Shown here: positions 1 to 64,000 of the stretch, piece by piece
How positions within the stretch are numbered: position 1 is the stretch's first letter
Layout: every line of letters begins with the position of its first letter
From: Candidatus Cloacimonadota bacterium
GTDB lineage: Bacteria > Cloacimonadota > Cloacimonadia > Cloacimonadales > Cloacimonadaceae
DNA length: 64,000 nucleotides
Reading direction: 5' to 3'
Assembly: GCA_028706475.1 (NCBI GenBank)
Contig: JAQWBI010000002.1
Coordinates: forward strand, 19,123-83,122
Position numbers and translations under genes: made by a program
The notes under the pieces: generated by a model
The model's input: only the letters and a program-made list of their open reading frames with translations
Databases searched by the model: none
What the model was told of the DNA's origin: nothing

Positions 1-1247
1 ATCAGAGTGATCAGGATGGCAAAACCGATGCGTTGCAGAAAGGATTGTACTTTTAAAGGCAGAGGCTTGCCCACTATGCCCTCTATAAAGGCAAAAAGGA
101 TGTGTCCGCCATCCAGAATGGGGATGGGCAACAGGTTCATCACCATCAGGATTAAACTGATGGAACCAAAGAAAAGGATCAGGCTGCCTGCGCCGCGTCT
201 GCCCATCTCCGAGCTCATCGATGCCATCATCACAGGACCGCCCACACTGGATTTCAATTGCGAGGGTTGTTTTACCAGATTGAATAGTGCCTGATAATTC
301 ATCAATACGAAATTCACGCTGGATGCAGCACCCAGCCTGATGGCTTCCACCGGGTTGTGACGCAGACTTTCGCTGATGGGCATGTATTGGCTGATGCCGA
401 TCATCCGTTCTTGACCCACTGCGACGTTTTCTTCCGGTTTGATTCTGCGCTCAAACTCCTCTTCTCCTCTGGCAATCCGCAAGATCACCTCGTTATTGGG
501 GGAGTTCACAATCAGCTTTCGCATTTCATACCAATCTGTTACGGCTACGCTATCCACCATCAGGATCTTGTCCATAGGTTTCAGCCCGGCGCGCCAGGCG
601 GGAAGCCCGGAAAATACCTCGCCGACTACCGTAGTTACCCTGGGGATCAAGCTGCGCATCAGAGAATCCTTATCGGCGTTGGCTACAGTTAGTTGCAGTT
701 CCTTATTATCTCTGTGATAGGTGATGGTGGGCTTTTCGGCAGAGGCAAATTCCAGCAGGAAGCGGTTGAATCCCCCCACCGGCTTGTCGTTCACAGCCAC
801 TAGTGAATCGCCGGGAACAAAATGCTGTGCCCACACTCCATCTGCAGAAGAAATCACTGGAGAAAGGTCTTCCAGCTTTTGGGGAAAGCTGAATGCCAGC
901 ATAAAGAGTAACATACCCAATATCAGATTGGCAAAGGGACCGGCAAATACTATCAATGCCCGCTGCCACCATATCTTACCGTCAAAGCGTTCATGCTCGG
1001 GCACGTTTGCGTCAGTTTCTTCCTCCTGATCGCTGCTGTCGCCTCTCATCTTCACATAGCCCCCCAGAGGAATCCAGCCAATGCGGTAATCGGTGCCGTT
1101 CCTCCGGAACTGCGTGATGGGTGCTCCAAAACCTATGGAGAACTTCTCAATGCCCACTCCGAATGCCCTGGCCACCAAAAAGTGTCCCATTTCGTGAATG
1201 GTGATCATCAGTCCCAGGGCGACCAGCATCAACAAGAGCGACAGCAT
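1..1247 (-). CDS. rseP: RIP metalloprotease RseP (site-2 protease, M50 family); C-terminal end runs off the window
   Basis: Not in the ORF track because it is open at the window edge. Own translation from the ATG at 1245-1247 (minus strand): MLSLLLMLVALGLMITIHEMGHFLVARAFGVGIEKFSIGFG... It has the HEMGH zinc motif, a PDZ-like middle region and an NLLPIPILDGGH motif (about nt 91-141). The start overlaps the kamE stop by 1 nt. Confidence 0.9.
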   Translation of the reverse strand, partial: MLSLLLMLVALGLMITIHEMGHFLVARAFGVGIEKFSIGFGAPITQFRRNGTDYRIGWIPLGGYVKMRGDSSDQEEETDANVPEHERFDGKIWWQRALIVFAGPFANLILGMLLFMLAFSFPQKLEDLSPVISSADGVWAQHFVPGDSLVAVNDKPVGGFNRFLLEFASAEKPTITYHRDNKELQLTVANADKDSLMRSLIPRVTTVVGEVFSGLPAWRAGLKPMDKILMVDSVAVTDWYEMRKLIVNSPNNEVILRIARGEEEFERRIKPEENVAVGQERMIGISQYMPISESLRHNPVEAIRLGAASSVNFVLMNYQALFNLVKQPSQLKSSVGGPVMMASMSSEMGRRGAGSLILFFGSISLILMVMNLLPIPILDGGHILFAFIEGIVGKPLPLKVQSFLQRIGFAILITL

Positions 1248-1981
1248 CAGGCCTGCTTATTACTGAGTGTGATGGCGATGTAGGAAGCGACGTCCGTGGC
1301 ATAGCTCCCAGTGCCAAAACCGGCATCATAGCCCAGTTCAATTGCCAATTCGTGAGATATCCGCGGACCTCCGCAAATGAAAAGAATCTTGTCGCGCAGC
1401 CCTTCAGCTTCCGCCAATTCGATCAGGCGGGTCAGGTTTTTGATGTGGATGTTTTTCTGAGTAACGACCTGTGAAACCAGGATGGCATCCGCATTTAGCT
1501 CACGTGCTTTTGCCAGGAGCAATTCTGATGGTACCTGAGCGCCCATATTTACAGCGTTGAAGCACTGATAACGCTCCAAACCGAAGCGATGGTTGTAGCC
1601 CTTCATGTTCATTATTGCGTCGATGCCCACGGTATGGGCGTCGCTTTCGATGCATGCTCCTACCACGGTGATGGTTCTGCCCAGATGCTCTGCCACGTAT
1701 TGATCGGTGGCATCCATATCCATCACAGGAGTTTCCACCACTTTCACTTTGATCTTGGATGTGTCCACTCCCACGGATGTTGCGGCATAGGCGATGAAAT
1801 GAGTAAAACCTTCACCGAGATCCCGCATACTGGTTATTTCAGCTTCATCAAAGCCCATGGATAAGATCAATATACGTGCTGCTTCCTTGCCGCTTACGTC
1901 GTTTTTCACCGGCAAGGCAAAGGATAGCTGGATCTTGCCGTCGTTAAGTGTGTCGCCATAGGGTTTCACGATGTGTGTCAT
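1247..1981 (-). CDS. kamE: beta-lysine (D-lysine) 5,6-aminomutase beta subunit, B12-binding
   Basis: 244 aa. VKPYGDTLNDGKIQLSFALPV, GxxxDAHTVGIDAIMNMKGY (DxHxxG cobalamin motif) and LICGGPRI match my recollection of Clostridium sticklandii KamE. A 4-nt overlap couples it to kamD. Confidence 0.85.
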   Translation of the reverse strand: MTHIVKPYGDTLNDGKIQLSFALPVKNDVSGKEAARILILSMGFDEAEITSMRDLGEGFTHFIAYAATSVGVDTSKIKVKVVETPVMDMDATDQYVAEHLGRTITVVGACIESDAHTVGIDAIMNMKGYNHRFGLERYQCFNAVNMGAQVPSELLLAKARELNADAILVSQVVTQKNIHIKNLTRLIELAEAEGLRDKILFICGGPRISHELAIELGYDAGFGTGSYATDVASYIAITLSNKQA

Positions 1982-3534
1982 AGTCCCAGCTCCTTCTTCA
2001 TTTTGTCCATAAAGGGATTATAGTATTCCTCGTGGCGTTCAAACACTCCATCCAGGCCTTTACCGCCGTTTTCGGGGCGTTTGATTTCGGCAAAATCTCC
2101 TGCTGCCATGGCATTGAAGAGGCCTTCATCCGCCACTTTTTCCAGGAATTCCGTTGCCTGTCTTAGTACCAGATTGGCACGCTCTATTATAAAACTATCC
2201 GGACTCAATTGGATGTGTTGCCCCAAGTCTTTTACTGCTTTAAAGAGATATTGAGCGTTTTCGATGGCCAGAGAGCGATCCACCAGATGGGGAGTGTGGA
2301 TGGCTTCGGTCATCATGCCCAAAAGCTGCACGCCCTGACCCGTAAGCTGTCCAATGAAATTGAACATGGCATCCATCAGATGGGTCTTGAAGATGTTGCC
2401 GCTGGCAAACTTTGTGGGCGGCATATATTTCACAGGAGCTTTGGGGAATAGTTCGCGAGTTAGCATGGCATGCGCGAGCTCGTAGCTAAAGCTGTTCTCA
2501 AATTCCGGATCGATTTCGTGGGCATGGCCCAAACCCATCTTTTCCGGCTTAACTCCGCTTAGCAAGGCAAAGCTTTCATTCAAAAGCTGAGAGGCAGTAA
2601 CGGTATAGGCTTTCTCCACAGCGTCGGAAGTAGTGAGATAGTTGTCTTCTCCAGTTTGAATCTCGATGCCGGCAAAAGCATTGATCATGCGGGCAAAATA
2701 CTGATCCAGCAAAGTGCGTTTGGGATTGATATCACGGAAGAGGATGCCGTACATGGCGTCGTTCAGCATTAGATCCAGCCTTTCGATGGCGCCCATGGCA
2801 GCAATTTCCGGCATACACAATCCGGAAGCGTAGTTGGTCAAGCTTATATAGCGCCCCAGTTCTTCAGATACTTCATCCAAGGCCTTACGCATGATGCGGA
2901 AGTTCTCCTGAGTGGCATAAGTACCGCCGAAACCAACTGTAGTGGCGCCATAAGGCACATAGTCCAGGAGCGACTGCGCAGTCGAGCGGATCACGGCGAT
3001 GATGTCCGCACCTTCACGAGCAGCGGCTTTGGCTTGAGTTACATCCTCGTAGATATTACCGGTGGCCACGATCACGTAGATGGCAGGAACGCGGCGGGGG
3101 CCATATTTGGCAAAGAAGCCTTCTCTGGCTTGCCTTTGCGAAGCGATATGATGCAGCATCTTTGAGGATAGATCCTCCAAAATGGGATACAAGTCTTTCG
3201 CTGGAGCCATGGGCAATCCGACAAGGTCGAGCTCCCCGGATGCCACGAATTCTGCTGCCCGCTGAGCGCTGATTGCTTTATGATGCATGGCATTGGCTAT
3301 CCAAATGGCCGCCCCCTTATTTAACGCTCCGGCGTTTTGTAAGGCGTCCACTACCACATTGGGCAGAGGCTTGTCGTCTTCAGTAGCGCCGTCAATACCC
3401 AAAAGACGCAGCACTGTGCGCTCTATGGTTACAGAGCTATGAGTGTCAAAGAGTCGGCTGAAGCTTCCCGTTATCCTTGCCGCAGCAGTGCGGGCACGGG
3501 AAACCAAACCGGAATCTAACTTGAGTTCTAGCAT
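1978..3534 (-). CDS. kamD: beta-lysine (D-lysine) 5,6-aminomutase alpha subunit
   Basis: 518 aa. Long colinear similarity to remembered KamD: VTIERTVLRLLGIDG, YVIVATGNIYEDVTQA, LLDYVPYGATTVGFGGTYATQENFR, CMPEIAAMGAIERLD, GEDNYLTT. Confidence 0.85.
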   Translation of the reverse strand: MLELKLDSGLVSRARTAAARITGSFSRLFDTHSSVTIERTVLRLLGIDGATEDDKPLPNVVVDALQNAGALNKGAAIWIANAMHHKAISAQRAAEFVASGELDLVGLPMAPAKDLYPILEDLSSKMLHHIASQRQAREGFFAKYGPRRVPAIYVIVATGNIYEDVTQAKAAAREGADIIAVIRSTAQSLLDYVPYGATTVGFGGTYATQENFRIMRKALDEVSEELGRYISLTNYASGLCMPEIAAMGAIERLDLMLNDAMYGILFRDINPKRTLLDQYFARMINAFAGIEIQTGEDNYLTTSDAVEKAYTVTASQLLNESFALLSGVKPEKMGLGHAHEIDPEFENSFSYELAHAMLTRELFPKAPVKYMPPTKFASGNIFKTHLMDAMFNFIGQLTGQGVQLLGMMTEAIHTPHLVDRSLAIENAQYLFKAVKDLGQHIQLSPDSFIIERANLVLRQATEFLEKVADEGLFNAMAAGDFAEIKRPENGGKGLDGVFERHEEYYNPFMDKMKKELGL

Positions 3535-3668
3535 TTACACTCCAAATAGTGATATTTTCCTGTTTACGAGCTTTTTAAGACCCTGTTTTTGGTCAAGAAA
3601 AAAGCAAATCGGGATTTGTGCTTTCAATATCTATATAGTGGACAACACTGGGACATTTTTTGTAGTAC

Positions 3669-3698
3669 ACAAAAAGGCGGGATCCCGAAAATCCCGCC
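3669..3698 (-). terminator. intrinsic terminator downstream of fhs
   Basis: GGCGGGAT-N7-ATCCCGCC hairpin (3676-3698), followed on the minus strand by TTTTT (3671-3675). Confidence 0.6.
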
Positions 3699-3721
3699 TC
3701 AACAAAGTATGTTGATGGTAT

Positions 3722-5392
3722 CTAAAACAAACCGATGATATTGCCGTCGTGTTCTACGTTGATGGTGTTTGCGCTGGGATCTTTGGGCAGTCCCGGCATG
3801 CGCATGATCTCACCGGTGATGGGTATCAAGAATCCTGCTCCGCTTGCCACTATGATCTCGCGCACAGTAACCAGAAAGTCTTTGGGACGTCCGATCAGAT
3901 CAGGATTGTCCGACAAGGATTTCTGGGTCTTGGCGATGCAGATGGGCAATTTATCAAAACCGTGTTTATTTATCCTTTTCAGGTCATTCTTTGCTTCAGT
4001 GCTATAATCAACTTTTTCGGCTCCGTAGATCTCTTTGGCGATTGTGAAGATTTTATCCTCCACAGGGCTGTCCCATTCGTATAGGCCATGATACTTGCAC
4101 ACGTCTTTATCTACAATATCCACAACCTTTTCCGCCAGTTCGATGCCGCCTTCGCTGCCTTTGGTAAAATAGTCTACCACGCTGGCATCAGAACCCGATT
4201 TTAGCACAAAATCCTTAACGATCTGCAATTCTTCATCGGTGTCGGTGGAGAAACGGTTGATGGCGACAATCGACTTCATACCGAATTTGGTGATGTTTTC
4301 CATATGTTTCGCCAAGTTTACCAACCCATCCGAGACCGCCTTGGGATTGGGTTCATTCAGCTCTTTTACTTTCATTCCGCCATGTATCTTCAACGCACGC
4401 ACGGTGGCAACCAATACCACTGCGTTTGTGCAGAATCCACCGTACTTGCACACCAGGTCAAAGAACTTTTCCGCACCCAGATCAAATCCAAAACCGGCTT
4501 CAGTTACCACATAATCGCTCAAGCGCATGGCTGTCTTGGTGGCCAGAATACTGTTTGCGCCCTGAGCTATATTGGCAAAAGGACCGCCATGCACAAAGGC
4601 GGGAGTGTTTTCCGTGGTTTGCACCAGATTTGGCTTCAAAGCATCTTTCAAAAGCGCGGCTATCGCACCCTCAAAGCCCAATTGATGCACCTTTACCGGT
4701 TCTCCGGAGAATGAATATCCCACGGTGATATTGCCGATGCGTTCCCTTAACTCATCCAGGTTGTTCGATAGGCACAGTATCGCCATGATCTCGCTGGCAG
4801 GAGTGATGTCAAAACCATCCTCCCGCGGAAAACCTTGTTTGCTGCCACCCAAACCGATTACTATTTTACGCAGCATGCGGTCATTCACGTCCACTACACG
4901 CTTCCAGGTGATGCGACGCGGATCCAGTTGCAATTCGTTTTTGAAGTAGATGTGGTTGTCCACCAAAGCTGCCAGAGTGTTGTTTGCGGCAGTGATGGCA
5001 TGAAAATCACCGGTAAAATGAAGGTTGATGTCCTCCATCGGCAACACCTGAGACCATCCTCCACCCGCTGCACCGCCCTTCATGCCGAATACTGGACCCA
5101 GGGAAGGTTCGCGAATAGCTACAATTGATTTTTTCCCGATGCGATTGAGAGCTTGCGAAAGACCTATGGAAACTGTGGTTTTCCCCTCTCCGGCAGGTGT
5201 GGGAGTGATGGCGGAAACCAGTATGAGTTTTCCCATGGGATTGTTCTCGGCTGCAAATAAGGCGGAATAGCGTAGCTTTGCTTTATAATCACCATAGTGA
5301 TCGAGATCTTGGGGGCTGAGCCCAATTTTGGCCGCAATCTCGTCGATGGGCTTCAGTTTGGTAAGGTGTCCTATTTCTAGATCAGATAACAT
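3722..5392 (-). CDS. fhs: formate--tetrahydrofolate ligase
   Basis: 556 aa. PTPAGEGKTT P-loop and typical Fhs length, with colinear family motifs throughout. Confidence 0.95.
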   Translation of the reverse strand: MLSDLEIGHLTKLKPIDEIAAKIGLSPQDLDHYGDYKAKLRYSALFAAENNPMGKLILVSAITPTPAGEGKTTVSIGLSQALNRIGKKSIVAIREPSLGPVFGMKGGAAGGGWSQVLPMEDINLHFTGDFHAITAANNTLAALVDNHIYFKNELQLDPRRITWKRVVDVNDRMLRKIVIGLGGSKQGFPREDGFDITPASEIMAILCLSNNLDELRERIGNITVGYSFSGEPVKVHQLGFEGAIAALLKDALKPNLVQTTENTPAFVHGGPFANIAQGANSILATKTAMRLSDYVVTEAGFGFDLGAEKFFDLVCKYGGFCTNAVVLVATVRALKIHGGMKVKELNEPNPKAVSDGLVNLAKHMENITKFGMKSIVAINRFSTDTDEELQIVKDFVLKSGSDASVVDYFTKGSEGGIELAEKVVDIVDKDVCKYHGLYEWDSPVEDKIFTIAKEIYGAEKVDYSTEAKNDLKRINKHGFDKLPICIAKTQKSLSDNPDLIGRPKDFLVTVREIIVASGAGFLIPITGEIMRMPGLPKDPSANTINVEHDGNIIGLF

Positions 5393-5486
5393 GGGAGCCT
5401 CCCAGTGGATTATTTATTACTATATACAATCTAAGTGCTTCAGTAGATAATGCAAACTACAGGGACTGCCTGTTGCTGAAGCCGTG

Positions 5487-5553
5487 TCGAAGCAAATATC
5501 AAGCTGTTATCAAGCAGTGGTCACTCGATGATAACCCGATGATATCTGCTTCA
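5487..5553 (+). repeat. module A palindromic repeat, copy 1
   Basis: TCGAAGCAAATATCAAGCTGTTATCAAGCAGTG-GT-CACTCGATGATAACCCGATGATATCTGCTTCA. Imperfect inverted repeat, related to copies at 13466, 41367 and 55034. Confidence 0.85.
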
Positions 5554-5600
5554 ATACAGCTTAATGTATGGAGGATGAATAGCCCCGCAAGAGGCGGTAC

Positions 5601-5680
5601 TAGTGTGGAAACGGCATCTTGCCATTTTGTTTCCCCCCTGTAGTGTGGAAACGGCATCCTGGCGTTTAATGACACCACAG
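5601..5680 (+). repeat. module B, two tandem units with a 40-nt period
   Basis: TAGTGTGGAAACGGCATC starts at both 5601 and 5641. A third copy lies at 41546. Each unit contains the small hairpin AAACGGC-N5-GCC(A/G)TTT. Confidence 0.85.
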
Positions 5681-5851
5681 GATGGCCTGTTCACCAGGAT
5701 GGCAGCTTAGCTTGCGATAATTGAGCTTGGCAGGGATGCTCGCACTACAGATGGGCAAAAATCTGTCGAGGACGATGCGCCTGAGATATATCCAGACGAG
5801 CCATACAAAAAGTATCTTGACGGTTTATCCAGTCTATAAAAATCTGCAGAT

Positions 5852-7099
5852 ATGAAGAAACCTATTCGTAATGCCAGCATCACCTTTTTAGCACGCAAAT
5901 ATCTGGGTGGAAGAAGCCGCCTGGGTGTGAGTCGCAGCCACATTCTTACTTTATGTGGTATCGCTCTGGGAGTGATGGCGCTGATAACCGTGAGTTCGGT
6001 GATGAATGGTTTTCGAGCAGACATTCGGGAGCGCATCATCGGCACCCTATCCGAAATGCGGCTTTCGGCACCTGATGGGAAGTCGATTGCGGGATATGAG
6101 CAACTTGAAGAACGCATTTCTGTAGCAGGTTATCATGCTGCGGGCGTGGTTCGCTGCGAATTGCTATTGAAGAACGGAGATCAGATGGCTCCGGCCCTGG
6201 TTTTTGGTATCGACGCTCAGAAGCAGCGGAAACTTAGCCCGGTTCTTCAGCATCAGGCATCCGGAACTGCGTTACACGGTATTGTGGCAGGAAGTCTTGA
6301 TTCAGCGGAATTCATGGAGCGGGGAATAGCCATCGGTTCTGGATTGGCAGGTGAATTGGGCCTATATCTGGGTGATGAACTACAGATTATCTCTCCCATC
6401 TTCAATATCCCTACTCCCTTTGGACTATTGCCGAAGGTAGAAGTGGTGGAGGTGATGGCTATCTTCAGCGCTGGAATGCCGGAATATGATCAGAGCTATT
6501 GTTTTGTCCCACGGGCGATTGCGCAAGGATTTAATGCTTATGCAGACGAAGTGGATTACATAGAAATCCGCAGCGATGATCCCACCCGCAGCCGTATGCA
6601 TCTGAAGAAGTTGCAGCCGCTGTTTCCGGATTATAAGCTTGAGGATTGGAGCAGTTTTGACGCTTCTTTATATGGTGCTATCCGCTTTGAGAAGTATCTG
6701 ATGTTTATCATCTTACTTTTTATGTTTATTATAGCCAGTTTCAACTTAACCGGTTCTCTGCTGAAGACAATCAGTTTCAAAAAGAGCGAGCTGGGTCTGC
6801 TGAAAGCTTTGGGTTACAAGGACAAAGAACTAAGGCAGCTCTTTTTGCGGCAGGCGTTTATGCTCTGCACACTTGGCATTATTATCGGGCTGATCCTCAG
6901 CAGCGTGCTCTTGATCATCCAGGATCGGACTGCTCTGGTGAAATTGGATCAAGCGATTGTTTTGCCTGTCCAAATCCAGATAAGCGATTATCTTTTGGTG
7001 ATAGCGGTGTCTTATCTGCTTACCTGGTTAAGTATCTTGCTGCCTTTATCCCGCTTAAGTAAAATCAACGCGGTGGAACTAATCCGTCGCAACGCATAA
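5852..7099 (+). CDS. LolC/LolE-family lipoprotein-releasing ABC transporter permease (FtsX/MacB-type)
   Basis: 415 aa. N-terminal TM helix, large periplasmic domain and a C-terminal FtsX-like 3-TM bundle. The N-terminus FLARKYLGG...SVMNGF is typical of LolCE. Confidence 0.8.
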   Translation: MKKPIRNASITFLARKYLGGRSRLGVSRSHILTLCGIALGVMALITVSSVMNGFRADIRERIIGTLSEMRLSAPDGKSIAGYEQLEERISVAGYHAAGVVRCELLLKNGDQMAPALVFGIDAQKQRKLSPVLQHQASGTALHGIVAGSLDSAEFMERGIAIGSGLAGELGLYLGDELQIISPIFNIPTPFGLLPKVEVVEVMAIFSAGMPEYDQSYCFVPRAIAQGFNAYADEVDYIEIRSDDPTRSRMHLKKLQPLFPDYKLEDWSSFDASLYGAIRFEKYLMFIILLFMFIIASFNLTGSLLKTISFKKSELGLLKALGYKDKELRQLFLRQAFMLCTLGIIIGLILSSVLLIIQDRTALVKLDQAIVLPVQIQISDYLLVIAVSYLLTWLSILLPLSRLSKINAVELIRRNA

Positions 7100-7116
7100 A
7101 ACTGAATGAGGTTATA

Positions 7117-7584
7117 ATGCACAGAAAAGAAGCTTATCGCATTGCTGTGGAAGCGGAAATCCGCTCTCAAAACTTGTATAAGGCTTTGGCAAAGAGTTTC
7201 AAGCACAAAGAAACTAAGGATTTCTTTGCGCAATTACTTTTGTATGAAGAGATTCATGAACAAAAGGTTCGGGAGCTGTACGCCAGAGAATATCCTGGAA
7301 AACCTCTGCAACTGATGCAAGACCTGAACATGGAACTTCAGGGTGTGAAGCTGGAAGATCCTAAGCAGGTGCTGGAGTTTGCAATGTCACGCGAAGAACT
7401 GGCGCAAAACATCTATTTGAAACTGGCCGAACAAAGTGAGGACGAGAGTACCAAAGCGCTGCTGAAGCAGTTTGCTGCCGAAGAATTGCACCACAAAGAA
7501 CTGCTATTTGCCGAATTGGAAAAGCTGCATGGCATCCTGCAATGGTTCGATCCGTCTGAATTGAACGGTTTGATGGAATACTAG
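7117..7584 (+). CDS. ferritin-like / rubrerythrin-family diiron domain protein
   Basis: 155 aa, all-helical, with ExxH-type pairs (EEIHEQ, EELHHKE). Paralogous in architecture to 17564-18016. Confidence 0.6.
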   Translation: MHRKEAYRIAVEAEIRSQNLYKALAKSFKHKETKDFFAQLLLYEEIHEQKVRELYAREYPGKPLQLMQDLNMELQGVKLEDPKQVLEFAMSREELAQNIYLKLAEQSEDESTKALLKQFAAEELHHKELLFAELEKLHGILQWFDPSELNGLMEY

Positions 7585-7587
7585 GAT

Positions 7588-8895
7588 TTGAGCAAAGACC
7601 AATTTGACTTTCTGGATGAAGGAGAAAAGAAGGATCGCAAGGTCCCTTTGGCAGAGAAGCTGAGACCACGAAGTCTGGACGCTCTGCGGGGTCAGGAAAA
7701 GCTGGTAAGCGGGGATTCTCTCTTGTCCAGGATGATCTCTGGCAATGAGTACTCGAGCTTCATCATGTGGGGGCCACCGGGTAGCGGAAAGACCACCATA
7801 GCTAGGATCATCGAGCTGTCTGCACCACATCGCTTTATCCATTTCAGCGCAGTGCTTTCAGGGATCAATGACGTGAAACAAGTGATGCGCGATGCGGATT
7901 ATGCCCATCGCAGCCGCGGAGAGCAAAGCATCCTTTTTATAGATGAAATCCATCGCTTCAACAAATCTCAACAGGATGCATTTCTGCCTTTTGTGGAAAG
8001 CGGATCGGTGATTCTGATCGGGGCTACTACGGAAAATCCATCTTTTGAGGTGATACCCGCCCTGCTTTCGCGTTGCCATGTTTTTGTTCTGGAAGCGCTG
8101 GGGGAAGATGACATCAAAGAGATCTTGCGCAAGGGCTTTCAGGAATTGAAGTTGGAGGAGGACGATAATGTGCTAGGCTGGATGGCGGGCAATAGCGGGG
8201 GAGATGCGCGCCGGGCTCTGAATGACCTGGAGTTGATCCAGAATTGGTTAAGAGAGAATCCGCATCCCCAGATCAAAGTTCTAGCCAAAACTTTGGCAAA
8301 AAAGACCATGTTTTACGACAAAAATCGTGAGGAACACTACAACCTGATCTCCGCTTTGCACAAATCCATGCGGGGTAGTGATCCACAGGCCGCATTGTAT
8401 TGGCTGGCACGAATGTTGGAAGCCGGAGAAGATCCCCGCTACATAGTACGCCGCATAATCCGTTTTGCCAGCGAGGATGTAGGCTTGGCCGATCCTCAGG
8501 CTTTGGCTCAAGCTTTAGCAGCAAAAGACGCCCTGCTCTTTATCGGAATGCCTGAGGCAAGTGTAGCGCTATCTCAGGCAGTAGTATATCTGGCGACCGC
8601 ACCCAAGAGTAATGCCCTGGATGTAGCCTATCAAAAAGCAGCAACGGATGCGCGCAAGACCAGTCACTATGGGGTGCCATTACATATTCGTAACGCTCCC
8701 ACCAAGCTGATGAAGGAACTTGATTACGGCAAAGACTACCAGTATGATCACGATTTTGAGAACAAGTACAGCTATCAGAAGTACTTCCCGGACAAGATGG
8801 ATGAAGAACTGTATTATGAACCGGGGGAATTTGGCTTTGAGCGCGAGATTGCCAAGCGTATCGCCTGGTGGAAGAAACTGAGAGATGAAAGTTAA
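7588..8895 (+). CDS. rarA: replication-associated recombination protein A (AAA+ ATPase RarA/MgsA)
   Basis: 435 aa. GPPGSGKTT Walker [13 protein letters not shown] Walker B/sensor and the C-terminal MgsA helical domain ([13 protein letters not shown]). Apparent TTG start. Confidence 0.9.
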
Positions 8896-8982
8896 GTTCT
8901 TTACCCATAGTGCTATGTTCAAGAAAACTGAAGCAATGGAAGGACATAGATTTCCCGTAGACTATATGCAAAGGAGCTAGTA

Positions 8983-9306
8983 ATGATAGTAAGCACAACA
9001 CCTAGTTTGGAAGGATTCAGGATTATCCGTTATCATGATGTAGTAACCGGAGAGACCATCATGGGAGCGAATATTGTTCGAGATCTGATGGCATCCATTA
9101 CGGATATCATCGGCGGACGTAGCGGGGCCTACGAAAGTAAGCTGCGTGAAGGCAGAAATGCGGCCTTGGGGGAGATGAAGCACTTGGCGTCTCAAATGGG
9201 CGCCAACGCTGTAGTGGGAGTCGATATAGATTATGAGGTAGTGGGACAGAGTATGCTAATGGTATCTGCATCCGGAACTGCCGTAACGATTGAGGCGATC
9301 CAATAA
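8983..9306 (+). CDS. YbjQ-family (UPF0145) protein
   Basis: 107 aa. The pattern TTPSLEG..I......V.GE.IMGANI.RD....[11 protein letters not shown] is characteristic of YbjQ. Confidence 0.85.
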
Positions 9307-9333
9307 GGCCTTCTGTAAAGTAAGTGATAACAA

Positions 9334-9693
9334 GCGCGGGAGCTCAATAAGCCGGATTCTGTAATCCCCGGGGGGACCGATGTCTATCCCTCTGGGCCAA
9401 AACTCTCGCTTTGGCTCTAGCTGCCTACCCGGAAGCGGTGTGGGCACACCATAGCTTCCCTATTTGGCATTGCACCGGATAAGGCATTCCTGGCTGCCAC
9501 TGTCACCAATGGCACCGGTGGTCTCTTACACCACCATTTCACCCTTACACAGCGCCAAATTGGCACTGTGCGGTTTGTTTCTGTGGAGCTGCTCTGCATT
9601 GCTGCAGCTTCCCGTTAGGAAGTATCCTGCCCATGGTGTCCGGACTTTCCTCTGTGCTTTTGGGGCACAGCAGACATCTTTCACTCCCGCGGC
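9334..9693 (-). ncRNA. rnpB: RNase P RNA, bacterial type A
   Basis: The minus-strand read contains GAGGAAAGTCCGGAC (P4 5' strand, plus-strand 9638-9652), GTAAGGGTGAAA, GTGTAAGAGACCACC, TGCCAAATAGGGAAGC and ACAGAATCCGGCTTA (P4 3' strand). P1 pairs GCGGGAG (5') with CTCCCGC (3'). It fills an otherwise gene-free 420-bp gap. Confidence 0.9.
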
Positions 9694-9725
9694 TATAATA
9701 TCACAATATGTAAATGCTTTATAGT

Positions 9726-10532
9726 TCATAGATAGCGTAGCTTTTCCCGGTCGGTAACACCGGCAAACAGCTCTATATATGGTTTTATCGGGCTGATGTT
9801 GATCTTTGGGAAAAATACCTCTTCCACTTGGAAGAAGCCTACCGACGCAGACATCTCCACCTCGATCCGGATCGGTTTTTCCTCTCCTTTGTGTATCTTC
9901 ACTTTTTGGATGGCAGAGGCGGAAGTGCGATGAATATCACCGGGGCGCGCTTTTTGAGAGAGCATAGCGGGGATTCGGGCGCGACCCTTCTCCATGTCGC
10001 TGCCGTCACCGATCAGCACCAATCCGGCTTCCAAAGAGTGTATTTTATGTGTGGCCATGTGTCCGAAGATTCCTTCAATGGTGATCGAGCGTATGGCCGC
10101 CTTTATATTGTACTCATCAGCGTTGTGAATACTGCTGAGAACCCTATCGATGAATGGGGTTGCGATCTGGATGCTGAGGAATTCATGGCTGTCCCGGGCT
10201 ATGCTCATGCCAAGGTCGTGTAATAAAGATGCCAGGATCACTCCTACCAATGAATCATCAGCCGTTCCTACATGTTCTTTTTCCAGATTCATTTGAATGC
10301 CGGCGTCATTGAGCAACTGAAACATCCTGATGGCATTCAGAGTGGCTTTACGCATATGAACCGGGCCATGATCGTTGTAACCCAGTCGCTTAATCGATAC
10401 TATGTTGGCATATTCTTGCAGAGCTTGGATCTCGTGATCTTCAAAGATTATCTCGGCAACCTTCAAGGCTTTACCGGAGAGTAATCCCAAGATGCGTTTC
10501 TCAAGTTGCTGCTGTTTAACAGATTTATTCAT
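9726..10532 (-). CDS. HD-domain phosphohydrolase
   Basis: 268 aa, with H...HDLG metal-binding signature (LLHDLGMSIARDSHE). Confidence 0.7.
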   Translation of the reverse strand: MNKSVKQQQLEKRILGLLSGKALKVAEIIFEDHEIQALQEYANIVSIKRLGYNDHGPVHMRKATLNAIRMFQLLNDAGIQMNLEKEHVGTADDSLVGVILASLLHDLGMSIARDSHEFLSIQIATPFIDRVLSSIHNADEYNIKAAIRSITIEGIFGHMATHKIHSLEAGLVLIGDGSDMEKGRARIPAMLSQKARPGDIHRTSASAIQKVKIHKGEEKPIRIEVEMSASVGFFQVEEVFFPKINISPIKPYIELFAGVTDREKLRYL

Positions 10533-10549
10533 TGTTTACATTCTCCATG

Positions 10550-11002
10550 TTATTTACGCTGTATCTTCTTGATCCAGAGCTGGGTAGCAGACGCAACTAT
10601 CGCAATGGCGATCGCAATGGTTCCGGAGATCATCAGGGTGTCAAAGATCAAACCTGAGGCTTGGGCAGATTTCCCGCTTATGTAGGCACTCATCGCATAA
10701 TAAAGGCTGCGCCCTGGAACTAGGGGGATGATTACGCAGATAACGAACACCGAGACGGGAGTATTCAACAATCTGGCTACCACTTCCGAATAGATACATA
10801 CTAAGATAATTGCCAGAAACACAGAAAGCAACATCGACTTTGAGTAGTAGTGTATAATCAAATAGCTTGCCCAGCAGACAGCACCCCCCAGAGCAGTAAA
10901 GAAAACCCGCATTCCACGCAGGTTGCTACGTAGGGAAAAGCCCAATATTGCCAGAAATGCCCAGCAGAACTGCATCAAAGTAAGACTGTCGAAAGGGCGC
11001 AT
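10550..11002 (-). CDS. threonine/serine exporter family protein, small subunit (ThrE_2/YjjB-like)
   Basis: 150 aa with 4-5 TM helices, immediately downstream of a ThrE/YjjP-like gene. Confidence 0.7.
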   Translation of the reverse strand: MRPFDSLTLMQFCWAFLAILGFSLRSNLRGMRVFFTALGGAVCWASYLIIHYYSKSMLLSVFLAIILVCIYSEVVARLLNTPVSVFVICVIIPLVPGRSLYYAMSAYISGKSAQASGLIFDTLMISGTIAIAIAIVASATQLWIKKIQRK

Positions 11003-11003
11003 A

Positions 11004-11795
11004 TCAAGACCACAATTCCCATAGTTTTATCATGGCACCGCTGCCAGCAACAATGCCGATGGTGATGATGATGGCTTCCGCTCCCCGCGCTGTTCCGGCC
11101 ACCAGATCTCCGCTCATGGTATCCCTGATGGCGTTTACTATCTGCAAACCAGGCACCAGAATCATGATGCCGCCGATGATGATGTAATCCAGGCGGATAA
11201 AGGGAATGAAGATATCCATAGTTTTACTGATCAATACTATCAAAGCTGCTGCCAGGGCATTGAGCAGAAAGTTGTTTACCGGCAATCTGGAGATGTATTT
11301 CAAGCTGGCACTTACCAAAAAGCCCATGATAAAAGCTGCTGCAAATTCGCTCCAGGAACCTCCGAAGAGCAAACAAAAGAAACCGCTGGTTGAAGCGCCG
11401 CTGAGATTGGTAAGCCACATGGGGTATGTTTTTTCGGCTTGGATTCTTTGCAACTCACGAGCAAAGTATTCGCTTTTGGATAGTCCCATTAGCTCTTGAT
11501 CACAGAGTCCGCTATGAAGACAATTGACCACCCGGCTGATTTCTGTGATCTTACCCAAATCCATGCGGCGATGGTCTATACGCTTTATACTTGTGCTCAG
11601 TTCCTCATCTTTGTCGCTGATGGAAAGAAAGATGCCGGTGGGAGTTACAAAAGACTCACAATCCGGAAAACCCAAACCAATGCACACTTTGTGGATCATC
11701 AGCTCCACCCGGTTTGTGGCACCACCGCTTTCCAGGATGATGCGACCCGTTTCCAGGGCCAGTTTCATACATTGCTGCAGGCTTGTCTTTCCCAT
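11004..11795 (-). CDS. threonine/serine exporter family protein (ThrE/YjjP-like, DUF1212)
   Basis: 263 aa. Soluble N-terminal half followed by a TM bundle, with a GGATNRVE-type motif near the N-terminus. The start overlaps the stop of the MutS-related gene. Confidence 0.75.
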   Translation of the reverse strand: MGKTSLQQCMKLALETGRIILESGGATNRVELMIHKVCIGLGFPDCESFVTPTGIFLSISDKDEELSTSIKRIDHRRMDLGKITEISRVVNCLHSGLCDQELMGLSKSEYFARELQRIQAEKTYPMWLTNLSGASTSGFFCLLFGGSWSEFAAAFIMGFLVSASLKYISRLPVNNFLLNALAAALIVLISKTMDIFIPFIRLDYIIIGGIMILVPGLQIVNAIRDTMSGDLVAGTARGAEAIIITIGIVAGSGAMIKLWELWS

Positions 11796-13354
11796 TATTC
11801 TTGCTCTTTCACCAAATCCAGGATTTCTCTCGGCATACCCAGAATGGAGGCTATCCTGATGGCGTCCATCGGAGGTTTTCGGTTTGCTTTCAAATGCACC
11901 AGGCTGTAGTCCATAGCTTGAGAAAGCTTACGCAGGCGCTCGTTCAGATCCTCGCACATACTTTGTTCGGCATCGGCATCAATGCCCTTGATCTGATATT
12001 GTCGGATTCCTCTTAACAGGGCAGGAGCAGTGAAGTGGGTGGCAGCAATGGTGGTATGTCTGCTGTTCGATAGATACGTAATAACTGCAGCAGCAAGAGC
12101 TTCACCTTCCCGGGGATTGGTTCCTTTGGCAAATTCATCCAGAAGGAACAATCCGCGTCCTTCCTTGTTCAGAGCGCTGCAGAATGCCACCAGTTCATAG
12201 CCGAAAGAAGAGAGGTCTTCAGCTTCTGAGGCATGGTTGTAATATACGAAATCATAGATGGGCAGTGTAGCTTGTTCTGCAGGCAGGGGGATGGCAAAAC
12301 GCAGTAAAATGGCGCATTGAGCCAGACATTTCAGGATGCTGGTTTTCCCACCCATATTTGGTCCGGTGATCAGGTTTGCATTGGTGGAAAAATCCAGGTT
12401 CAACTTTTGATAACTGCGTTTACGGCTAAGGACTGCCAGTTCCAAAGGCAGATTACGGGCTTGCTTTAGGGAGATGTGATCCGATATTTTGGGAATGCAA
12501 CAGCGGTATCGGCGAGCAAAAGCAGCCAGAGAGAAATCCCATCCCAGTTCTTTTACGCTAGCAAGAGCACGCTTTAATAAATCATATTGCTGCGATACTT
12601 CTTCTCCCAAGCGTTTCAATATGCTGTATTCCTCACTTTCGATCTCTTTTGCCAATGCTGCGAGTTCTTTCTTGATGCCGTTTGTTTCCGGATTGTCCGC
12701 CAAAATAAAGATCAAGTTGCTGATGCTTTCGCGACTTAGCGTGAAGTAGATGCTGTTTTGGATTTTTAGGATCAGATTCTGCTGATTGCGGGAGAGCACA
12801 AACTCGTCTTTTAAGTTGTCTATACCCAGTTTACTTTGGGCTTCATTCAAGAATTCTTTGCGGCTGTGTTTCAGCCTTCTGTTCAGCTCATTCCTGCGCT
12901 TGACCATATTCTGCAGGGCTTTACTATACAACGGGGATAACCGGAAAGAGGGGATTCTGCCGCCTTCAGGATCCAAAAGCACAAAAAGTCCTTCCAAATC
13001 CGGCAGATCATAAGCAGCAATTTTGTGGGACTCAGCATACTTTTTGAGGGCGTCGTAATGATAGATGAAGCTCTTTAGCTCGTAAAGCTCGTGGATGGCA
13101 GGATTACCTTTTTTGAATATGGAAAGATTAAAATCCATAAAATGAGCCAGCAGATTGTTCCATTTCGCTTCAGAATCGTGACTAAGCTCCGCTATGAAGC
13201 ATTCCCGTCTCCGGTATGCCTCAATGATCTCGAGAGGTTCATGGTATACGGAGCTCAGTTTTTGACGTTTTACCGCTTCAAAGAAATCACCGGGAACTGA
13301 GATCAATTCATAAATCTTATCCAGCCCCAAGAGCCGGTTCTGCTGTTTATTCAT
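11795..13354 (-). CDS. MutS-related ATPase (MutS domain V only; no mismatch-binding or Smr domain)
   Basis: GPNMGGKTS Walker A, LFLLDEFAKGTNPREG Walker B and SSFGYEL (the MutS 'ST-F..E' motif). Start moved from 13612 to the ATG at 13352-13354 (MNKQQNRLLGL...), because the longer ORF reads through repeat module A copy 2. Confidence 0.8.
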   Translation of the reverse strand: MNKQQNRLLGLDKIYELISVPGDFFEAVKRQKLSSVYHEPLEIIEAYRRRECFIAELSHDSEAKWNNLLAHFMDFNLSIFKKGNPAIHELYELKSFIYHYDALKKYAESHKIAAYDLPDLEGLFVLLDPEGGRIPSFRLSPLYSKALQNMVKRRNELNRRLKHSRKEFLNEAQSKLGIDNLKDEFVLSRNQQNLILKIQNSIYFTLSRESISNLIFILADNPETNGIKKELAALAKEIESEEYSILKRLGEEVSQQYDLLKRALASVKELGWDFSLAAFARRYRCCIPKISDHISLKQARNLPLELAVLSRKRSYQKLNLDFSTNANLITGPNMGGKTSILKCLAQCAILLRFAIPLPAEQATLPIYDFVYYNHASEAEDLSSFGYELVAFCSALNKEGRGLFLLDEFAKGTNPREGEALAAAVITYLSNSRHTTIAATHFTAPALLRGIRQYQIKGIDADAEQSMCEDLNERLRKLSQAMDYSLVHLKANRKPPMDAIRIASILGMPREILDLVKEQE

Positions 13355-13465
13355 CTTTCTTTTCAATCCTTTGTTGCATTTTTGGATATTGCCGCTTGGT
13401 GTCAAGGTAAAAAGGAATTTGTGGACAGGAACAAGCATCGAGACGACTCTTAAACCAAAGCTATG

Positions 13466-13531
13466 CCGAAGCTGATATAAAGGTGTTGTGATCCTGTGTT
13501 CACTCGATGATAACTCGATAATATCAGGTTC
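13466..13531 (+). repeat. module A palindromic repeat, copy 2 (left arm degenerate)
   Basis: CCGAAGCTGATATAAAGGTGTTGTGATCCTGTG-TT-CACTCGATGATAACTCGATAATATCAGGTTC. Confidence 0.8.
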
Positions 13532-13767
13532 AAGTATAGATAGCGCAGAGGAGGAAAGAAGAAGAAAACTGGCTGAACTGTGCCGGTGCTCGCTGTAGCG
13601 CTGAAATTGCATGAGTATAACATCGCTTACACATTAATAAAGGCGGAACGGCGTCCGCCTGTAATGTACTCATATACCTTTTCTTTCAGAAAAAGAACCA
13701 ACCAGACCATCGACTCAACTACGGCTTATGATCCTTTTGGATAATAATCGTGAGGCAACTGAATTGC

Positions 13768-13795
13768 TTGACAAAAAACAGCTTAGGTATATATT
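13768..13795 (+). promoter_or_regulatory. sigma70-like promoter for the DUF47-PiT operon
   Basis: TTGACA (13768-13773), 16-nt spacer, TATATT (13790-13795), 36 nt upstream of the ATG at 13831. Confidence 0.5.
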
Positions 13796-13830
13796 GCAAT
13801 ATAGATGAAATTGTTATAGAAGGTGAGATC

Positions 13831-14475
13831 ATGGCCCTGCTACTAAAAACCACCCGATTCGTAGAATCTCAGATAGATACTTTTCTGGACATCGTTAGTG
13901 ATTCCGCGACTACTTTTCAACTGGCTGTGGAGGACTATCTGGAGGGACGCACACAGCAGTTTGAAGAGCGCTTGACGCAGATTTGCGATTATGAGCATCG
14001 CGCAGATGACTTGAGAGTAAGTATCGAACGATTCCTGTATGAACGTACCCTGATTCCAGAGAACAGGGGGGATGTGTTGGCAATCTTGGAAAACACCGAT
14101 GAAGTGATAGACAACATCAAGGATTCCCTGTTGCAGTTTTCCATTGAGCTTCCTCATATTCCCTCTGAATTGAACGATTTGTGGATGCAGACCACCAGAG
14201 CTTCAGTGGCAGCGGTGGAGCAACTGGTGTATGCAGTGAGGTCGTTTTTCCGGGATCTTTCAGCAGTGAACAATTACATTCACAAAGTCTATTTCTTCGA
14301 GCGTGAGGCGGATCACATCGGAGAGCGTTTGCGCCGGCAGATATTTGGCATGGAAATCGAACTATCCCGCAAGAGTCAATTGCGTTTCTTTGCCATTCAC
14401 ATCGAAAAGATCTCTGACGCTGCCCAGAATGTGTGTGACCGGCTATCCATCTACACTATTAAACGGCAGTTGTAA
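13831..14475 (+). CDS. DUF47 / PhoU-like phosphate-transport regulator (TIGR00153 type)
   Basis: Start moved to the ATG at 13831 (RBS AGGTGAG 6 nt upstream). About 214 aa, helical, and paired with a PiT transporter as is typical for this family. Confidence 0.8.
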   Translation: MALLLKTTRFVESQIDTFLDIVSDSATTFQLAVEDYLEGRTQQFEERLTQICDYEHRADDLRVSIERFLYERTLIPENRGDVLAILENTDEVIDNIKDSLLQFSIELPHIPSELNDLWMQTTRASVAAVEQLVYAVRSFFRDLSAVNNYIHKVYFFEREADHIGERLRRQIFGMEIELSRKSQLRFFAIHIEKISDAAQNVCDRLSIYTIKRQL

Positions 14476-14481
14476 GCCAGC

Positions 14482-15978
14482 ATGTTCTTTTTCTACCTGC
14501 TAAGCGGACTTTTCTTGGGTTGGTCGCTGGGAGCTAACGATACCGGCAACATCTTCGGTGCTGCAGTGGAAACCCGCATGCTGAAATTCAAGAAAGCTGC
14601 TCTTATTGCTGCAATCTTCATTACTTTGGGAGCAGTGTTTGAGGGCAGTGGACCATCGAATACTCTGGGCAGATTGGGCTCTATGGATGCCCTGGGCGGG
14701 GCGTTTACAGTGGCCTTGGCAGCAGCTTTGACCATTACGCTGATCGTGCGCATCGGCATTCCGGTATCTACATCTCAAACCATTGTGGGAGCGATCATCG
14801 GCTGGAATCTGTTTACGGGCAGGCTCACAGATTATTCGTCGCTCATTACCATCGCTTCATCCTGGGTGATGGCCTTTGTGCTTTCAGCGAGTATCGCCGC
14901 TATCCTGTTCCATCTGGTAAAGCCCATTATAAACAGATCGCGCACGCATTTGCTGGTACAGGATCTCATGATCCGTTATGCCCTGATCGTAGTAGGTGCA
15001 TTTGGCGCTTATTCTTTGGGGGCGAACAACATCGCGAACGTAGTGGGAGTATTTGTTCCGGTGTCTCCCTTCAAGGATCTGGTGCTGAGCAGCAAGATAA
15101 CAATCTCGGGACTGCAGCAACTATATCTTTTGGGCGCATTGTCTATAGTGGTGGGAATCTACACCTACTCTCACAAAGTGATGCGAACAGTGGGCAAGGA
15201 TCTCTTTCATCTGTCTCCGATCACAGCCTTGGTTGCTCTTAGTGCGGAAGCTATTGTGTTGTTCATTTTTGCATCCCGCGGACTCTACAATATTCTCTTG
15301 AACAGCGGCTTACCCACCATTCCTCTGGTTCCGGTATCGTCCACGCAAGTGATTGTGGGCGCTGTTGTGGGTATCGGTTTAGCCAAGGGCGGAAAAAACA
15401 TCCGTTACAACATCCTGGGGCGAATTTCTTTGGCCTGGATTGCGGCTCCGGTTTTGGCGGCGCTCATCAGCTTTATTCTGCTCTTCATCATTCAAAATGT
15501 CTTTGAACAAAAAGTGTATCAGGATACGCGCTATATATTTGATCGAAAATCTATTACCAAGATTTCTGAAGAAGGCTTCGATATTTCTTGCTTATCAACT
15601 GTGAACGGCAGGACATTTACTACTGAACGAGAGATCTACCAGGAGTTGAGTGCACAGCGCAGCCTGGGAAGAGACGAGATTATTCGCATCATCCGGTTGG
15701 CAGAGATCCATCGGTTAAAAGTGGATTATGACAAACTGATGGCAACTGGTATGGATAAAAGCTTCAGTACTGCACAACTGGCCCGCCTGGAGGCCATCAA
15801 TGAACGCACATACAATCACAAGTGGCAACTGGATGCAGATCTGGCACAAGAGCAGGAATTTGAGTATTACGAAGAAGCTGCGTCTGAGAGAGAAAAAAAC
15901 CACAACCAGATATTGGAAGGTAAACTGAATATATTGTACAGGGCTTTTGCCATAGAAGATAAAAGCAAGAAGAGATGA
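14482..15978 (+). CDS. inorganic phosphate transporter, PiT (PHO4) family, with a soluble C-terminal extension of about 160 aa
   Basis: GANDTGN at the N-terminus and GANNIANVVG in the second half are the duplicated PiT signature. TM helices end near aa 337; the rest is charged and helical. Confidence 0.85.
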   Translation: MFFFYLLSGLFLGWSLGANDTGNIFGAAVETRMLKFKKAALIAAIFITLGAVFEGSGPSNTLGRLGSMDALGGAFTVALAAALTITLIVRIGIPVSTSQTIVGAIIGWNLFTGRLTDYSSLITIASSWVMAFVLSASIAAILFHLVKPIINRSRTHLLVQDLMIRYALIVVGAFGAYSLGANNIANVVGVFVPVSPFKDLVLSSKITISGLQQLYLLGALSIVVGIYTYSHKVMRTVGKDLFHLSPITALVALSAEAIVLFIFASRGLYNILLNSGLPTIPLVPVSSTQVIVGAVVGIGLAKGGKNIRYNILGRISLAWIAAPVLAALISFILLFIIQNVFEQKVYQDTRYIFDRKSITKISEEGFDISCLSTVNGRTFTTEREIYQELSAQRSLGRDEIIRIIRLAEIHRLKVDYDKLMATGMDKSFSTAQLARLEAINERTYNHKWQLDADLAQEQEFEYYEEAASEREKNHNQILEGKLNILYRAFAIEDKSKKR

Positions 15979-16877
15979 ATCCATTTGTAGAAAAGATAGT
16001 TCCGCTGATAGTAGCATTCTTTGTGGGAGTGAGCGTCAAGAAACTGCGAATGTTGAGCAAAGATGATGCCCCCATCCTGCTTAAATTTGTATTGAACATC
16101 AGTCTGCCAGCCCTTACTATCCTGGCAATATACAATGTTCAGGTAAGTGCAGAGATGTTATTCATCCCTGTCTTTGCCATGATAGTGGTGATGGTGATGT
16201 ACATGGTATCCACTCTGGCAAACAAGGCAATGCAGCTTCCCAGACCGATGTTCGGAAGCTTTTTGGTGGGCACGATGATAATGAATACCGCCTATGCTCT
16301 ACCCCTCTTTCATGCAGCTTTTGGCGATGAGGGTCTGGCCAGGGCGTCGCTGTTTGACATCGGCAACACCTTCATGATATTCACGTTTACCTATTTTAAC
16401 GCCATCAAATATGGTGACAATGCCCATACCGACAAAATTGCCTGGGGTAAATTCCTGAAGCTTCCGCCACTCTATGCCATGCTGATTGCTTTGCTGATAA
16501 AAGTCCTGGGATTCAAACTAAATCCGGTGTCAGTGAATGTTTTGAACCTGATTGGGCAGCCAACTACAACTTTGGTAATGATTGCCTTGGGTTTGTACTT
16601 TGCACCTCGCAGAAAGAACATTGGCAAAGCATTTTTGGCGATCTTCATCCGCATGGGTTTGGGATTGGGAATCGGTTGGCTTCTGGCTTTAATCTTTGGA
16701 TTGCAAGAGCTTACCGCTACTACAGTGATCGTGTGTTCGGCACTTCCGATTGGTTTTAACACTTTGATTTTTGCGAATCTGGAGAACATGGATCGGGAGT
16801 TTGCTGCAACGATGGTGAGCTTTTCAATAATAATAGCGCTGTTTTATGTGCCATTATTGATATATTGGTTCGGTTGA
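15975..16877 (+). CDS. AEC (auxin efflux carrier) family transporter
   Basis: 300 aa, about 10 TM helices, with family-typical N- and C-terminal repeats. ATGA overlap with the PiT gene. Confidence 0.75.
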   Translation: MNPFVEKIVPLIVAFFVGVSVKKLRMLSKDDAPILLKFVLNISLPALTILAIYNVQVSAEMLFIPVFAMIVVMVMYMVSTLANKAMQLPRPMFGSFLVGTMIMNTAYALPLFHAAFGDEGLARASLFDIGNTFMIFTFTYFNAIKYGDNAHTDKIAWGKFLKLPPLYAMLIALLIKVLGFKLNPVSVNVLNLIGQPTTTLVMIALGLYFAPRRKNIGKAFLAIFIRMGLGLGIGWLLALIFGLQELTATTVIVCSALPIGFNTLIFANLENMDREFAATMVSFSIIIALFYVPLLIYWFG

Positions 16878-16889
16878 TACAGGAAGGAT

Positions 16890-17567
16890 CTAACTTTTTG
16901 CCTTATGCTTGATCTGGGCAGTGCTATCACGGATGTATAGTGGTTCCAGATCAGCTAAGTCTTTGCCTTGATATATCTTTGGGTGGGTGTACTGCTCCAG
17001 TTCAAAGAGTAGTTCCGCTTTGGGATGATGGAGATAGACCGGGGCAATGAAGGCTTCGATGTTTGCAGATTGAAGGACTGAGGCCACCGCTCCAGTTCCG
17101 CTGCCGGTGAGGATATAATCCTGGATCTTATAATTGACAATATCCCCCGGTGAGATCACACAGGGGGGAATGGTGGGCTGCAACCGTTCATCGAATCCCG
17201 CCAAGTATACTTCTTTCATTTTGGCATCGATCAGGCTCAGTATATTCTTTCCGCTGATAACGCAAGGCAGAGCGGTTAATTCCAAAGAGCTGAAAGCGAG
17301 TACCCGGAGATTGTGGGCAAAAGCAATACCTTTTGCTGTGGAAAGGCCTATACGCAGTCCGGTAAATGATCCCGGACCAAGACAGACATATATCTCCTCG
17401 ATGTCTTGAGGCTGGTAACCGCACAATTTCATCGCAGCATCCAATACGGGCATCAGGGTCTCGCTGTGAGTGATGCGGATATCAAAGAAAGCGCTATATA
17501 AAATGCGTTCCTTATCGCTGAGGGCGATGGATCCGGAGCTCTGAGAGCAGTCTAATGCTAGTTTCAA
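16890..17567 (-). CDS. tsaB: tRNA t6A37 biosynthesis protein TsaB (YeaZ)
   Basis: 225 aa. N-terminal ALDCS.....IAL and GPGSFTGLRIG motif. Confidence 0.85.
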   Translation of the reverse strand: MKLALDCSQSSGSIALSDKERILYSAFFDIRITHSETLMPVLDAAMKLCGYQPQDIEEIYVCLGPGSFTGLRIGLSTAKGIAFAHNLRVLAFSSLELTALPCVISGKNILSLIDAKMKEVYLAGFDERLQPTIPPCVISPGDIVNYKIQDYILTGSGTGAVASVLQSANIEAFIAPVYLHHPKAELLFELEQYTHPKIYQGKDLADLEPLYIRDSTAQIKHKAKS

Positions 17568-18016
17568 TTTCCCTTGCTGATAAACTCGTCGTATAGTATT
17601 TCAAAATGCAGCTTGTGTTTGGCTTCATCGGAGGCCAATCTGCGAAAGAGAGTGGATATTTCCTCATCGGTGAACTTCAGGCTCATCTCGGAGTATAGCT
17701 TGAAAGAGCTTTCTTCGCGCTTCATAGCTTGGATGAGGATGCTTTGGTAGCTCAGTTCCTTTTCATCCGGTTCTTTTACTAAGTATTCGCTGATCTTCAG
17801 GTTTCTGGTTTTTTGGATATCTTCGGCTTTCACGCCCTTTTTACGAATGCTCTCAATAACCACTATATGCCCCATCTCCATCTGTTCCAGTTCCTTGAGC
17901 ATCTCCTTTTGATCGGCAAATTTGCTTTGTTGTTGCAGTTTTCTATAGAATGATACTGCTGCTTGCTCGCGTTCAACGGCAAAATCCAAGATTTCATTGA
18001 ATTCAGGGATTGTCAT
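17564..18016 (-). CDS. ferritin-like / rubrerythrin-family diiron domain protein
   Basis: 150 aa, helical, with ExxH pairs (EQMEMGH, DEAKHKLH). First gene of an oxidative-stress cluster. Confidence 0.6.
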   Translation of the reverse strand: MTIPEFNEILDFAVEREQAAVSFYRKLQQQSKFADQKEMLKELEQMEMGHIVVIESIRKKGVKAEDIQKTRNLKISEYLVKEPDEKELSYQSILIQAMKREESSFKLYSEMSLKFTDEEISTLFRRLASDEAKHKLHFEILYDEFISKGN

Positions 18017-18044
18017 AACTCCTCGACATAGGACCAGGAAGGAT

Positions 18045-18082
18045 TAATAAGCAAATGCCGGGAAGGTTGTTAGCTTCCCGGC
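18045..18082 (-). terminator. intrinsic terminator after the rubredoxin gene
   Basis: GCCGGGAAG (18057-18065) pairs with CTTCCCGGC (18074-18082) around an 8-nt loop. A T-rich tract follows on the minus strand. Confidence 0.55.
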
Positions 18083-18095
18083 GTTAAAGGATCTG

Positions 18096-18236
18096 TTAAT
18101 CAAGTGGTTCGAACATGTCTTTACTGACACCGCATTCTGGGCAAACAAAATCTTCAGGAAGTTGTTCAAACGGTATGTTGTCGTTCTCAGCGGGATCGTA
18201 AATCCAGCCACAGGCGATGCATTGATACTTTTGCAT
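18096..18236 (-). CDS. rd: rubredoxin
   Basis: Below the ORF-track size cutoff. Own translation: [46 protein letters not shown] (46 aa). It has the CxxCG...CPxCG iron site and a GGAGGA RBS upstream. Confidence 0.9.
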
Positions 18237-18252
18237 TGATATCCTCCAGGAT

Positions 18253-18849
18253 TTAGTATGTCTCTATATGTAGTTCAAAATATGCTTGCGGGTGATTACA
18301 CACGGGACACACCTTGGGAGCTGTATCCCCTTCATGAATATAACCGCAATTTAGACATTTCCAAAATACTTTATCGTCCTTCTTGAACACTTTCAGGTTT
18401 TTCACGTTATTATAGAGTATTCGGAAGCGCTTCTCGTGTTCTTTCTCAACTTTAGATACCATCCTCCAAGATAGGGCGATATCTTTGTAGCCTTCTTCCT
18501 CGGCGATGTCTGCAAACATGGGATAGAGCTCGGTCCATTCTTCGTTTTCACCCTTGGCGGCATAATCCAGATTCTTGATCGTGCCTTCTTCGGTCTCGCT
18601 CCAGCCCACGGGATATGAGGCGGTGATGTTGATCATCTCGCCTTCAATGCCGTTTTTTAACAAGTGGCGGAAGAATACTTTGGCATGTTCTTTTTCGTTT
18701 AAAGCTGTTTCCACAAAGATATTGGAAATTTGTTCAAAGCCTTCTTTCTTTGCAGTCTTGGCAGAGTACTCATAGCGCATTCTGGCTTGACACTCTCCAG
18801 CAAATGATTTCATTAGGTTTTCTGCAGTTCTGCTATCTTTAAAGGACAT
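18253..18849 (-). CDS. rbr: rubrerythrin
   Basis: 198 aa. N-terminal diiron four-helix bundle ([35 protein letters not shown]) plus a C-terminal rubredoxin-like CxxC...CPVC domain. Confidence 0.9.
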
Positions 18850-18873
18850 TTATCTACCTCCAGGTGTTTCTTT

Positions 18874-19251
18874 TTATGCTTTCCACAAGCCATGCAGATT
18901 GCAATACTCTCGTACTGATTCCACTTCGGCTTTCTTAACCGGAAACTCCGCTACGGGAGCTTCTCCGGGTTTGAACTCGTGACGATATACTTTCTTCTTT
19001 GTAAGTACTTCCACAAAAACAATATAGTGCTTCTCTTCCATCGGATGAGGTACAGAACCTACCTCGACCCTGATGGAGTTACCCAAGTCGCTTACGACAG
19101 GAACGTGCTTTTCTTTGGCTGCGTCCACAGCATTCTCTTTTAATAGCTTCATCGGCTCGCCACAACATACCAATTCACCTTGACCACCATATACAGCTTC
19201 TACTGTATTTCCACATATTGGGCAATGCCATACTTGACGTAATGTAATCAT
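18874..19251 (-). CDS. dfx: desulfoferrodoxin (2Fe superoxide reductase)
   Basis: Start moved to the ATG at 19249-19251 (RBS GGAGGTAAAG). N-terminal desulforedoxin CPICGN...CCG motif and C-terminal SOR domain (KEKHVPV...HPMEEKHYI). Confidence 0.9.
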   Translation of the reverse strand: MITLRQVWHCPICGNTVEAVYGGQGELVCCGEPMKLLKENAVDAAKEKHVPVVSDLGNSIRVEVGSVPHPMEEKHYIVFVEVLTKKKVYRHEFKPGEAPVAEFPVKKAEVESVREYCNLHGLWKA

Positions 19252-19283
19252 CTTTACCTCCATGGTTTTAAGTCCATGTACCA

Positions 19284-19312
19284 AGTATCTTATGCTTAGT
19301 TTCTTTTGTCAA
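19284..19312 (-). promoter_or_regulatory. sigma70-like promoter of the dfx-rbr-rd cluster
   Basis: On the minus strand: TTGACA (19312-19307), 17-nt spacer, GATACT (19289-19284). The -35 lies in the spacer of the palindrome AGTTTCTT-N8-AAGAAACT (19298-19321). Confidence 0.45.
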
Positions 19313-19415
19313 TAAGAAACTTGACGAGAGAGTAACCTATTGACGTTAAAAATGGGCAGTATAGCCTTTTGCAGGCGCTGTTCCATTCTCAAACAGGCAG
19401 GTAATAGTATTACTG

Positions 19416-20201
19416 TTAGGTGATTTTGGAATATTGATCCCGGATCCACCCTTGGGCTACTGATACAAAGATTTCTTGTAAGTCATGCATGGCGACGGGA
19501 TCTAGCTTCCCTGTCCATTCGTCCATAAATATCTTTTTAAACTCCACGGCGATGCAGAGTACTCGATCGGGATAACGTTCATGGAGAAAGCGGGGCAATT
19601 GTCCACCGGGGAATTTCACATCACAGCGGACATCCAGTTGAGAATCCAAGAAGTCTTTCCCCTTCAACCTCTCTCGTAAATCTTCCACCAAGGGGTAGAG
19701 CTTTTGGGGCATATTGCTGCGCCCCAGGATGATATCAGGATTATCAATCTGGGGATCTGGTTCTGCATCTGCTCCACCACGGCGGTGGTTGAAGCTGTGA
19801 ATATCCAGCACAAATAGAAAGGGGTGGATGTTCAACAATCTGTTCACCTGATAGATGAGAGTGTTGTACCAATCAGTATAAGAACCGAGCAAGTCTTTGT
19901 ACAAAGGATCAGGCATCGTTCCAATTCTGGTTTCCAAGCCCCAGGCATCTTCTGGCTTCAGATATACGCATTTCTCCAGTCCCCGGTTCAGATCCACGGC
20001 AAAACGGCTGGTTTCCACTATCAAGTGGTTTTCAAATAAGGCAGCGAAAAGCCCGGTATGAGGGTCCTCTTCACGAAAGCGGTCTGAAGCGCTTATGCTT
20101 GTATAAGGTTTCATGGCCTCAGGAATCCGATGTCCATTGTGAATTGCAAGTGCCAGAACTGGCTTTTTGCTGTCTCCAAGATTGTATTTACACTGAATCA
20201 T
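19416..20201 (-). CDS. N-formylglutamate amidohydrolase family protein
   Basis: Start moved to the ATG at 20199-20201 (MIQCKYNLG...), which forms an ATGA overlap with the upstream gene. It resembles the FGase family pattern (HNGH...D..T...E.SR...DLNR...H). Confidence 0.7.
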   Translation of the reverse strand: MIQCKYNLGDSKKPVLALAIHNGHRIPEAMKPYTSISASDRFREEDPHTGLFAALFENHLIVETSRFAVDLNRGLEKCVYLKPEDAWGLETRIGTMPDPLYKDLLGSYTDWYNTLIYQVNRLLNIHPFLFVLDIHSFNHRRGGADAEPDPQIDNPDIILGRSNMPQKLYPLVEDLRERLKGKDFLDSQLDVRCDVKFPGGQLPRFLHERYPDRVLCIAVEFKKIFMDEWTGKLDPVAMHDLQEIFVSVAQGWIRDQYSKIT

Positions 20202-20869
20202 ACGTCTATGGGATATGTCTCCATCAATTCCATAAGTTTTTGCAGGATTGCCAGATATCGTTCTATATCGGCAAGTTCTATAATGCTGTTTTCCAGCCAA
20301 ATACCCAGGGCGTTCAAATCGATCTTGGTGATCAAAGCAGCTTGATCAAAGAGATCTTTGCGGCTCTGAGGATATGTCTGATTTGCCAGGAAGAAGAAGC
20401 CTTTAAATGCGGGAATCAACGCTCGAATGGAAATGTGCAGAGTCTCTCGCAGATTGCGGCTGTTCATCCGGCCTTCCAAAACAATCTGGCGAGTAAGGAG
20501 CCATTTACTCTTGAACTCGCGCTCCATTTGCAGACGAACATCGGAAGGCACTATTTTCAGATTTGAAAGCAAGTCCTCTTTCTGCATCAGATTCATGTGT
20601 TGGCTGCTAACTATGTTGATGAACTCAAGCGGATAGGAATCCAGAGAATACTGGATAAAACGGCGATTGATTATCAGGGGCAAATTCAATCTATGCTTGT
20701 GGATATATTTGGCCAAAGGAGTCAGCTTCAGCAGCCAGCCGTCAGGATCCTCGTCCAGGATTACTACAGAGTTGTAACTGCCCCAGAGGTCTTTGTACAC
20801 GTTTACTTGGATCAAGCGATCCTGGATATTGCTGAGTGCATTCAGCAAACCGCCATAAGGATGGTTCAT
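20198..20869 (-). CDS. hypothetical protein (helical C-terminal half; no family recognised)
   Basis: 223-aa ORF translationally coupled on both sides (4-nt overlaps with glyQ and the FGase-like gene). Confidence 0.5.
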
Positions 20870-21720
20870 TTTTCCTCCTTACAATACTTTGCCATGTAGG
20901 TGGTGGCACATATCTTTGCCAGATTGCGGATTCTGCCGATGTAGGCAGCACGCTCAGTAACGCTGATCACGCCTCTGGCATCCAGCAGGTTGAAGGTGTG
21001 AGAGCTCTTCAGAAGCATATCGTAGGCGGGATATACCAACCCCCCCTGGATTAGTCTCTGGCACTCGGTTTCGTATTTTGTAAACAAATCAAAAAGGAGA
21101 GCGGTGTCCGCATACTCAAAGTTGTAGGCAGAGTATTCCAGTTCTTTGTGATAATATAAGTCCGCATATTTGCTTTTGGCACTGTAATCCAACTCTCGAT
21201 AATCTGAGACATCTTGAATATACATCGCCAAGCGCTCCAAACCATATGTCAGCTCCACCGGAACTGGGAATACATCCACACTGCCGACTTGTTGAAAATA
21301 TGTGAATTGTGATATCTCCATGCCATCCAACCATACTTCCCAACCCAAGCCCCAGGCGCCCAGGGTAGGAGACTCCCAATCGTCTTCCACAAAGCGAATA
21401 TCATGTTTCTCCAATTCGATACCAATAGCTTGAAGACTCTTCAGATACTGATTCTGGATGTCGTCCGGGCAGGGCTTGATGATCACCTGAAACTGGTAAT
21501 AATGCTGAAAGCGATTAGGATTGTCCCCATAACGTCCGTCTTTGGGTCTGCGGCAGGCTTGGGGATAGGCGATGGCGGTGTCTTTATTTCCTAAAGCGCC
21601 AAAGAAAGTGGCCGGATGAAAGGTTCCGGCACCCATTTCGATGTCGTATGGCTGAATCAAGTTGCAGCCCTTTCCCGCCCAAAATTCTTGAAGGCATTGG
21701 ATTATACGTTGAAATTCCAT
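20866..21720 (-). CDS. glyQ: glycine--tRNA ligase alpha subunit
   Basis: 284 aa. FQ.II..LQ.FW...GC...QPYD.E.GAGT.HPAT and many other colinear GlyQ motifs. Confidence 0.95.
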
Positions 21721-21723
21721 TTG

Positions 21724-22101
21724 TTATTTTCCTGCTAATTTTCTACATTCTTTCTTCAGTTGAATGAGACCGTTCTTTAAGTCCATCAGTTCTTTTGCAA
21801 TTGCCGGCAAGGCCGCATCCACTTTTAGTCTCTGCTTGGCCACCGCTTCTTCGCGTAGCTCTTGCCGCAGTTCTTTATCCAATCTCAGCTTCTGCTTGGC
21901 TCCCTCAATAGTATAGTGTTGGTTGTATAGCATGTCCTTGATCTTCTTCAGGGTTTCAATTTGCTGCAGATTGTAACGGCGTTTGTGTCCGCTCTTTTTG
22001 GGGCGGATGGCGGGAATCTCTACTTCCCAATAGCGTAAAACATGAGGTTTGACATCCAACAGATTGCTTACTTCGCCAATACTGTAATAATGCTTGGTCA
22101 T
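21724..22101 (-). CDS. MerR-family HTH transcriptional regulator
   Basis: 125 aa. YSIGEVSNLLDVKPHVLRYWE helix-turn-helix followed by a coiled-coil tail. Confidence 0.75.
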   Translation of the reverse strand: MTKHYYSIGEVSNLLDVKPHVLRYWEVEIPAIRPKKSGHKRRYNLQQIETLKKIKDMLYNQHYTIEGAKQKLRLDKELRQELREEAVAKQRLKVDAALPAIAKELMDLKNGLIQLKKECRKLAGK

Positions 22102-23591
22102 AGGCCTCTCCTTGGAATAATGAAGCTATAGATGGTAAGGACTGCCGTAAGGCACACAAATATCCAGGGGTAAGGATAGATTCTATGATATAAGGGCGTA
22201 TCGGCACATGTGTAGAGCTCCGCGTTAATGTTGGTACGTTCAAACAATGAGGCCGAGCTGATAATCTCTCCCTTTGGATTTACGATCATGGAAATACCGG
22301 TATTGGCACTACGATAAATCTGTATGCGAGATTCGATTGCCCTAAATTTACTCATCATGCCATGCAACCATGGGCCGTATGAGGTTCCGAACCAAGCATC
22401 GTTCGTGATGTTCACATGAAAATCTGCTTTACGGGAGTTGAAATTTGCCCGCTGCATAAAATGCGGGAAGGCCAATTCGTAACATATGGAGGGAGTGAAC
22501 TCCATACCGTCATATTCATAACGAGGGATGGTGGTGCCAAACTCCCAATTTGCCTGACCAAACTGCAGCTTCCACAAAAAGGGGAAATGATCCAACCACA
22601 GCATTCTTTCACCCACCGGAACCAGGATGTTTTTGTAGAACAGTTTGGGTTCATGTCGATAAGGGTGAAAAAGAGCGGCAGCATTGTAATAGTAATGGGA
22701 TTGAGGATGTTCCGGAGGAGCTTGTTCCACATGGGGAAAGCCGGTGAAAATGCTCATTTGATTTGCGTCTATAATGCTGGTCAGATCTGTGTGGGCTTGC
22801 TCTGAATACATCAGATAGTCCGGGATGGCTGCTTCGGGATAGATATGCAGTTGAGTTCCGTTTTTAGAAGCTTGCGCACTTAGTTCCCGATATACTTCAA
22901 TAATTTCCCGGTATTTCTCGATATCCCATTTCTCATCTTGCTCTATGGATGGCTGCATCACGCTGATTCTTTGGCTTTGCTTCTCTAGAGGCAAGGTGAG
23001 CAGGCGGTATTGGCCGTACGCATACCAGGCTATACAGCACACGACTATGGGAAAGATTGCTCTGCGTTTGCCCAGAGTAAGCTGATAAACTAAATAATTG
23101 ATGCTAAGCACTAACAGAGCTAGCAGGCTCAATCCACCCAAATCCAAAGCTTGCAAAAGAGTAGTGTAATCCGCTAGGGAGTAGCCTATGTTCCACCATG
23201 GGAAGCGCATTTCGCCAAAGTTTTGCAGATACTCAAAGCTGATGATGGCGGTTACAAAGATCGGGTAGGCAAGTGCCTGGGATTTGCGCCACACCTGTTC
23301 GATAACCAAAAAAGTGATTAGATAATACACTGAAAAGATCAGCCATATTCCCACCAATCCGAGCAGAGTAACCAAACCAATCCAGTTGAAAACCACCAAA
23401 ATCTGCACCAAACAGAACAACATAGCGGAGATCAGGTTTTGTTTTAATGTATGCTTGCCTTGCTTAAAGTAATACAACAGTGGCACAAACGCCACGAACA
23501 CAAGCCAGCCCAAGTACAATGGAACCCGGGACAGGCTTAACAGAATCCCTGCAATCAGGGGCAAGTAGAAGGTTTTAAAGAACCTCAGCAT
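22098..23591 (-). CDS. lnt: apolipoprotein N-acyltransferase
   Basis: 497 aa. Multi-TM N-terminal half and a C-terminal nitrilase/CN-hydrolase domain (ICYE..FP catalytic Cys region, NITNDAWFG). Confidence 0.85.
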   Translation of the reverse strand: MLRFFKTFYLPLIAGILLSLSRVPLYLGWLVFVAFVPLLYYFKQGKHTLKQNLISAMLFCLVQILVVFNWIGLVTLLGLVGIWLIFSVYYLITFLVIEQVWRKSQALAYPIFVTAIISFEYLQNFGEMRFPWWNIGYSLADYTTLLQALDLGGLSLLALLVLSINYLVYQLTLGKRRAIFPIVVCCIAWYAYGQYRLLTLPLEKQSQRISVMQPSIEQDEKWDIEKYREIIEVYRELSAQASKNGTQLHIYPEAAIPDYLMYSEQAHTDLTSIIDANQMSIFTGFPHVEQAPPEHPQSHYYYNAAALFHPYRHEPKLFYKNILVPVGERMLWLDHFPFLWKLQFGQANWEFGTTIPRYEYDGMEFTPSICYELAFPHFMQRANFNSRKADFHVNITNDAWFGTSYGPWLHGMMSKFRAIESRIQIYRSANTGISMIVNPKGEIISSASLFERTNINAELYTCADTPLYHRIYPYPWIFVCLTAVLTIYSFIIPRRGL

Positions 23592-24387
23592 AATCCAGTT
23601 TCAACAAACGCACTTGTTTGCCTACCACAATCGCAATAGTATCACCACAGATAGTCATCAGCCCCACTTCGCCAGTCATTGGCAGCCATGCCGAACTCAT
23701 CTTGCTGATAAGTGCCTCGTCATTCAAGCCAATAGCATTGTTGTAGAGGTCATACACCAATTGTCCGCTATCTTTGGAGATCATCTGCCCCAAACTGGAG
23801 AACAGCGTGTTTTCCCCTTTGGTATCGTCGTAAGCCACCACATAATCTTTATTTGCGTACAGCATATGTACGGTGCTCAATTCGAACTTGCCGAAGCGGT
23901 ACAGTTCAGCTCCTTCCAGCAAGTCATAGGCGATGATCTCTGATCCGGCCGCATCGTAAACAAAGACATTCTGGCTGTTTCCCAGAGCCAGTTTCGTGGG
24001 TTGTTGCACATAGCTCAGTTCCATATCCCCGATCAGTTTCCCATCGGGATTGAACTTTTTTATCACTCTAGCTACAGAATCCAGTGCGAAGATGCTGCCA
24101 TCCTGTGACATGGTAAAATCTGCCAAACTGCGAAAGTTTGTAGCTTGGTTTCCCAATCCACCAATGGCGTTTTGACGCTTGCCGTTGCGCCAAAAGACAA
24201 TTTCCTGACTCCCGGTTTGCATGGCATAAACTGTCTTCGTACCGGGGTGATAATAAGCCTTTTGCACAGTTTCTTCGAAACTAATGGTATCAAACAGAGT
24301 GAATGTGCTTATTTCCCTGGGGAGGCCTTTTTTGGAGGCCGAGCAGCCCAATAAGACAAGTAGCAGAAGAAAGCTTATCTTTCTCAT
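23575..24387 (-). CDS. hypothetical lipoprotein (repetitive beta-strand, NHL/beta-propeller-like)
   Basis: Lipobox LLGC at aa 12-15. 270 aa. Overlaps lnt by 17 nt. Confidence 0.55.
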   Translation of the reverse strand: MRKISFLLLLVLLGCSASKKGLPREISTFTLFDTISFEETVQKAYYHPGTKTVYAMQTGSQEIVFWRNGKRQNAIGGLGNQATNFRSLADFTMSQDGSIFALDSVARVIKKFNPDGKLIGDMELSYVQQPTKLALGNSQNVFVYDAAGSEIIAYDLLEGAELYRFGKFELSTVHMLYANKDYVVAYDDTKGENTLFSSLGQMISKDSGQLVYDLYNNAIGLNDEALISKMSSAWLPMTGEVGLMTICGDTIAIVVGKQVRLLKLDYAEVL

Positions 24388-24390
24388 TTC

Positions 24391-26112
24391 TCACGCTCCT
24401 AATATTTGCAGGTCTTTCAGTTTCCCCTGGATCGACGATTTGTTGCCAAATCTATTGTATTCCAGTGTGTAGGCGATGTTTATGATGCTATTCTTTTTCA
24501 GTAGAGTAAGGTAATCGCCTAGATTGTATCCGATCAAATCCAAAGCGACTCCATCCTTGACCACTTTCAGCTTCAAGTGGTTTCGGCCGACGTTATACGG
24601 ATAATTTGCCACGCTTACATTGCGCGTCATAAAGGTGGGACGCAGGTTCTCTGGCCCAAAGGGGGCAAATCGCTCCAGGCTGTCCAGAAGGTATTCATTG
24701 ATGTCGTAAAGCTCTATCTCATGATCGATTACCAAGGGAGGCTGGATCTGATCCAATTGCAGATTGTCCGCTACATAGCGGGAAAGCTCATTCTCAAAAC
24801 GATCCAGGTATTCCTGATATATGGTAAGTCCCACTGCGTATTTATGACCACCGAAACTGTGCAGATTGTGTTCGATATGCTGCAAGGCAGAAAAGAGATC
24901 AAAATCTGCTACAGAGCGACCAGAGCCGCTGCCAAAACCATCTTTGAAGGAGATCATGATTACAGGCCGGTAATACTTTTCCACCAGCTTGGAGGCCACG
25001 ATACCGATCACACCCTGATGCCAATCGTCTGAAGACACAATCATGCAAGGAGTATTGCCCATATTCTTATATTTCTTCTCTATGATCTCGCAGGCTTCAT
25101 GGAAGGTTTTCTGATCTTCCTGTTGACGCAGGGAATTATCACGTTCGATCATCTCAGCCAGTTCCATGGAGTGTACTTCATCGGTGGAGATCAGCAGCTC
25201 CACCGCCAAAGCGGCGCTTCCCATTCGTCCCGCGGCATTTATCCGAGGAGCGATGCCAAACACGATATCTGTGGTATCCAGAGTTTTCTGATTTAAACCG
25301 CAGAGTTGAATAAGGGCGTTCAATCCCAGGTTCTTCATCTCGATGAGGTGTTGTAGCCCGATGGAGGCAAAGATGCGGTTCTCTCCGATCAAGGGAACGA
25401 TATCCGCAATCGTACCTACAGCAACCAAGTCCATATACTTCAACACATTCTCTGTGCCATCGATGCCCAGTTTCTTGTAGATCGCCATCAAGAGTTTGTA
25501 TGCAACACCCACTCCGGCAAGATGAGGGAAGGGGTATTTACAACCGGGGATCTTTGGATTGATGGTTGCCAATGCTGGAGGTAGTTCAGCTTTAGGATTG
25601 TGATGGTCAGTGATGATGATCTCCATTCCCAAGTCCGAAATAGCCTTGATCTCTTCCATGGCGTTTACACCGCAATCCACACTGATGATCAACTTGCTGC
25701 CGTTTTCCCGTAGTTGATCCAGACTGCCCAAAGACAGTCCATAACCGTCTATCATACGGTGGGGGATGTAAAAATCGATGTTTGCCCCGATGCGTTTTAA
25801 ACCCAGGTACAGAAGTGCGGTGGCAGTAGTGCCATCCACATCGTAATCTCCGTATATGGTGATTAGCTCCTTCTTGTCCACTGCTGCCAAAATACGTTCT
25901 ACGGCAATCTCCATCTCTTCAAACAGATAAGGATCGGTTATTTGGGAGAGATCGGGATTGAAGAAATCATAGATGTCCTTCGCTCGATGCAAGCCACGAC
26001 GATATAGAAGTTCTGCGATCAGATCGCCAACTTTCAACTCTGTAGCTATGCTCCGTACGGCCTCAACATCCTCAGCATTCAGACCAGGTGGGATGAGCCA
26101 CTTTTTGTCCAT
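24391..26112 (-). CDS. recJ: single-stranded-DNA-specific exonuclease RecJ
   Basis: 573 aa. DHH motifs (YGDYDVDG, ITDHH, GGH) and the DHHA1 domain. Confidence 0.9.
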   Translation of the reverse strand: MDKKWLIPPGLNAEDVEAVRSIATELKVGDLIAELLYRRGLHRAKDIYDFFNPDLSQITDPYLFEEMEIAVERILAAVDKKELITIYGDYDVDGTTATALLYLGLKRIGANIDFYIPHRMIDGYGLSLGSLDQLRENGSKLIISVDCGVNAMEEIKAISDLGMEIIITDHHNPKAELPPALATINPKIPGCKYPFPHLAGVGVAYKLLMAIYKKLGIDGTENVLKYMDLVAVGTIADIVPLIGENRIFASIGLQHLIEMKNLGLNALIQLCGLNQKTLDTTDIVFGIAPRINAAGRMGSAALAVELLISTDEVHSMELAEMIERDNSLRQQEDQKTFHEACEIIEKKYKNMGNTPCMIVSSDDWHQGVIGIVASKLVEKYYRPVIMISFKDGFGSGSGRSVADFDLFSALQHIEHNLHSFGGHKYAVGLTIYQEYLDRFENELSRYVADNLQLDQIQPPLVIDHEIELYDINEYLLDSLERFAPFGPENLRPTFMTRNVSVANYPYNVGRNHLKLKVVKDGVALDLIGYNLGDYLTLLKKNSIINIAYTLEYNRFGNKSSIQGKLKDLQILGA

Positions 26113-26528
26113 GCTTTATCCTTTATTCATTTTATTTATTCTCAATATCTTGGAGGAGTGATCCGGTGATCGATTATGATCTCTTTTATACTATCTTCAA
26201 TGTTCGATGCAGATTCCACACCTCATTAAATGTCATTAAATTGAGGCAGTCAAATCTTGTAAAGGACTAATTTGAGCCGTATGGGACGTCCATGCGAAAA
26301 TGCTATTCAGGACAATAGACACAGTATTATAATCCCTATGATCTATTGAATTTACAATTTCTGTATGCTTTATCTGGATAATCCGTAGAAGAATCCGGCA
26401 GCGTGGGGCAGGTGAGCATACCTACCCAATCAATATCGACATATGCAACATGATTTCTCTTGCCAGATTCTGGGTAACAGCAAAGTATGATCTAATACAC
26501 TATGGAATTAATCTACTAAGGAATATGC

Positions 26529-26879
26529 GTGATAGATATACTTTATTCCACAAAGCTATTTTGGCCGCTACTCGCTGCATTTGTACTGCTGAACGGCTTT
26601 GATGCTCATTCCACATATCTCGTGATGTGGCCTCACTATTACTATCGAGAGCGAAATCCGGTGGCACGCTGGGCGTTTCGCAAGATGGGCTTACCCCGTG
26701 GGATCATCATTTTTAAGCTTGTTTTACTAGCGATACTTATTCCTGCCATGATCTATTACTCCTGCCACGATGTATTTACCATAAACATTGTGCTTCTGGT
26801 TAGCAATATGGTCTTTTTGGCAGTTGTGATTCATAATTACAGAGTGCATCGCAGGATCCATAAAAGGAGAGATATATGA
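26529..26879 (+). CDS. small membrane protein (DUF5658-like)
   Basis: 116 aa with 3-4 TM helices and an LLNGFDAHSTY motif. GTG start with an AAGGAA RBS. Overlaps the patatin gene by 4 nt. Confidence 0.5.
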   Translation: MIDILYSTKLFWPLLAAFVLLNGFDAHSTYLVMWPHYYYRERNPVARWAFRKMGLPRGIIIFKLVLLAILIPAMIYYSCHDVFTINIVLLVSNMVFLAVVIHNYRVHRRIHKRRDI

Positions 26880-27745
26880 AAAAGGCCATTCTGATACTGG
26901 GTGGAGGCTCTGCTTACGGCTTGGCCCATATTGGTGTAATTAAGGCGATTAAGGAACAGTACGAGATCAGTTCTGTGATCGGCACTTCCATGGGTGCGAT
27001 CATCGGAGGCTGTCTCGCCTGCGGTCTGGAAGCAGAAGAAATGCTCGGTCTGGCAGAAGATGTATCCACCAGAGAGCTTTTCAATCCCCTCAATCTGGAT
27101 TTCTCTCGCAGCGGGATTTTCGACGGTAAGACCATCCTGAAGAAATTTGCAGAATGGACCGATGGCCGCAGAATAGAGGATACGGATATTCCCTACATTG
27201 CTGTAGCGTATGACCTCAATCGGCAAGCGACTATCCTGATCGATAGCGGCTCTTTGGCAGACGCCATGCGTGCTTCCAGTTCTCTGCCCTTCATCTTTGC
27301 TCCTCACGCGATGAGCGACTATCAGTTTGTGGACGGTGGAGTCTCTCATCCCTTACCTCTTGCCTTTGTTGACGGATTACCGGGGGAAATTACGATTGCA
27401 GTAAACGTGTTGCCGCATGTGGCAAACAAAGCAGAGCATTACATCCCGAGTAAAGCCAGGACTCCAAGAAAGCTATTGCATTATAATGTGTTTATGCAAT
27501 CCCTGATGCAAAACCAAGGTTTCATGGCTATTCAATCCATCATAAACCATAAACCGGACATCATCATCGATGCACATCAGCCGCAACTGGGCTTCACAGA
27601 CCTGAAAAAGGCTAGAGAATTCTTTGATTTTGGCTATGAACAGGCCGTAAATGCTTTCAAAGATCATTCTGAACCTGGCTTTGCGCTCAGGTTGCGGGAC
27701 AGCTACGAGCAGTTACTATCCCGTCTTGTGCACAAAAACCGCTGA
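26876..27745 (+). CDS. patatin-like phospholipase
   Basis: GGGSAYG oxyanion motif, GTSMG (GxSxG) nucleophile and DGG catalytic Asp motif. Confidence 0.85.
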   Translation: MKKAILILGGGSAYGLAHIGVIKAIKEQYEISSVIGTSMGAIIGGCLACGLEAEEMLGLAEDVSTRELFNPLNLDFSRSGIFDGKTILKKFAEWTDGRRIEDTDIPYIAVAYDLNRQATILIDSGSLADAMRASSSLPFIFAPHAMSDYQFVDGGVSHPLPLAFVDGLPGEITIAVNVLPHVANKAEHYIPSKARTPRKLLHYNVFMQSLMQNQGFMAIQSIINHKPDIIIDAHQPQLGFTDLKKAREFFDFGYEQAVNAFKDHSEPGFALRLRDSYEQLLSRLVHKNR

Positions 27746-27761
27746 GGCCTTTCGGATATTA

Positions 27762-28853
27762 TTACTTTAGTTTGCTGATCTTGCGGAACAGATTGCCGGA
27801 ATCCGCTTTCATCTTTAGCAGATATACTCCCGCGGGAAGTTGCTGTCCATTATCGTCACAGCCGTTCCAGTCAAGCTCCCATGTGCCTTGCTTTGAAGCA
27901 CTTTTTTGCAACGAGCGCACTTTCTGTCCGCGCAGGTTAAAAACATCCAGACTCAGGTTTTGTTCGATCTTGCTGTTACATAATATTCTTATATTGCTGC
28001 CAAAAGGATTTGGGTTCGCGCTCAGGCTGATCTGTTCTGCAACCGGTGCCTGAAGGTCTTCATTGGCACTGGAAACCTGAATATTCCATACTGCATCAAA
28101 GGCTATGCTGTCCGAAGAGGCTATGTTGCAGCGTAAGGTATGATTCCCGCTCTCAAATGTGCGTTCGATCATAAAGGTATCGTCCGGTAGGAGTTCGTCG
28201 TTCAAAAACCAAGTGTAGCTGACAGTTGCTTCGTGTGTATAAGCTTGAGTGATGAACATTTGAGTTGTGTTTGTATCCAGTAATACCGGTTCATCCAAAA
28301 CCGGAAAGAAATCCAGTAGATGCAGATCCAACATACGTAGTATAAAAATGTTTACCGGAGTAATGGGACGATTCGAAGAATTAGTGGGTACCGATCCAAT
28401 AGCCATAACGTTTTCCAGACCTTCGATTATTCTCCCAAACACAGCGTATCCGCCGTCCAGATGCGGCTGAGGTGCCAAAGTTATGTAATATTGGCTACCT
28501 GCACTATTTGGTTCAGTGGTACGAGCCATCGCCAACACTCCGGCGCTATCGTGCAAAAGATCCGGGTGAAACTCATCCTGAATGTTGTAACCAGGACCAC
28601 CGGTTCCGGTTCCATTGGGGCAACCGTCCTGGATCATGAAGCCTTCTATCACCCGATGGAAGATGAGATTATTGTAGAAACCATCATTGGCCAGATCGCG
28701 AAAGTTCAAAGCGGTGATGGGAACCAGCTCATCGTACAATTCCGCTGTGAAACTCCCCATCGAAGTGTGCCAGCGGGCAAAAATACGTGCTTGTGCCAAT
28801 ATCGGCATCAGTAAAATGGCTAAAACGCAAACCAATCTAATAGTCTTGTTCAT
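27762..28853 (-). CDS. secreted cyclophilin-type peptidyl-prolyl isomerase with a T9SS-type (Por_Secre_tail/FlgD-Ig-like) C-terminal domain
   Basis: Start moved to the ATG at 28851-28853 (MNKTIRLVCVLAILLMPILAQA signal peptide, GGAG RBS). Cyclophilin core: FHRVIEGFMIQDGCP, SAGSQYYIT. The C-terminal roughly 80 aa (NPNPF...LDVFNLRGQKV...GVYLLKM) match the CTD of the M1 peptidase at 52040. Confidence 0.85.
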   Translation of the reverse strand: MNKTIRLVCVLAILLMPILAQARIFARWHTSMGSFTAELYDELVPITALNFRDLANDGFYNNLIFHRVIEGFMIQDGCPNGTGTGGPGYNIQDEFHPDLLHDSAGVLAMARTTEPNSAGSQYYITLAPQPHLDGGYAVFGRIIEGLENVMAIGSVPTNSSNRPITPVNIFILRMLDLHLLDFFPVLDEPVLLDTNTTQMFITQAYTHEATVSYTWFLNDELLPDDTFMIERTFESGNHTLRCNIASSDSIAFDAVWNIQVSSANEDLQAPVAEQISLSANPNPFGSNIRILCNSKIEQNLSLDVFNLRGQKVRSLQKSASKQGTWELDWNGCDDNGQQLPAGVYLLKMKADSGNLFRKISKLK

Positions 28854-28949
28854 AATATGTCTCCATGTTGTCTGGTTTATTGGCATCTTTTTACAGAAAA
28901 CAACAAAGAACAAATTCAGTCAATCCTTTTTTTGGGGGCTGCTATTCTA

Positions 28950-29204
28950 GTGATTCAGAGAGGGATTTACTACAAGTACTGTGGCCAAAAGTTTTGGGAG
29001 TTTATCTCAGGAGATAGTAATCTATACTTGGACATTATCGAACCACTAGCCCAAGATGCCAAGTCAAGGTCTATCTCCTACCAAACGAAGCATGCAAACA
29101 CATTGAATAAGCTAACGAAAGACTTTATCAACACCTTTTGTGACGAAGAAGGTAGGATAGACTGGGAGACACTTGTTCGGACAAATTCGTCATACGAGAA
29201 ATAG
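28950..29204 (+). pseudogene. possible orphan C-terminal fragment of a larger gene (restriction-endonuclease-like tail?)
   Basis: The ORF 28857-29204 has an N-terminal part that overlaps the PPIase start and promoter and looks non-genic. The C-terminal part, YCGQKFWEFISGDSNLYLDIIE...IDWETLVRTNS, resembles from memory the tail of some type II restriction enzymes. No RBS or start in a sensible position. Confidence 0.25.
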
Positions 29205-29228
29205 ATCATCCTACGGATCGATATTGCT

Positions 29229-30551
29229 TCAACTTCTTACATTACTATTGAGCATCTTCCGAAGAGTATCGAGAGATCGTTGACTCATCATTTCCCGCTT
29301 CAGCTTTTTATCCCGAATACCGTTTGTAAGGGCGGGAAGGATTCCAAAGTTCGCATTTACAGGCGAGAAATTACCCTTTTCTGGAATGGTGATTAGTCGT
29401 CTCCAGAGCTGACCCATGATGCTCTCTTCCGGCAGCATGGCGAGCTGATCAGCAATGATTCTGGTAGTCCATAAACCTGAGGCAATGCACTCCACATAGC
29501 CTTCCACTCCGCTTAGTTGCCCTGCAATCCATACATCTGGTCGCGCTTTCAAGCTGAGATCGGGATTCAGTATCTTAGGCGAATTCAGATAGGAATTGCG
29601 GTGAATGGAGCCATAGCGCAGGAAGGACGCATGTTGCAAACCCGGGATCAACCTGAAAATGCGCTTCTGTTCCGGGTAGCGCAGCATGGTTTGACATCCC
29701 ACCAGATTGTAGGCTGTGAAGTCCTTGTTCTCTGCTCTTAGCTGCAATACAGCGTAGGCTTTATCTCCTGTGGCGGGATCTTCCAGACCCATGGGACGCA
29801 TCACACCATGACGCAGTGTGTCCTTCCCTCTTCGGGCAAGCTCTTCGATTGGCATGCAGTTCTCATAGAAGCTGAATTTTTCGCCATTGAAGAATTCGTT
29901 TTCAAATTCATGAGCTTCGTGTTTTTCAGCAGCCAAAAGAGCGTTTACAAAATCCAGGTATTGTTCTTTGTTAAAAGCGCAATTCAGATAGTCGGCTTCC
30001 CCTTTGTCATAGCGAGCTTTGGCATATACTGTGTCCATATCGATGGAATCAGCATCAATGATTGGGGCAATGGCATCGAAGAAGAAGAGCTGATCTTCTC
30101 CAAGAAGGCTTTGCAGATGGCGCATCATAGCGTTTGATGTAAGCGGTCCTGTTGCCACAATTACCTTGCCGGAGGGAAGCTCGGTTGCTTCCTCACGGAT
30201 AATATGGATATTGGGTTCGCTTTCAATGCGCCTTGTAACGTTTTGAGCAAAGAGTTCGCGATCTACAGCAAGGGCGTGTCCGGCGGGGACCTTGGATTGC
30301 TTTGCAATCTCAAGCAGGATGGATCCCATCAGGTGTAATTCCTCTTTCAGGAGACCGGCTCCGGTGTCCAATCGCACGGATTTCAGGCTGTTGCTGCATA
30401 CCAATTCGGCAAACAAATCTCCGGTATGGGCTTCCGTTCTCTGCTTGGGACGCATTTCAATCAGGCGTACATCAAAGCCACTGGCCGCCAGTTGTAATGC
30501 GGCTTCCGAGCCTGCCAAACCAGCTCCGATGATGCTAATGGATTGACTCAC
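29229..30551 (-). CDS. trmFO: methylenetetrahydrofolate--tRNA-(uracil54-C5)-methyltransferase TrmFO
   Basis: 440 aa. IIGAGLAGSEAA FAD motif, ELVCSNS, and colinear with the TrmFO/Gid family. Confidence 0.9.
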   Translation of the reverse strand: MSQSISIIGAGLAGSEAALQLAASGFDVRLIEMRPKQRTEAHTGDLFAELVCSNSLKSVRLDTGAGLLKEELHLMGSILLEIAKQSKVPAGHALAVDRELFAQNVTRRIESEPNIHIIREEATELPSGKVIVATGPLTSNAMMRHLQSLLGEDQLFFFDAIAPIIDADSIDMDTVYAKARYDKGEADYLNCAFNKEQYLDFVNALLAAEKHEAHEFENEFFNGEKFSFYENCMPIEELARRGKDTLRHGVMRPMGLEDPATGDKAYAVLQLRAENKDFTAYNLVGCQTMLRYPEQKRIFRLIPGLQHASFLRYGSIHRNSYLNSPKILNPDLSLKARPDVWIAGQLSGVEGYVECIASGLWTTRIIADQLAMLPEESIMGQLWRRLITIPEKGNFSPVNANFGILPALTNGIRDKKLKREMMSQRSLDTLRKMLNSNVRS

Positions 30552-30967
30552 AGTTCCCGTTTGATCATTGTGATGTAGCCGTCCAGATCCTTGAAGCCCA
30601 TTTCCGAATACAGATGCCGTGCTGCTGGATTGTCCCGGTGAACTTCAAGTTTGGCTTGATATCCCGTTGCTTTTGCAATATCGAGAGCTTCACGCAATAG
30701 CTTCTTCCCAATGCCTTGGTTCTGCCTGGAGGGGCTTACTGCCATGTGATGAATGTAGAGTCTGCGAAAATCGTGGTTTATCCACATAGCGCCCACAATT
30801 TCACTAGCTTCTTCTGCACAGATGATGGTTCCAGTGTTTTGCAGAGAATGCTCTATGGCCTCGTAGCTATCGGCACGGGCGGGATTGGTGATACCCGTAT
30901 CCTGCCAAAGACGGATTATCTTGCTATAGATATCTTCGGATAAGCTCTTGTAGTGCTTGATTATCAT
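30548..30967 (-). CDS. GNAT-family N-acetyltransferase
   Basis: 139 aa. Acetyl-CoA motif A: QNQGIGKKLL. Confidence 0.8.
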   Translation of the reverse strand: MIIKHYKSLSEDIYSKIIRLWQDTGITNPARADSYEAIEHSLQNTGTIICAEEASEIVGAMWINHDFRRLYIHHMAVSPSRQNQGIGKKLLREALDIAKATGYQAKLEVHRDNPAARHLYSEMGFKDLDGYITMIKREL

Positions 30968-30972
30968 ATAAC

Positions 30973-31887
30973 TTAATGCCTCATAAAGATATCGGGATCC
31001 CTGGTGAAGCGATAGACGCTGTCGTATACTAACTCATAGAGTATCTTCGGCTCATCATCGATCATCATGAAATATTGCTTCTTGGGGCTTTCAGCGATGC
31101 TTAGCTTCTTGGTTTTGCCCTGCACATCGGTAATCCAGACTGTACAATAGGGGATTTCGAATAGCTGTATCAGTTCTGGCTCATCATCGCTTTCAAACAC
31201 ATAAGATTGGAAGTTTTGTAAGATACTTAATATCTTGTTGAGGGCAAAATTGTAGGGAACTACCTCAAACTCGTTTTCAGCGTCCTTGTAAGTCCATTTT
31301 CTCTCATCACGGCGGAGTGTAAATTCGTTCTTCCTATGTTTACTGCGGATCTCACGGATCTCATGCTCCCAATAATGGACAGCTTGAGGATCGCGCCAGT
31401 TCGTGACATTGGGCGCAAAGCGTCTCACGATGTTGCTTGGAGTCTGATACACCAAAGTATCTCCCGCGACCCGGAAGTAATCCCAGGAATTGCCGTTGTT
31501 GCCAAAGATCAGGTGTTCCCTTTTTTCCCCAGCGTACAGGCGCACATGAGTGCCTGTGTCATCATCCAGTTCATAACGTTCCAGAGCTGTTTTTGCAGAG
31601 CTTAAAGATGTGGTCGAGAAAGTGCCTTGAACCACCTCACGGAAGAAATTGTTCACCATTAAAGTGTCTGCAGGCCACAGAAAGGGCTTGGCCACCTTCC
31701 AGATGCCGTCATCGAGGATCAATTCCACCCTTTCTTCGGAATTCCATATCTCTATCCTGTTGATCTCTTCTGCAGCCAAGTTCACCAAGTCATCCTGACG
31801 TTGGACGGGCTTTTTGCTCCTTAGTATAAAATATGCGGTGATAAGTATCACGAGTAATATCAGGAGGATATATCTAGACTTTTTCAT
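30973..31887 (-). CDS. DUF4340-like membrane-anchored protein (accessory to the GldG-type ABC system)
   Basis: 304 aa with an N-terminal TM anchor. Its position immediately after a GldG-like gene is the usual context for DUF4340. Confidence 0.55.
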   Translation of the reverse strand: MKKSRYILLILLVILITAYFILRSKKPVQRQDDLVNLAAEEINRIEIWNSEERVELILDDGIWKVAKPFLWPADTLMVNNFFREVVQGTFSTTSLSSAKTALERYELDDDTGTHVRLYAGEKREHLIFGNNGNSWDYFRVAGDTLVYQTPSNIVRRFAPNVTNWRDPQAVHYWEHEIREIRSKHRKNEFTLRRDERKWTYKDAENEFEVVPYNFALNKILSILQNFQSYVFESDDEPELIQLFEIPYCTVWITDVQGKTKKLSIAESPKKQYFMMIDDEPKILYELVYDSVYRFTRDPDIFMRH

Positions 31888-33442
31888 TTAAATGCCTCAA
31901 TCTAAGCTTACGCCTGAGAGCCATCCACAATCCAGCCAGAATCAGGATCAGGGGAGCGAGTGCGATGGAGATAACTTTGCAAATCAGCTTGATAGTATAA
32001 ACTGTCTTGTTCTGGTCTCCCCATACAATGCCGCGATCCTTTATAAAACTGTATATGTTTATCACAGATTTATTCAGGTGACGGTTGCGAATCCTGATCA
32101 TGGATTCTCTTCCGCAGAAGTAATCCAAAGAGTTGTAGATCACATTTGCTCGATCCCGAAAAATCGGGTTGTCCGGGTTTATCACCAACTCCTTGTCCGC
32201 AAAAAGGATCAGTTTCCCTTGTTTAGACTCGCTAGTGAAATCAGGGTCATGCCTTGCCAGATCGGAATCCCTGAACCAGCTGTCCATCTTCCCGGTAGCA
32301 AGTGCAGCAGTAACAATGGGGCCAGCAGAAAAGTCTTCCAATTCCGGATTGTAAAAGAGTTCTTGGCTCAACTGAAATTCAGGGGATATCATCCAACCGG
32401 AATTCTCTGAGCTGCGCAGGATGACTTCATATTTTAAATCTGCTTTTTCCAGAGCAGTGATGCCGCTTGCGAGATACAGGACAATGTCCTCCATGTCCTT
32501 TGAGATGGGATGATCGCTGCCGTTCATGACGGGGTACATAGGGTAACTGGCCATTCTGCCTATCCCCATCTGCCGCTTGTCGCAATTCATGTCCAACACT
32601 ACGTCGTCGGTAAGCTGGAAACCATAGTGTTCCAACATCTTGATTACGTTGTTTTGTATGTTATTCAAGTAACTGCCATCGGTATCCACGTTGTCTTGCA
32701 GGAAAATTACGCTTCCACCCTTCATAAGGTATTGATCCAGATTGTATAGCCAAAGGTCGGGCAGATTGCGGCTGCTGCCGGTAAAGAGCAGAGCGTCAAC
32801 ATTTTGAACTGGTCTGGATAAATCGGCGTCAACGACAGTGAAATTACTGCGCAGTCCTCGTTCGAATATACTAGTATCGAAGTGGTAGTATGTGGTATCC
32901 CGGAAAACTGCTACGATGGGCAGGTCTTTGGATACCAAGCTCTGAATGCGCATGGTCATCTCATATTCCAGTCTGGGTTCGATCCTGGGACTGAGGTTCA
33001 AGGATTCCACACGACCCTGATACTCGAATATCAGGCCGAAGATTACCTCTTTGGCGGTTACCTGATCGTTCTCGTATATGCGGAATTTCATTGGTCCCAG
33101 TCCACTGCCATAAGCCATACCCAGCAATTCCTCGTGGCTGGCAGTTTGAATGTGTTCAAAGCGGAATTTATTGCCGCCTGCGCTTTGATATTCTGCCAGC
33201 AAGTCCTTTGTGTAGCGCTCCAGAGAGATCAAATCTGCAGGTAACTCATTGGATGAGAGGATCTTTACCAGCAATACATCGTCCAAGTTGCGTACCAGGT
33301 CTTTGCTGATCTTACTGAGGCTGAAAGCCCTTTCTCGGGATAGATCCAGACGGAATGTGACGAGAGAACTGATTAAAAGTAGAGCTATGACGATGCCGAT
33401 GCGGATGCCGTGGGAACTGATAATGCTATATTTAGTTCGCAT
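31874..33442 (-). CDS. GldG-like ABC-transporter auxiliary protein
   Basis: 522 aa with N- and C-terminal TM anchors flanking a large external domain. Follows ABC ATPase and ABC-2 permease genes. Confidence 0.7.
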   Translation of the reverse strand: MRTKYSIISSHGIRIGIVIALLLISSLVTFRLDLSRERAFSLSKISKDLVRNLDDVLLVKILSSNELPADLISLERYTKDLLAEYQSAGGNKFRFEHIQTASHEELLGMAYGSGLGPMKFRIYENDQVTAKEVIFGLIFEYQGRVESLNLSPRIEPRLEYEMTMRIQSLVSKDLPIVAVFRDTTYYHFDTSIFERGLRSNFTVVDADLSRPVQNVDALLFTGSSRNLPDLWLYNLDQYLMKGGSVIFLQDNVDTDGSYLNNIQNNVIKMLEHYGFQLTDDVVLDMNCDKRQMGIGRMASYPMYPVMNGSDHPISKDMEDIVLYLASGITALEKADLKYEVILRSSENSGWMISPEFQLSQELFYNPELEDFSAGPIVTAALATGKMDSWFRDSDLARHDPDFTSESKQGKLILFADKELVINPDNPIFRDRANVIYNSLDYFCGRESMIRIRNRHLNKSVINIYSFIKDRGIVWGDQNKTVYTIKLICKVISIALAPLILILAGLWMALRRKLRLRHLNEKV

Positions 33443-34165
33443 CTACCGCTCCTGCATCATGTTTCTGGATTGGAGGTTGAACTCTGCTAAGGTGGCAAAA
33501 ATGACGATTACGGCGATAAAGAAGAGTAGATCACGCAGATCCAACACACCCCTCATAAATCCGGAGAGGTGATACTCAAAAGAGAAATACTGCAGGTATC
33601 TAACCAGAGAGAGAGGTACAAGCGCCAAAAGATAGCGGATCACATAGAAGAATCCGCTTATCAAAAAAGCGATTACAAAGGCCAAAACCTGGTTTGAGGG
33701 CAAGCTGCTGGCAAAAACACCGATACTGATGAAAGCCGTTCCTGCCAGGAGTAAGCCGAAAAAGCCCAGGATGATGGCATTGTAGTCGATGTTTTGCCCC
33801 AATACCCCAATAATCGCAAAGGGGATTATGTTGAAGATGAGCATGGTGAAGACTTGCATAAATGCAGAGAGGATCTTGCCCCAAATCACATGGCTGAGTC
33901 GAATAGGTAAGGTGCTCAAAAGCTCTATTGTCCCGCTGCTGCGCTCTCTGGCGATACTGCCCATGGTGATGGCGGGGATAAAAAACACAAAGAGGATATG
34001 CTGAAAGCTGTACAACCCCCTCATTTCTGCCAAACCCACTTTGAAGACAGTAGTGGCAAAGAAACTACCGCTGATCACCAGAAACAGCACAGACACTATG
34101 TAGGACGTTATCGAACGCATTGCTAATTGATACTCTTTGCGGGCTATGGTCCAAATCGCGCTCAT
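33443..34165 (-). CDS. ABC-2 type transporter permease (GldF-like)
   Basis: 240 aa, 6 TM helices, coupled to the upstream ATPase. Confidence 0.75.
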   Translation of the reverse strand: MSAIWTIARKEYQLAMRSITSYIVSVLFLVISGSFFATTVFKVGLAEMRGLYSFQHILFVFFIPAITMGSIARERSSGTIELLSTLPIRLSHVIWGKILSAFMQVFTMLIFNIIPFAIIGVLGQNIDYNAIILGFFGLLLAGTAFISIGVFASSLPSNQVLAFVIAFLISGFFYVIRYLLALVPLSLVRYLQYFSFEYHLSGFMRGVLDLRDLLFFIAVIVIFATLAEFNLQSRNMMQER

Positions 34166-35178
34166 TGGTCTTCTCCTTCAGGAGTCTCCGTTTTAGGTTC
34201 GGTAAGGCTGGGATCCTGTACTAGCTCAGAATCGGACTTGTGAGGTAAAGCCCCCGTTTTGGTGAGGTTGAAGAATATCTCTTCCAAACTGATTTGCTTG
34301 GTATATAGGTTTTCGATCAACCAGCCATTATCGCTCACATAGCGGGAAAGATCGTGCTTGACGGAGCTGTCTGACGGGCACTTCAAAATAAGCTTGCAGA
34401 TTTGGTCGTGGCTTTCCAAAGAGATCACTTCCAGTTCCGGATGAAAGTCCAAAAAGTCCTGCAGGTCGATGTTCTCTCCTTGAATCTCCAGATGCAGTTC
34501 CAGATAGTCGTCGAAGTAGCGGCTCACGTTGTCGATATCATCGTCAACTATGATCTTGCCGTTGTTTATGATCAAGACTCTGTCGCACAGTGCTTGTACT
34601 TCTTGCATGATGTGTGATGATAGAATTACAGTCTTTTCCACGCCCAGTTTACGGATCAAATCTCGTATTTCGATGATTTGGTTTGGATCCAATCCACTGG
34701 TGGGCTCGTCCAGGATAAGGATTTCAGGATCGTGTAATATGGCAAGGGCCAGTCCCACTCTTTGCCGGAAGCCCTTGGAAAGGGTGCCGATCTTCTGGTA
34801 GAGGACCCGGTTGATTCCGCAATTCGAGATCACGTATTCACTGCGTTCCTGAAACCTGGAGGGTGACATCTTGCGCAGATCCGCAATGTATTGTAGCAAT
34901 TCCATTACCAGCATGTCTTCATAAAGAGGGTTCTGCTCCGGCAGATAACCGATCTTGGCGCTGGTCTCGATGGGATCGTCATAGATGGATTTTCCGTCTA
35001 TGGATATACTTCCGCTATCCGGTTTCAGGTAGCTTACCATCATGCGGAGAGTAGTGGTCTTTCCCGCGCCATTGGGGCCCAGAAAGCCTGTGATGCTGCC
35101 GTTGTGGACGCTGAAGTTGATGTCATCCACGGCGCGTAAGGTGCCGAAAGATCGGCTTAGCTTCTTTATCTCGATCAT
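34162..35178 (-). CDS. ABC transporter ATP-binding protein (GldA-like)
   Basis: GPNGAGKTT Walker A, LSKGFRQRVGLA signature and ILILDEPTSGLD Walker B. Confidence 0.9.
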   Translation of the reverse strand: MIEIKKLSRSFGTLRAVDDINFSVHNGSITGFLGPNGAGKTTTLRMMVSYLKPDSGSISIDGKSIYDDPIETSAKIGYLPEQNPLYEDMLVMELLQYIADLRKMSPSRFQERSEYVISNCGINRVLYQKIGTLSKGFRQRVGLALAILHDPEILILDEPTSGLDPNQIIEIRDLIRKLGVEKTVILSSHIMQEVQALCDRVLIINNGKIIVDDDIDNVSRYFDDYLELHLEIQGENIDLQDFLDFHPELEVISLESHDQICKLILKCPSDSSVKHDLSRYVSDNGWLIENLYTKQISLEEIFFNLTKTGALPHKSDSELVQDPSLTEPKTETPEGEDQ

Positions 35179-35199
35179 GTAATACTGTGTCTCCGGTGC

Positions 35200-36348
35200 T
35201 TAGAAACTGGGAATCATGGAGGCACTTACAGGCTCTGACAGCAGAATTACGTCGTTCTCCTTCAAGCCTGAAATTACCTCTACCATCTGAAAGTCATTGG
35301 CTCCTAAAGTGACAACTGCGTTTTTTGGCTGAGTACTCTTTGCCTTGTCCGGGTTGCTTTCTCCGGGTGTTTCTTTCAGATACACGATGTCCTGATTCTT
35401 ATCATCTGCAAAAACTGCTCCAATTGGGATGATAAGTACATTCTCGCGTGATTCGCCTTCAATGCTGATCTCAGCAGTCATTCCCGGCATCACTTTATCA
35501 CCGCGGGCATTGATACTTATCTCCACGGGGAAAACCTTGGCGCTGTTGATCGTTACGGCTTTGGGTGAGATCTTGATGATCTTGCCCTCAAATTCTTCAT
35601 AGGGCAGGGCATCGAGCTTGATCCGTCCATTTTGTCCTACCTTGAACTTCACGATGTCAACTTCGTTGATATTTGAACTTACAATCATGTGATTCAGATC
35701 TGCAATTTGCATGATGACAGTGCCTTCACTATAGGCATTCAAGCTGGAGCTAACCATCTCGCCTTCATTAACCTTGCGCTCTATCACAGTGCCAGAAGTA
35801 GTGGCATACATATGGATAACGGTTCCGGGAACGTCCAAATCCCGAATCATGTCGTACTGACGGCTGGCCTGAGCATACTGTATTTCCGCTTCCTGCAGGG
35901 CATCTGCCGCATTATCGTACTCTTCCTGAGAGATATATTCCATCTCTTTCAAGCGGGTTTTGTCGGCAAAATCCTTGCGGGCTTGTTCCAGACTCAGTTC
36001 GGCACGCTGCAAAGCGGCTTTGGTGTTGAAAAGAGTATTTGCCTGATTGTAATCCGGTTCGATATCTGCAATAATGTCTCCCATTTTCACAGTATCGTTT
36101 TCATCCACGTAGAATTTGACCACTTTGCCTGAGACTCTGGATTTTTGAGATACAATGGTCTTGGGCTGGATTTCACCGGTGATTTCCGTACGGGATTCTA
36201 TGTTACCGAACTTGACAGTGTATGTGTTGGCATCGGTTGCGGCTTCCGGCCCGGACTTGATAGATTTCTTCCGGCAAGTAGTGAAGCCGATGATGGCTGC
36301 GATTATCAGTATTATGACCAGGATTACCAAGATCCGCTTTCTGCGCAT
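35200..36348 (-). CDS. HlyD/MacA-type periplasmic adaptor (membrane fusion) protein
   Basis: 382 aa. N-terminal anchor, lipoyl/barrel-sandwich motifs, a coiled-coil hairpin (aa about 100-160) and a beta-barrel C-terminus. Confidence 0.8.
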   Translation of the reverse strand: MRRKRILVILVIILIIAAIIGFTTCRKKSIKSGPEAATDANTYTVKFGNIESRTEITGEIQPKTIVSQKSRVSGKVVKFYVDENDTVKMGDIIADIEPDYNQANTLFNTKAALQRAELSLEQARKDFADKTRLKEMEYISQEEYDNAADALQEAEIQYAQASRQYDMIRDLDVPGTVIHMYATTSGTVIERKVNEGEMVSSSLNAYSEGTVIMQIADLNHMIVSSNINEVDIVKFKVGQNGRIKLDALPYEEFEGKIIKISPKAVTINSAKVFPVEISINARGDKVMPGMTAEISIEGESRENVLIIPIGAVFADDKNQDIVYLKETPGESNPDKAKSTQPKNAVVTLGANDFQMVEVISGLKENDVILLSEPVSASMIPSF

Positions 36349-36474
36349 AATTCCTCTCTTCGTTTGAACTTAGCTATAATAGTAACACGACATTTCAAGG
36401 TGCTAAAAGTGTCAATCTAAAAGCCTCTGAAACCAGTGATATTTGTTTTGTAGGGTACATTGTCGGAAGGGAAT

Positions 36475-36900
36475 CTACCATCTTTGATTGCCATAGATCA
36501 ACCACGTGCCGTTGGTGTAGAAAAAGTAGGAAAAGTATCCGCTGTCTTCCGGTTCATTGTAGGTAACCTGTTCGATACTGGATTGATAGTGATCCCGTGT
36601 ATAGGCAACCGCGTAATCTCCTTTGATTTCAATGTATAGTACTTCTATTTCCAAGAGCTGAAAGCGGTCTCGGCGCCGGTTGATCTCTTCATTCAGATGC
36701 CAGGATATCTGCCCATCATGGCGATACTCTTGGTGTACGTGATCCATGATGCCAAAGGAATTGCCAAGGTTAAAATCCATCGAAATGTCATATAAAATGT
36801 CGCGAATCTCTTTCTGGCCAAAGCTTTCTTCGTTGTCAAGATCGCAACTCTGCAAAAGAAAGCTGAGCAGGACAAGCAGTAGCCAGAGGGATTTGTTCAT
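36475..36900 (-). CDS. hypothetical lipoprotein
   Basis: Lipobox LLQSC at aa 15-19. 141 aa. 4-nt overlap with the upstream methyltransferase gene. Confidence 0.5.
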   Translation of the reverse strand: MNKSLWLLLVLLSFLLQSCDLDNEESFGQKEIRDILYDISMDFNLGNSFGIMDHVHQEYRHDGQISWHLNEEINRRRDRFQLLEIEVLYIEIKGDYAVAYTRDHYQSSIEQVTYNEPEDSGYFSYFFYTNGTWLIYGNQRW

Positions 36901-38219
36901 ATTCTTTCAAGAACGGCAAGGCTCTCGATGTGCCAGGTGTTTGGAAACATATCGAAGCCGCCAAGATTCAACAACTTATACTTTCCGTCTTGCAACAATA
37001 TCCGGAGGTCTCTCGCCAGACTCATCGGCGAGCAACTGAGATATATGATGCGGGGGATACCGGCTCTTTTGATCGACCATAGCGTGCTTTCCGGAACACC
37101 GCTGCGGGGAGGATCCAGAATGATGCAATCGGCTTCGAAGCTTCGGATAGATTCATCAAACTTCTGTTCGAATTTACCGCAGATGTACTGAACTTTGTCA
37201 AAACCGTTGTTCTCGGCGTTCCTTTTGGCATCACGGATAGCTTCCGGGCTTTCTTCGATACCCAATACTTGCGCAATCTCACTTGCCAAACCCAAGCCAA
37301 TGGCACCCATGCCGCAATATGCATCAATTACTTTGTAATGCGGCTTCATCCAGGCTCTCATGGCACACAGTATCTTTTCCATGCTGCCGCTGTTGATCTG
37401 CCAAAAGCTGCGGTAATTGATCTCAAAGCGGATATCCGCAAGAGTGTCGCAGAGATAGCTTTTGCCATACAAAAGCTTTTCTTCTTGGCCCAGGATCACA
37501 TTGCCGCGGTCGCGATTGATGTTTTGCACAATGCCGGTAACCATGGGGAAGGCGTCGGTGATGCCTCTCACGATGGTTTTCGAGAATGGTAAGCGTGCCG
37601 AACGGCATACCAGAATAAGCAAAATTTCACTTTGGTCTTTGTTGCAGCGTAAGCCGATGTGGCGCAAACAACCGCTGTGATCCTGCTCGTTATAGGGTTC
37701 TACCTTTGCCTTTTCGCACAGCTGATACAGTGTCTTGGCAATATCGTCGAAAACGGGGGGATGGTTCAAACAGCTTTCATGCTTTACTATGCTGTGGCTG
37801 TATCGCGCATAAATGCCATAGGATTCTGCGCCTACGGGCATAAATACTTTGTTTCGGTAATTACGTTGAAGCTCCGAAGCCTCCATCCCGCTGTACACTT
37901 CCAGGTGATCTTTGAAGAGGTCTCGCAACAGCATATCCTTGTATTGCAACTGAGTGGGATAATCCAACATCAGCCAATCGCAGCCCCCGCAGGGTTCCGA
38001 TGCATCAAAAGCACTACAGCCGGAAGGGATAACTCCAGCACCTCGTTCATGATACTGTGTCACTTTAGCAAAGGCATGATCTTTCTTGTCCAGAAAGATC
38101 TGCACATCCACATTATCGCCAATGGCAGTATTGGCCACAAAGATCGCTTTACCACCATGAAATCCCAGTCCCATGCCACCCATGGCTATCTTCTCTATGT
38201 TTAGTTTTTCGATAATCAC
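36897..38219 (-). CDS. 23S rRNA (uracil-C5)-methyltransferase, RlmD/RumA family
   Basis: 440 aa. N-terminal TRAM-like domain, Cys cluster (CSAFDASEPCGGCDW), SAM motif DAYCGMG and the catalytic-Cys region YLSCSP. Confidence 0.85.
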   Translation of the reverse strand: MIIEKLNIEKIAMGGMGLGFHGGKAIFVANTAIGDNVDVQIFLDKKDHAFAKVTQYHERGAGVIPSGCSAFDASEPCGGCDWLMLDYPTQLQYKDMLLRDLFKDHLEVYSGMEASELQRNYRNKVFMPVGAESYGIYARYSHSIVKHESCLNHPPVFDDIAKTLYQLCEKAKVEPYNEQDHSGCLRHIGLRCNKDQSEILLILVCRSARLPFSKTIVRGITDAFPMVTGIVQNINRDRGNVILGQEEKLLYGKSYLCDTLADIRFEINYRSFWQINSGSMEKILCAMRAWMKPHYKVIDAYCGMGAIGLGLASEIAQVLGIEESPEAIRDAKRNAENNGFDKVQYICGKFEQKFDESIRSFEADCIILDPPRSGVPESTLWSIKRAGIPRIIYLSCSPMSLARDLRILLQDGKYKLLNLGGFDMFPNTWHIESLAVLERI

Positions 38220-39088
38220 AATAGGTTACTCAAACGTGTGATTCTATCGCTTATGCTGGGGTGAGTAGCAAATAGTGATGCGGCTTTCCTGCTGTTGATC
38301 TTGGCCATGGCAAAGCTATCCTGCCGTTTATCCTGACTGTAGTAACGGTCGATCTTTTCCAACGCTGCGATCATTGCTCCCGGATTTGTCAGTCCTGCGG
38401 CTCCTTTGTCTGCACGGTATTCTCTGTAACGGGAGTAGTATGATGCGGGGATCATCGCCAAAAACATCAGTACGTTTTGCAGTAAGATTACCATGAGGTA
38501 ATAACCGAAGTAGCCCAATCCTCCGCGTCTGCGATCGCCTCTTAGGGCGCTGTCCAGGATGGTGGCTACAAGGCGTGCGCCAAACATCACGAAAGTGTTG
38601 ATCAGGCCCATCACGAGGGTCATGGAAACCATGTCACCTTCAGAGACATGAGTCATTTCGTGTGCTGCCACAGCAGCAATCTCATCCTCCGAGAGTGTGT
38701 TTACCAAGCCGCTGGAAAAAGCGATCAGAGAGCTATTGCGGGATGCTCCCGTGGCAAAGGCATTGACATCGTTTGAAGGATATATACCCACTTCGGGATT
38801 CTTTACTCCAGCTGCCTGTGCCAGAGCTTGCACTGTGTCATACACATACTTTGCCTGGCTGTTCTGCACGGAGGCATCGATCAATTGTATCCTATAGGCT
38901 TTCTTGGCCATGAACTTGCTAAGGGCAAGGGAGATAAAGGATCCCACAAAACCAAAAATGGCACAAAATATCAGCAGGCTGATTACCTGATTTTGGGGCA
39001 TTGGCACAAAGGCCAGTATGATGCTCAACATGGACACTACCAAGAGATTCAACAATAGGTAGAATCCCAAGCGTTTAAGTCCTTTCAT
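38216..39088 (-). CDS. htpX: zinc metalloprotease HtpX (M48)
   Basis: 290 aa. HEMTHV zinc motif and 4 TM helices. Confidence 0.9.
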   Translation of the reverse strand: MKGLKRLGFYLLLNLLVVSMLSIILAFVPMPQNQVISLLIFCAIFGFVGSFISLALSKFMAKKAYRIQLIDASVQNSQAKYVYDTVQALAQAAGVKNPEVGIYPSNDVNAFATGASRNSSLIAFSSGLVNTLSEDEIAAVAAHEMTHVSEGDMVSMTLVMGLINTFVMFGARLVATILDSALRGDRRRGGLGYFGYYLMVILLQNVLMFLAMIPASYYSRYREYRADKGAAGLTNPGAMIAALEKIDRYYSQDKRQDSFAMAKINSRKAASLFATHPSISDRITRLSNLL

Positions 39089-39267
39089 TTTTCCTCCTAA
39101 TCATTCTTGAAGGCATAATCTAAAACCAGCAGCTTGATGGCAAGTAAAAAAAGTAAAAAGCAGAGATATACCTGATGCAATGCACTTTCCTTGCATCATG
39201 TGGAGTGTCTGGCCGAAACTGGACGCCACCGAAACTCAACACTGGAAGAGCAGGGAATCCGGTTACT

Positions 39268-40941
39268 CTATTTCTCAAGGCTCAGATTTGTAAATTTATT
39301 GATGTTGATATGATTGGATCCCGTATCTATAAATTGAACGCTCACTCTATCACCGTTGCCGGAGAGGGGCAGATAGGAGCTTAAATTGCTTGTGGCAATG
39401 AAGATGGTCCCGGGAAGGCTATCCAGAGAGAAGTGGTAATAGCTTCTGCCATCTTTCACGTCGGAGGCGATTCTGACGATATAGCCTTCGGACACGTTCA
39501 TTTTCTCTTTTATCAAGGCAGAATCGGAGCTTCCGTAGGTGGCAAGATTCATCTGATAACTCTCTCTGGCACTCTTCACGGTTTCTCCCACACCAACCAG
39601 CGAGAAATCGCTTACCGACACAAAGCAATACATCTTAACCAAACCGGCAGCATCCTTCAGAGTCATGAAGTAAGTGGGTACGTTTTCCATGTTCACCAAA
39701 ATGGGGAAGGTAGCATAATACTTGAATTGCTGTACTTTACCCTCGGCAGAACGCATTGCCGCCTGCTCGGTGGCTCCCGAGATCAGATAGAGTGATGTAT
39801 CTTTGTTGCGGGTATTGATAAGCGCAAAGCCCACTGTCCCTTCATCCGCTCCCACGCTGGACATGCCCGTATAGAAATAGCTGCGATTATCGGCGGAGTA
39901 TGTGATGTTGTAACCGGCAGTGGTAGTTAGCATATCTCTTTTGCCAAACAGAGTGTTCCAAAATCCGCGCACATATTTTCCCCACCAATTTAGCTGCGGC
40001 ATCACAAAATATGAGGGCTGTACCCGGTCAACCCAATCCGGGATCAATTCATCACTATAGCCATTCTCTGTCTTTATCAGCGGATAGTAATTGAGGTCTC
40101 CGGTGCAAGCGTGCACGGTCACCAATCCCAAGGCCTCATTGCCGCGTACTCCAATCTTTTTGGAGTATAGTGTGATGGTCCAATACGGCTCTCCGCTGTC
40201 ATCAATCTCGAAAGTATCTCCCGCCATTGCCACACCGGTGATGCCGGAAAGATACATGTGTCGTTTCAAATCCTGGTTGAAATAGGCGTTGCTTTGATAC
40301 TTTATGTTCAGAGCTTTTCCGTTCACTTCGCGGATAAAGCGGATATCCTGGGAATTCGTGGCAGATACCATGATGTATCCCGGAGTACCATTGTCTGTGT
40401 TTGCAAGCCACTTGAAGAATCCGCTGTGCAATAGAGGAACCACCCAAAATAGCTTTCCATCAACCATTTGAATGGTGGGAATACCCAATACTACCCGGCT
40501 ACCCAAGGCAAAGTCTTCCCCCAGCTTTTTTTCTGCGAGAGAAGCCGCAAAATACTCATCGATAATCGGTACACGGCTCATGTCGATGGGCGAGACCATC
40601 TCGGAAAAATTGCTCTCCTGCACATCACCGATCAGATTCCGATAGTGGGAACTAACAAACAAGGGACTGAAAACCAGCGGTAAGACAACAAGCAGAACCA
40701 GCATCAAAGCATAGAGCACCATAAGTGCTTTTCGCAGTTTGGCCATCCCCCATAGCGGCAACAATACAAAGGCAAGCGTGGGAATCCAGCCCAAGAACTT
40801 GAGATTCAGAACCGGAAGATGAAAATAAAGCACATAAAGTACGAGTACCAGACTGCAACTAGTTGCCAGCCATGGTTTCAGGCGAAAAGCTTTTATATTT
40901 ATATCCAGCTTTGCTCCCCTGGGTGTATTCTGCTGATTCAT
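39268..40941 (-). CDS. hypothetical membrane protein: 3-4 N-terminal TM helices plus a large extracytoplasmic domain of about 430 aa
   Basis: Start moved to the ATG at 40939-40941 (MNQQNTPRG..., GAGGT RBS). No family recognised by eye. Confidence 0.6.
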   Translation of the reverse strand: MNQQNTPRGAKLDINIKAFRLKPWLATSCSLVLVLYVLYFHLPVLNLKFLGWIPTLAFVLLPLWGMAKLRKALMVLYALMLVLLVVLPLVFSPLFVSSHYRNLIGDVQESNFSEMVSPIDMSRVPIIDEYFAASLAEKKLGEDFALGSRVVLGIPTIQMVDGKLFWVVPLLHSGFFKWLANTDNGTPGYIMVSATNSQDIRFIREVNGKALNIKYQSNAYFNQDLKRHMYLSGITGVAMAGDTFEIDDSGEPYWTITLYSKKIGVRGNEALGLVTVHACTGDLNYYPLIKTENGYSDELIPDWVDRVQPSYFVMPQLNWWGKYVRGFWNTLFGKRDMLTTTAGYNITYSADNRSYFYTGMSSVGADEGTVGFALINTRNKDTSLYLISGATEQAAMRSAEGKVQQFKYYATFPILVNMENVPTYFMTLKDAAGLVKMYCFVSVSDFSLVGVGETVKSARESYQMNLATYGSSDSALIKEKMNVSEGYIVRIASDVKDGRSYYHFSLDSLPGTIFIATSNLSSYLPLSGNGDRVSVQFIDTGSNHININKFTNLSLEK

Positions 40942-40965
40942 AGTAACCTCAATAGCGTTTTTGCG

Positions 40966-40994
40966 ATAAAACCGAATAGTCGAATATCTGTCAA
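40966..40994 (-). promoter_or_regulatory. candidate sigma70 promoter for the membrane-protein gene
   Basis: On the minus strand: TTGACA (40994-40989), 17-nt spacer, TTTTAT (40971-40966). Confidence 0.4.
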
Positions 40995-41366
40995 GTATTG
41001 TTTGCCTGCCAGTAGTGTTCCCTTTGCTCCGGGTATCGGGGAAGAAAAAGCACACATGATATACGCGATCCATGACAGAGATAGAACAAGCTGGAATTGT
41101 GGATTGCCAATAAAGGATAAACCCTGACTGGAATGGTGAGTTGTAATATTGAAGTAATCAAATATTATTGAGGCTAGATGGTGTGTCAATCTTTTGCGCA
41201 TCGAGGCGGTATGTTTCATATTTATCGATTATGCTATACAAAACAATGGAGCATGGGATGATCCCACGCTTCCCAATCCCTTTTGCTTATCGACGAGCAT
41301 AAAGGGCAACATGTCCCCCGGTAAACCGGAATATGCTGGAGTCACTATCCACCCTCTTCGCGTAAA

Positions 41367-41446
41367 GCAGTGCCGAAGCAGATATAATCGGGTTATCATC
41401 GAGTGGTCACTGCTTGATAACGGCTTTATATCTGCTTCGGCACTGC
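41367..41446 (-). repeat. module A palindromic repeat, copy 3 (longest; polarity inverted relative to copies 1, 2 and 4)
   Basis: GCAGTGCCGAAGCAGATATAATCGGGTTATCATCGAGTG-GT-CACTGCTTGATAACGGCTTTATATCTGCTTCGGCACTGC. The outer 20 bp pair perfectly. Confidence 0.85.
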
Positions 41447-41545
41447 TTGAAGCAGGGAGGAGGAATAGCACTCAGATGAAGCATATCAAATGGATTTACA
41501 CTGATTTTATGTTTGTAACATGTGAAAGTACAATTATTGCCTCCG

Positions 41546-41588
41546 TAGTGTGGAAACGGCATCTTGCCGTTTTGTTACCCCCACACAC
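41546..41588 (+). repeat. module B, copy 3
   Basis: TAGTGTGGAAACGGCATCTTGCCGTTTTGTTACCCCCACACAC. The first 24 nt are identical to the unit at 5601. Confidence 0.85.
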
Positions 41589-41616
41589 ACAGTGCCCTTC
41601 ATGGGCGATATCTGAG

Positions 41617-41703
41617 CCCGGAGAGTGACAGAATATTGCGAGGGTGCGTTGCGATAGCGGAGCCCCTCGTAAAACTGCGAAACTGTAGTAAATGCACAGC
41701 GAA
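41617..41703 (+). repeat. module C, copy 1
   Basis: CCCGGAGAGTGACAGAATATTGCGAGGGTGCGTTGCGATAGCGGAGC...ACAGCGAA. The reverse complement recurs at 55201-55311. Confidence 0.75.
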
Positions 41704-41855
41704 TCAAGTCATATTATACCAGTGTATTATTTGGGATAAAACAGCTAATGATAACACATTGAATACTCACCTAAATGCAAAAAAAAGGAACAAATCTATT
41801 GACAAAAAAGCCGCATGGAAGTCCTTAATACCAGATTAACATAAAAGGATGCAAA

Positions 41856-44800
41856 ATGGCTCGGCTTTTCAGCAAAGATTACCACGACAAGTCCAATAGC
41901 TGGTATTTCAATCATGCTGTTATTCTGCTTGAAGATGGAGATTTGTGGCATTGGCACACTTTGGATGAATCCGATAATGTGATATTGCGCTTTTACCCCA
42001 GCCGGGACAAACGCGAGTATTTCAGCGCCTGGGTGGAAGTGCACTACGATCCTCGCGAGAAACGCATCCTATCTTATCAATGTGCAGAATGCGGTCACGA
42101 CGAAAGCTGCCGTCACTACCTGTCTTTACTGCGCTATTCCTACAACTTCATCTCCGATGACATCCTGAAAGAAGAACTGGTGCAAACCTGCGATTCGGAC
42201 TGTCTGAGAGGAAATCTCCGCTGGATAGACAGTGCTCACCGCTTCAAGCTTCTATTTGAAAACATATACAATCCCAGCTCCGCAAAGATTCGCATTTATC
42301 ATCAGGGTCTGGAGGATGTGGATGTGCCGTCATTACTGAAGATGCTGAAAGATTATGAATACTTCAGCGAGGAGCTGGTAGAAAACTATCGGGTCTTCGA
42401 CTACTTTCAGCTGGCTTTCTTTGAATACATGGCAAAATCCGGCATCCATTACAGTGTTAAGAATCAAAATTGGTCGATACCTAAAGCTCAATTTGCAGAA
42501 CTGCTGATGCATCTGGAGCAGATGTCCGGAAGGCTCTTTGTGAAAGAGACCAATGAGGAGCTTACCTTTGCAGCTCAGCCCTATCCGCTGGCTCTACGGA
42601 TAGACAAAGCCGGGAAAACGAACTACAATCTCTTTCCAGTGCTGGTTGATGAAGTATCAGCTTGGTTTTCGGGTTATCCCACCTGGCTTTTCTTCCGTAA
42701 CAGGATTCATAAAGTATGGCTTCCTTTCAAAGAACCCATAATCGATGCCATCTTCAAGCGGGAAATGCAGATCACGGCTAAGGATCTGGTGTACTACCGC
42801 AGTATAGTGCACAACGAACTATCCCGTCAGGATATCTATCTGGATTTCAGCGAATCCATAGAACTGCCGAGAATCATGTACAGCAAGCCCAAAGGCAGGC
42901 TCTATGTAAAGGCTTTGGGTGAAGACATCCTGATCGATGGCTTTTTGGTGTATGAGGATAGTTACGAATTGCCGCTGAGTGCGTTGAAGTACCGTAAATC
43001 CCTGGTGAATAGCGTGTATCGAGGGGGCGATGCGAACGACAAAATCTGGTTCTATCTCTCACCTGATCTGCAGGACAAAGCGCAAGCCTTGCTGGATATG
43101 CTGCCAGTTCCGGAGATTAACCAACTGGAACAGAAGTCTCAACTGGTCTTTAAAAATGAGGATTTTCCCGCTCTGCAAAAAGCAGTGTTCCGCATTGATG
43201 AACAGGATTGGGAACTGATCATAGACGAAAGCCTGAGCAACAGGTTCATTACCAAGATCCATCTTGAGGCAGATATCCGCGTGCAAAGAACAGAGGATAT
43301 CGATTGGTTTAGCTACGAGATCAGCTATCGTCATAAGGATTTGCGTTTCAGTCATGAAGAACTTGCCCGCTACTTCAAGTCCAAAGATGAATTTCTGCAC
43401 ACAGTGGACGGCAGGATATTCTTCATCAGCAATCCCCAGATATTTTCCGAAGTGGATCACCTGCTGGTGCGCAGTCAGAAAGATACAGATTCGGTGTATC
43501 GTGCCCGCATCCTGAATCTGCCCTATTATCAGAGGCTGAGGGAAGAAAATCCTGCTTTCAAAATAATTGGTGATGACTATCTGGAAAACCTGTTTGAAGA
43601 CCTTCACGAACGCAAACTAAAGCGTAGTCCGGAATTACCTTCCTTTTTACAGACCATTCTGCGTGGATATCAGAAGTCGGGAGTAGCTTGGCTGTCCATG
43701 TTGAAACACTATCGTCTAAACGGTATACTGGCAGACGAGATGGGATTGGGCAAGACCATTCAGGCTCTTGCTATGATTGCTATGGCACCTGAAGACAGCG
43801 TCAACATGGTGATTTGTCCCAAAACTCTGCTCTACAACTGGGCTGGAGAGATCGAGAAATTTCATACAAACATACCTTACGCAATTGTAGAGGGCAACAC
43901 CACAAACCGCATCGAGCTTTTGCAAAATCCCAATATCCGGCTGTACATAATGAGTTACTCCATGGTTTCCAGCGACGCATCTCAATTGAAAAACATGCAT
44001 TTCGATTGGCTGATTCTGGATGAAGCTCAGAACATCAAAAACGTATCCGCACTGCGAACCAAGGCCATCAAGAAGCTGAATTCAAACCACCGTATGGCAC
44101 TTTCCGGCACTCCCATAGAGAATAACCTCACCGAATTGTGGAGCATCATGGACTTTTTGATGCCCGGTTATATGGGTAGCCTGAAAAGCTTCAAAGATAA
44201 ATACATGAAACCGGAGGATGATCGGGAAGCCAGGCAATCTCTGCACAGGCTATGCTCGCCCTTCCTGCTGCGCCGTGTGAAAAAGGAAGTGTTGCTGGAG
44301 CTGCCGGATAAACAGGAACAAATCTCCTGGTGCAAAATGAGCGCAATTCAAGAGAAATTGTATCTGCAGATTCTGGATACCGTTCAGAAGAAACTGATGC
44401 CCGGTACTACCGAAGAAATGAGCTATGTACACATATTGGCGGCACTTACGAAACTGCGTCAGGTATGTAATCATCCGCATCTGGCCAATAGCGATGTCCT
44501 TCCCGTTCCTGAGCTTTCAGCGAAACTGGAGATGCTGGTGGAATTGGTGCAAGACGCTATCTCCGCAGGACACAAGATCCTTGTCTTTTCCCAGTTTGTG
44601 CAGATGCTGCAGATCATCAGAAAGGTGTTTGACGATTTGGGAGTGAAGTATAGCTATCTGGATGGCAAAACCCGGGATCGGGCGGAGCAAGTGGCAGCTT
44701 TTGAACATGATGAAGACATCCGTCTGTTTCTTATCAGCCTGAAGACGGGAGGTACCGGCTTGAATCTGACTGCTGCAGACACTGTGATCTTGTATGACCC

Positions 44801-45026
44801 CTGGTGGAATCCCATGGTGGAAAATCAAGCTATCGACCGCACTCACCGCATCGGACAAACCAGGAAAGTACAGGTATTCAGGCTGATTACCAAAGCCAGC
44901 GTGGAAGAGAAAATACTGTCCTTACAAAAGAACAAAATAGAGCTCTTCAATGAAGTAATCGAAGGTGGTACGGGAGTATTGAAATCGATGAGTCTTGAAG
45001 AGCTTAAAGGCCTGTTTTCTTACTAA
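41856..45026 (+). CDS. SNF2-family helicase with an N-terminal SWIM zinc finger and SNF2-associated domain
   Basis: 1056 aa. SWIM CxC...CxH (CAECGHDESCRH), SNF2_N motif I LADEMGLGKT, motif II DEAQNIKN, and Helicase_C (LISLKTGGTGLNLT, QAIDRTHRIGQ). Confidence 0.9.
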   Translation: MARLFSKDYHDKSNSWYFNHAVILLEDGDLWHWHTLDESDNVILRFYPSRDKREYFSAWVEVHYDPREKRILSYQCAECGHDESCRHYLSLLRYSYNFISDDILKEELVQTCDSDCLRGNLRWIDSAHRFKLLFENIYNPSSAKIRIYHQGLEDVDVPSLLKMLKDYEYFSEELVENYRVFDYFQLAFFEYMAKSGIHYSVKNQNWSIPKAQFAELLMHLEQMSGRLFVKETNEELTFAAQPYPLALRIDKAGKTNYNLFPVLVDEVSAWFSGYPTWLFFRNRIHKVWLPFKEPIIDAIFKREMQITAKDLVYYRSIVHNELSRQDIYLDFSESIELPRIMYSKPKGRLYVKALGEDILIDGFLVYEDSYELPLSALKYRKSLVNSVYRGGDANDKIWFYLSPDLQDKAQALLDMLPVPEINQLEQKSQLVFKNEDFPALQKAVFRIDEQDWELIIDESLSNRFITKIHLEADIRVQRTEDIDWFSYEISYRHKDLRFSHEELARYFKSKDEFLHTVDGRIFFISNPQIFSEVDHLLVRSQKDTDSVYRARILNLPYYQRLREENPAFKIIGDDYLENLFEDLHERKLKRSPELPSFLQTILRGYQKSGVAWLSMLKHYRLNGILADEMGLGKTIQALAMIAMAPEDSVNMVICPKTLLYNWAGEIEKFHTNIPYAIVEGNTTNRIELLQNPNIRLYIMSYSMVSSDASQLKNMHFDWLILDEAQNIKNVSALRTKAIKKLNSNHRMALSGTPIENNLTELWSIMDFLMPGYMGSLKSFKDKYMKPEDDREARQSLHRLCSPFLLRRVKKEVLLELPDKQEQISWCKMSAIQEKLYLQILDTVQKKLMPGTTEEMSYVHILAALTKLRQVCNHPHLANSDVLPVPELSAKLEMLVELVQDAISAGHKILVFSQFVQMLQIIRKVFDDLGVKYSYLDGKTRDRAEQVAAFEHDEDIRLFLISLKTGGTGLNLTAADTVILYDPWWNPMVENQAIDRTHRIGQTRKVQVFRLITKASVEEKILSLQKNKIELFNEVIEGGTGVLKSMSLEELKGLFSY

Positions 45027-45029
45027 ATA

Positions 45030-45539
45030 TCACGGATTGGGAAAGATTCTGTTCCAGTCGGGTTCGATCTTATCATCTGCGCCAAAGCCGTGATAGCTAT
45101 TGTTATCGCCATCAAACCATAGCTTTCTGCCTTCACCGACGGGGTTTTTGGTGGTAGCTACTGCCATGATAATCTTGTAGGGAGCTACAAACACCAATTC
45201 GTTTTCATTCACATTCTTCAGCTTTTCCACCATCTGGGTAGTGTAGATATCCGAAGATTTCCAGGCAATGGCAAAATCCCAGTTTTCAATAACTTTATTC
45301 TTTAAACCGATCTCCACCAGGGCACTGTCCAGGTCAAATCCTCCGGCGCTGCCATGTGACTGCCAAAAACTGTCCACATAAGAATGCAATGCCTCCACGG
45401 CTTCTCGAACTTCTCCCGCTCGCTTTTGCGTCTGATACGCTTTCCAGCGCGGAACCACCAAAATGAGTGCTACAATAACGACGATCAATGCCGCCACTAT
45501 GTAGTATTTAACGCGTGATCTGCTCTTTTGTTCTGTCAT
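45030..45539 (-). CDS. hypothetical membrane-anchored protein with a pilin-like N-terminal helix
   Basis: Start moved to the ATG at 45537-45539 (MTEQKSRSRVKYYIVAALIVVIVALILVVP; GGAGAG RBS). There is no G/FTLIE prepilin cleavage motif. The stop lies 3 nt from the SNF2 stop on the opposite strand. Confidence 0.5.
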   Translation of the reverse strand: MTEQKSRSRVKYYIVAALIVVIVALILVVPRWKAYQTQKRAGEVREAVEALHSYVDSFWQSHGSAGGFDLDSALVEIGLKNKVIENWDFAIAWKSSDIYTTQMVEKLKNVNENELVFVAPYKIIMAVATTKNPVGEGRKLWFDGDNNSYHGFGADDKIEPDWNRIFPNP

Positions 45540-45846
45540 AATTCTCTCCATTGAAGGGTCTCTTTGTAGGATATAATAAGCATGTTTCACCTATATGCCA
45601 GATTAATGACTGCCATTATTCAATAATTGCGCTGATCTAGCACATGAAGTTTAGGTGTAAAAAACAAGCCGCGAATATATCACGGCTTGAACAAACACAC
45701 GACTATCAAGTTATCACAGCATCCCTTATTTGTGGTAGGGAGAAGTGCTTGGCGGATTTATTATTGACACAATCCGCAATTCCAAAATCATGGAAAGACT
45801 AAGGTAAGTATATAAGAAAAAATAGATTAAATCCTGTGGAGGAATT

Positions 45847-46905
45847 ATGAAAACTGGCGGATGCCGCTATGGAACCCATCGTGTAATCGAACCCAAGGGT
45901 GTGTTGCCTCAGCCTGCCCGCGTTCTCAATAACGACATGAATGAGATTTGGGACAACGAATTGAAAATTGACGTTATCAGACTGAATGTGGACAGTGCTT
46001 CGTTTCACCAGATCAAGAACAAGCTCCAGGCTCAAGGACACACCGATCTGGAAAAAGCTTTTGCGGATCATGCAATTGACCTTACAAACCGCACAGGAAA
46101 GCATAAGAACGAAGATACAGGCAGCGGTGGCATGCTGATCGGCAGAGTGGCGGAAATTGGTCCCAAATTCGAGATGAAAGATAATATCAAAGTAGGGGAC
46201 AAGATCGCCAGTCTGGTGTCTCTCTCACTTACTCCGCTCAAGATCAATAAAGTAAAAAAAGTACTCCTGGATAAAGACCAGGTGGAGATCGAAGGTCAAG
46301 CCGTCCTTTTCAGTAGCGGTATCTATGCAAAGCTTCCGGATGATATGGACGAAAACCTCGCCCTCTCCGTATTGGACGTTGCCGGAGCACCTGCTCAGGT
46401 AGAGCGCCTCGTGAAGGCAGGCGACAATGTGGTGATCATCGGCGCAAACGGCAAGAGCGGAATACTCTGCAATGCCGTGGCGAGAGAACGCGTCGGAGTC
46501 TCCGGGAAGGTAATCGGAGTGGTACGCAATCAGAACTACATCCCCACATGCAAGGAAACCGGTTGCCATGAAGTAATCATCGCCAATGCCACAGACGCAA
46601 TCACCATTCAGAAAGAAGTATCCCGCTTCACCGACGGCAAGATGGCAGATGTGGTGATAAACGTTGTAAACATAGAAGATACAGAGCTTCCCACCATTAT
46701 GGCCGCCAGGGATAGAGGCCTGGTGTATTTCTTCTCCATGGCTACTTCTTTCACCAAAGCCGCATTGGGAGCCGAGGGTATTGGTGCGGATGTGGATATG
46801 ATACTGGGTAATGGCTACGCTCGCAATCACGCTATGGTCGCGTTGGATTTGCTACGCAGAAACCCGGTACTTTTGAAGCTGTTCAAAGAACGCTATACAG
46901 ATTGA
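45847..46905 (+). CDS. kdd: L-erythro-3,5-diaminohexanoate dehydrogenase
   Basis: 352 aa. The N-terminus GCRYGTHRVIEPKGVLPQPA...LNVDSASFHQI matches remembered Kdd sequences. GGAGG RBS. Directly upstream of kamA. Confidence 0.85.
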   Translation: MKTGGCRYGTHRVIEPKGVLPQPARVLNNDMNEIWDNELKIDVIRLNVDSASFHQIKNKLQAQGHTDLEKAFADHAIDLTNRTGKHKNEDTGSGGMLIGRVAEIGPKFEMKDNIKVGDKIASLVSLSLTPLKINKVKKVLLDKDQVEIEGQAVLFSSGIYAKLPDDMDENLALSVLDVAGAPAQVERLVKAGDNVVIIGANGKSGILCNAVARERVGVSGKVIGVVRNQNYIPTCKETGCHEVIIANATDAITIQKEVSRFTDGKMADVVINVVNIEDTELPTIMAARDRGLVYFFSMATSFTKAALGAEGIGADVDMILGNGYARNHAMVALDLLRRNPVLLKLFKERYTD

Positions 46906-46919
46906 TCCAGGAGCATACA

Positions 46920-48164
46920 ATGAGCATAATAGACATCCGTTCAATCGCAACTGCCGAGCAGTGGAACGATTGGCATTGGCAGCTACAGAATCGCATCACT
47001 GATGTTTCTGAGCTGCGCAAATACATCACCTTGCTTCCGGAGGAAGAAGCGCTGTTTGCCAAGCAGGAGTTTTCCTTTCGCATGGCGATTACCCCCTATT
47101 ACCTGTCTCTGATAGATCACAGCAATCCCAATGATCCCGTGCGCATGCAGGCTATTCCCCGGGTTTACGAAAGCGAGATGAGCAGCTCAGACATGGCGGA
47201 TCCCCTGCACGAGGATGCGGATGCCCCCGTTCCGGGGATGACACACCGTTATCCGGATCGCGTACTGCTGTTGCTCACTGATCAGTGTGCGATGTATTGC
47301 CGCCACTGTACCCGTCGCAGAAAGGCTGGAGAGCACGATGCTCCCATGCCCGCAGAGAATGTGGATAAAGCCATCGAATACATCCGTGAACACAGGGAAA
47401 TCCGCGATGTAATCCTTTCCGGAGGCGATCCCCTCACCCTGGGCGATGAGCGTCTGGACTCCATTTTGGAGAAACTAAGTAAGATAGAGCATCTGGATAT
47501 CGTGAGATTGGGCACCAGAACTCCGGTTGTCCTGCCTCAACGGATCACGGATTCACTTCTTGCAGTGCTAAAGAAGTATCCCTTTGTGTGGCTGAACACC
47601 CATTTCAACCATCCTCAAGAGATTAGTGACATTGCAGCGAAAGGGCTTGCCCGCCTGGCTGAAGCTGGCTTGCCTTTGGGCAATCAATCCGTATTGCTGA
47701 AAGGCATCAACGACCATGTTGATGTGATGAAAGCCTTGGTTCACAAGCTTGTACGCAACCGCGTAAGACCTTATTACATATATCAATGTGACCTTTCTGA
47801 AGGCATCAGCCATTTCCGTACTCCGATTTCCCGAGGGATCGAGATCATGGAATCACTGCGTGGTCACACCAGCGGATTGTGCGTGCCTACCTTTGTGGTG
47901 GACGCTCCCGGTGGTGGCGGAAAGATACCTGTAATGCCAAATTACATCATATCCCAGATGCCTGGCAGGGTGATCCTGAGAAACTATGAAGGCTTTATTA
48001 CCAGTTACACAGAACCCGGTTTTGAAGTACTGGATACCGATAAATACCGGGATCTATGCCCGCGTGAACGCGAAAGCAGCGAAGGTGTGATGAGCTTGCT
48101 GAAAGGTAAGCATGTGTCGATAGGTCCTGCCGAGACGAAGCGGAATCAACGCCGTAAACACTAA
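46920..48164 (+). CDS. kamA: L-lysine 2,3-aminomutase (radical SAM)
   Basis: Start moved to the ATG at 46920 (GGAG RBS). CAMYCRHCTRRR radical-SAM cluster motif and a WNDWHWQLQNRI N-terminus typical of KamA. Confidence 0.95.
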   Translation: MSIIDIRSIATAEQWNDWHWQLQNRITDVSELRKYITLLPEEEALFAKQEFSFRMAITPYYLSLIDHSNPNDPVRMQAIPRVYESEMSSSDMADPLHEDADAPVPGMTHRYPDRVLLLLTDQCAMYCRHCTRRRKAGEHDAPMPAENVDKAIEYIREHREIRDVILSGGDPLTLGDERLDSILEKLSKIEHLDIVRLGTRTPVVLPQRITDSLLAVLKKYPFVWLNTHFNHPQEISDIAAKGLARLAEAGLPLGNQSVLLKGINDHVDVMKALVHKLVRNRVRPYYIYQCDLSEGISHFRTPISRGIEIMESLRGHTSGLCVPTFVVDAPGGGGKIPVMPNYIISQMPGRVILRNYEGFITSYTEPGFEVLDTDKYRDLCPRERESSEGVMSLLKGKHVSIGPAETKRNQRRKH

Positions 48165-48177
48165 TTCAAAGGCTGAT

Positions 48178-49173
48178 ATGAAGAAACTGATTTCCACCGG
48201 GGTTATAAAGAACATAGCCTTGGTGGGAATCAGCAAAAATGCCGGTAAAACCTCGCTATTGAACTCCCTTCTAAAAGAATTTCCCCTGCCAGACAGAGCT
48301 GTAATGAGTACCGGAATAGATGGTGAAAGTGAGGACAGAGTATTCAAGACTCCCAAACCGCAAGTCCATCTCTTCAAAGGGGATATCTTTTGTTGTGATG
48401 CAAACACTGTTACTCAACACGGAAGCTCAGTTAGCTTGCTTCATTCCTCTCAATACGCCGGGCGCAAGCTATATTTGGCCAGGGCTGAAGAGAGCCTGGC
48501 TACTCAGATCACAGGCCCATCGGCTCTCAGTCATCAACGTGTTATGATCGATACGATGCACCAGCTTGGGGCACACAAGGTCTTTATAGATGGTTCCCTG
48601 GATCGCAAATCCATCGCTCTGGACGACAGCATAGATGCCTTGATTCTGGCTATCGGAGCCAGCTTTGGATCTACAGAGCAGATTGTGACTGAGATACGCC
48701 GTCTATGTATCTTGCGGGATATCCCCACCGCGGAGCTTAGTGTATCCTGTTATAACAGATTGAAGGAGAGCGATGCCCTCATGATTCTGCGTAAAGCGCA
48801 ATGGCAGAGTACAGGCATCAAAAGTCTGATAGGCAACGAGAAGAAGGTGCTGGAGCTTTTGGAGCAGGAGCCCCGGGCTTTATATGTGCCCACATCGTTT
48901 ACAGATTCCCTTTATGAGAAGCTAGGCAGAACCTTGTCCAAGCCTGGTTTTGAGATGATTTTGCGCCATCCTGAATGCCTGAAACTCAATATTGCCAATC
49001 TGAGGGGATTGATGAAGCACACACAGACCAAGTGTCTGATATCTTTCAAGTTGGCAGCATTTGCACTGAATTCCACAGCTATCGGCAGTGATCCCATCTC
49101 AGCGGATCTCTTTCGGGAGGATATCCGCACGGCCTTCCCCCGGGAGCAGTTTTATGACATCATGGAGATATAG
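48178..49173 (+). CDS. uncharacterised P-loop protein coupled to kamA
   Basis: 331 aa. Walker-A-like VGISKNAGKTS at aa 16-26 (nt about 48223-48255). It starts 13 nt after the kamA stop and is followed with no gap by the CDF transporter gene. Confidence 0.55.
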   Translation: MKKLISTGVIKNIALVGISKNAGKTSLLNSLLKEFPLPDRAVMSTGIDGESEDRVFKTPKPQVHLFKGDIFCCDANTVTQHGSSVSLLHSSQYAGRKLYLARAEESLATQITGPSALSHQRVMIDTMHQLGAHKVFIDGSLDRKSIALDDSIDALILAIGASFGSTEQIVTEIRRLCILRDIPTAELSVSCYNRLKESDALMILRKAQWQSTGIKSLIGNEKKVLELLEQEPRALYVPTSFTDSLYEKLGRTLSKPGFEMILRHPECLKLNIANLRGLMKHTQTKCLISFKLAAFALNSTAIGSDPISADLFREDIRTAFPREQFYDIMEI

Positions 49174-50097
49174 ATGACACATGATCGAGACTTATTAACA
49201 TCACTTACAGTGAATTTGGGAATGTGCAGCAACATAGTACTGGCTATTCTCAAGACTGGAATCGGTATATTGGGGCACAGTCCCGCAGTTTTGGCAGACG
49301 GCATCAATTCCACTTCTGACTTTGTCTATTACATTGCGGTGAAGATCTTTATGAAACAGGCCCGGAAACCGGCAGATAAAGAGCACCCCTTTGGACACCG
49401 TCAGTTGGAATCCATCTCAGCCATAGTGGTGGGAGCCTTCATTCTCACTACAGGGATCACCATTTTTTGGGAGAGCATCAATAAGGTCTATGACCTCATC
49501 AGTGGTGTGGAAGCTGGTAGATCAGCCTCAATATGGGCTTTGACGATAGCGATCGCTACTTTTATAGTCAAGCTGGGCCTCTATTTCTACACCCGGGGAA
49601 CTGCCAAAAAGACCAACAATCCTACTCTGAAGGCATTGGCCAATGATCATTTGAACGATATCATGGCTTCCGTTGCGGTTATTGTCGGCGTAGTGTTGGG
49701 CAGAATGGGTTACTACTGGATGGATCCTGCAGCTGGAGCGGTTGTAGCAATCTACATCATCAAGACCGGAGTGGAGATAATTATGGATTCATCCACAGAG
49801 TTGATGGATCACATTCCGGATGATGGATTTGGTAGGGAGTTGCGTGATGTGACCCTATTGGTTGAGGGAGTAAAAGGTATTGACGACATGGGCTTACACC
49901 GTTTTGGACCGTATTATACCATTAGCATGACCATCAGCGTTTCCGGTGATATCTCCATCGATGAAGGGCACAGAATCTCCAATGAAGTGGAAAAAGCACT
50001 TTTGAAACACTTTAACAACGGTCTGCGCCAAGTACACATCCATTATCATCCCTATGAGGTGAACAATCCCAATCCCCAAGGAGTATCCAGCATATGA
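49174..50097 (+). CDS. cation diffusion facilitator (CDF) family metal efflux transporter
   Basis: 307 aa, 6 TM helices, with H/D metal-site motifs (ADGINSTSD, NDHLND) and a C-terminal cytoplasmic domain. Confidence 0.85.
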   Translation: MTHDRDLLTSLTVNLGMCSNIVLAILKTGIGILGHSPAVLADGINSTSDFVYYIAVKIFMKQARKPADKEHPFGHRQLESISAIVVGAFILTTGITIFWESINKVYDLISGVEAGRSASIWALTIAIATFIVKLGLYFYTRGTAKKTNNPTLKALANDHLNDIMASVAVIVGVVLGRMGYYWMDPAAGAVVAIYIIKTGVEIIMDSSTELMDHIPDDGFGRELRDVTLLVEGVKGIDDMGLHRFGPYYTISMTISVSGDISIDEGHRISNEVEKALLKHFNNGLRQVHIHYHPYEVNNPNPQGVSSI

Positions 50098-51323
50098 GTC
50101 TTGGAAAGCATATTCTCTTGACCCTTATCCTGTTGTTATTGGTTATATTCAGTCTCTCGTCCCTGCTCAGGTTACCCGTATCCGGCAGTAATGGCGATTT
50201 AGTTGATCCGGCAGCAGTTGTGGATCCTTGGATCACACAGACCATTCCTGAAGGCGGCTCGATATTTTCTGTATTGGGAAATCTGGATCTCCCCGGTACT
50301 GAGATCGGTATGGTGTCCTACCGATTTGGTGATTTCATAGATGTTACTACTATCCAGCCCGGAGACACTCTCCGCGTGATCCTCAATGAAGAGGGCAACA
50401 GGATTACCAAAATGATGTTTGTGCAAGAACCCACTATTCGGCATCACTTTGAAGCGAGCGGAGACTCCTTGCTTTACACCATGGAATCTTTACCCGTGCA
50501 AAAGCGCTTACGCATGATCGAAGGTGTGTTGGATACTACACTGGATGCGTCATTGCTGTCAATGGGCCTGTCCCCGATAGATAAACAGAACATCAATAAC
50601 GGCTTGGAAGGTGATATCGATTTTCAGCGCGATGCCCGCAAGGGAGATACTTTCCAGGTGTTTGTGGAAGAGCGGTTGTTTGAAGGCAAACCTCTGCCCC
50701 GGGCAAAAATCCTCTATGTGAAATACGACGGGAAACGTAGCGGAGCGCATGAACTCTTCCGTTATGAACAGGAGGATGAGAAATCCGTTCTCAACGGTCT
50801 GTACAACAAGGATGGTAAAAGCAACAATGCCAGTGGGGTAGGCTATCCGCTTGGCAGCATTCATATAGGTTCTACATATGGAAAGCGCCTGGATCCCTTT
50901 ACCGGCAGATGGGCAAACCACCAGGGTGTAGATTATCGTGCCCGCAGCGGTACCCCAGTATATGCTGTGGCAAATGGCACGGTTACCTCTGCCCGTTATA
51001 ACGGTGGTTATGGCAATGAAGTGCGCATAAAGCACTCCAGTGGCATGATCACGCTATATGCTCACCTTTCCTCCTACAGCGTACGAAGTGGACAGACAGT
51101 AAGACGCGGCCAGATTATCGGCAGAGTGGGCTCCACCGGCAAATCAACCGGTGCGCACCTGCATTTCGGCTTGATAAACGGTGGACGGTATATCAATCCC
51201 AGTCAACTGCGGATGGTGGGAGCAGAGCGTTTGAATAAAGCTCAGATGGCCGAGTTTGAAATTCAGAAAGAAAGTATCAGAGAGATGATACGGCAGTATC
51301 TGCATCCCAGTCTGCCCGCATAA
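50094..51323 (+). CDS. M23-family peptidoglycan metalloendopeptidase
   Basis: 409 aa. HQGVDY...GTPVYA...GSTGKSTGAHLHF motifs, with an N-terminal anchor. Confidence 0.85.
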   Translation: MSLGKHILLTLILLLLVIFSLSSLLRLPVSGSNGDLVDPAAVVDPWITQTIPEGGSIFSVLGNLDLPGTEIGMVSYRFGDFIDVTTIQPGDTLRVILNEEGNRITKMMFVQEPTIRHHFEASGDSLLYTMESLPVQKRLRMIEGVLDTTLDASLLSMGLSPIDKQNINNGLEGDIDFQRDARKGDTFQVFVEERLFEGKPLPRAKILYVKYDGKRSGAHELFRYEQEDEKSVLNGLYNKDGKSNNASGVGYPLGSIHIGSTYGKRLDPFTGRWANHQGVDYRARSGTPVYAVANGTVTSARYNGGYGNEVRIKHSSGMITLYAHLSSYSVRSGQTVRRGQIIGRVGSTGKSTGAHLHFGLINGGRYINPSQLRMVGAERLNKAQMAEFEIQKESIREMIRQYLHPSLPA

Positions 51324-51358
51324 AGAATGGTGTAGCATCTGTCTTTGGATAAGAATTT

Positions 51359-51388
51359 AGGCCCGATATTCACCGGGCCTTTAATTTG
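51359..51388. terminator. bidirectional hairpin terminator between convergent genes
   Basis: AGGCCCG (51359-51365) pairs with CGGGCCT (51374-51380). It is flanked by A/T-rich tracts on both sides. Confidence 0.55.
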
Positions 51389-51398
51389 TAAATGAAAC

Positions 51399-51932
51399 TT
51401 AGTTATTACTTTTCTTCTTCTGCAGGCTTTCGGGGATGATGTCTTCTTTGATCTCATCTCCGGGTTTCTCCCGCATGGCAAACAGTTCCGGGAAAAGTGA
51501 GTTGTAATATAGAGCGGTGAGACTGCCATCCGCAGCATACATCACGTGTAAAGTGCGGCTATCTGTAAGAAACCAGATTAATTGCTGGGTATCTTCATCG
51601 AAGTGATTGGTTTTACCATGCATTTGCGCAATGCGGCTGATGGCCAAATGATCGTTGTCTTCTCCGTTTTCAGAGTTGTATTTCACGAACCAACCCGCCA
51701 CTCGTTGGGTGTTTGGCTCCACAAACACCAGTATGGCCGATACATACAAGTTGAAATCGCTATAATATTTCACTGCGTCTTCTTCGCTTTCCTCTGGGAA
51801 AAACCCCAAGCGTCCCAAGGCTGCATCCGCCTCTTCCAGAGTCATATCATAAGCTACACCAAATAGCCCGGTTTGAGCATTCAAGCCTGCCATAATCAGC
51901 AGTCCGATTATTATGAATAGTATTTTCTTCAA
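51399..51932 (-). CDS. hypothetical secreted protein
   Basis: Likely TTG start at 51930-51932 (AAGGTGG RBS), giving the signal peptide MKKILFIIIGLLIMAGLNAQ. No family recognised. Confidence 0.5.
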   Translation of the reverse strand: MKKILFIIIGLLIMAGLNAQTGLFGVAYDMTLEEADAALGRLGFFPEESEEDAVKYYSDFNLYVSAILVFVEPNTQRVAGWFVKYNSENGEDNDHLAISRIAQMHGKTNHFDEDTQQLIWFLTDSRTLHVMYAADGSLTALYYNSLFPELFAMREKPGDEIKEDIIPESLQKKKSNN

Positions 51933-52039
51933 AGCATCCACCTTAAATACAAAATATCTAATTTCTGCCACTAAATCCCGGGGCAGAATAAAGTCAACTA
52001 TAAAAGCAAGGCGGTACAGTGCAGATTACTGTCCCAGCA

Positions 52040-54907
52040 TCACTTCATTAGCGTTATACGCCGGCTTATGCTTTTTCCTTCAGCTTTTATACGTAGCAGA
52101 TACACTCCGCTAGATAGGCCTGTTCCGTCGAAACTGATCTGATTCCGGCCTTTGGGATACATTCCTTGCGCCAGTGTTTCCACTTTTTGCCCCCGCAAAT
52201 TGTAGAGGCATAGCTCTATATCCATCGCCCGCGACAGATCAAAAGCTATCTCGGCACTAGGATTGAAGGGATTGGGGTATGTCGTCAGATTCATAGTTAC
52301 CAGACTGGCAATCTGATCTTCGGTAGCGCTGCCAACGAATTCCATTGCCAATTGCTGCAGAAGTGTGCGAACTCCTTCTTCTTGCATGAAATACAGGGGA
52401 AAACCAAAGAAGACGAGATTACCTGTTTCAAAAGCAATGCTCTTATCTATTCCCACGCTACCTGGAGCGAAATTACCGCTGTACATTTCCGTAAAGTCGC
52501 CTTCAAATGAATAGATCATGGGTAGCATCCCATTCCATATTCCCACCAATTTGGCGGGATCAACATACAGATGGGGATATTCATTGCTTTCAGCGCTGAT
52601 CAAACAGGCAGGATTATCGTAATACAGCTCAATGGAAGGCACAAAACGCTGCCAGAAGACTTCGCTGAGCGCTGAAGGAGTTTTCCATCCGCTAAGGATC
52701 AGTTTTCCTCCGCCCAGCATATAACTGCTCAGAAGATCTTCCGCGACCCCAATCTGGTGCATTGGCATCTCGTCATCGTGCCACAATACTACCTTGTAAG
52801 AGCCCATTGTCTGCAGATCGGGCAGGTTTTGTTGCGCAAAATCCCAAGTATCGAACTCGAAGGGGTCCAACATGGCGGCATAAAAGTCATCCACCATAGC
52901 ATCGGTGGGACTATTGGGATTTCCATTGCCGTCTCTGGTTTCATCTATTATCAGGATATCGTTCACAAAACTGAATTCCACTGGATTTGCAGGGAGAACC
53001 GGAGACATCATGCTGGAGAAACCCTCTGCATCGATGGCTTTCAAGGCATATTCATAATGCTGTTGGTTCTCCACATCATCATCAACATAGCTCAAGTTCA
53101 GAATCGGGTCTGTGTTTACCTTGATCCAGTTTGTAGTATCCTCTAGGCGACGATATACATCATAGGATACTGCTCCGGGAAAATCATCCCAAACCAGATG
53201 AACGGCACCGGATGTTGCCAGACATGTATGCAGATCGGGAAGTTGGTTTACAATGCTGCGCATCAGAGTCCAGTTATTGTGGTTGGCACTTATCTCCAGC
53301 GGTTCTTCGATGCCTTGGAATAGATTAACATGGCCTTGTGGTGTAGCTAGAACTAAAAGCGAGTCTGAGCTGGAGGGGCCTGAAACAAGGAAAGGAATAT
53401 CCAGATTGAACTGTGTAGAGGTGGGGGAACTGCTGGTAGCAACGATCTTAAGTTCTTGCGTGGCGGGTTTCAGAAATACACCGTATTCCACTTGTGGAAT
53501 ACCGCTGCCAAATATCCATTGCTCAAAGAACTGATCAAGATCTTGTCCGCTGATGGTCTCAGCCATGGCCTTGAATTCTGCGGTAACTGCATTGCCATGT
53601 TTGAAACTTTCATAGTATGTTTGCAATAGCTCAAAAAAGTCCGCATCTCCCAGTTTCAGGCGCAGCATGTGTAACACACAAGCCGCTTTTTCGTAGGATG
53701 GGGGGGCAAAGTAGTTGCCGAAATCGGGATTATAAATGGTAGCGGGGCCGTTGCTATTCTCCCAATTCACATAGTAATTGTGAAAGTTGGTCAAAACATA
53801 ATCGCATGAGGCTTGCCAGCCATAGCGCTTATCTGTCCACAGTTGTTCGGAATAGGTGGCAAAACCTTCAGAAAGCCAGACATCGTTAAAATCCAGGAAG
53901 CTTACGGCATTACCGAACCACTGATGCGCCAATTCATGGGCGATGATTAATTCATAAGTCCCCTGCCCATCGACGATAAAGTTACCCAAAGTGGTCATGG
54001 TCTGATGTTCCATTGCAGAGAAAGTGCTTATACTCACTGTTGCATTGCCATACTTCTCAAAGGGATAATCTCCAAAAAGGATAGAAAAGTAGTCTATCAT
54101 ATCCGGCAGATTGGCGAAGTCAGATAAGGCATTGTTGTATTGGGCAGGATTCACGAAGTTCAGGATGGGTAGTTCGCCGTGCATGGCGCTTTGCTGGACT
54201 TCATCAAAATCTCCGCAAGTGATACAGGCCAAATATGTGGTCATGGGATTTTCTCCCCGCCAGGTAGTGGTAGAGGTGCCGTTGCCATTATCTACAATAC
54301 TTTCCCGCAGCCCGTTTGCCGCCACCTTCCAGTCCGAGCGCATGGTAATGATAAGGTCAACCACTGCTTTATCCCAGGGATGATCGTAACAAGGCCACCA
54401 ATAACGCGCAGCATCGGGATCGGACACCGTAAATACCGAATTGGGGCGGAAGATCATACCCACATTGTATGGAGCTCCAGAGAGTTGAGGAGTGCCGGAA
54501 TAGTAAACTTTGGTAGTAAAGTTCTCACCGTCTTGAACGGAAAGCGGGATATGGACTATTCCCTGTTCGTGAGTATAGGGCACCACCACACCGTTCAGTT
54601 CCACAGAGTTTACTGATAAACCGACAAGATTGTAGCTTATGGCACTCAATGCAGATTCCGCTAAAACTTCCGCATGCACACTGCCGGAGATGAAATTCGG
54701 ACTCTGGGATATGCTCAGGTTAATGGTGTATTTTTGTACATCAAAGCCTGTTTCGCTGTCAGCTTTGGCAGTATAAAAGCGCTCCTGCGGGAAAAAGGGT
54801 TTTGTGTGCCGATATCTTTCGGTAGGGAAATGGGGATTGGCAATCAGCATTCCGCATATTGCCAACAGGATGATAATAATGTATATCTGTTTCACAGTGA
54901 ACTCCAA
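52040..54907 (-). CDS. M1-family aminopeptidase (aminopeptidase N-like) with extra domains and a T9SS-type C-terminal sorting domain
   Basis: 955 aa. GAMEH-type (FSAMEHQT) and HELAHQWFGN...E zinc motifs, a signal peptide, and a C-terminal YPNPFNPS...LYNLRGQKV...GVYLLRI CTD. Confidence 0.85.
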   Translation of the reverse strand: MEFTVKQIYIIIILLAICGMLIANPHFPTERYRHTKPFFPQERFYTAKADSETGFDVQKYTINLSISQSPNFISGSVHAEVLAESALSAISYNLVGLSVNSVELNGVVVPYTHEQGIVHIPLSVQDGENFTTKVYYSGTPQLSGAPYNVGMIFRPNSVFTVSDPDAARYWWPCYDHPWDKAVVDLIITMRSDWKVAANGLRESIVDNGNGTSTTTWRGENPMTTYLACITCGDFDEVQQSAMHGELPILNFVNPAQYNNALSDFANLPDMIDYFSILFGDYPFEKYGNATVSISTFSAMEHQTMTTLGNFIVDGQGTYELIIAHELAHQWFGNAVSFLDFNDVWLSEGFATYSEQLWTDKRYGWQASCDYVLTNFHNYYVNWENSNGPATIYNPDFGNYFAPPSYEKAACVLHMLRLKLGDADFFELLQTYYESFKHGNAVTAEFKAMAETISGQDLDQFFEQWIFGSGIPQVEYGVFLKPATQELKIVATSSSPTSTQFNLDIPFLVSGPSSSDSLLVLATPQGHVNLFQGIEEPLEISANHNNWTLMRSIVNQLPDLHTCLATSGAVHLVWDDFPGAVSYDVYRRLEDTTNWIKVNTDPILNLSYVDDDVENQQHYEYALKAIDAEGFSSMMSPVLPANPVEFSFVNDILIIDETRDGNGNPNSPTDAMVDDFYAAMLDPFEFDTWDFAQQNLPDLQTMGSYKVVLWHDDEMPMHQIGVAEDLLSSYMLGGGKLILSGWKTPSALSEVFWQRFVPSIELYYDNPACLISAESNEYPHLYVDPAKLVGIWNGMLPMIYSFEGDFTEMYSGNFAPGSVGIDKSIAFETGNLVFFGFPLYFMQEEGVRTLLQQLAMEFVGSATEDQIASLVTMNLTTYPNPFNPSAEIAFDLSRAMDIELCLYNLRGQKVETLAQGMYPKGRNQISFDGTGLSSGVYLLRIKAEGKSISRRITLMK

Positions 54908-55033
54908 AAGTAAGTATTTTCTACCTTGAATTTATGCATGATTTATTCCATTTATAGGAGATTAATCCTTTTGAGTAGTGTTATCATTAGCGCGGTAGAG
55001 CGCATATTCACACCTTGTGGATTATCTCATGTT

Positions 55034-55097
55034 GAACGGGATATAAAGTCGCTATCATCGAGTGGGCACTGGATGATAACCTGATAATATCCGCTTC
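55034..55097 (+). repeat. module A palindromic repeat, copy 4
   Basis: GAACGGGATATAAAGTCGCTATCATCGAGTG-GG-CACTGGATGATAACCTGATAATATCCGCTTC. Confidence 0.8.
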
Positions 55098-55200
55098 GCC
55101 ATAGCTGAACCTTGAGGTAGAGCATAGTCTTGAGGATTGTTGATGGTACACAGATCACGCAGATTGTTTTATTCATGGAATGTGTGGTCCTCTTCAAACC

Positions 55201-55311
55201 TTCGCTGTTGAACACTGTATCGTAGCATTCCGATGCTATGTCTTTTTTTCTGAGCTACGTATAGCTCTGCTTCGCTACGCACCCTCGCAATGATCTATTT
55301 CTCCCTCCGGG
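55201..55311 (-). repeat. module C, copy 2 (inverted relative to 41617-41703)
   Basis: The reverse complement reads CCCGGAGGGAGAAATAGATCATTGCGAGGGTGCGTAGCGAAGCAGAGC...ACAGCGAA. The roughly 47-nt core differs from the copy at 41617 by eight substitutions and a 1-nt indel. Confidence 0.75.
55221..55249 (+). terminator. intrinsic-terminator-like hairpin plus T7 tract with no upstream plus-strand ORF
   Basis: GTAGCAT-TCCG-ATGCTAT stem-loop (55222-55239), then TTTTTTT (55243-55249). Confidence 0.4.
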
Positions 55312-55456
55312 TTACTCTATTGTTCTCTGGATTTTGTTAACAGGAAATTTTGCCACATGCTAAATGCATATCGTACAGTATCGGAGGAAGAAGGGATCGA
55401 TAGCAGAAAAAAACAGGATGGATAGGGAAAAGGGGAAATGCCAGCGAAATTGAAAC

Positions 55457-55484
55457 TTGACAATATGTGAAAGCCAGATAATAT
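55457..55484 (+). promoter_or_regulatory. sigma70-like promoter of the histidine kinase gene
   Basis: TTGACA (55457-55462), 16-nt spacer, TAATAT (55479-55484), 27 nt upstream of the ATG. Confidence 0.5.
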
Positions 55485-55510
55485 GAAGCTTAATGTAAAA
55501 GAATGGAAAA

Positions 55511-56668
55511 ATGATGAACAAAACCGGCAGGAAGTTTCAGCAAGCAACTTCGATACAAGAGGCTAATCCAGAGTATCTGCCAAACCTGATGCATAATCTA
55601 CCAGGTATGGCATATCGTTGTATAAACGATTCCAAATGGTCGATGCTCTTTATCTCGGAAGGTTGTGCGGATATAACCGGGTATCCCGCCAGGGATCTTT
55701 TGTGTAATGCTACTGTGAGTTATGCGAGTTTGATTCATCCGGATGATTTGGAAAAAGTGAGTGATGCAGTGGCGGAAGCAGTGAAAAAACATACGCAGTT
55801 TCAGGTGGAATACCGCATTTACAATAGCAACCATGAAATTCGCTGGGTATGGGAAAAGGGTAATGCAGTTTACGACAAGCACCACAATCCAGTATATCTG
55901 GAAGGCTTCATTTTGGATATCACGGTCCGCCGTAAAGCAGAGGAAGACCTGAAACAGGCTGCTGAGGATCTTGCTGAACTGAACGCTACGAAAGATCGCT
56001 TTTTTTCGCTATTGGCGCATGACTTGCAGAATCCAGTTTACGCCATCATCTCGCTCTCGGAATTTGTAGCTGAAAACTTCAGTATCTTTGGCCAGGCTGA
56101 GGTTAAGGAAGCTCTTTTGCAGGTACACAATGCCGCCCGGGGAATTTACACTTTATTGGAAAACCTTTTAGATTGGGCCAGATTGCAAACCGGCAAGATA
56201 GTGTGTCAAAAAGAGTATGTGTCCATGATTAAAACCGTGAACTACGCTTTGGATCACTATCGAAAAGCCGCCACCCAAAAAGGGATAGAACTGGAATTTG
56301 TATATGATGAAGATGTGATGTTAGAGACGGATTTGAAGTTACTCTCATCGATCTTGCGCAATCTGATCTCCAACAGCATCAAGTATTCGTACCCGAAAAG
56401 CACAGTATGCGTGCGTATGCAAAAGCAGCCAAATGGCCTGGAGCTATGTGTGGCAGATCACGGGATTGGTATTTCACGGCGTCATTTACCCAAGCTCTTC
56501 AAATTGGATAACGATCTAAGGCAGTATGGCACAGCTAATGAATCAGGCAGTGGTTTAGGATTGATATTGGTGGACAATTTTGCCCGTCTGTTGGGGGCAA
56601 GTGTTAGCGTGGAAAGCAAGCTAAACAAAGGCAGCAAGTTTTATCTCCGGTTCTCGGAGAGAATTTGA
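55511..56668 (+). CDS. PAS-domain sensor histidine kinase (no cognate response regulator adjacent)
   Basis: 385 aa. PAS/PAC (EYRIYNSNHEIRWVWEKG), H-box FFSLLAHDLQNP, N-box NLISNSIKY and G-box GSGLGL. Confidence 0.85.
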   Translation: MMNKTGRKFQQATSIQEANPEYLPNLMHNLPGMAYRCINDSKWSMLFISEGCADITGYPARDLLCNATVSYASLIHPDDLEKVSDAVAEAVKKHTQFQVEYRIYNSNHEIRWVWEKGNAVYDKHHNPVYLEGFILDITVRRKAEEDLKQAAEDLAELNATKDRFFSLLAHDLQNPVYAIISLSEFVAENFSIFGQAEVKEALLQVHNAARGIYTLLENLLDWARLQTGKIVCQKEYVSMIKTVNYALDHYRKAATQKGIELEFVYDEDVMLETDLKLLSSILRNLISNSIKYSYPKSTVCVRMQKQPNGLELCVADHGIGISRRHLPKLFKLDNDLRQYGTANESGSGLGLILVDNFARLLGASVSVESKLNKGSKFYLRFSERI

Positions 56669-56725
56669 TTGACTCCAAGACAGGGTTCAAAAAGTATGAC
56701 TTTTACAATATAACCATGGTAGGAT

Positions 56726-57199
56726 ATGAACGCTTTATTCAAACCAGAATTAGTGCGCATCGTTGATGCGTTTCAAAGTAAGAGTGACTGTCTGAATTAT
56801 ATGGCATGCTTATTGTCAGCCAGCGGTTGTCTCAGCTTTCCGGATCGCTATTTAGCGGCAGTTAAGGGCCGCGAAGAAATCATGAGCACAGGTATCGGCA
56901 AGGGAGTAGCCATCCCACATGCCAGGGATCTCACAGTAGAATGCCTTCGCATCGCTGTATGTATGATTTCCCAGGCGCTGGATTTCAATTCTGTGGATAG
57001 CGAACCTGTCAATTTGGTGTTTATGATAGCGGTTCCGCAGAACTCTAATCAGGAGTATATGAAAATCTTGCGCAATTTGTCTGAGTATTTGCGCACAGAA
57101 GAGAATCGAGCCACACTACTGGGAGCAAACTCAGATTGGGAGTTGTACAATTATGTTCACAAGATTGAAGATAGCATTATCGCTTCTCTTGCTGATTAG
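56726..57199 (+). CDS. ptsN: PTS EIIA-Ntr type protein (PtsN-like)
   Basis: 157 aa. Active-site region GIGKGVAIPHAR. Confidence 0.75.
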   Translation: MNALFKPELVRIVDAFQSKSDCLNYMACLLSASGCLSFPDRYLAAVKGREEIMSTGIGKGVAIPHARDLTVECLRIAVCMISQALDFNSVDSEPVNLVFMIAVPQNSNQEYMKILRNLSEYLRTEENRATLLGANSDWELYNYVHKIEDSIIASLAD

Positions 57200-58112
57200 T
57201 CTGGTGCCCTTAGCGGCACAGAGTGATGACGCTGGCAGCACGGGCTTTGATACCCTGAAACTAATCTATGGTGCGCGTACTGCCTCGATGGGCGGTGCGG
57301 GTCTGGGCTTGCCATCCAATCAGGAAGCGCAGAATCTGAATCCCGCTGCAATTCTGCGGGCTCCAAATCATGGGATAAGCAGCACTTTTCTGGATCACTT
57401 GGTGGGTAGTGCCGGCGGAGCGATTCATTATGTATATCCCAAAAACATATATGAAGCTTATGGTGCAAGCCTGATGTACTGGAATAGCGGCCAGATGGAC
57501 CGCACAGAGATCAGCAGTTCGGGCGATCTGATCGAGACTGGAGAAAGCTTTGGGGCCAGCAGCATAGTCGCTGGGGTTTCGGCGGCACGCTTCATTAGTC
57601 CTGCCCTGGATATCGGCGGAAGCCTGAAGATGATCTACGACAGCATCGACGGCCATTCTGCCTCCGCAGTGACGGTGGACATGGGGATTCTGCATCATAC
57701 GGCAAATCCCAATATCAAAGTAGGTTTGGCGGTGCGTAATCTGGGATTTCAGAGCTCATATTACAGCAACACCAAGTTCAAAGAACATCTACCGCTCAGT
57801 TATGGTGCTGGTATTTCCATAAAGCTGATGCCGAAGCTGGACACAGCATTGGATCTGGGTAAGGTAAGCGGGGACAAATTTGGGGTGAAAGTGGGCATTG
57901 ATTTTGCGCTCAATTCAGCTTTATCACTAAGGGGAGGCTTCAAGAGCAACGCCGCGGATTACAATATGGGTGGTCTGGCAGGCATAACTGGCGGAGGAAG
58001 CTTGGGATTGGGCTGGAAGATACGCAATTTTAACCTGGATTACGCCGTGGAATCGTACGGGGATCTGGGTATCACCAATCAACTGAGTTTGAGATACAAT
58101 TTTTCTAACTGA
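57153..58112 (+). CDS. PorV/PorQ-family outer-membrane beta-barrel protein (T9SS-associated)
   Basis: 319 aa. Signal peptide, then GARTASMGGAGLGLPSNQEAQNLNPAAIL, which is typical of the PorV/PorQ N-terminus. Alternating beta-strand pattern with a terminal aromatic residue (YNFSN). Confidence 0.6.
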   Translation: MFTRLKIALSLLLLISLVPLAAQSDDAGSTGFDTLKLIYGARTASMGGAGLGLPSNQEAQNLNPAAILRAPNHGISSTFLDHLVGSAGGAIHYVYPKNIYEAYGASLMYWNSGQMDRTEISSSGDLIETGESFGASSIVAGVSAARFISPALDIGGSLKMIYDSIDGHSASAVTVDMGILHHTANPNIKVGLAVRNLGFQSSYYSNTKFKEHLPLSYGAGISIKLMPKLDTALDLGKVSGDKFGVKVGIDFALNSALSLRGGFKSNAADYNMGGLAGITGGGSLGLGWKIRNFNLDYAVESYGDLGITNQLSLRYNFSN

Positions 58113-58126
58113 TACAGGTATGTATT

Positions 58127-60229
58127 TTGCACAGCTTTTTATTTGAACTGGGAATTGAAGAACTGCCGGATAGTGTAATAGTGCCTGCCATCAACAGTAT
58201 CAAGCTATCTTTCGAAAAAATGCTTTCAGAGCAAAATCTGGATCATGGGGAAATCCGCATAGGCTCCACACCGCGTCGACTTGCCATATCTGCCGCCGGC
58301 CTTCCGGAAAAGCAAGCGGATGTGGAGATCTGTAAAACGGGTCCATCTGTGACTATCGCATACGATGACAAAGGAAACCTCAGCAAAGCCGGTATGGGTT
58401 TTGTACGCAAATGCGGTGCGGCAGAACAGGATGTCTTTGTGCAAAAGACGGAGAAAGGCGAGTTTATCGCGGTTAGCTTTGTGCAAAAAGGCATGCAGTG
58501 CAGGGAAATCCTGCGGGATTGGATTCCAGAAGCCATCAGCCAGATTCCCTTGCCTAAAAAGATGATCTGGAAAAGCAAGAGCTTGGCTTTTTCCCGTCCC
58601 ATCCGCTGGATCGTAGCTTTGTGGGATACTCAGATCATAGATTTGGATTTTCATGGCATCAGCTCCGGCAGAACCAGCTTTGGAAACCGCTATCTGGGAC
58701 TGGATATAAGCATCGAAATCCAAAGTGCTGCAGACTATGAAGGCGCTATGACCTCTGGTTGTGTGATCGTGGATCGGGAGAAACGTCGCTCCATGATAAC
58801 CGATCAATTCTCCACCCTGTTTACAGATGGCAGTCTCATGGTAAAACCGGATGAGCGGTTGCTGGAAACGGTATGTAATCTGGTGGAGTATCCCTGGGCA
58901 GTGATAGCGGAATTTGATGCCTCCTTTTTAAAACTTCCGGAGAGAATCATCACTTCTACAATCAGCCAAAATCAAAAATACTTCTCTGTGTATGGCGCTG
59001 ATGGAGCTTTGAGCAACAAATTTGTCTTCATCTCAAACGGAGATCCCAAACAAAGTGAAATCATCAAAGCCGGGAATGAGAAAGTGGTGGCAGCAAGGCT
59101 GGAAGACGCTCTGTGGTTTTTTGAGGAAGATTGCAAGCGTGGTCTGGATGCATTTGTACCCCATCTGACAGAGGTGGTATTTCAATCACAACTGAGCACA
59201 ATGGCAGACAAAACCAATCGAATCCTGGCAATAAGCGAGTATCTTTGCTGCGAATTGAGTTATGATGATGCACAAAAGATTAAGGTAATGAGAACCGCTC
59301 AACTGTGTAAGGCAGATCTTTTGAGCTTGATGCTGGGGGAAAAGGAATTTGCCAAGCTTCAGGGTTATATGGGCATGCACTATGCTCTGGTTGCTGGCGA
59401 GGATCCGGAAGTGGCTCAAGGCATCTACGAGCACTATATGCCCCGGGGCAGCAACGACAGCCTGCCGCAGAGCGTTTGCGGTGCTATATGTGCGGTGGCG
59501 GATAAATTGGATACGGTATGTGGGATTATCGGAGTGGGGCTGATGCCCACGGGAAGCGCTGATCCTTTTGCCTTGCGCAGAGCAGCCGGAGGCTTGGTTC
59601 AGATAGTTGCCGACCGGGCTTGGGATATAGATCTGGAACACTTGATTGACTTTGCTTTCGATATCTTGTCCACAAACAAGGTGCAGCTTAAACCAGGCAG
59701 CAAGGACAATTGTAAGAGCTTTTTTGCCCAGCGTGTAAACTGGTTATTGAAAGAACTGGGCATCGCCTATGATACCGTGGCCAGCGTTTGTGTGGCAGGA
59801 TTTGCGCGTTTACCTCATCTGATAGCCAAGGCTCGTGCTTTGGAGGAATTGAGGCAGGACAGCAGTTTTGTTAAATTGGTTATTGGCTTCAAACGTGTAT
59901 CGAACATCATAGAAAGAGAAACAGGACTGGCAACCGCAGATCCTGCACTCTTTGAAAGTGAAGCCGAACGCGATCTATACGATGGATTGAGCAGCCTAAG
60001 TAAAAATATCGGAGAGGCCCTTTTGCATCTGGATTATCCGGGTGCACTATTGGAACTGGTGGACTTTGGCGAAAAAATCGACGCTTTCTTCGATAATGTG
60101 TTGGTAAATTGCGAAGATCCTATCCTCAGGCAAAACCGGCACAAGCTCCTGGCTGCCATCCGTGCGGAGTTTATAAAAGTAGCTGATCTCTCTTTGATAG
60201 TAGTAGATTCCGATAAAAATGGAGAATAA
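58127..60229 (+). CDS. glyS: glycine--tRNA ligase beta subunit
   Basis: 700 aa. N-terminal FLFELGIEELP, colinear GlyS motifs and a C-terminal anticodon-binding domain. Apparent TTG start. Confidence 0.9.
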   Translation: MHSFLFELGIEELPDSVIVPAINSIKLSFEKMLSEQNLDHGEIRIGSTPRRLAISAAGLPEKQADVEICKTGPSVTIAYDDKGNLSKAGMGFVRKCGAAEQDVFVQKTEKGEFIAVSFVQKGMQCREILRDWIPEAISQIPLPKKMIWKSKSLAFSRPIRWIVALWDTQIIDLDFHGISSGRTSFGNRYLGLDISIEIQSAADYEGAMTSGCVIVDREKRRSMITDQFSTLFTDGSLMVKPDERLLETVCNLVEYPWAVIAEFDASFLKLPERIITSTISQNQKYFSVYGADGALSNKFVFISNGDPKQSEIIKAGNEKVVAARLEDALWFFEEDCKRGLDAFVPHLTEVVFQSQLSTMADKTNRILAISEYLCCELSYDDAQKIKVMRTAQLCKADLLSLMLGEKEFAKLQGYMGMHYALVAGEDPEVAQGIYEHYMPRGSNDSLPQSVCGAICAVADKLDTVCGIIGVGLMPTGSADPFALRRAAGGLVQIVADRAWDIDLEHLIDFAFDILSTNKVQLKPGSKDNCKSFFAQRVNWLLKELGIAYDTVASVCVAGFARLPHLIAKARALEELRQDSSFVKLVIGFKRVSNIIERETGLATADPALFESEAERDLYDGLSSLSKNIGEALLHLDYPGALLELVDFGEKIDAFFDNVLVNCEDPILRQNRHKLLAAIRAEFIKVADLSLIVVDSDKNGE

Positions 60230-61222
60230 ATGCACATCTTGGAAACTTTGAAAAGAAGAGCAACCGCCATCGGCGGAAGCATTGTACTACCCGAATCCCA
60301 CGACCAAAGAACTCTGGCCGCCGCTGCAAGTCTGGCCGGACAGAAGATTGCCAGAGTAATCCTCTTGGGCGAACCAGCCGAAGTGACAAACAATGCCGCT
60401 CAATTGGGAGCGGACATCTCCTCTTGCACAATCATAAATCCAGTGAAAAGTACTGAATTGGAGGATTTTGCCGAGACCTTCCATCAGCGGCGCAAAGAAA
60501 AGGGCGTCAGCAAGGAACAAGCCTTGGAAACCATGAAGAATCCGCTGTATTTTGGTGCGATGATGGTAAAAAAGGGACTGGCGGGAGGAATGGTGGCTGG
60601 TGCGGCCAACACCACTGCGGACGTATTGCGTGCCGCTTTGCAGGTGGTGGGCGTGATGCCGGGGCTGAAAACAGTATCTTCTACCTTTATAATGGTATCA
60701 CCGCGCGCGGGTGATCCCACGTATTTATTTGCGGATTGCGCCGTAGTACCAAATCCCGATTCTGAACAATTGGCAGATATTGCCAACTCCACTGCAATCA
60801 CTCGACGTTCAATCTTGGGTGATGAGCCTTTTGTGGCGCTGCTCTCTTTCTCCACAAAGGGTAGTGCCGATCATGAGCTAGCGGAGAAAGTACGCGTAGC
60901 AAAGTCAATCTTGGATGCCCGAAAAGTGGATTTTGCTTATGATGGAGAACTCCAATTGGATGCGGCAATAGTTCCAAAGATAGCGAAGTCCAAAGCTCCA
61001 GACAGCAGTGTAGCGGGGCATGCAAACACTTTGGTATTTCCGGATCTGCAAGCCGGGAATATCGGTTACAAATTGGTTCAGCGATTGGGAGGCTACGAAG
61101 CAATAGGCCCCATCATACAAGGTCTGGCTGCTCCCATATGTGATCTTTCTCGCGGCTGTTCCGCCGAGGATATAGTGAATACAGCCATTCTTGTGTTATT
61201 GATGGCGAAAAATTTAAAATAG
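60230..61222 (+). CDS. pta: phosphate acetyltransferase (short form)
   Basis: 330 aa. IVLPESHDQRTL, GMVAGAANTTADVLR, and the SFST(K)GS and GNIGYK motifs. Confidence 0.8.
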   Translation: MHILETLKRRATAIGGSIVLPESHDQRTLAAAASLAGQKIARVILLGEPAEVTNNAAQLGADISSCTIINPVKSTELEDFAETFHQRRKEKGVSKEQALETMKNPLYFGAMMVKKGLAGGMVAGAANTTADVLRAALQVVGVMPGLKTVSSTFIMVSPRAGDPTYLFADCAVVPNPDSEQLADIANSTAITRRSILGDEPFVALLSFSTKGSADHELAEKVRVAKSILDARKVDFAYDGELQLDAAIVPKIAKSKAPDSSVAGHANTLVFPDLQAGNIGYKLVQRLGGYEAIGPIIQGLAAPICDLSRGCSAEDIVNTAILVLLMAKNLK

Positions 61223-61237
61223 ATATAGGGGGAACAG

Positions 61238-62440
61238 ATGGCCATCAAGCTATCCAACCGCACCAAATTGATCAAACCCTCGCCTACTTTGAGTTTATCA
61301 GCCAAGGCTACGCAGATGAGGCAGGCGGGAATCGATGTTGTGAACTTCGGAGTGGGAGAGCCGGATTTTAATACTCCCGATTACATCAAGGCATCAGCTC
61401 ACAAAGCTATTGATGCAAACTTCACGCGCTATACTGCAAATGCTGGAATCATGGAGCTGCGGGAAGCTATTTGCGCCAAGCTAAAACGCGATAATGGTTT
61501 GGACTATACTCCCAAGGATATTTTAGTGTCTCCGGGAGCTAAAGCATCTATATTGAACGTATTGATTGCAACATGCGATACTCATGACCAGGTGTTGATT
61601 CCGATGCCTTATTGGGTATCTTATCCGTATCAAACTATGATGGCCGATGCAGTTCCGGTTTACATCCCCACCGAAGCCTCCGAGGGATTCAAGATGCGCC
61701 CGGAAGCTTTGCAAAAAGCCATTGAGGACAGCCCCTGTGCCAAGGTATTGATATTAAATTCACCGGGCAATCCCACTGGAGCGGTTTATAACCGCAAGGA
61801 ACTGGAAACAATCGCCGATATCTGCATCAAAAACAACATCCTGATTATCTCGGACGAGATCTACGAAAGATTGGTGTACGACGATGTGGAACACATATCA
61901 ATTGCTTCAATCAGCCCAGAAGCCAAAGATCATACAGTGATCGTGAACGGCGTATCCAAGGCATACGCGATGACAGGATGGAGATTGGGTTATGCCGCAG
62001 GTCCTACACATATTATCGGCGCTGCTGGCAGAGTGCAGGAGCATAGTACATCCTGCGTGAATTCCATCACCCAAAAGGCATGCGTCACAGCCTTAAATGA
62101 GGAAGACAATTCCATTGAAAATATGCGCAAGGAATTTAGCAAACGCAGAGATTACCTCTATGATATGTTGATGAAGATCCCGCACATCTTGTGCAAAAAA
62201 CCACAAGGTGCTTTTTACATAATGCCGGATATCAGTTGGTATCTGGAAAACAACCATTTGGGCATGAATACCGCTGCTCAATTCTGTAATGCGCTGTTGG
62301 AAAAGCACCATGTAGCGATGGTGGACGGCGGATCTTTTGGAGTATCGGGGACCGTGCGTTTTTCTTATGCGAACAGTATGGAAAACCTAAGCAAGGGCGT
62401 AAACCGCTTTAGCGATTTTCTCAAGGAGATTAGTTCATGA
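61238..62440 (+). CDS. PLP-dependent aminotransferase, class I (aspartate aminotransferase-like)
   Basis: 400 aa. GEPDF, NSPGNPTG, and SKAYAMTGWRLGY with the PLP lysine. Confidence 0.85.
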   Translation: MAIKLSNRTKLIKPSPTLSLSAKATQMRQAGIDVVNFGVGEPDFNTPDYIKASAHKAIDANFTRYTANAGIMELREAICAKLKRDNGLDYTPKDILVSPGAKASILNVLIATCDTHDQVLIPMPYWVSYPYQTMMADAVPVYIPTEASEGFKMRPEALQKAIEDSPCAKVLILNSPGNPTGAVYNRKELETIADICIKNNILIISDEIYERLVYDDVEHISIASISPEAKDHTVIVNGVSKAYAMTGWRLGYAAGPTHIIGAAGRVQEHSTSCVNSITQKACVTALNEEDNSIENMRKEFSKRRDYLYDMLMKIPHILCKKPQGAFYIMPDISWYLENNHLGMNTAAQFCNALLEKHHVAMVDGGSFGVSGTVRFSYANSMENLSKGVNRFSDFLKEISS

Positions 62441-62667
62441 ACGATCTGAACGATAAGATCGAAGAACGTTGGCGCAGCCGCCGTAAAAAGGGCTACAACT
62501 GGCCTCGTCTGATAGTCATGCTGTTGGTATTGGTAGCATTGATCTATGCGATGACTGTGTTGAAGCGAATGGGCGGAAATCAGCAAATGATCATGAGTGC
62601 TGAACGTGATTCTGTCGAAACCGGATTGGATATGCCAGAGCCAAGTGGTATGGAGCAGAATCCTTGA
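62437..62667 (+). CDS. small hypothetical single-TM protein
   Basis: 76 aa with 4-nt overlaps to both neighbours, suggesting translational coupling. One TM helix (LIVMLLVLVALIYAMTV). Confidence 0.4.
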   Translation: MNDLNDKIEERWRSRRKKGYNWPRLIVMLLVLVALIYAMTVLKRMGGNQQMIMSAERDSVETGLDMPEPSGMEQNP

Positions 62668-63557
62668 GCCTGGTAATAGTGGGATCCGTCGGACTGGATA
62701 CCATCAGCACGCCCTCCGGAACTGTGGTGGACGCAATCGGAGGCTCGGCGGTGTACGGCTCCATTTCCGCATCATATTTCACTAATGTGAAACTGATTGG
62801 CGTGGTGGGAAGCGATTATCCTGCATCGGCAATCCAAGTGCTACAGCGTCATGGTGTGGATTTGGATGGTTTGGAGCGGGCTAAAGGAAAAACCTTCCGC
62901 TGGACCGGAGAGTATCATGATCTGAATAAGGCGGAAACACTACTTACAGAGCTTAATGTTTTTGCGGATTTTGTGCCCCGTCTGCCCGAGAGTTGCATCA
63001 GTTGCCACTCTCTGCTCCTCGCAAACATACATCCGAATCTGCAATTGCAGGTTTTGGAAAAGACACAATCCTACAATCACGTGGCCTGTGACACCATGAA
63101 TTTTTGGATCGAAGGCTGCCCGGACGAGCTGGCTGAAGTAGTATCCCGCGTACAGATTGTATTTATGAACGAAGACGAACTAAGAGCTTTCAGCAAGGAA
63201 AACAATGTTTTCAGCGCTGCAAAAGTAATACTGGACATGGGGCCAAAGCTGGTACTGGTAAAAAGAGGAGAATACGGCAGCGTTGCCATCACGAAGGACT
63301 ATATCTGTTTTGCCCCTGCATACCCAATCCCAGAAGTAAAAGATCCCACTGGGGCAGGCGACACATTTGCCGGAGCTTTTATGGCCTGTCTTCAGGATCA
63401 TCTGGATCTCACGGAGACAGCTATTAAAGAAGCACTCAGATACGCAACAGTGATGGCTGCGTTAAATGTCAGCGAATTCAGCGTTGACGGGATTCTGGAC
63501 ATCTCAAGAGAAACAATCGACAAATACAAGGAAAACTTATGCCGGATGACCGTATAG
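62664..63557 (+). CDS. PfkB-family sugar/nucleoside kinase
   Basis: 297 aa. Contains the C-terminal DPTGAGDTFAGAF motif. Confidence 0.8.
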   Translation: MSLVIVGSVGLDTISTPSGTVVDAIGGSAVYGSISASYFTNVKLIGVVGSDYPASAIQVLQRHGVDLDGLERAKGKTFRWTGEYHDLNKAETLLTELNVFADFVPRLPESCISCHSLLLANIHPNLQLQVLEKTQSYNHVACDTMNFWIEGCPDELAEVVSRVQIVFMNEDELRAFSKENNVFSAAKVILDMGPKLVLVKRGEYGSVAITKDYICFAPAYPIPEVKDPTGAGDTFAGAFMACLQDHLDLTETAIKEALRYATVMAALNVSEFSVDGILDISRETIDKYKENLCRMTV

Positions 63558-64000
63558 AACCCATTGATTACAAACAAGCCGGAGTCGATATTGAAGCTGG
63601 CGAAAGAGCTGTGAAGAAGATCAAGGACAAGGTTCGCACTACCTTCAACGCCAATGTGTTGAGCGAACTGGGAAGCTTTGGTGGCCTGTATAGAATCGAT
63701 GAATCCTGGAATAAACCGATCCTGGTGTCCAGCACCGATGGAGTGGGAACCAAGCTTCTGGTGGCGATTCAAGCCGGGATTTTTGACACAGTTGGGCAAG
63801 ACTTGGTAAACCACTGTGTGAATGATATCCTGGTTCAGGGTGCCACTCCACTGTTCTTTCTGGATTACATTGGAGTGGGCAAGCTCTCGGTGGACAACAT
63901 CTCTCTACTGATAGATGGTTTCGTAAAAGCCTGCAAGGATAACTCATGCGCTCTTATCGGTGGTGAGATGGCAGAAATGCCGGGCCTGTATCAGCCGGGT
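63539..64000 (+). CDS. purM: phosphoribosylformylglycinamidine cyclo-ligase (AIR synthetase), N-terminal part; continues beyond the window
   Basis: Not in the ORF track because it is open at the edge. Own translation from the ATG at 63539: MPDDRIEPIDYKQAGVDIEAGERAVKKIK...SSTDGVGTKLLVA...DLVNHCVNDILVQGA.PLFFLDY...GGEMAEMPG. Confidence 0.9.
   Translation, partial: MPDDRIEPIDYKQAGVDIEAGERAVKKIKDKVRTTFNANVLSELGSFGGLYRIDESWNKPILVSSTDGVGTKLLVAIQAGIFDTVGQDLVNHCVNDILVQGATPLFFLDYIGVGKLSVDNISLLIDGFVKACKDNSCALIGGEMAEMPGLYQPG

Follow-up and report, generated by a model that had tools for sequence, protein, structure and literature searches.

ERIC elements are imperfect palindromes of ~125 nt that lie in intergenic DNA in tens to hundreds of copies. 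Their central inverted repeat is the best conserved part, size variants come from added or replaced segments, and no transposase gene is associated with them; a TA duplication has been reported for ERIC in Yersinia. The Correia elements of Neisseria and the MITEs derived from IS630/Tc1 elements (e.g. Nezha) are short palindromic elements, non-coding and dispersed, that cause breaks in assemblies. MITEs are under ~600 bp, and elements of the IS630 family insert into CTAG with duplication of the TA, which gives the pattern C-TA...TA-G. REP, BIME and REPIN elements, which RAYT transposases mobilise, are extragenic palindromes that occur in mosaic clusters with short motifs. REP/BIME elements bind IHF, gyrase or Pol I, and both REP and ERIC elements have been shown to act at the RNA level, as 3'-UTR stabilisers, terminators or RNase targets.

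Module A, the repeat described here, is present in four copies in the window, which is the whole 64-kb stretch of Cloacimonadota DNA that was analysed. It shares with ERIC the palindromic form and size, the intergenic location, the copy number, the well-conserved central inverted repeat, the size variants and the lack of an associated transposase gene, but it has no sequence similarity to ERIC, belongs to a different phylum, and is marked by a core of constant length (76 nt) and, in each arm, a pair of direct 11-bp repeats. With the Correia elements and the IS630/Tc1-derived MITEs it has in common that it is small, non-coding, dispersed and palindromic and that assemblies break there, and its units of 105-285 nt, ~80 non-redundant copies and unrelated flanks are those of a MITE. 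One group of copies, subfamily A, is also MITE-like in its 16-nt terminal inverted repeats and C-TA...TA-G flanks. Unlike MITEs, module A has no parent IS or transposase that could be found in the window and ~0.9 Mb of loci, and its conservation peaks centrally, not terminally. As in REP/BIME/REPIN elements, the palindromes are extragenic and join short motifs in mosaic clusters, a possible IHF-type site is present, and no long target-site duplication was seen. They differ from REP in that the arms carry direct repeats (CGATGATAWC twice) and are not self-complementary hairpins, in having no 5' GTAG, and in a hairpin that is not upheld by compensation; judged by a 5' GTAG hairpin and inverted doublets, module A is not a REP or REPIN element. 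Module A is an interspersed, non-coding, imperfect-palindromic repeat family of one branch of the Cloacimonadaceae, nearest in kind to ERIC and the Correia-type MITEs and to REP/BIME mosaics, and it probably consists of non-autonomous mobile DNA or its relics.

Module A copies in the window

The original prediction placed four related imperfect palindromes of 65-80 nt in the window, and re-reading of the sequences confirmed them at 5487-5553, 13466-13531, 41367-41446 and 55034-55097. A repeat search returned one four-copy family of 105 nt (5479-5583, 13458-13562, 41365-41469 and 55024-55128). A profile HMM built from 65 copies found exactly four copies over the window (79-114 bits) and nothing else better than E = 0.4, so there is no fifth copy. 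The degenerate arm pattern CACTNNNTGATAACNNNNTNATATC, scanned with ≤2 mismatches allowed, gave seven arm matches in the window, all inside the four elements, where shuffles gave an expectation of 0.01. The predicted size held for the palindromes and not for the full extent of the element, since the footprints common to other loci are longer (5466-5584, 13456-13562, 41343-41507 and 55003-55120); with its outer parts module A measures ~105-165 nt in the window.

The better conserved of the two arms, here called the X arm (CACTCGATGATAACCCGATGATATCTGCTTC), contains two CGATGATAWC repeats 11 nt apart. A pair of CGATGATA(A/T)C units in each well-kept arm, beginning 11 nt from one another, had also been predicted, and was seen both in the sequences and in the family alignment. 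The copies and the small repeats beside them are as follows.

5466-5584, plus strand: copy 1, with the core palindrome at 5487-5553 and the X arm at 5522-5552; fhs / lolCE-like gap; 101 bits
5601-5677, plus strand: module B, two tandem copies (5601-5637 and 5641-5677) beside copy 1; same mosaic, separate from module A
13447-13562, plus strand: copy 2, with the X arm at 13501-13531; mutS-like / DUF47 gap; 89 bits
41343-41507, minus strand: copy 3, with the X arm at 41375-41405 on the minus strand; 114 bits
41546-41582, plus strand: module B copy beside copy 3
55003-55121, plus strand: copy 4, with the X arm at 55067-55097; M1 peptidase / histidine kinase gap; 79 bits
55140-55166, minus strand: 9-mer repeats of the ATCTGCGTG type, adjoining the end of copy 4

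Core identity of the four window copies was 69-87%. Copy 3, the best preserved, has arms at 41345-41405 and 41408-41468 that are 75% complementary, and an extension (41469-41507) that is common to locus L016. Its match to copy 1 improved when it was reversed (81% over 104 nt), which means that the element has a direction. Copy 2 resembles subfamily A, has a degenerate left arm and is placed between the divergent promoters of a mutS-like gene and a DUF47 gene (start 13831). The mutS-like (MutS_V) ORF at 11795-13612 on the minus strand is called as 605 aa on the window contig, and its first ~86 codons cross copy 2. The protein is 519-547 aa long in other assemblies of the window's strain and 512 aa in the closest relative; the 605-aa start is thus an over-extension, the true start is at ~13354, and copy 2 is intergenic. 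The ORFs that overlap module A copies are spurious.

Module A adjoins other small repeats, with which it forms BIME-like mosaics. Module B (TAGTGTGGAAACGGCATC..., TAGTGTGGAAACGGCATCTTGCC...) is a second small repeat that contains a short hairpin, and modules A and B are also adjacent in L047, L052, L066 and L067. In L016, L050 and L098, tandem ATCTGCGTG 9-mers adjoin the outer ends of module A, and the same 9-mers occur in relatives that have no module A (L116/L117, ~17.3-19.4 kb). A third repeat, GCGAGGGTGCGTTGCGA, forms an inverted pair in the window (41623-41654 / 55272-55303) and is found beside module A in L047 and L098. A REP-like hairpin with 5' GTAG, GTAGCATTCCGATGCTAC, lies at 55221-55240 of the window. 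The metagenome loci gave 16 matches to it, including three tandem ones in L027 (1716-1800), and it is a better candidate for a RAYT-type REP than module A.

The window belongs to a metagenome contig of the Cloacimonadaceae; its fhs protein is identical to one known from Candidatus Cloacimonetes MAGs, and the best fhs homologues all come from Cloacimonadota or Cloacimonadaceae. Pfam annotated ordinary housekeeping genes in the window, and across its called genes showed no transposase or integrase family and no Y1_Tnp, in agreement with the prediction that the window is without a transposase. Extending the search to ~0.9 Mb of loci by Pfam annotations, multi-copy ORFs and recurrent neighbours gave no autonomous element or transposase. 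An RNase P RNA of bacterial class A (272 bits) was found in the window at 9332-9690 on the minus strand, in a gap labelled convergent by simple ORF calling.

Conservation across the family and in relatives

An exact-match scan of one genome per species gave the arm pattern at four loci in Cloacimonetes bacterium UBA5284, all different from the window's loci, and a scan of metagenome contigs gave at least 88 stretches, mostly in the JGI samples Ga0172377 and Ga0172378. Contig Ga0172377_10003313 (L121/L125), which is from the window's own strain and has exact matches, was missed, and the scan counts are therefore lower bounds. An nhmmer search seeded with the window copies collapsed to 80 non-redundant copies, representing ~80 loci beyond the window on Cloacimonadota contigs. 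Five pattern matches (L007, L012, L024, L080 and L089) had no HMM support and were dismissed as chance matches. L008, on a MAG contig labelled Eubacteriales, duplicates a UBA5284 locus, and several of the copy-bearing metagenome contigs carried genes 62-91% identical to known Cloacimonadota loci and had a GC content like that of the window. The viral contigs, plasmids and phages searched held nothing similar to module A. Rfam returned chance-level matches only, at permissive thresholds up to E = 10, and no description of Cloacimonadota repeats was found in the literature searched. Matches were concentrated at contig ends: 12 of the 20 on contigs ≥5 kb lay within 500 nt of an end (2.25 expected), and position 1 of contig L110 is the exact centre of the palindrome of copy 2.

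The anatomy of the family was taken from 65 full copies scoring >60 bits, in all of which the central 76 nt had zero gaps. The right arm reads CACT-CGATGATAAC-C-CGATGATATC-TGCTTC. The left arm mirrors it imperfectly and has an outer site that is nearly always of the GCTT(G/T)ATATC type. Inverted repeats of 13 nt (TTATCAnCnAGTG / CACTCGATGATAA) surround a 2-nt centre, with a second site pair another helical turn outwards. In the 65-copy profile, the first base of this centre had no information content. Each copy scored far higher on one strand than on the other (e.g. 104 vs 50 bits), which shows the palindrome to be consistently asymmetric. Mean pairwise identity was 86% in the right arm, 79% in the left arm and 44% in the outer 50 nt, the right-arm value being partly a product of ascertainment because most copies were picked through an exact match to that arm. 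In eight copies found independently of the search pattern, the right arm was equally well kept and the left arm was more degenerate. Conservation peaks at the core centre and not at the termini. Two features of this arrangement are unusual, the centre-weighted conservation and the two sites per arm round a variable 2-nt centre.

The outer arms form discrete subfamilies. Subfamily A comprises 12 copies of a unit of ~270-285 nt, bounded by 16-nt terminal inverted repeats (CTAGTGTCATGTCAAG / CTTGACGAGTCACTAG), and its boundaries are sharp, with 74% identity within the unit and 20% in the flanks. Outside subfamily A, the window copies included, similarity fades gradually at the ends. CTA...TAG ends are seen in subfamily A and in some other copies; they could reflect a TA duplication in a CTAG target or equally belong to the inverted repeat itself. 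The original prediction had named IS or MITE ends bounded by target-site duplications as evidence against it. Of these, MITE-like terminal inverted repeats were found in this one subfamily, and no target-site duplication of ≥6 bp was detectable in the family, the longest flanking direct match averaging 5.92 within copies and 5.80 across copies. A direct repeat round the inner element of subfamily A, AGCTTTTGAA, was rejected as a target-site duplication; it traces to a single inherited event and is inexact in individual copies.

A core far better conserved than its surroundings (79-86% vs 44%) and free of indels could have been kept by selection, as a host-maintained architectural or protein-docking repeat at which a nucleoid-associated or other host protein binds many intergenic sites, with retention outweighing spread. 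The unpaired positions are themselves conserved, A.A, G.G and C.C mismatches between the arms being kept in ~50-59 of 65 copies, and the mosaics with other small repeats are as in BIMEs. An exact match to the IHF consensus WATCAANNNNTTR was found in the left arm of 27 of the 65 copies, always at the same position, but this consensus is short. The copies also decay, through degenerate arms and, in L034, a central deletion. The element is moreover absent at the corresponding loci of close relatives, so that no site has been retained across the species compared, and we regard a docking repeat of this kind, the strongest of the rival readings, as unlikely.

This absence was consistent wherever relatives were compared. 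No module A copy was found in ~230 kb from four genomes whose fhs is 83-92% identical and three groups whose DUF47 is 88-95% identical. A lack of conservation in relatives had been named beforehand as counting against the prediction, and at syntenic or near-syntenic loci with 83-95% protein identity there was no copy. In the syntenic mutS/DUF47 gap of the closest relative (L111-L113, 95% DUF47 identity), both promoters align and the spacer is ~200 nt shorter and without the element; this spacer is too diverged for the element boundaries to be placed. Module A was also absent from the fhs upstream regions of four relatives, in which synteny upstream of fhs is not kept. Flank-to-flank BLAST, orthologous flanking gene pairs, and fhs and DUF47 homologues gave no exact empty site among the compared loci. 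In the comparisons of L009 with L026 and L079 and of L010 with L028, the loci end short of the orthologous position or offer only 142 nt.

Three further observations were made at these loci. Synteny breaks in the fhs/lolCE gap at 5393-5851, the site of copy 1 and two module B units, when it is compared with L099 9674-10001 and L111 1884-2121: in the relatives, fhs is neighboured by a ROK gene and lolCE by Peptidase_C10. Between L076 (1019-2514) and L010 (~3944-3950), from populations >99% identical, a 1.5-kb stretch encoding a 565-aa secreted protein is present in one and absent in the other. This gene indel lies ~180 bp from a module A copy, is unrelated to the element and was discarded as an empty site. 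In L116, a relative without module A, a different tandem/palindromic repeat family, GGATTGGACACGTCCCCGTGTCCACGAGGCCGCAGGCCGAGCAGGG, occupies 9340-10000 upstream of the DUF47 gene, and lineage-specific repeat families thus appear common in Cloacimonadota.

Gene context and base pairing

All four window copies lie between divergent genes, as was first noted, and fill four of the six divergent gaps when gaps of ≥100 nt are counted. Since 53% of the intergenic bases in the window belong to divergent gaps, four out of four has P ~0.06-0.08, and the apparent link to divergent promoters comes from the small sample. Among 47 classifiable copies of the family, 22 were in co-directional, 13 in divergent and 12 in convergent gaps. 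A lack of divergent bias among further copies had been named beforehand as counting against a link to divergent promoters, and no bias was found. In the convergent cases that were checked, the copies lay between the stop codons of long ORFs, where a promoter is not expected.

The direct repeats spaced at 11 bp resemble the sites of OmpR/PhoB-type and other helix-turn-helix proteins, and together with the position of the window copies they might suggest a four-site operator at which a multimeric transcription regulator co-ordinates divergent promoter pairs. Apart from the gap counts, which argue against it at both scales, the sigma-70-like hexamers in the window gaps are outside the elements, near gene starts and at variable and large distances (~50 to >300 nt). 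The 124 flanking proteins were almost all mutually unrelated, without a shared function; the only neighbour cluster had eight proteins, including the window's M1 peptidase, and is presumably linked through a shared secretion-tail domain. The element is missing from the closest relative's syntenic promoter region, the mutS/DUF47 gap, and the mosaics with other repeats and the location at contig ends also speak against an operator. The regulator reading is largely refuted, and we leave it scarcely any probability.

The elements were predicted to fold into long hairpins, and many copies lie 20-130 nt past stop codons in convergent or co-directional gaps, where a transcribed hairpin might stabilise the 3' UTR, terminate transcription in both directions or be targeted by an RNase. 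Copy 3 folded at -67 to -68 kcal/mol (z ~-9) and the minus strand of copy 1 gave z -4.7, but copies 2 and 4 folded only marginally better than shuffles (z ~-2). The stems are AT-rich with internal loops. In the alignment of copies, 63.6% of cells were paired in the full symmetric structure, compared with a shuffle mean of 63.7%, and the covariation score was 0.112 vs 0.108 shuffled, a value reached by 76 of 500 shuffles. The symmetry belongs to the consensus, with no compensatory changes to uphold it. The covariation check that had been proposed thus gave no sign of a conserved RNA structure. One terminator-like prediction was obtained, a weak stem at 55110-55135 on the edge of copy 4, with none at the other three copies, and no T-tract follows the stem at any of the four window copies. 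Orientation relative to the genes was evenly divided (11 same, 11 opposite), and the window copies are upstream of both divergent promoters and so probably not transcribed. An RNA-level element is accordingly quite improbable, although a role in RNA might arise as a by-product. Because the sequence is kept rather than the pairing, with no T-tract and no Rfam match, a protein recognition site is a better reading than a terminator or structured RNA; to this extent the original prediction, which preferred a site for a multimeric protein and counted a transposase or recombinase among the options, was upheld.

Origin and significance of module A

Module A occurs in many copies, keeps to intergenic DNA whatever the gene orientation, and is missing where close relatives have the matching regions. 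Selfish or relic mobile DNA resembling REP, ERIC or MITE elements is the likeliest account of it. The copies would be non-autonomous and would have depended for their spread on a transposase or recombinase acting in trans, which is encoded elsewhere or has since been lost. The recognition site of this enzyme may be the conserved arm CACT-CGATGATAAC-C-CGATGATATC, with two direct sites spaced 11 bp apart that are imperfectly mirrored in the other arm. If only those lineages that keep the core continue to propagate, this would explain why the core is ~79-86% conserved and the outer arms have diverged into subfamilies (44%). Nested insertion followed by amplification of the composites could have produced units such as the ~285-nt subfamily A with its CTAG-ended terminal inverted repeats, and also the mosaics. 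The four window copies would then be old, diverged insertions, and would lie between divergent promoters because these were the largest dispensable intergenic spaces there. As the copies are fairly diverged, the activity may be ancient, and the core may have a host-level function. That the centre is the most conserved part weighs somewhat against mobile DNA, since this is unusual for classical MITEs; it is typical of ERIC.

The crossover sites of serine recombinases, and the abutted ends of circular IS intermediates (IS607- or IS30-like), have a geometry like that of the module A core. By this analogy the core could be a recombination or junction-type site with a recombinase acting at its centre to mobilise or rearrange the family, which could explain why element-bearing gaps coincide with synteny breakpoints. 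We give this only a slight chance; if the core were such a site, the family would define a novel type of small element, mobile or rearranging, in a phylum without cultured members. An integron attC site was rejected, as GTTATCA does not fit the attC core-site consensus GTTRRRY and cassette arrays are lacking. We also considered CRISPR, DnaA boxes and dif sites, and dropped them.

Mobile or relic DNA of the REP/ERIC/MITE style is a kind of element already known, and module A is a family of this kind with no earlier match in Rfam or in the literature searched. It is useful for assembly and annotation and will be unsurprising to the specialist. For assembly and binning, module A explains intergenic assembly breaks in these genomes. 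For annotation, it illustrates how gene starts come to be miscalled at elements of this sort, the extension of the mutS-like ORF through copy 2 being an example, and palindromes between divergent genes should not be taken as operators. The family is a new one for the Cloacimonadota, an uncultured phylum common in anaerobic digesters, and would become more interesting if the protein that recognises the arms proved to be a recombinase or a domesticated factor.

What the first reader, a model, noticed from the sequence alone, without database searches (positions are those of the whole stretch)
41367..41446. Module A has polarity: a conserved internal mismatch, and a flipped copy at 41.4 kb
In copy 1 the loop-proximal arms read ...TATCAAGCAGTG / CACTCGATGATA..., giving three unpaired positions (AGC opposite CGA). 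In copy 3 they read ...TATCATCGAGTG / CACTGCTTGATA..., with TCG opposite GCT. The same three-position mismatch is kept but the arm identities are swapped. The top strand of copy 3 therefore corresponds to the bottom strand of copy 1, apart from the central GT. Downstream modules (purine-rich box, module B) keep the same plus-strand orientation at both loci. A retained mismatch argues against selection purely for a perfect hairpin. The arm swap suggests the core can sit in either orientation within its context, either by independent insertion or by inversion between the perfect outer repeats GAAGCAGATAT/ATATCTGCTTC.
Basis: seen in the sequence. Interest (0 to 1): 0.6.

Follow-up and report, generated by a model that had tools for sequence, protein, structure and literature searches.

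The report
Polar palindromic repeat, opposite orientation copy
The hairpin at 41.4 kb is one of about 138 copies of a small non-coding palindromic repeat of an uncultured Cloacimonadota bacterium. Its two arms are reliably different, so it has a direction, and this copy simply lies the other way round from the 5.5-kb copy; I found no sign of an active flipping switch.

Summary
Copy 3 (core 41392-41421) reads TCG/GCT where copy 1 (core 5506-5535) reads AGC/CGA, and copy 3 matches the reverse complement of copy 1 better than copy 1 itself (81% vs 73%).

The polarity is a family property. Of 138 copies in this 2.06-Mb genome, 120 have exactly one 'X' arm (TCG); independent arms would give 69. The sister species UBA5284 also keeps the TCG/AGC pairing.

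The 'fixed context' argument fails:
- The purine-rich box is the right terminal inverted repeat of the palindrome. Every copy is CT-rich on the left and AG-rich on the right, in either orientation.
- Module B is a separate repeat with no fixed relation to the arms.

Nothing points to active inversion:
- Sequence outside the proposed crossover sites stays linked to the X arm (41:0 and 18:5).
- Thirteen locus-by-assembly comparisons show no flip.
- No serine invertase gene was found, and there is no promoter-like site inside the element.

Copies are old: 14-16 of 20 UBA5284 copies lie in gaps syntenic with a copy here. Among these pairs, 7 have the same polarity, 3 are opposite and 2 are mosaic, so slow arm swapping or re-insertion cannot be excluded.

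This scan had already noted the family (e1-2961708). What is new here is the polarity, its conservation across species, and the turnover of the inner arms at conserved positions.

The parts
41343..41359 (.). CT-rich left terminus of the palindrome (CACTATCCACCCTCTTC), the mirror image of the purine box
   Evidence: Consensus of 136 copies is CT-rich on the left and AG-rich on the right. It pairs with 41452-41466 in the fold.
41363..41385 (.). Left outer arm TAAAGCAGTGCCGAAGCAGATAT, including the 'perfect outer repeat' GAAGCAGATAT
   Evidence: I4: arms 41345-41405 and 41408-41468.
41386..41391 (.). Left spacer AATCGG, X type. Opposite GGCTTT it forms the outer 4x4 internal loop.
41392..41405 (.). 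Inner X arm GTTATCATCGAGTG (TCG at 41399-41401)
   Evidence: 120 of 138 copies have exactly one such arm.
41406..41407 (.). Central loop dinucleotide GT, a minority state. With the X arm on the left, the first base is A in 103 of 120 copies (AG, AC, AA or AT) and the pair is GT in only 6.
41408..41421 (.). Inner Y arm CACTGCTTGATAAC (GCT at 41412-41414, which is AGC on the other strand)
   Evidence: 34 copies are of the X-AGC type.
41422..41427 (.). Right spacer GGCTTT, Y type (AAAGCC on the other strand)
41428..41449 (.). Right outer arm ATATCTGCTTCGGCACTGCTTG
41449..41471 (.).
   Evidence: it is part of the palindrome, 35 nt from the core.
41546..41582 (+). Module B, an independent small hairpin repeat that is not part of the element
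   Evidence: D2; 15 copies genome-wide, with no fixed relation to the arms of module A.
5479..5583 (.). Copy 1 (core 5506-5535), in opposite polarity: Y arm on the left, X arm on the right
13458..13562 (.). Copy 2 (core 13485-13514): TCC arm on the left, X arm on the right
55024..55128 (.). Copy 4 (core 55051-55080): X arm on the left, TCC arm on the right

Best explanation
The 41.4-kb palindrome is one copy of a lineage-restricted, non-coding, dispersed palindromic repeat of about 125-150 nt in a Cloacimonadota genome. The family is built on a skeleton of short, dyad-symmetric blocks spaced 11 bp apart: GAAG, GATAT, N6, GTTAT, N6, GTG, NN, CAC, N6, ATAAC, N6, ATATC, CTTC. The segments between the blocks differ between the two arms. 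One arm is 'X' (CATCGG ... CATCGA). The other is a non-X arm (AAAGCC ... CAAGCA, or the TCC, TGC and TCT variants). The element is therefore polar, and as a hairpin it carries two internal loops of like-with-like mismatches. Each locus holds the element in one fixed orientation. Across loci the orientation is random. Copy 3 is simply the element in the opposite orientation from copy 1. Because the outer arms and the CT/AG-rich termini are themselves palindromic, they look the same either way, which gave the impression of a flipped core in a fixed context.

Shown: copy number, polarity, symmetry of the termini, linkage of outer and inner arm types, random orientation, fixity across assemblies, conservation of the polarity in a second species, and shared positions between species.

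Inferred: the two arms are kept different because whatever protein copies or maintains the element treats them as different ends or strands, much as transposon left and right ends, or folded single-stranded recognition sites, are treated differently. The element is selfish or relic mobile DNA and not a regulator.
For: - Copy number: 138 copies found by a core pattern and 135 by a skeleton pattern with 0 in the reversed control.
- Polarity: exactly one TCG arm in 120 of 138 copies against 69 expected if arms were independent (chi-square 76, p 3e-18).
- Orientation: X-left 62, X-right 58 on the contig strand. No bias relative to transcription, 23 against 26. Copies occur in all four kinds of intergenic junction.
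- Termini: CT-rich left and AG-rich right in all copies.
- Linkage: outer type 'atcgatacttgaac' goes 41:0 with the X arm, and 'cttgatatgaag' 18:5. This linkage spans the proposed crossover sites.
- Mismatch positions are conserved and anti-correlated.
- The sister species G007 (UBA5284) has 25 copies. Of the 17 listed, 11 pair a TC[G/T] arm with an AG[C/T] arm.
- The SNF2 and FTHFS loci of G007 and G004 lack the element, and empty sites exist in G008 and G018 at the nitroreductase-xseA gap. So the element is gained and lost.
- Copies 1, 3 and 4 are base-for-base identical in 3, 5 and 5 other assemblies.
- No Resolvase-family gene and only two Xer-like tyrosine recombinases are present. No promoter-like site lies inside the element.
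Against: - No mobilising enzyme is identified.
- Plain copies show no target-site duplication.
- Conservation is highest in the centre and fades outward, unlike classic MITEs.
- 14-16 of 20 G007 copies, and 4 of 5 mappable copies of the related G009 family, lie in gaps syntenic with a copy here. The copies are therefore old and positionally stable, yet their inner arms are species-specific. That is easier to explain by homogenisation or a host function than by simple transposition.
- Among syntenic G000/G007 pairs, 3 of 12 have opposite polarity and 2 are mosaic, so some in-place swapping may occur.
Confidence: 0.72

Rival explanations
1. Slow in-place arm swapping. On evolutionary time the asymmetric interior is reversed at a locus. 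This could happen by recombination or template switching between the element's own inverted outer arms. It could also happen by gene conversion from another copy, which can align in either orientation because the outer arms are palindromic. Copy 3's orientation, and its odd central GT, would be the product of such an event and not of the insertion orientation.
For: - Among 12 informative syntenic G000/G007 pairs, 3 have opposite polarity and 2 are mosaics of X-type and Y-type segments.
- One copy (C51:159371) has subfamily flanks but converted spacer and arm segments.
- The central dinucleotide occurs mainly as AC and, less often, as its reverse complement GT within the X-AGC subfamily.
- Inner arms are species-specific at conserved positions, which needs some form of homogenisation.
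Against: - Flanks of the flipped pairs do not align, so identical insertion points are not shown. Independent insertions into the same permissive gaps would give the same picture.
- 7 same against 3 flipped does not differ from 50:50 (p 0.34).
- Linkage of 41:0 in the youngest subfamily shows that swapping is rare.
Confidence: 0.15
2. Active invertible switch (inverton). A site-specific recombinase flips the 41386-41427 segment between the perfect repeats GAAGCAGATAT/ATATCTGCTTC within the living population, and both states coexist.
For: Perfect 11-bp (in fact 23-bp) inverted repeats bracket an asymmetric segment. Both polarities exist in the genome.
Against: - No Resolvase-family gene; only two Xer-like tyrosine recombinases.
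- No promoter-like site inside the segment.
- 13 locus-by-assembly comparisons show no flip.
- Outer and inner arm linkage is 41:0.
- With 138 copies and no orientation bias toward genes, a regulatory switch would be pointless.
Confidence: 0.04
3. Host-used protein-binding array. The 11-bp phased blocks are sites for a chromosome-organising or DNA-bending protein. The X and non-X arms would be two classes of half-site. The copies would be kept at conserved intergenic positions by selection and would co-evolve with the protein.
For: - 11-bp phasing of GATAT/GTTAT blocks on both arms.
- Skeleton blocks are conserved while the flanks have diverged beyond alignment at syntenic loci.
- Positions are shared among three species, with species-specific inner arms.
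- From my own knowledge, untested here: the Y-arm segment TATCAAGCTGTTA in copy 1 matches the enterobacterial IHF consensus WATCAANNNNTTR.
Against: - The family was found in only 3 of 121 genomes of the order by skeleton pattern, so it cannot be a conserved host system in this form.
- It is present at some loci and absent at the orthologous loci of close relatives.
- One subfamily of about 45 copies has clearly spread as part of a ~280-nt element with terminal inverted repeats.
- No candidate protein is known.
Confidence: 0.15
4. RNA-level element. When transcribed, the long hairpin with two internal loops is a processing or stabilising site, for example for a double-strand-specific ribonuclease, and the loops set cleavage specificity.
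For: A very stable hairpin forms on both strands. The element is strictly intergenic. Known parallels are the Correia elements of Neisseria and ERIC (PMC2649163, PMC2229807).
Against: - No orientation bias relative to transcription (23:26).
- Many copies sit between divergent genes, where they need not be transcribed.
- There are few compensatory changes in the stems.
- No Rfam match.
- No RNA data could be consulted.
Confidence: 0.08

Closest known systems
ERIC / IRU elements of Enterobacteria and Vibrio (about 127-bp imperfect palindromes)
   Same: Similar size. An imperfect palindrome whose centre is the best-conserved part. Strictly intergenic. Found in either orientation. No transposase of its own and no clear target duplication. 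The mechanism of spread is unknown.
   Different: No sequence similarity and no Rfam match. A different phylum. The family here is restricted to two or three species of one genus. It has an explicit 11-bp block structure and a conserved two-arm identity, which I did not test against ERIC.
Correia repeat enclosed elements (CREE/NEMIS) of Neisseria (PMC2649163, PMC2229807)
   Same: Elements of roughly 100-150 bp in hundreds of copies in a ~2-Mb genome. Left and right inverted repeats come in variant types, so each element has a polarity. They form long hairpins.
   Different: From my own knowledge, Correia elements have sharp 26-bp terminal repeats and a TA target duplication. Plain module A copies have fuzzy ends and no detectable duplication. 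Functional promoters, IHF binding or RNase III processing are not shown here.
REPIN-RAYT systems (10.1101/2021.07.10.451892; PMC8049555)
   Same: Extragenic hairpin-forming repeats of about 100 nt. They persist vertically at orthologous positions, with a lineage-specific sequence. The genome holds a single-copy Y1 (HUH) transposase-like gene.
   Different: A REPIN is two short palindromic REPs separated by a variable spacer. Here the centre is the most conserved part and the arms are not themselves palindromes. The one Y1_Tnp gene (G000:C9:189-839) is flanked by a different hairpin repeat and not by module A.
Miniature inverted-repeat transposable elements derived from insertion sequences (PMC10969869)
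   Same: Small, non-coding and palindromic, with presence/absence differences between relatives. The X-TCC subfamily sits inside a ~280-nt unit with the terminal repeats CTAGTGACTCGTCAAGG.../...CTTGACATGACACTAG. The termini of module A (CATTC followed by a C-rich run) loosely resemble the ends GGCATTCCCCCA of an IS4-like element of the same genus.
   Different: No target duplication for plain copies. The resemblance to the IS ends is short and was not tested statistically. No DDE_3 (IS630-type) transposase was found for the CTAG-ended unit.

Membership tests
Invertible DNA switch (inverton) | Inverted repeats bracketing the segment | tested here: met
   GAAGCAGATAT at 41375-41385 and its complement at 41428-41438.
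Invertible DNA switch (inverton) | Both orientations present at one locus in a population | tested here: not met
   Copies 1, 3 and 4 are identical in 3, 5 and 5 other assemblies.
Invertible DNA switch (inverton) | A dedicated invertase (serine or tyrosine recombinase) | tested here: not met
   No PF00239 match. Only two Xer-like PF00589 genes in a 96.8%-complete genome.
Invertible DNA switch (inverton) | A promoter or coding part inside the segment, so that orientation matters | tested here: not met
   No promoter-like site within 41345-41469. No orientation bias toward genes.
MITE | Terminal inverted repeats with sharp ends | tested here: inconclusive
   CT-rich and AG-rich termini are inverted repeats, but information content fades gradually. 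Sharp ends are seen only in the ~280-nt X-TCC unit.
MITE | Target-site duplication | tested here: not met
   No enrichment of 2-5-nt direct repeats at any boundary, nor of repeats of 8 nt or more over shuffled controls, in 74-76 plain copies.
MITE | A parent insertion sequence with matching ends in the same or related genomes | tested here: inconclusive
   An IS4-like element with ends GGCATTCCCCCA is present in G000 and in 15 of 24 genomes of the genus. Its likeness to the module A termini is short.
REPIN-RAYT | Two short palindromic REPs in inverted orientation with a variable spacer | tested here: not met
   The centre is the most conserved part, and the arms are direct 11-nt repeats, not palindromes.
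REPIN-RAYT | A single-copy RAYT gene flanked by the same repeat | tested here: not met
   The one Y1_Tnp gene is flanked by ..CCTCGTGCCTCTGGCACG.. hairpins, not by module A.
REPIN-RAYT | Extragenic location and vertical persistence at orthologous positions | tested here: met
ERIC-like intergenic palindromes | An imperfect palindrome of about 100-130 nt with a conserved centre, intergenic, in both orientations | tested here: met
ERIC-like intergenic palindromes | Sequence homology to the ERIC consensus | not tested
   No ERIC sequence was compared. There was no Rfam hit at a permissive threshold.

The most novel reading that the evidence does not exclude
The genus carries long-lived palindromic elements fixed at conserved intergenic positions. 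Their inner arms are replaced in concert in each species (the A type in G000 and G007, a different inner arm in G009), while a block of like-with-like mismatches is kept each time. That would point to an unidentified structure-specific protein, neither a RAYT nor a known transposase. This protein would read the folded, bubble-bearing strand, tell top from bottom, and copy or homogenise the elements. The polarity seen at 41.4 kb would be its recognition mark.
Probability: 0.15. Interest if true: 0.6.

Novelty: new member of a known kind. Interest (0 to 1): 0.3.

Why it matters
The finding explains an apparent 'flipped core' as an ordinary consequence of a polar element with palindromic ends, and so removes a candidate phase-variation switch. 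It also documents that this Cloacimonadota repeat family keeps two different arms across species. It shows too that copies stay at the same intergenic positions while their inner sequence changes by species. If that pattern is general, these repeats are closer to the long-persisting REPIN type of genome resident than to short-lived transposon debris, and the enzyme responsible is still unknown. On the practical side, the repeats break assemblies: many copies lie at contig ends.

Tried and rejected
- Divergent-promoter operator: rejected. Genome-wide the copies lie in ++ (34), -- (24), -+ (21) and +- (17) junctions.
- Rfam at gathering and permissive thresholds: nothing relevant.
- Literature searches on Cloacimonas/Cloacimonadota repeats: nothing.
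- A metagenome scan with a 20-mer from the unique left flank returned only two unrelated chance matches.
- Aligning the SNF2 and FTHFS intergenic regions with G007 and G004 to find exact empty sites: the flanks were too diverged.
- Direct against reversed identity at the nitroreductase-xseA orthologous pair: a tie, 76 against 77 of 134.
- Target-site duplications: none.
- IS630-type transposase for the CTAG-ended unit: none found.
- Multi-copy protein families in the assembly: none apart from fragments.
- 'Core-less' outer palindromes in G000 that could be empty targets for a nested core insertion: none.
- The PhoU-like protein beside copy 2 was not on record in other assemblies.

Full report
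**What is there.** The finding's sequence is as described. Window 41392-41421 reads GTTATCA-TCG-AGTG-GT-CACT-GCT-TGATAAC. It is flanked by the spacers AATCGG and GGCTTT and by the perfect repeats GAAGCAGATAT and ATATCTGCTTC. The 5.5-kb copy reads GTTATCA-AGC-AGTG-GT-CACT-CGA-TGATAAC with spacers CAAGCT and CCGATG. The repeat finder gives 73% identity between the two copies read directly and 81% as reverse complement. So the whole asymmetric interior, and not only the triplets, is reversed; the central GT is the one exception. Both strands of copy 3 fold into one long hairpin with a 4x4 and a 3x3 internal loop (z about -9 to -11).

**It is a genome-wide family.** The window is part of contig C43 of a 2.06-Mb, 90-contig genome that is 96.8% complete.
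- A core pattern finds 138 copies. A skeleton pattern, GATAT-N6-GTTAT-N6-GTG-NN-CAC-N6-ATAAC-N6-ATATC, finds 135, with none for the reversed control.
- The organism is a Cloacimonadota bacterium. A neighbouring protein has a type IX secretion sorting tail. The only named genome sharing the repeat is 'Cloacimonetes bacterium UBA5284', which is G007.
- Among 121 genomes of the order, the skeleton occurs only in G000 (135 copies), G007 (25) and G008 (1). BLAST adds weak copies in G004.
- The copies are intergenic but not tied to divergent promoters: they lie in ++ (34), -- (24), -+ (21) and +- (17) junctions.
- An earlier follow-up in this scan (e1-2961708) had already reached the 'dispersed repeat' conclusion. 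I re-derived it independently here.

**Polarity is real and is a family trait.**
- Of 138 copies, 120 have exactly one arm with TCG ('X'), 12 have two and 6 have none. Independent arms would give 69, 38 and 32 (chi-square 76).
- The partner arm falls into discrete classes: TCC (62 copies), AGC (34), TGC (12) and TCT (7).
- The spacer one helical turn further out differs in the same way: X has CATCGG, non-X has AAAGCC, CAAGCC or CAAGGT.
- Aligned with X on the left, position 6 from the centre is G.G in 111 of 137 copies, position 18 is C.C in 105 and position 19 is T.T in 102. Watson-Crick pairing at these positions is rarer than independent columns predict.
- The stems between them (GTG/CAC, GTTATCA/TGATAAC, GATAT/ATATC, GAAG/CTTC) pair in 85-99% of copies at most positions.
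- In G007, 11 of the 17 listed copies pair a TC[G/T] arm with an AG[C/T] arm.

**Why the 'fixed context' argument fails.** Averaged over 136 copies as they lie on the contigs, the left flank is pyrimidine-rich (..ttctt.CcCT.tg..) and the right flank is its complement (..cA.AGgGgaagaa..). The purine box is thus the right terminal inverted repeat of a palindrome about 125-150 nt long. It appears downstream on the + strand of every copy, whichever way the core points. Its best-preserved form, GAGGATGAATAGCAC, sits 35 nt from the core in 23 of 25 matches and 33 nt in the other two. It is found next to AGC arms (9 of 35), next to TCG arms (8 of 144) and once on both sides. Module B has only 15 copies genome-wide. 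Near module A it occurs beside either arm and in both orientations.

**Is the core flipping?** Four lines of evidence say not at any appreciable rate.
1. The 15 nt just outside them come in types that are tightly linked to the inner arm: 'atcgatacttgaac' goes 41:0 with X, and 'cttgatatgaag' 18:5. Recurrent inversion would scramble this linkage.
2. Other assemblies from other samples carry exactly the same sequence as the window: 5 for copy 3, 3 for copy 1 and 5 for copy 4, with no flip and no substitution.
3. The genome has no serine recombinase and only two Xer-like tyrosine recombinases.
4. No promoter-like site lies inside the element. The element's orientation is unrelated to the direction of flanking genes, 23 against 26, and is even on the contig strand, 62 against 58.

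The central GT is a hairpin-loop position. With X on the left, the first base is A in 103 of 120 copies, and GT is a minority state found in 6 copies.

**Age and turnover.** I did not expect that 14-16 of 20 G007 copies would lie in intergenic gaps syntenic with a G000 copy. The binomial p is 8e-12 against 138 in 1770 gaps, and 1e-5 against a stricter 138 in 600.
- At the nitroreductase-xseA gap, the element starts within about 10 nt of the stop codon in G000, G007 and G009, while G008 and G018 have an empty 20-nt gap.
- G009's element shares the outer ~24 nt (TCCCC.TTGC.CAAAGCAGTGCCGA) with module A but has a different, shorter inner arm. It belongs to a G009-specific family of about 25 copies.
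- 4 of 5 mappable G009 copies are syntenic with a module A copy in G000.
- G009's consensus also carries an asymmetric block, GTGCCG opposite ATCGCC (my reading of nine copies).

The positions are therefore old, while the inner arms are species-specific. This implies homogenisation or replacement within each genome. Among 12 informative G000/G007 syntenic pairs, 7 share polarity, 3 are opposite and 2 are mosaics. The flanks of the opposite pairs do not align, so in-place swapping and separate insertions cannot be told apart. No 'core-less' outer palindromes remain in G000.

**How it spreads.** This is unresolved.
- Plain copies have no target duplication.
- About 45 X-TCC copies form the centre of a ~280-nt unit ending in CTAGTGACTCGTCAAGG... 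and ...CTTGACATGACACTAG. These ends look like those of a CTAG-targeting element (my inference), but no DDE_3 transposase is present.
- The single Y1_Tnp (RAYT-like) gene is flanked by a different hairpin repeat.
- An IS4-like element with ends GGCATTCCCCCA occurs in G000, broken at contig ends, and in 15 of 24 genomes of the genus. Its ends loosely resemble module A's CATTC-plus-C-rich termini. This is a lead and nothing more.

**Comparison with known kinds.** In form the element is closest to ERIC-type intergenic palindromes, and, in having two arm types, to Correia elements. In persistence it resembles REPINs, but it fails the REPIN definition: a REPIN is two palindromic REPs around a variable spacer, with a RAYT flanked by the same repeat (10.1101/2021.07.10.451892). 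It also fails three of four inverton criteria.

**Verdict.** The 'flip within a fixed context' is an artefact of palindromic termini, and active inversion is not supported. This is a new member of a familiar class of bacterial repeats. It has one moderately interesting trait, conserved arm asymmetry with species-specific inner arms at conserved positions, whose mechanism is unknown.

Noticed in passing
G000:C9:189-839 (locus L041), outside the window: A single 216-aa Y1_Tnp (RAYT-like) gene is bracketed by inverted copies of a different hairpin repeat (..CCTCGTGCCTCTGGCACG..). This looks like a separate REP/RAYT-type system in the same genome.
   Followed up: partly
L100 (G013:C1:329500-333800), 2497-4205; G000 contigs C40 start, C16 end, C28 start, C87:15980-16192: An IS4-like insertion sequence (432-aa transposase, ends GGCATTCCCCCAAAA / AAATGGGGGAATGCC, 10-12-bp target duplications) occurs in 15 of 24 genomes of the genus. 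In seven copies from six species its right end lies 13-15 nt upstream of a TTGACA hexamer, which suggests insertion just upstream of promoters.
   Followed up: partly
L085/L089 (G009:C8, about 38118-38211) and L091-L099: G009 has its own palindromic family of about 90 nt and about 25 copies. It shares the outer ~24 nt with module A but has a different inner arm. 4 of 5 mappable copies are syntenic with module A copies of G000.
   Followed up: partly
genome-wide, e.g. G000:C90:47064-47340; about 45 copies: The X-TCC subfamily is the centre of a ~280-nt unit ending in CTAGTGACTCGTCAAGG... and ...CTTGACATGACACTAG. Module B (CTAGTGTGGAAACGG...) resembles this unit's left end.
   Followed up: partly
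window 41074-41110: Two other assemblies (L051, L052) differ completely from the window to the left of 41110 while being identical to its right. The break is next to a short repeat (41117-41152) that recurs at 29370 and 51480. This is either a structural variant or an assembly join at a repeat.
   Followed up: no
G000:C15, about 15858-16529: One of the two Xer-like tyrosine recombinase genes has a module A copy (core at C15:16500) about 100 nt downstream. With 138 copies this may well be chance.
   Followed up: no
window 5500-5512: The Y-arm segment TATCAAGCTGTTA of copy 1 matches the enterobacterial IHF consensus WATCAANNNNTTR (from my own knowledge; not tested).
   Followed up: no

Follow-up and report, generated by a model that had tools for sequence, protein, structure and literature searches.

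Reactivases of AdoCbl enzymes are represented by DdrAB and GdrAB, which act on diol and glycerol dehydratase, and by EutA, which acts on ethanolamine ammonia-lyase. These proteins release the damaged cobalamin from the suicide-inactivated enzyme in an ATP-dependent manner, a job that KamB and KamC presumably share. DdrAB, GdrAB and EutA are Hsp70/ASKHA-type ATPases, whereas KamB is a P-loop protein and KamC is a MutS-type ABC ATPase. The KamB and KamC proteins of F. nucleatum reportedly co-purify and hydrolyse ATP, and are said to exchange hydroxocobalamin for AdoCbl on lysine 5,6-aminomutase (5,6-LAM). A further system with a P-loop NTPase that, like KamB, services a B12 enzyme is MeaB/MMAA, the G3E GTPase chaperone of methylmalonyl-CoA mutase. 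Two reviews report that lysine 5,6-aminomutase (E1, KamDE) undergoes suicide inactivation and that an ATP-dependent protein of ~80 kDa, E2, serves as its auxiliary (PMC3958899, PMC9081730), and both cite Toraya and Mori (1999). A recent paper by Darbyshire and Wolthers (2024, Biochemistry 63:913-925, doi 10.1021/acs.biochem.3c00653) announces in its title a reactivating factor of lysine 5,6-aminomutase that depends on ATP and is structurally distinct. The original prediction held that the kamB and kamC genes were never defined; this is outdated, and the identity of E2 poses no new question, given the 2024 paper and the curated databases that name both genes. A literature search found no open-access paper assigning the genes of the KamB/KamC reactivase, and the C. 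sticklandii genome paper is silent on them. Since the factor itself is already published, only the divergent, still unannotated Cloacimonadota copy of KamB described below is new.

The window, which is the whole 64-kb stretch of DNA that was analysed, encodes a protein that is very probably the Cloacimonadota KamB, forming together with KamC the ATP-dependent reactivating factor (historical 'E2') of the AdoCbl- and PLP-dependent KamDE. In this analysis the assignment is based on sequence homology, on the conservation of nucleotide-binding motifs, on synteny, and on partner and client genes that the window also encodes (Table 1). The ORF begins with an ATG codon after a 13-nt gap from the end of kamA, and the coordinates that had been predicted for a 331-aa ORF in the kdd-kamA unit were confirmed. 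The start of kamA is overlapped by kdd, and kdd-kamA-kamB is therefore a tight co-directional unit. Pfam analysis of the kamA product identified the LAM_C and Radical_SAM domains. The kamB ORF is a real gene under purifying selection, with a dN/dS of 0.10-0.16 against two relatives, and at E<=1e-3 a phmmer search with its product returned 1277 clusters built at 50% identity. An ORF on the minus strand that overlaps kamB (48054..48407) is regarded as a shadow ORF. A promoter-like site, a consensus match only, is located before kdd at 45764-45791.

Table 1. Features of the kam genes and the kamB neighbourhood in the window.
Feature	Position	Strand	Evidence
kamE, lysine 5,6-aminomutase beta (B12-binding) subunit	1247..1981	-	NF052385, 370.6 bits (cut-off 280)
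kamD	1978..3534	-	NF052384, 807.3 bits (cut-off 600)
kamC, MutS-like ABC-type ATPase, KamB partner	11795..13612	-	NF052383, 335.9 bits (cut-off 300)
kdd, L-erythro-3,5-diaminohexanoate dehydrogenase, first gene of the unit	45847..46905	+	NF052381, 239.9 bits (cut-off 200)
kamA, lysine 2,3-aminomutase (radical SAM), directly upstream of kamB	46902..48164	+	TIGR03820, 582.5 bits (cut-off 525.4)
kamB orthologue, 331 aa, 36.7 kDa	48178..49173	+	NF052386 match, synteny, AlphaFold model, dN/dS
KamB P-loop G17-I-S-K20-N21-A-G23-K24-T25, G-x5-GKT type	48226..48252	+	Alignment and model
KamB acidic loop T45-G-I-D-G-E-S-E-D53, after strand 2	48310..48336	+	Conserved in alignment A2
KamB D138-G-S-L-D-R143, end of strand 134-138, Walker-B-like	48589..48606	+	Alignment A2 and AlphaFold strand assignment
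CDF cation-efflux transporter, conserved Cloacimonadota neighbour of kamB	49174..50097	+	Pfam Cation_efflux and ZT_dimer

The sole family match of the window KamB is the NCBIfam model NF052386, titled 'lysine 5,6-aminomutase reactivase subunit KamB', to which residues 13-326 align on model positions 1-324 of 326 (E 2e-50, 171.6 bits). This score is below the curated cut-off of 210 bits, which places the protein outside the family as the cut-off defines it. All seven Cloacimonadota orthologues scored, the window protein included, are below the cut-off at 146-194 bits, and the L031 and L032 proteins are also under it despite the adjacency of kamA, kamB and kamC in these loci; five Bacillota orthologues score 386-394 bits, and RefSeq names Bacillota members of the family KamB. 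The low score looks like a limit of the NF052386 seed set and not like evidence against orthology. The window protein is ~27-30% identical to the Bacillota proteins and shares their length of ~330 aa. Two features count against the assignment: the Cloacimonadota kamB clade sits on a long branch in the tree, and in this phylum the gene changes 3-5 times faster than its neighbours kdd and kamA. Pfam analysis of KamB identified no family; the one P-loop match, to MMR_HSR1, stayed below threshold (E 0.041). The statement in the original prediction that no other family signature could be recognised thus stands for Pfam but not for NCBIfam, which models KamB. Its proposal of a candidate 5,6-aminomutase reactivase or accessory component, named kamB and paired with a MutS-like partner, agrees with the titles of NF052386 and NF052383 and with the RefSeq entry for the Aminicella orthologue WP_133527450.1, which carries the name KamB. 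Named public records for the Cloacimonadota clade read 'hypothetical', 'CobW-like' or 'GTPase domain' protein. In anaerobic digesters Cloacimonadota are abundant and ferment amino acids, and because their KamB is below the cut-off and goes by other names in the records, lysine-fermentation reconstructions for the phylum miss a reactivase subunit; the practical value of the present assignment is the annotation of this protein.

The GISKNAGKTS motif occupies KamB residues 17-26 (nt 48226-48255). Its G-x5-G-K-T pattern has one residue more than the classical [AG]-x4-GK[ST], so that the earlier description 'Walker-A-like' is accurate, and the G-x5-GKT loop may resemble BioD/CobQ-type loops in length. 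Within alignment A2 (32 sequences, down to 22% identity), G17, K20, N21, G23, K24 and T25 are invariant, and in the AlphaFold model the loop lies between a strand (12-17) and a helix (24-34), as in P-loop topology; both observations bear out the motif as first read. G46, G49, E50 and D53 of the acidic loop are also invariant and D48 is nearly so, and from its position this loop is a candidate Mg2+/switch region. The DGSLDR motif contains the invariant residues D138, G139 and R143 and would serve a Walker-B-like role. P61 and G113 are invariant as well, and the C-terminal Asn, N298, is nearly invariant. The window KamB has all of the family-invariant residues, comprising the P-loop GxxKNxGKT, TGxDGExxD, DGxxDR and the C-terminal Asn, and the 15 invariant residues are a ready set for mutagenesis.

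The AlphaFold model of KamB (pLDDT 90.6) is a P-loop alpha/beta protein with a beta-rich insertion at approximately residues 60-110 and a C-terminal alpha/beta domain of ~140 aa. Foldseek analysis of the model against the PDB provided nothing at E<=1e-3 and a TM-score of at most 0.38, the best matches being guanylate kinase (E 5.7e-3), Get3 (0.017-0.07), SRP54 (0.067) and McdA (0.09), none of them significant. A single-sequence search of PDB sequences returned nothing at E<=10, and a profile search returned a de novo designed ATPase (E 0.071) as the best match and MobB at 0.46, neither significant. The AlphaFold prediction provides a confident model of a fold without a solved relative. The G3E/SIMIBI NTPases (MeaB, MMAA, HypB, Get3, SRP54) exhibit a weak local resemblance to the nucleotide-binding core only; the Foldseek values for MeaB, MMAA and HypB (E 0.17-0.25, TM about 0.2-0.35) are not significant, and the beta-rich insertion and C-terminal domain have no counterpart in G3E/SIMIBI proteins. 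No CobW or ArgK family match to KamB was found in Pfam or NCBIfam at E<=0.1. Placement of KamB in the G3E/MeaB or nucleoside-kinase groups was rejected because no Foldseek match reached E<=1e-3, and on the same ground a Get3/SIMIBI placement was not adopted. A DdrA/GdrA/EutA-type match was absent from the Foldseek matches listed, which are P-loop NTPases and kinases, and from Pfam and NCBIfam.

The predicted partner and client of KamB are encoded in the same window, where KamC, KamD and KamE are all full length and above their curated cut-offs. The model matched by KamC is titled 'reactivase ATPase KamC', and residues 96-603 align to model positions 2-506 of 508. The true start of kamC is likely M87 (nt 13354), giving a protein of ~519 aa and 59 kDa; KamB (36.7 kDa) and KamC (~59 kDa) together are of the order of the ~80 kDa reported for E2. 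KamC features a Walker A motif (GPNMGGKT) at residue 417 and a Walker B motif (LFLLDE) at residue 488, within the domain V ABC-type ATPase that it shares with MutS and MutS2, and MutS_V is its only Pfam match. It differs from these proteins in that MutS domains I, II and IV (mismatch binding, connector and clamp) were not detected, in that Pfam leaves ~300 residues at the N-terminus unmatched, and in that it scores under both the MutS and the MutS2 cut-offs. Neither kce nor kal nor a second kamB was found within the 64-kb window. The kamC, kamD and kamE genes had been missed by the original prediction.

Gene order across relatives points to the same assignment. Directly upstream of kamB, kamA is found in 77 of 80 related loci, and each of the 34 Bacillota loci whose sequence extends far enough downstream has the order kamA-kamB-kamC-kamD-kamE, in a cluster led by kdd; the association of the homologues with kam genes, on which the original prediction depended, is thus borne out. 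The early-branching Cloacimonadales loci L031, L032, L034 and L040 retain kdd-kamA-kamB-kamC, an arrangement that bridges the Bacillota order to the kdd-kamA-kamB of the window, and this shared synteny supports the orthology of kamB. In the window lineage the cluster is split: 35 kb lie between kamB and kamC, 45 kb between kamB and kamDE, and kamB is followed by the CDF gene and an M23 peptidase gene, not by kamC. The two reactivase genes can evidently be encoded apart from each other. Two more distant family members show the linkage to kam genes as well: L085 has kamB-kamC-kal-kce-kdd-kamA-kamD-kamE, and in L081 kamD directly follows kamB. Relative to the named KamB/KamC factor (NF052386/NF052383), the window protein shows end-to-end homology, shares the invariant motifs and the place directly after kamA, and is accompanied in its genome by kamC and kamDE; the differences are the score below the cut-off, the split cluster and the junction with the CDF gene. 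The original prediction described lysine-fermentation clusters of Fusobacterium and Porphyromonas as carrying a hypothetical gene and a MutS-like gene between kamA and kamD. The cluster models of Perret et al. 2011 (PMC3149608) include 'HP' and 'mutS' genes for F. nucleatum, a Bacteroidetes contig and Cloacimonas, which fits that description for Fusobacterium, but the legend is silent on their position.

In the proposed mechanism, oxidation of bound cob(II)alamin to cob(III)alamin during turnover would cause KamDE to inactivate itself. KamBC would then bind the dead holoenzyme, and the binding and hydrolysis of ATP by KamBC would release the damaged cofactor, allowing fresh AdoCbl to rebind KamDE. 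Reactivation of this kind would keep lysine fermentation going at its step 2 (lysine to beta-lysine to 3,5-diaminohexanoate and onward). For the Cloacimonadota proteins we infer the KamB-KamC complex, the cofactor exchange and a specific job for KamB's own P-loop, which may act in a nucleotide-gated adaptor or cofactor-handling subunit as opposed to a motor.

It is highly improbable that KamB serves the radical-SAM enzyme KamA instead of KamDE, whether by activating it at the expense of ATP, by maintaining its cluster or in some similar way. The immediate upstream position of kamA in those 77 loci would fit such a role, as would the fact that kamB stayed with kdd-kamA when the Cloacimonadota cluster broke up and kamC, kamD and kamE moved off. 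Recombinant KamA enzymes, however, are active without a KamB-like partner. The gene order also argues against this role, since kal, kce and kdd separate kamB-kamC from kamA in L085, kamD directly follows kamB in L081, L036-L038 have kamB without kamA nearby, and Bacillota show kamB-kamC-kamD-kamE without exception. It was for the B12 enzyme that an accessory activity requiring ATP was described (PMC3958899, PMC9081730), and Darbyshire and Wolthers (2024) likewise name 5,6-LAM in their title as the enzyme on which the factor acts. The KamA accessory role that the original prediction had left open is not favoured. The invariant P-loop of KamB, beside the ABC-type ATPase site of KamC, leaves two nucleotide sites to explain, and KamB could on this ground be a catalytic re-adenosylator of enzyme-bound cobalamin from ATP, i.e. 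an adenosyltransferase-like 'AdoCbl synthetase' and not an exchange chaperone. This is very unlikely, as Foldseek gave no match at E<=1e-3 and no adenosyltransferase among the matches listed, the profile search of PDB sequences gave nothing significant, E2 as prepared historically was not a pure recombinant protein, and reactivation reportedly proceeds by exchange of hydroxocobalamin for AdoCbl.

That the derived Cloacimonadota KamB has drifted into another role, or gained a further one, connected with the CDF transporter, such as that of a nucleotide-dependent metal-handling factor, is suggested by the ATG of the CDF gene, which abuts the kamB stop codon, and by the kamB-CDF adjacency in 32 of 42 Cloacimonadota loci. 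The pair persists in the Cloacimonadales lineage L036-L038, where it stands without kdd and kamA and no kam gene lies within 10 kb. The scores of the clade below the KamB cut-off and one NCBI record that labels a homologue 'CobW-like GTP-binding protein' point the same way. We nevertheless consider this role very unlikely. Neither Pfam nor NCBIfam provides a CobW/G3E match, the Foldseek matches to HypB and MeaB reach only E 0.17-0.2 and a TM-score of about 0.2-0.3, and the CDF protein is far closer to the Fe/Zn-type transporters MamM and FieF than to the Co/Ni-type DmeF (NCBIfam). Gene order conserved inside one phylum can be mere inheritance. All KamB family invariants are kept, and the window has intact kamC, kamD and kamE genes.

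Two of the five distant family members with sampled context lie outside any kam context, and family membership alone is therefore no guarantee of function. A few distant members adjoin MoxR or helical-repeat proteins; one member without kam neighbours, P0191, scores 241 bits and has a MoxR/SpoVR context. It is very unlikely that the KamB fold is a more general nucleotide-gated module for cofactor or metal handling, with a Cloacimonadota protein that has a second client or acts without KamC; this reading draws on the uncoupling of kamB from kamC and kamDE, its junction with the CDF gene, the pair in L036-L038 and the MoxR and helical-repeat neighbours. The large proteins encoded downstream of the kamB-like genes in L082 and L083 were considered as divergent KamC and rejected, as they did not match an HMM built from 43 KamC sequences; they also had no Pfam or NCBIfam match. 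In L085, a GlmL-like ASKHA gene is located 6 kb from kamB-kamC.

The kamB gene directly follows kamA in the kdd operon, with 13 nt separating the kamA stop from the kamB ATG. The original prediction described a 331-aa ORF at this spacing with a GISKNAGKTS motif, and both the coordinates and the motif position confirm it. The motif occupies KamB residues 17-26 and is of the G-x5-GKT loop type, which exceeds the textbook Walker A by one residue. A phmmer search of 1.84 billion representative proteins matched 1277 clusters at E<=1e-3, of which 566 reach E<=1e-10; almost all are about 330 aa in length. The dN/dS of kamB against two relatives is 0.10-0.16, with kdd and kamA at 0.02-0.05. Judged from the sequence data, the ORF is clearly a genuine gene.

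Features of the window with positions, strand and supporting detail
Feature	Position	Strand	Detail
kamE	1247..1981	-	370.6 bits
kamD	1978..3534	-	807.3 bits
Formate-tetrahydrofolate ligase	3722-5392	-	
ThrE-family two-gene pair	10550-11795	-	putative threonine/serine exporter
kamC, MutS-like	11795..13612	-	NF052383 'lysine 5,6-aminomutase reactivase ATPase KamC', 335.9 bits, cut-off 300
glyQ	20866-21720	-	glycine-tRNA ligase alpha
SNF2-family helicase	41856-45026	+	1056 aa
kdd, 3,5-diaminohexanoate dehydrogenase	45847..46905	+	NF052381, 239.9 bits, cut-off 200
kamA, lysine 2,3-aminomutase	46902..48164	+	TIGR03820, 582.5 bits, cut-off 525.4; Pfam LAM_C and Radical_SAM
kamB	48178..49173	+	ATG start, 331 aa (ORF listing)
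glyS	58127-60229	+	glycine-tRNA ligase beta
Phosphotransacetylase	60230-61222	+	

The predicted absence of any other family signature holds for Pfam, which has no model for the kamB product, but not for NCBIfam, where NF052386 ('lysine 5,6-aminomutase reactivase subunit KamB') aligns end to end (KamB residues 13-326 with model positions 1-324 of 326) at an E-value of 2e-50. At 171.6 bits, the match falls short of the curated 210-bit cut-off. Scores are 386-394 bits for Bacillota orthologues and 146-194 bits for all seven Cloacimonadota orthologues tested, window KamB included; loci below the cut-off include L011, L028, L031, L032 and L036 (L-numbers denote loci with kamB homologues), among them loci with an adjacent kamC. 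These scores account for the missing kamB annotation in Cloacimonadota, and the orthology of KamB therefore rests on the full-length match, bridging synteny and conserved residues rather than on the cut-off. Among the 120 nearest database proteins listed, every named one has a Cloacimonadota label; the usual product name is 'hypothetical protein', with 'CobW-like GTP-binding', 'GTPase domain-containing' and 'predicted nucleotidyltransferase' as occasional alternatives. The Aminicella orthologue is named 'lysine 5,6-aminomutase reactivase subunit KamB' in RefSeq, with GenBank copies still 'hypothetical'.

In an alignment of KamB homologues down to 22% identity, 15 positions are invariant: G17, K20, N21, G23, K24 and T25 of the P-loop; G46, G49, E50 and D53 of an acidic loop after strand 2; P61 and G113; and D138, G139 and R143 of a Walker-B-like site at the end of strand 134-138. 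N298 is nearly invariant. The AlphaFold2 model (33-sequence alignment, pLDDT 90.6, pTM 0.87) predicts three parts: a P-loop core at the N-terminus, a beta-rich segment inserted at about residues 60-110, and an alpha/beta domain formed by the C-terminal 140 or so residues. The best Foldseek matches are guanylate kinase (5.7e-3), Get3, SRP54, HypB and MeaB, with TM-scores of about 0.2-0.35, and the modelled fold is one with no solved relative beyond the generic P-loop. A G3E/MeaB-type chaperone and an ASKHA-type reactivase (DdrA, EutA) were both rejected as identities for KamB; Foldseek of the model against the PDB gave no match at E<=1e-3 and PDB sequence and profile searches were empty.

The kamA-E set and kdd all lie within the window, split over three separate places; the window's kamC, kamD and kamE are not mentioned in the original prediction. 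KamC contains MutS domain V alone, with GPNMGGKT as Walker A and LFLLDE as Walker B, and its true start is probably M87. Lysine 5,6-aminomutase (5,6-LAM), the core enzyme E1 (KamDE), undergoes substrate-dependent suicide inactivation to cob(III)alamin; E2, an auxiliary sulfhydryl protein with a mass of about 80 kDa, confers ATP-dependent activation and reactivation, its gene being assigned in neither review (PMC3958899, 2014; PMC9081730, 2022). The masses of KamB (36.7 kDa) and KamC (about 59 kDa from M87) appear to be together of the same order as the old E2 estimate. Genes marked 'HP' and 'mutS' are present in lysine-cluster models of F. nucleatum, a Bacteroidetes contig and Cloacimonas (Perret et al. 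2011, PMC3149608). No kce, kal or kat was found within the window, consistent with the scattered lysine-fermentation genes reported for 'Candidatus Cloacamonas acidaminovorans' (Perret et al. 2011, PMC3149608). The formate-tetrahydrofolate ligase gene is immediately upstream of kamD-kamE, and the phosphotransacetylase gene is about 11 kb downstream of kamB. The start of the ThrE-family pair overlaps the kamC stop, and in two lysine clusters of Bacillota (L046, 2307-3071; L079, 1840-2580) kamB is likewise preceded by ThrE homologues, at a distance of about 7 kb. The ThrE genes may encode amino-acid transporters linked to the lysine pathway.

Synteny was scanned with the window's proteins as tblastn queries against 80 loci, one genome per species: Cloacimonadota contribute 42 and Bacillota 38, the latter mostly Anaerovoracaceae and including Aminicella lysinilytica, Eubacterium minutum and Emergencia timonensis. 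The kamA gene is immediately 5' of the kamB homologue in 77/80 loci. Where a Bacillota locus extends 2 kb or more past kamB (34 loci), kamC always comes directly next; where it extends 6 kb or more (24 loci), kamD and kamE always come after kamC, and the order is kdd..kamA-kamB-kamC-kamD-kamE. The arrangement kdd-kamA-kamB-kamC is retained by four early-branching Cloacimonadales (L031, L032, L034, L040). On the neighbour-joining tree all Cloacimonadota share a single long branch, and the window lies within a derived clade (L001-L030), where 29 of the 30 loci share its order kdd-kamA-kamB-CDF-M23 peptidase; the exception, L028, lacks the cation-efflux (CDF) and M23 genes. Among more distant family members the kam linkage mostly persists: the complete L085 cluster reads kamB-kamC-kal-kce-kdd-kamA-kamD-kamE-thiolase, and in L081 kamD directly follows kamB. 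A GlmL-like gene (ASKHA family, glutamate-mutase accessory type; L085, 269-2143) is about 6 kb upstream of kamB-kamC, so that two kinds of putative B12-enzyme accessory protein share this neighbourhood.

KamB and KamC of F. nucleatum reportedly co-purify and hydrolyse ATP, and are said in a 2024 paper to reactivate 5,6-LAM by swapping hydroxocobalamin for AdoCbl, with no action on ornithine 4,5-aminomutase. The original prediction of an aminomutase accessory or reactivase component was right, with HMM search, structure search and neighbourhood analysis all in its favour; its statement that no genes had been defined for this activity no longer holds, as the idea is already published (Darbyshire and Wolthers 2024, Biochemistry 63:913-925, listed in the references of PMC12633315) and curated. 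KamBC-driven cofactor release from KamDE is the best-supported reading; it rests on homology, on synteny, on intact predicted nucleotide-binding residues and on the co-occurrence of the partner and client genes. KamDE turning over beta-lysine would occasionally lose its cofactor through oxidation; KamBC would recognise the dead holoenzyme and, at the cost of ATP, open it to let the damaged cobalamin out, after which AdoCbl could rebind. The KamB-KamC complex, the cofactor exchange and a division of labour between the KamB P-loop and the KamC ABC site would all belong to this scheme. Re-adenosylation rather than exchange is an alternative for the KamBC reaction, the one hint being old data on impure E2.

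That KamB instead serves KamA is disfavoured, as L081, L085 and L036-L038, together with the invariant kamB-kamC-kamDE block, speak against it; in L036-L038 an S9 peptidase gene, the kamB-like gene and CDF stand in that order, and both kdd and kamA are missing from the surrounding 10 kb. The kamB stop TAG (49171-49173) abuts the ATG (49174) of the CDF gene, which ends at 50097, and the pairing recurs in 32/42 Cloacimonadota loci (among L001-L030 and L036-L038). It may reflect inherited gene order or a functional link, and a diverged, CDF-linked role for Cloacimonadota KamB is possible, with gene order as the sole support. Family members also occur with no kam context in the available sequence: L082 (3734-4768, 70% GC) reads DUF444-SpoVR-MoxR-kamB-like, and L083 (6622-7671) and L084 (723-1772), both 25% GC, read folD-kamB-like followed by a 643-aa protein with no family match. 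Their downstream partners are not KamC-like. The L082 protein, P0191, exceeds the NF052386 cut-off with 241 bits and would therefore be automatically named KamB despite its context.

New here, on a modest scale, are a divergent Cloacimonadota KamB clade overlooked by current models, a kam cluster in fragments with kamB apart from kamC and kamDE, a high-confidence KamB model whose predicted fold is without structural precedent, the conserved, unexplained kamB-CDF pairing, and a few KamB-family members outside lysine fermentation. Type IX secretion and gliding-type genes are also present in the window, in keeping with Cloacimonadota. The glyQ and glyS genes are 37 kb apart on opposite strands, in place of the usual glyQS operon. 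The SNF2-family helicase, with about 600 N-terminal residues lacking a Pfam match, is encoded just upstream of the kdd operon, a position kept in the closest relatives (L001-L003, L005, L007).
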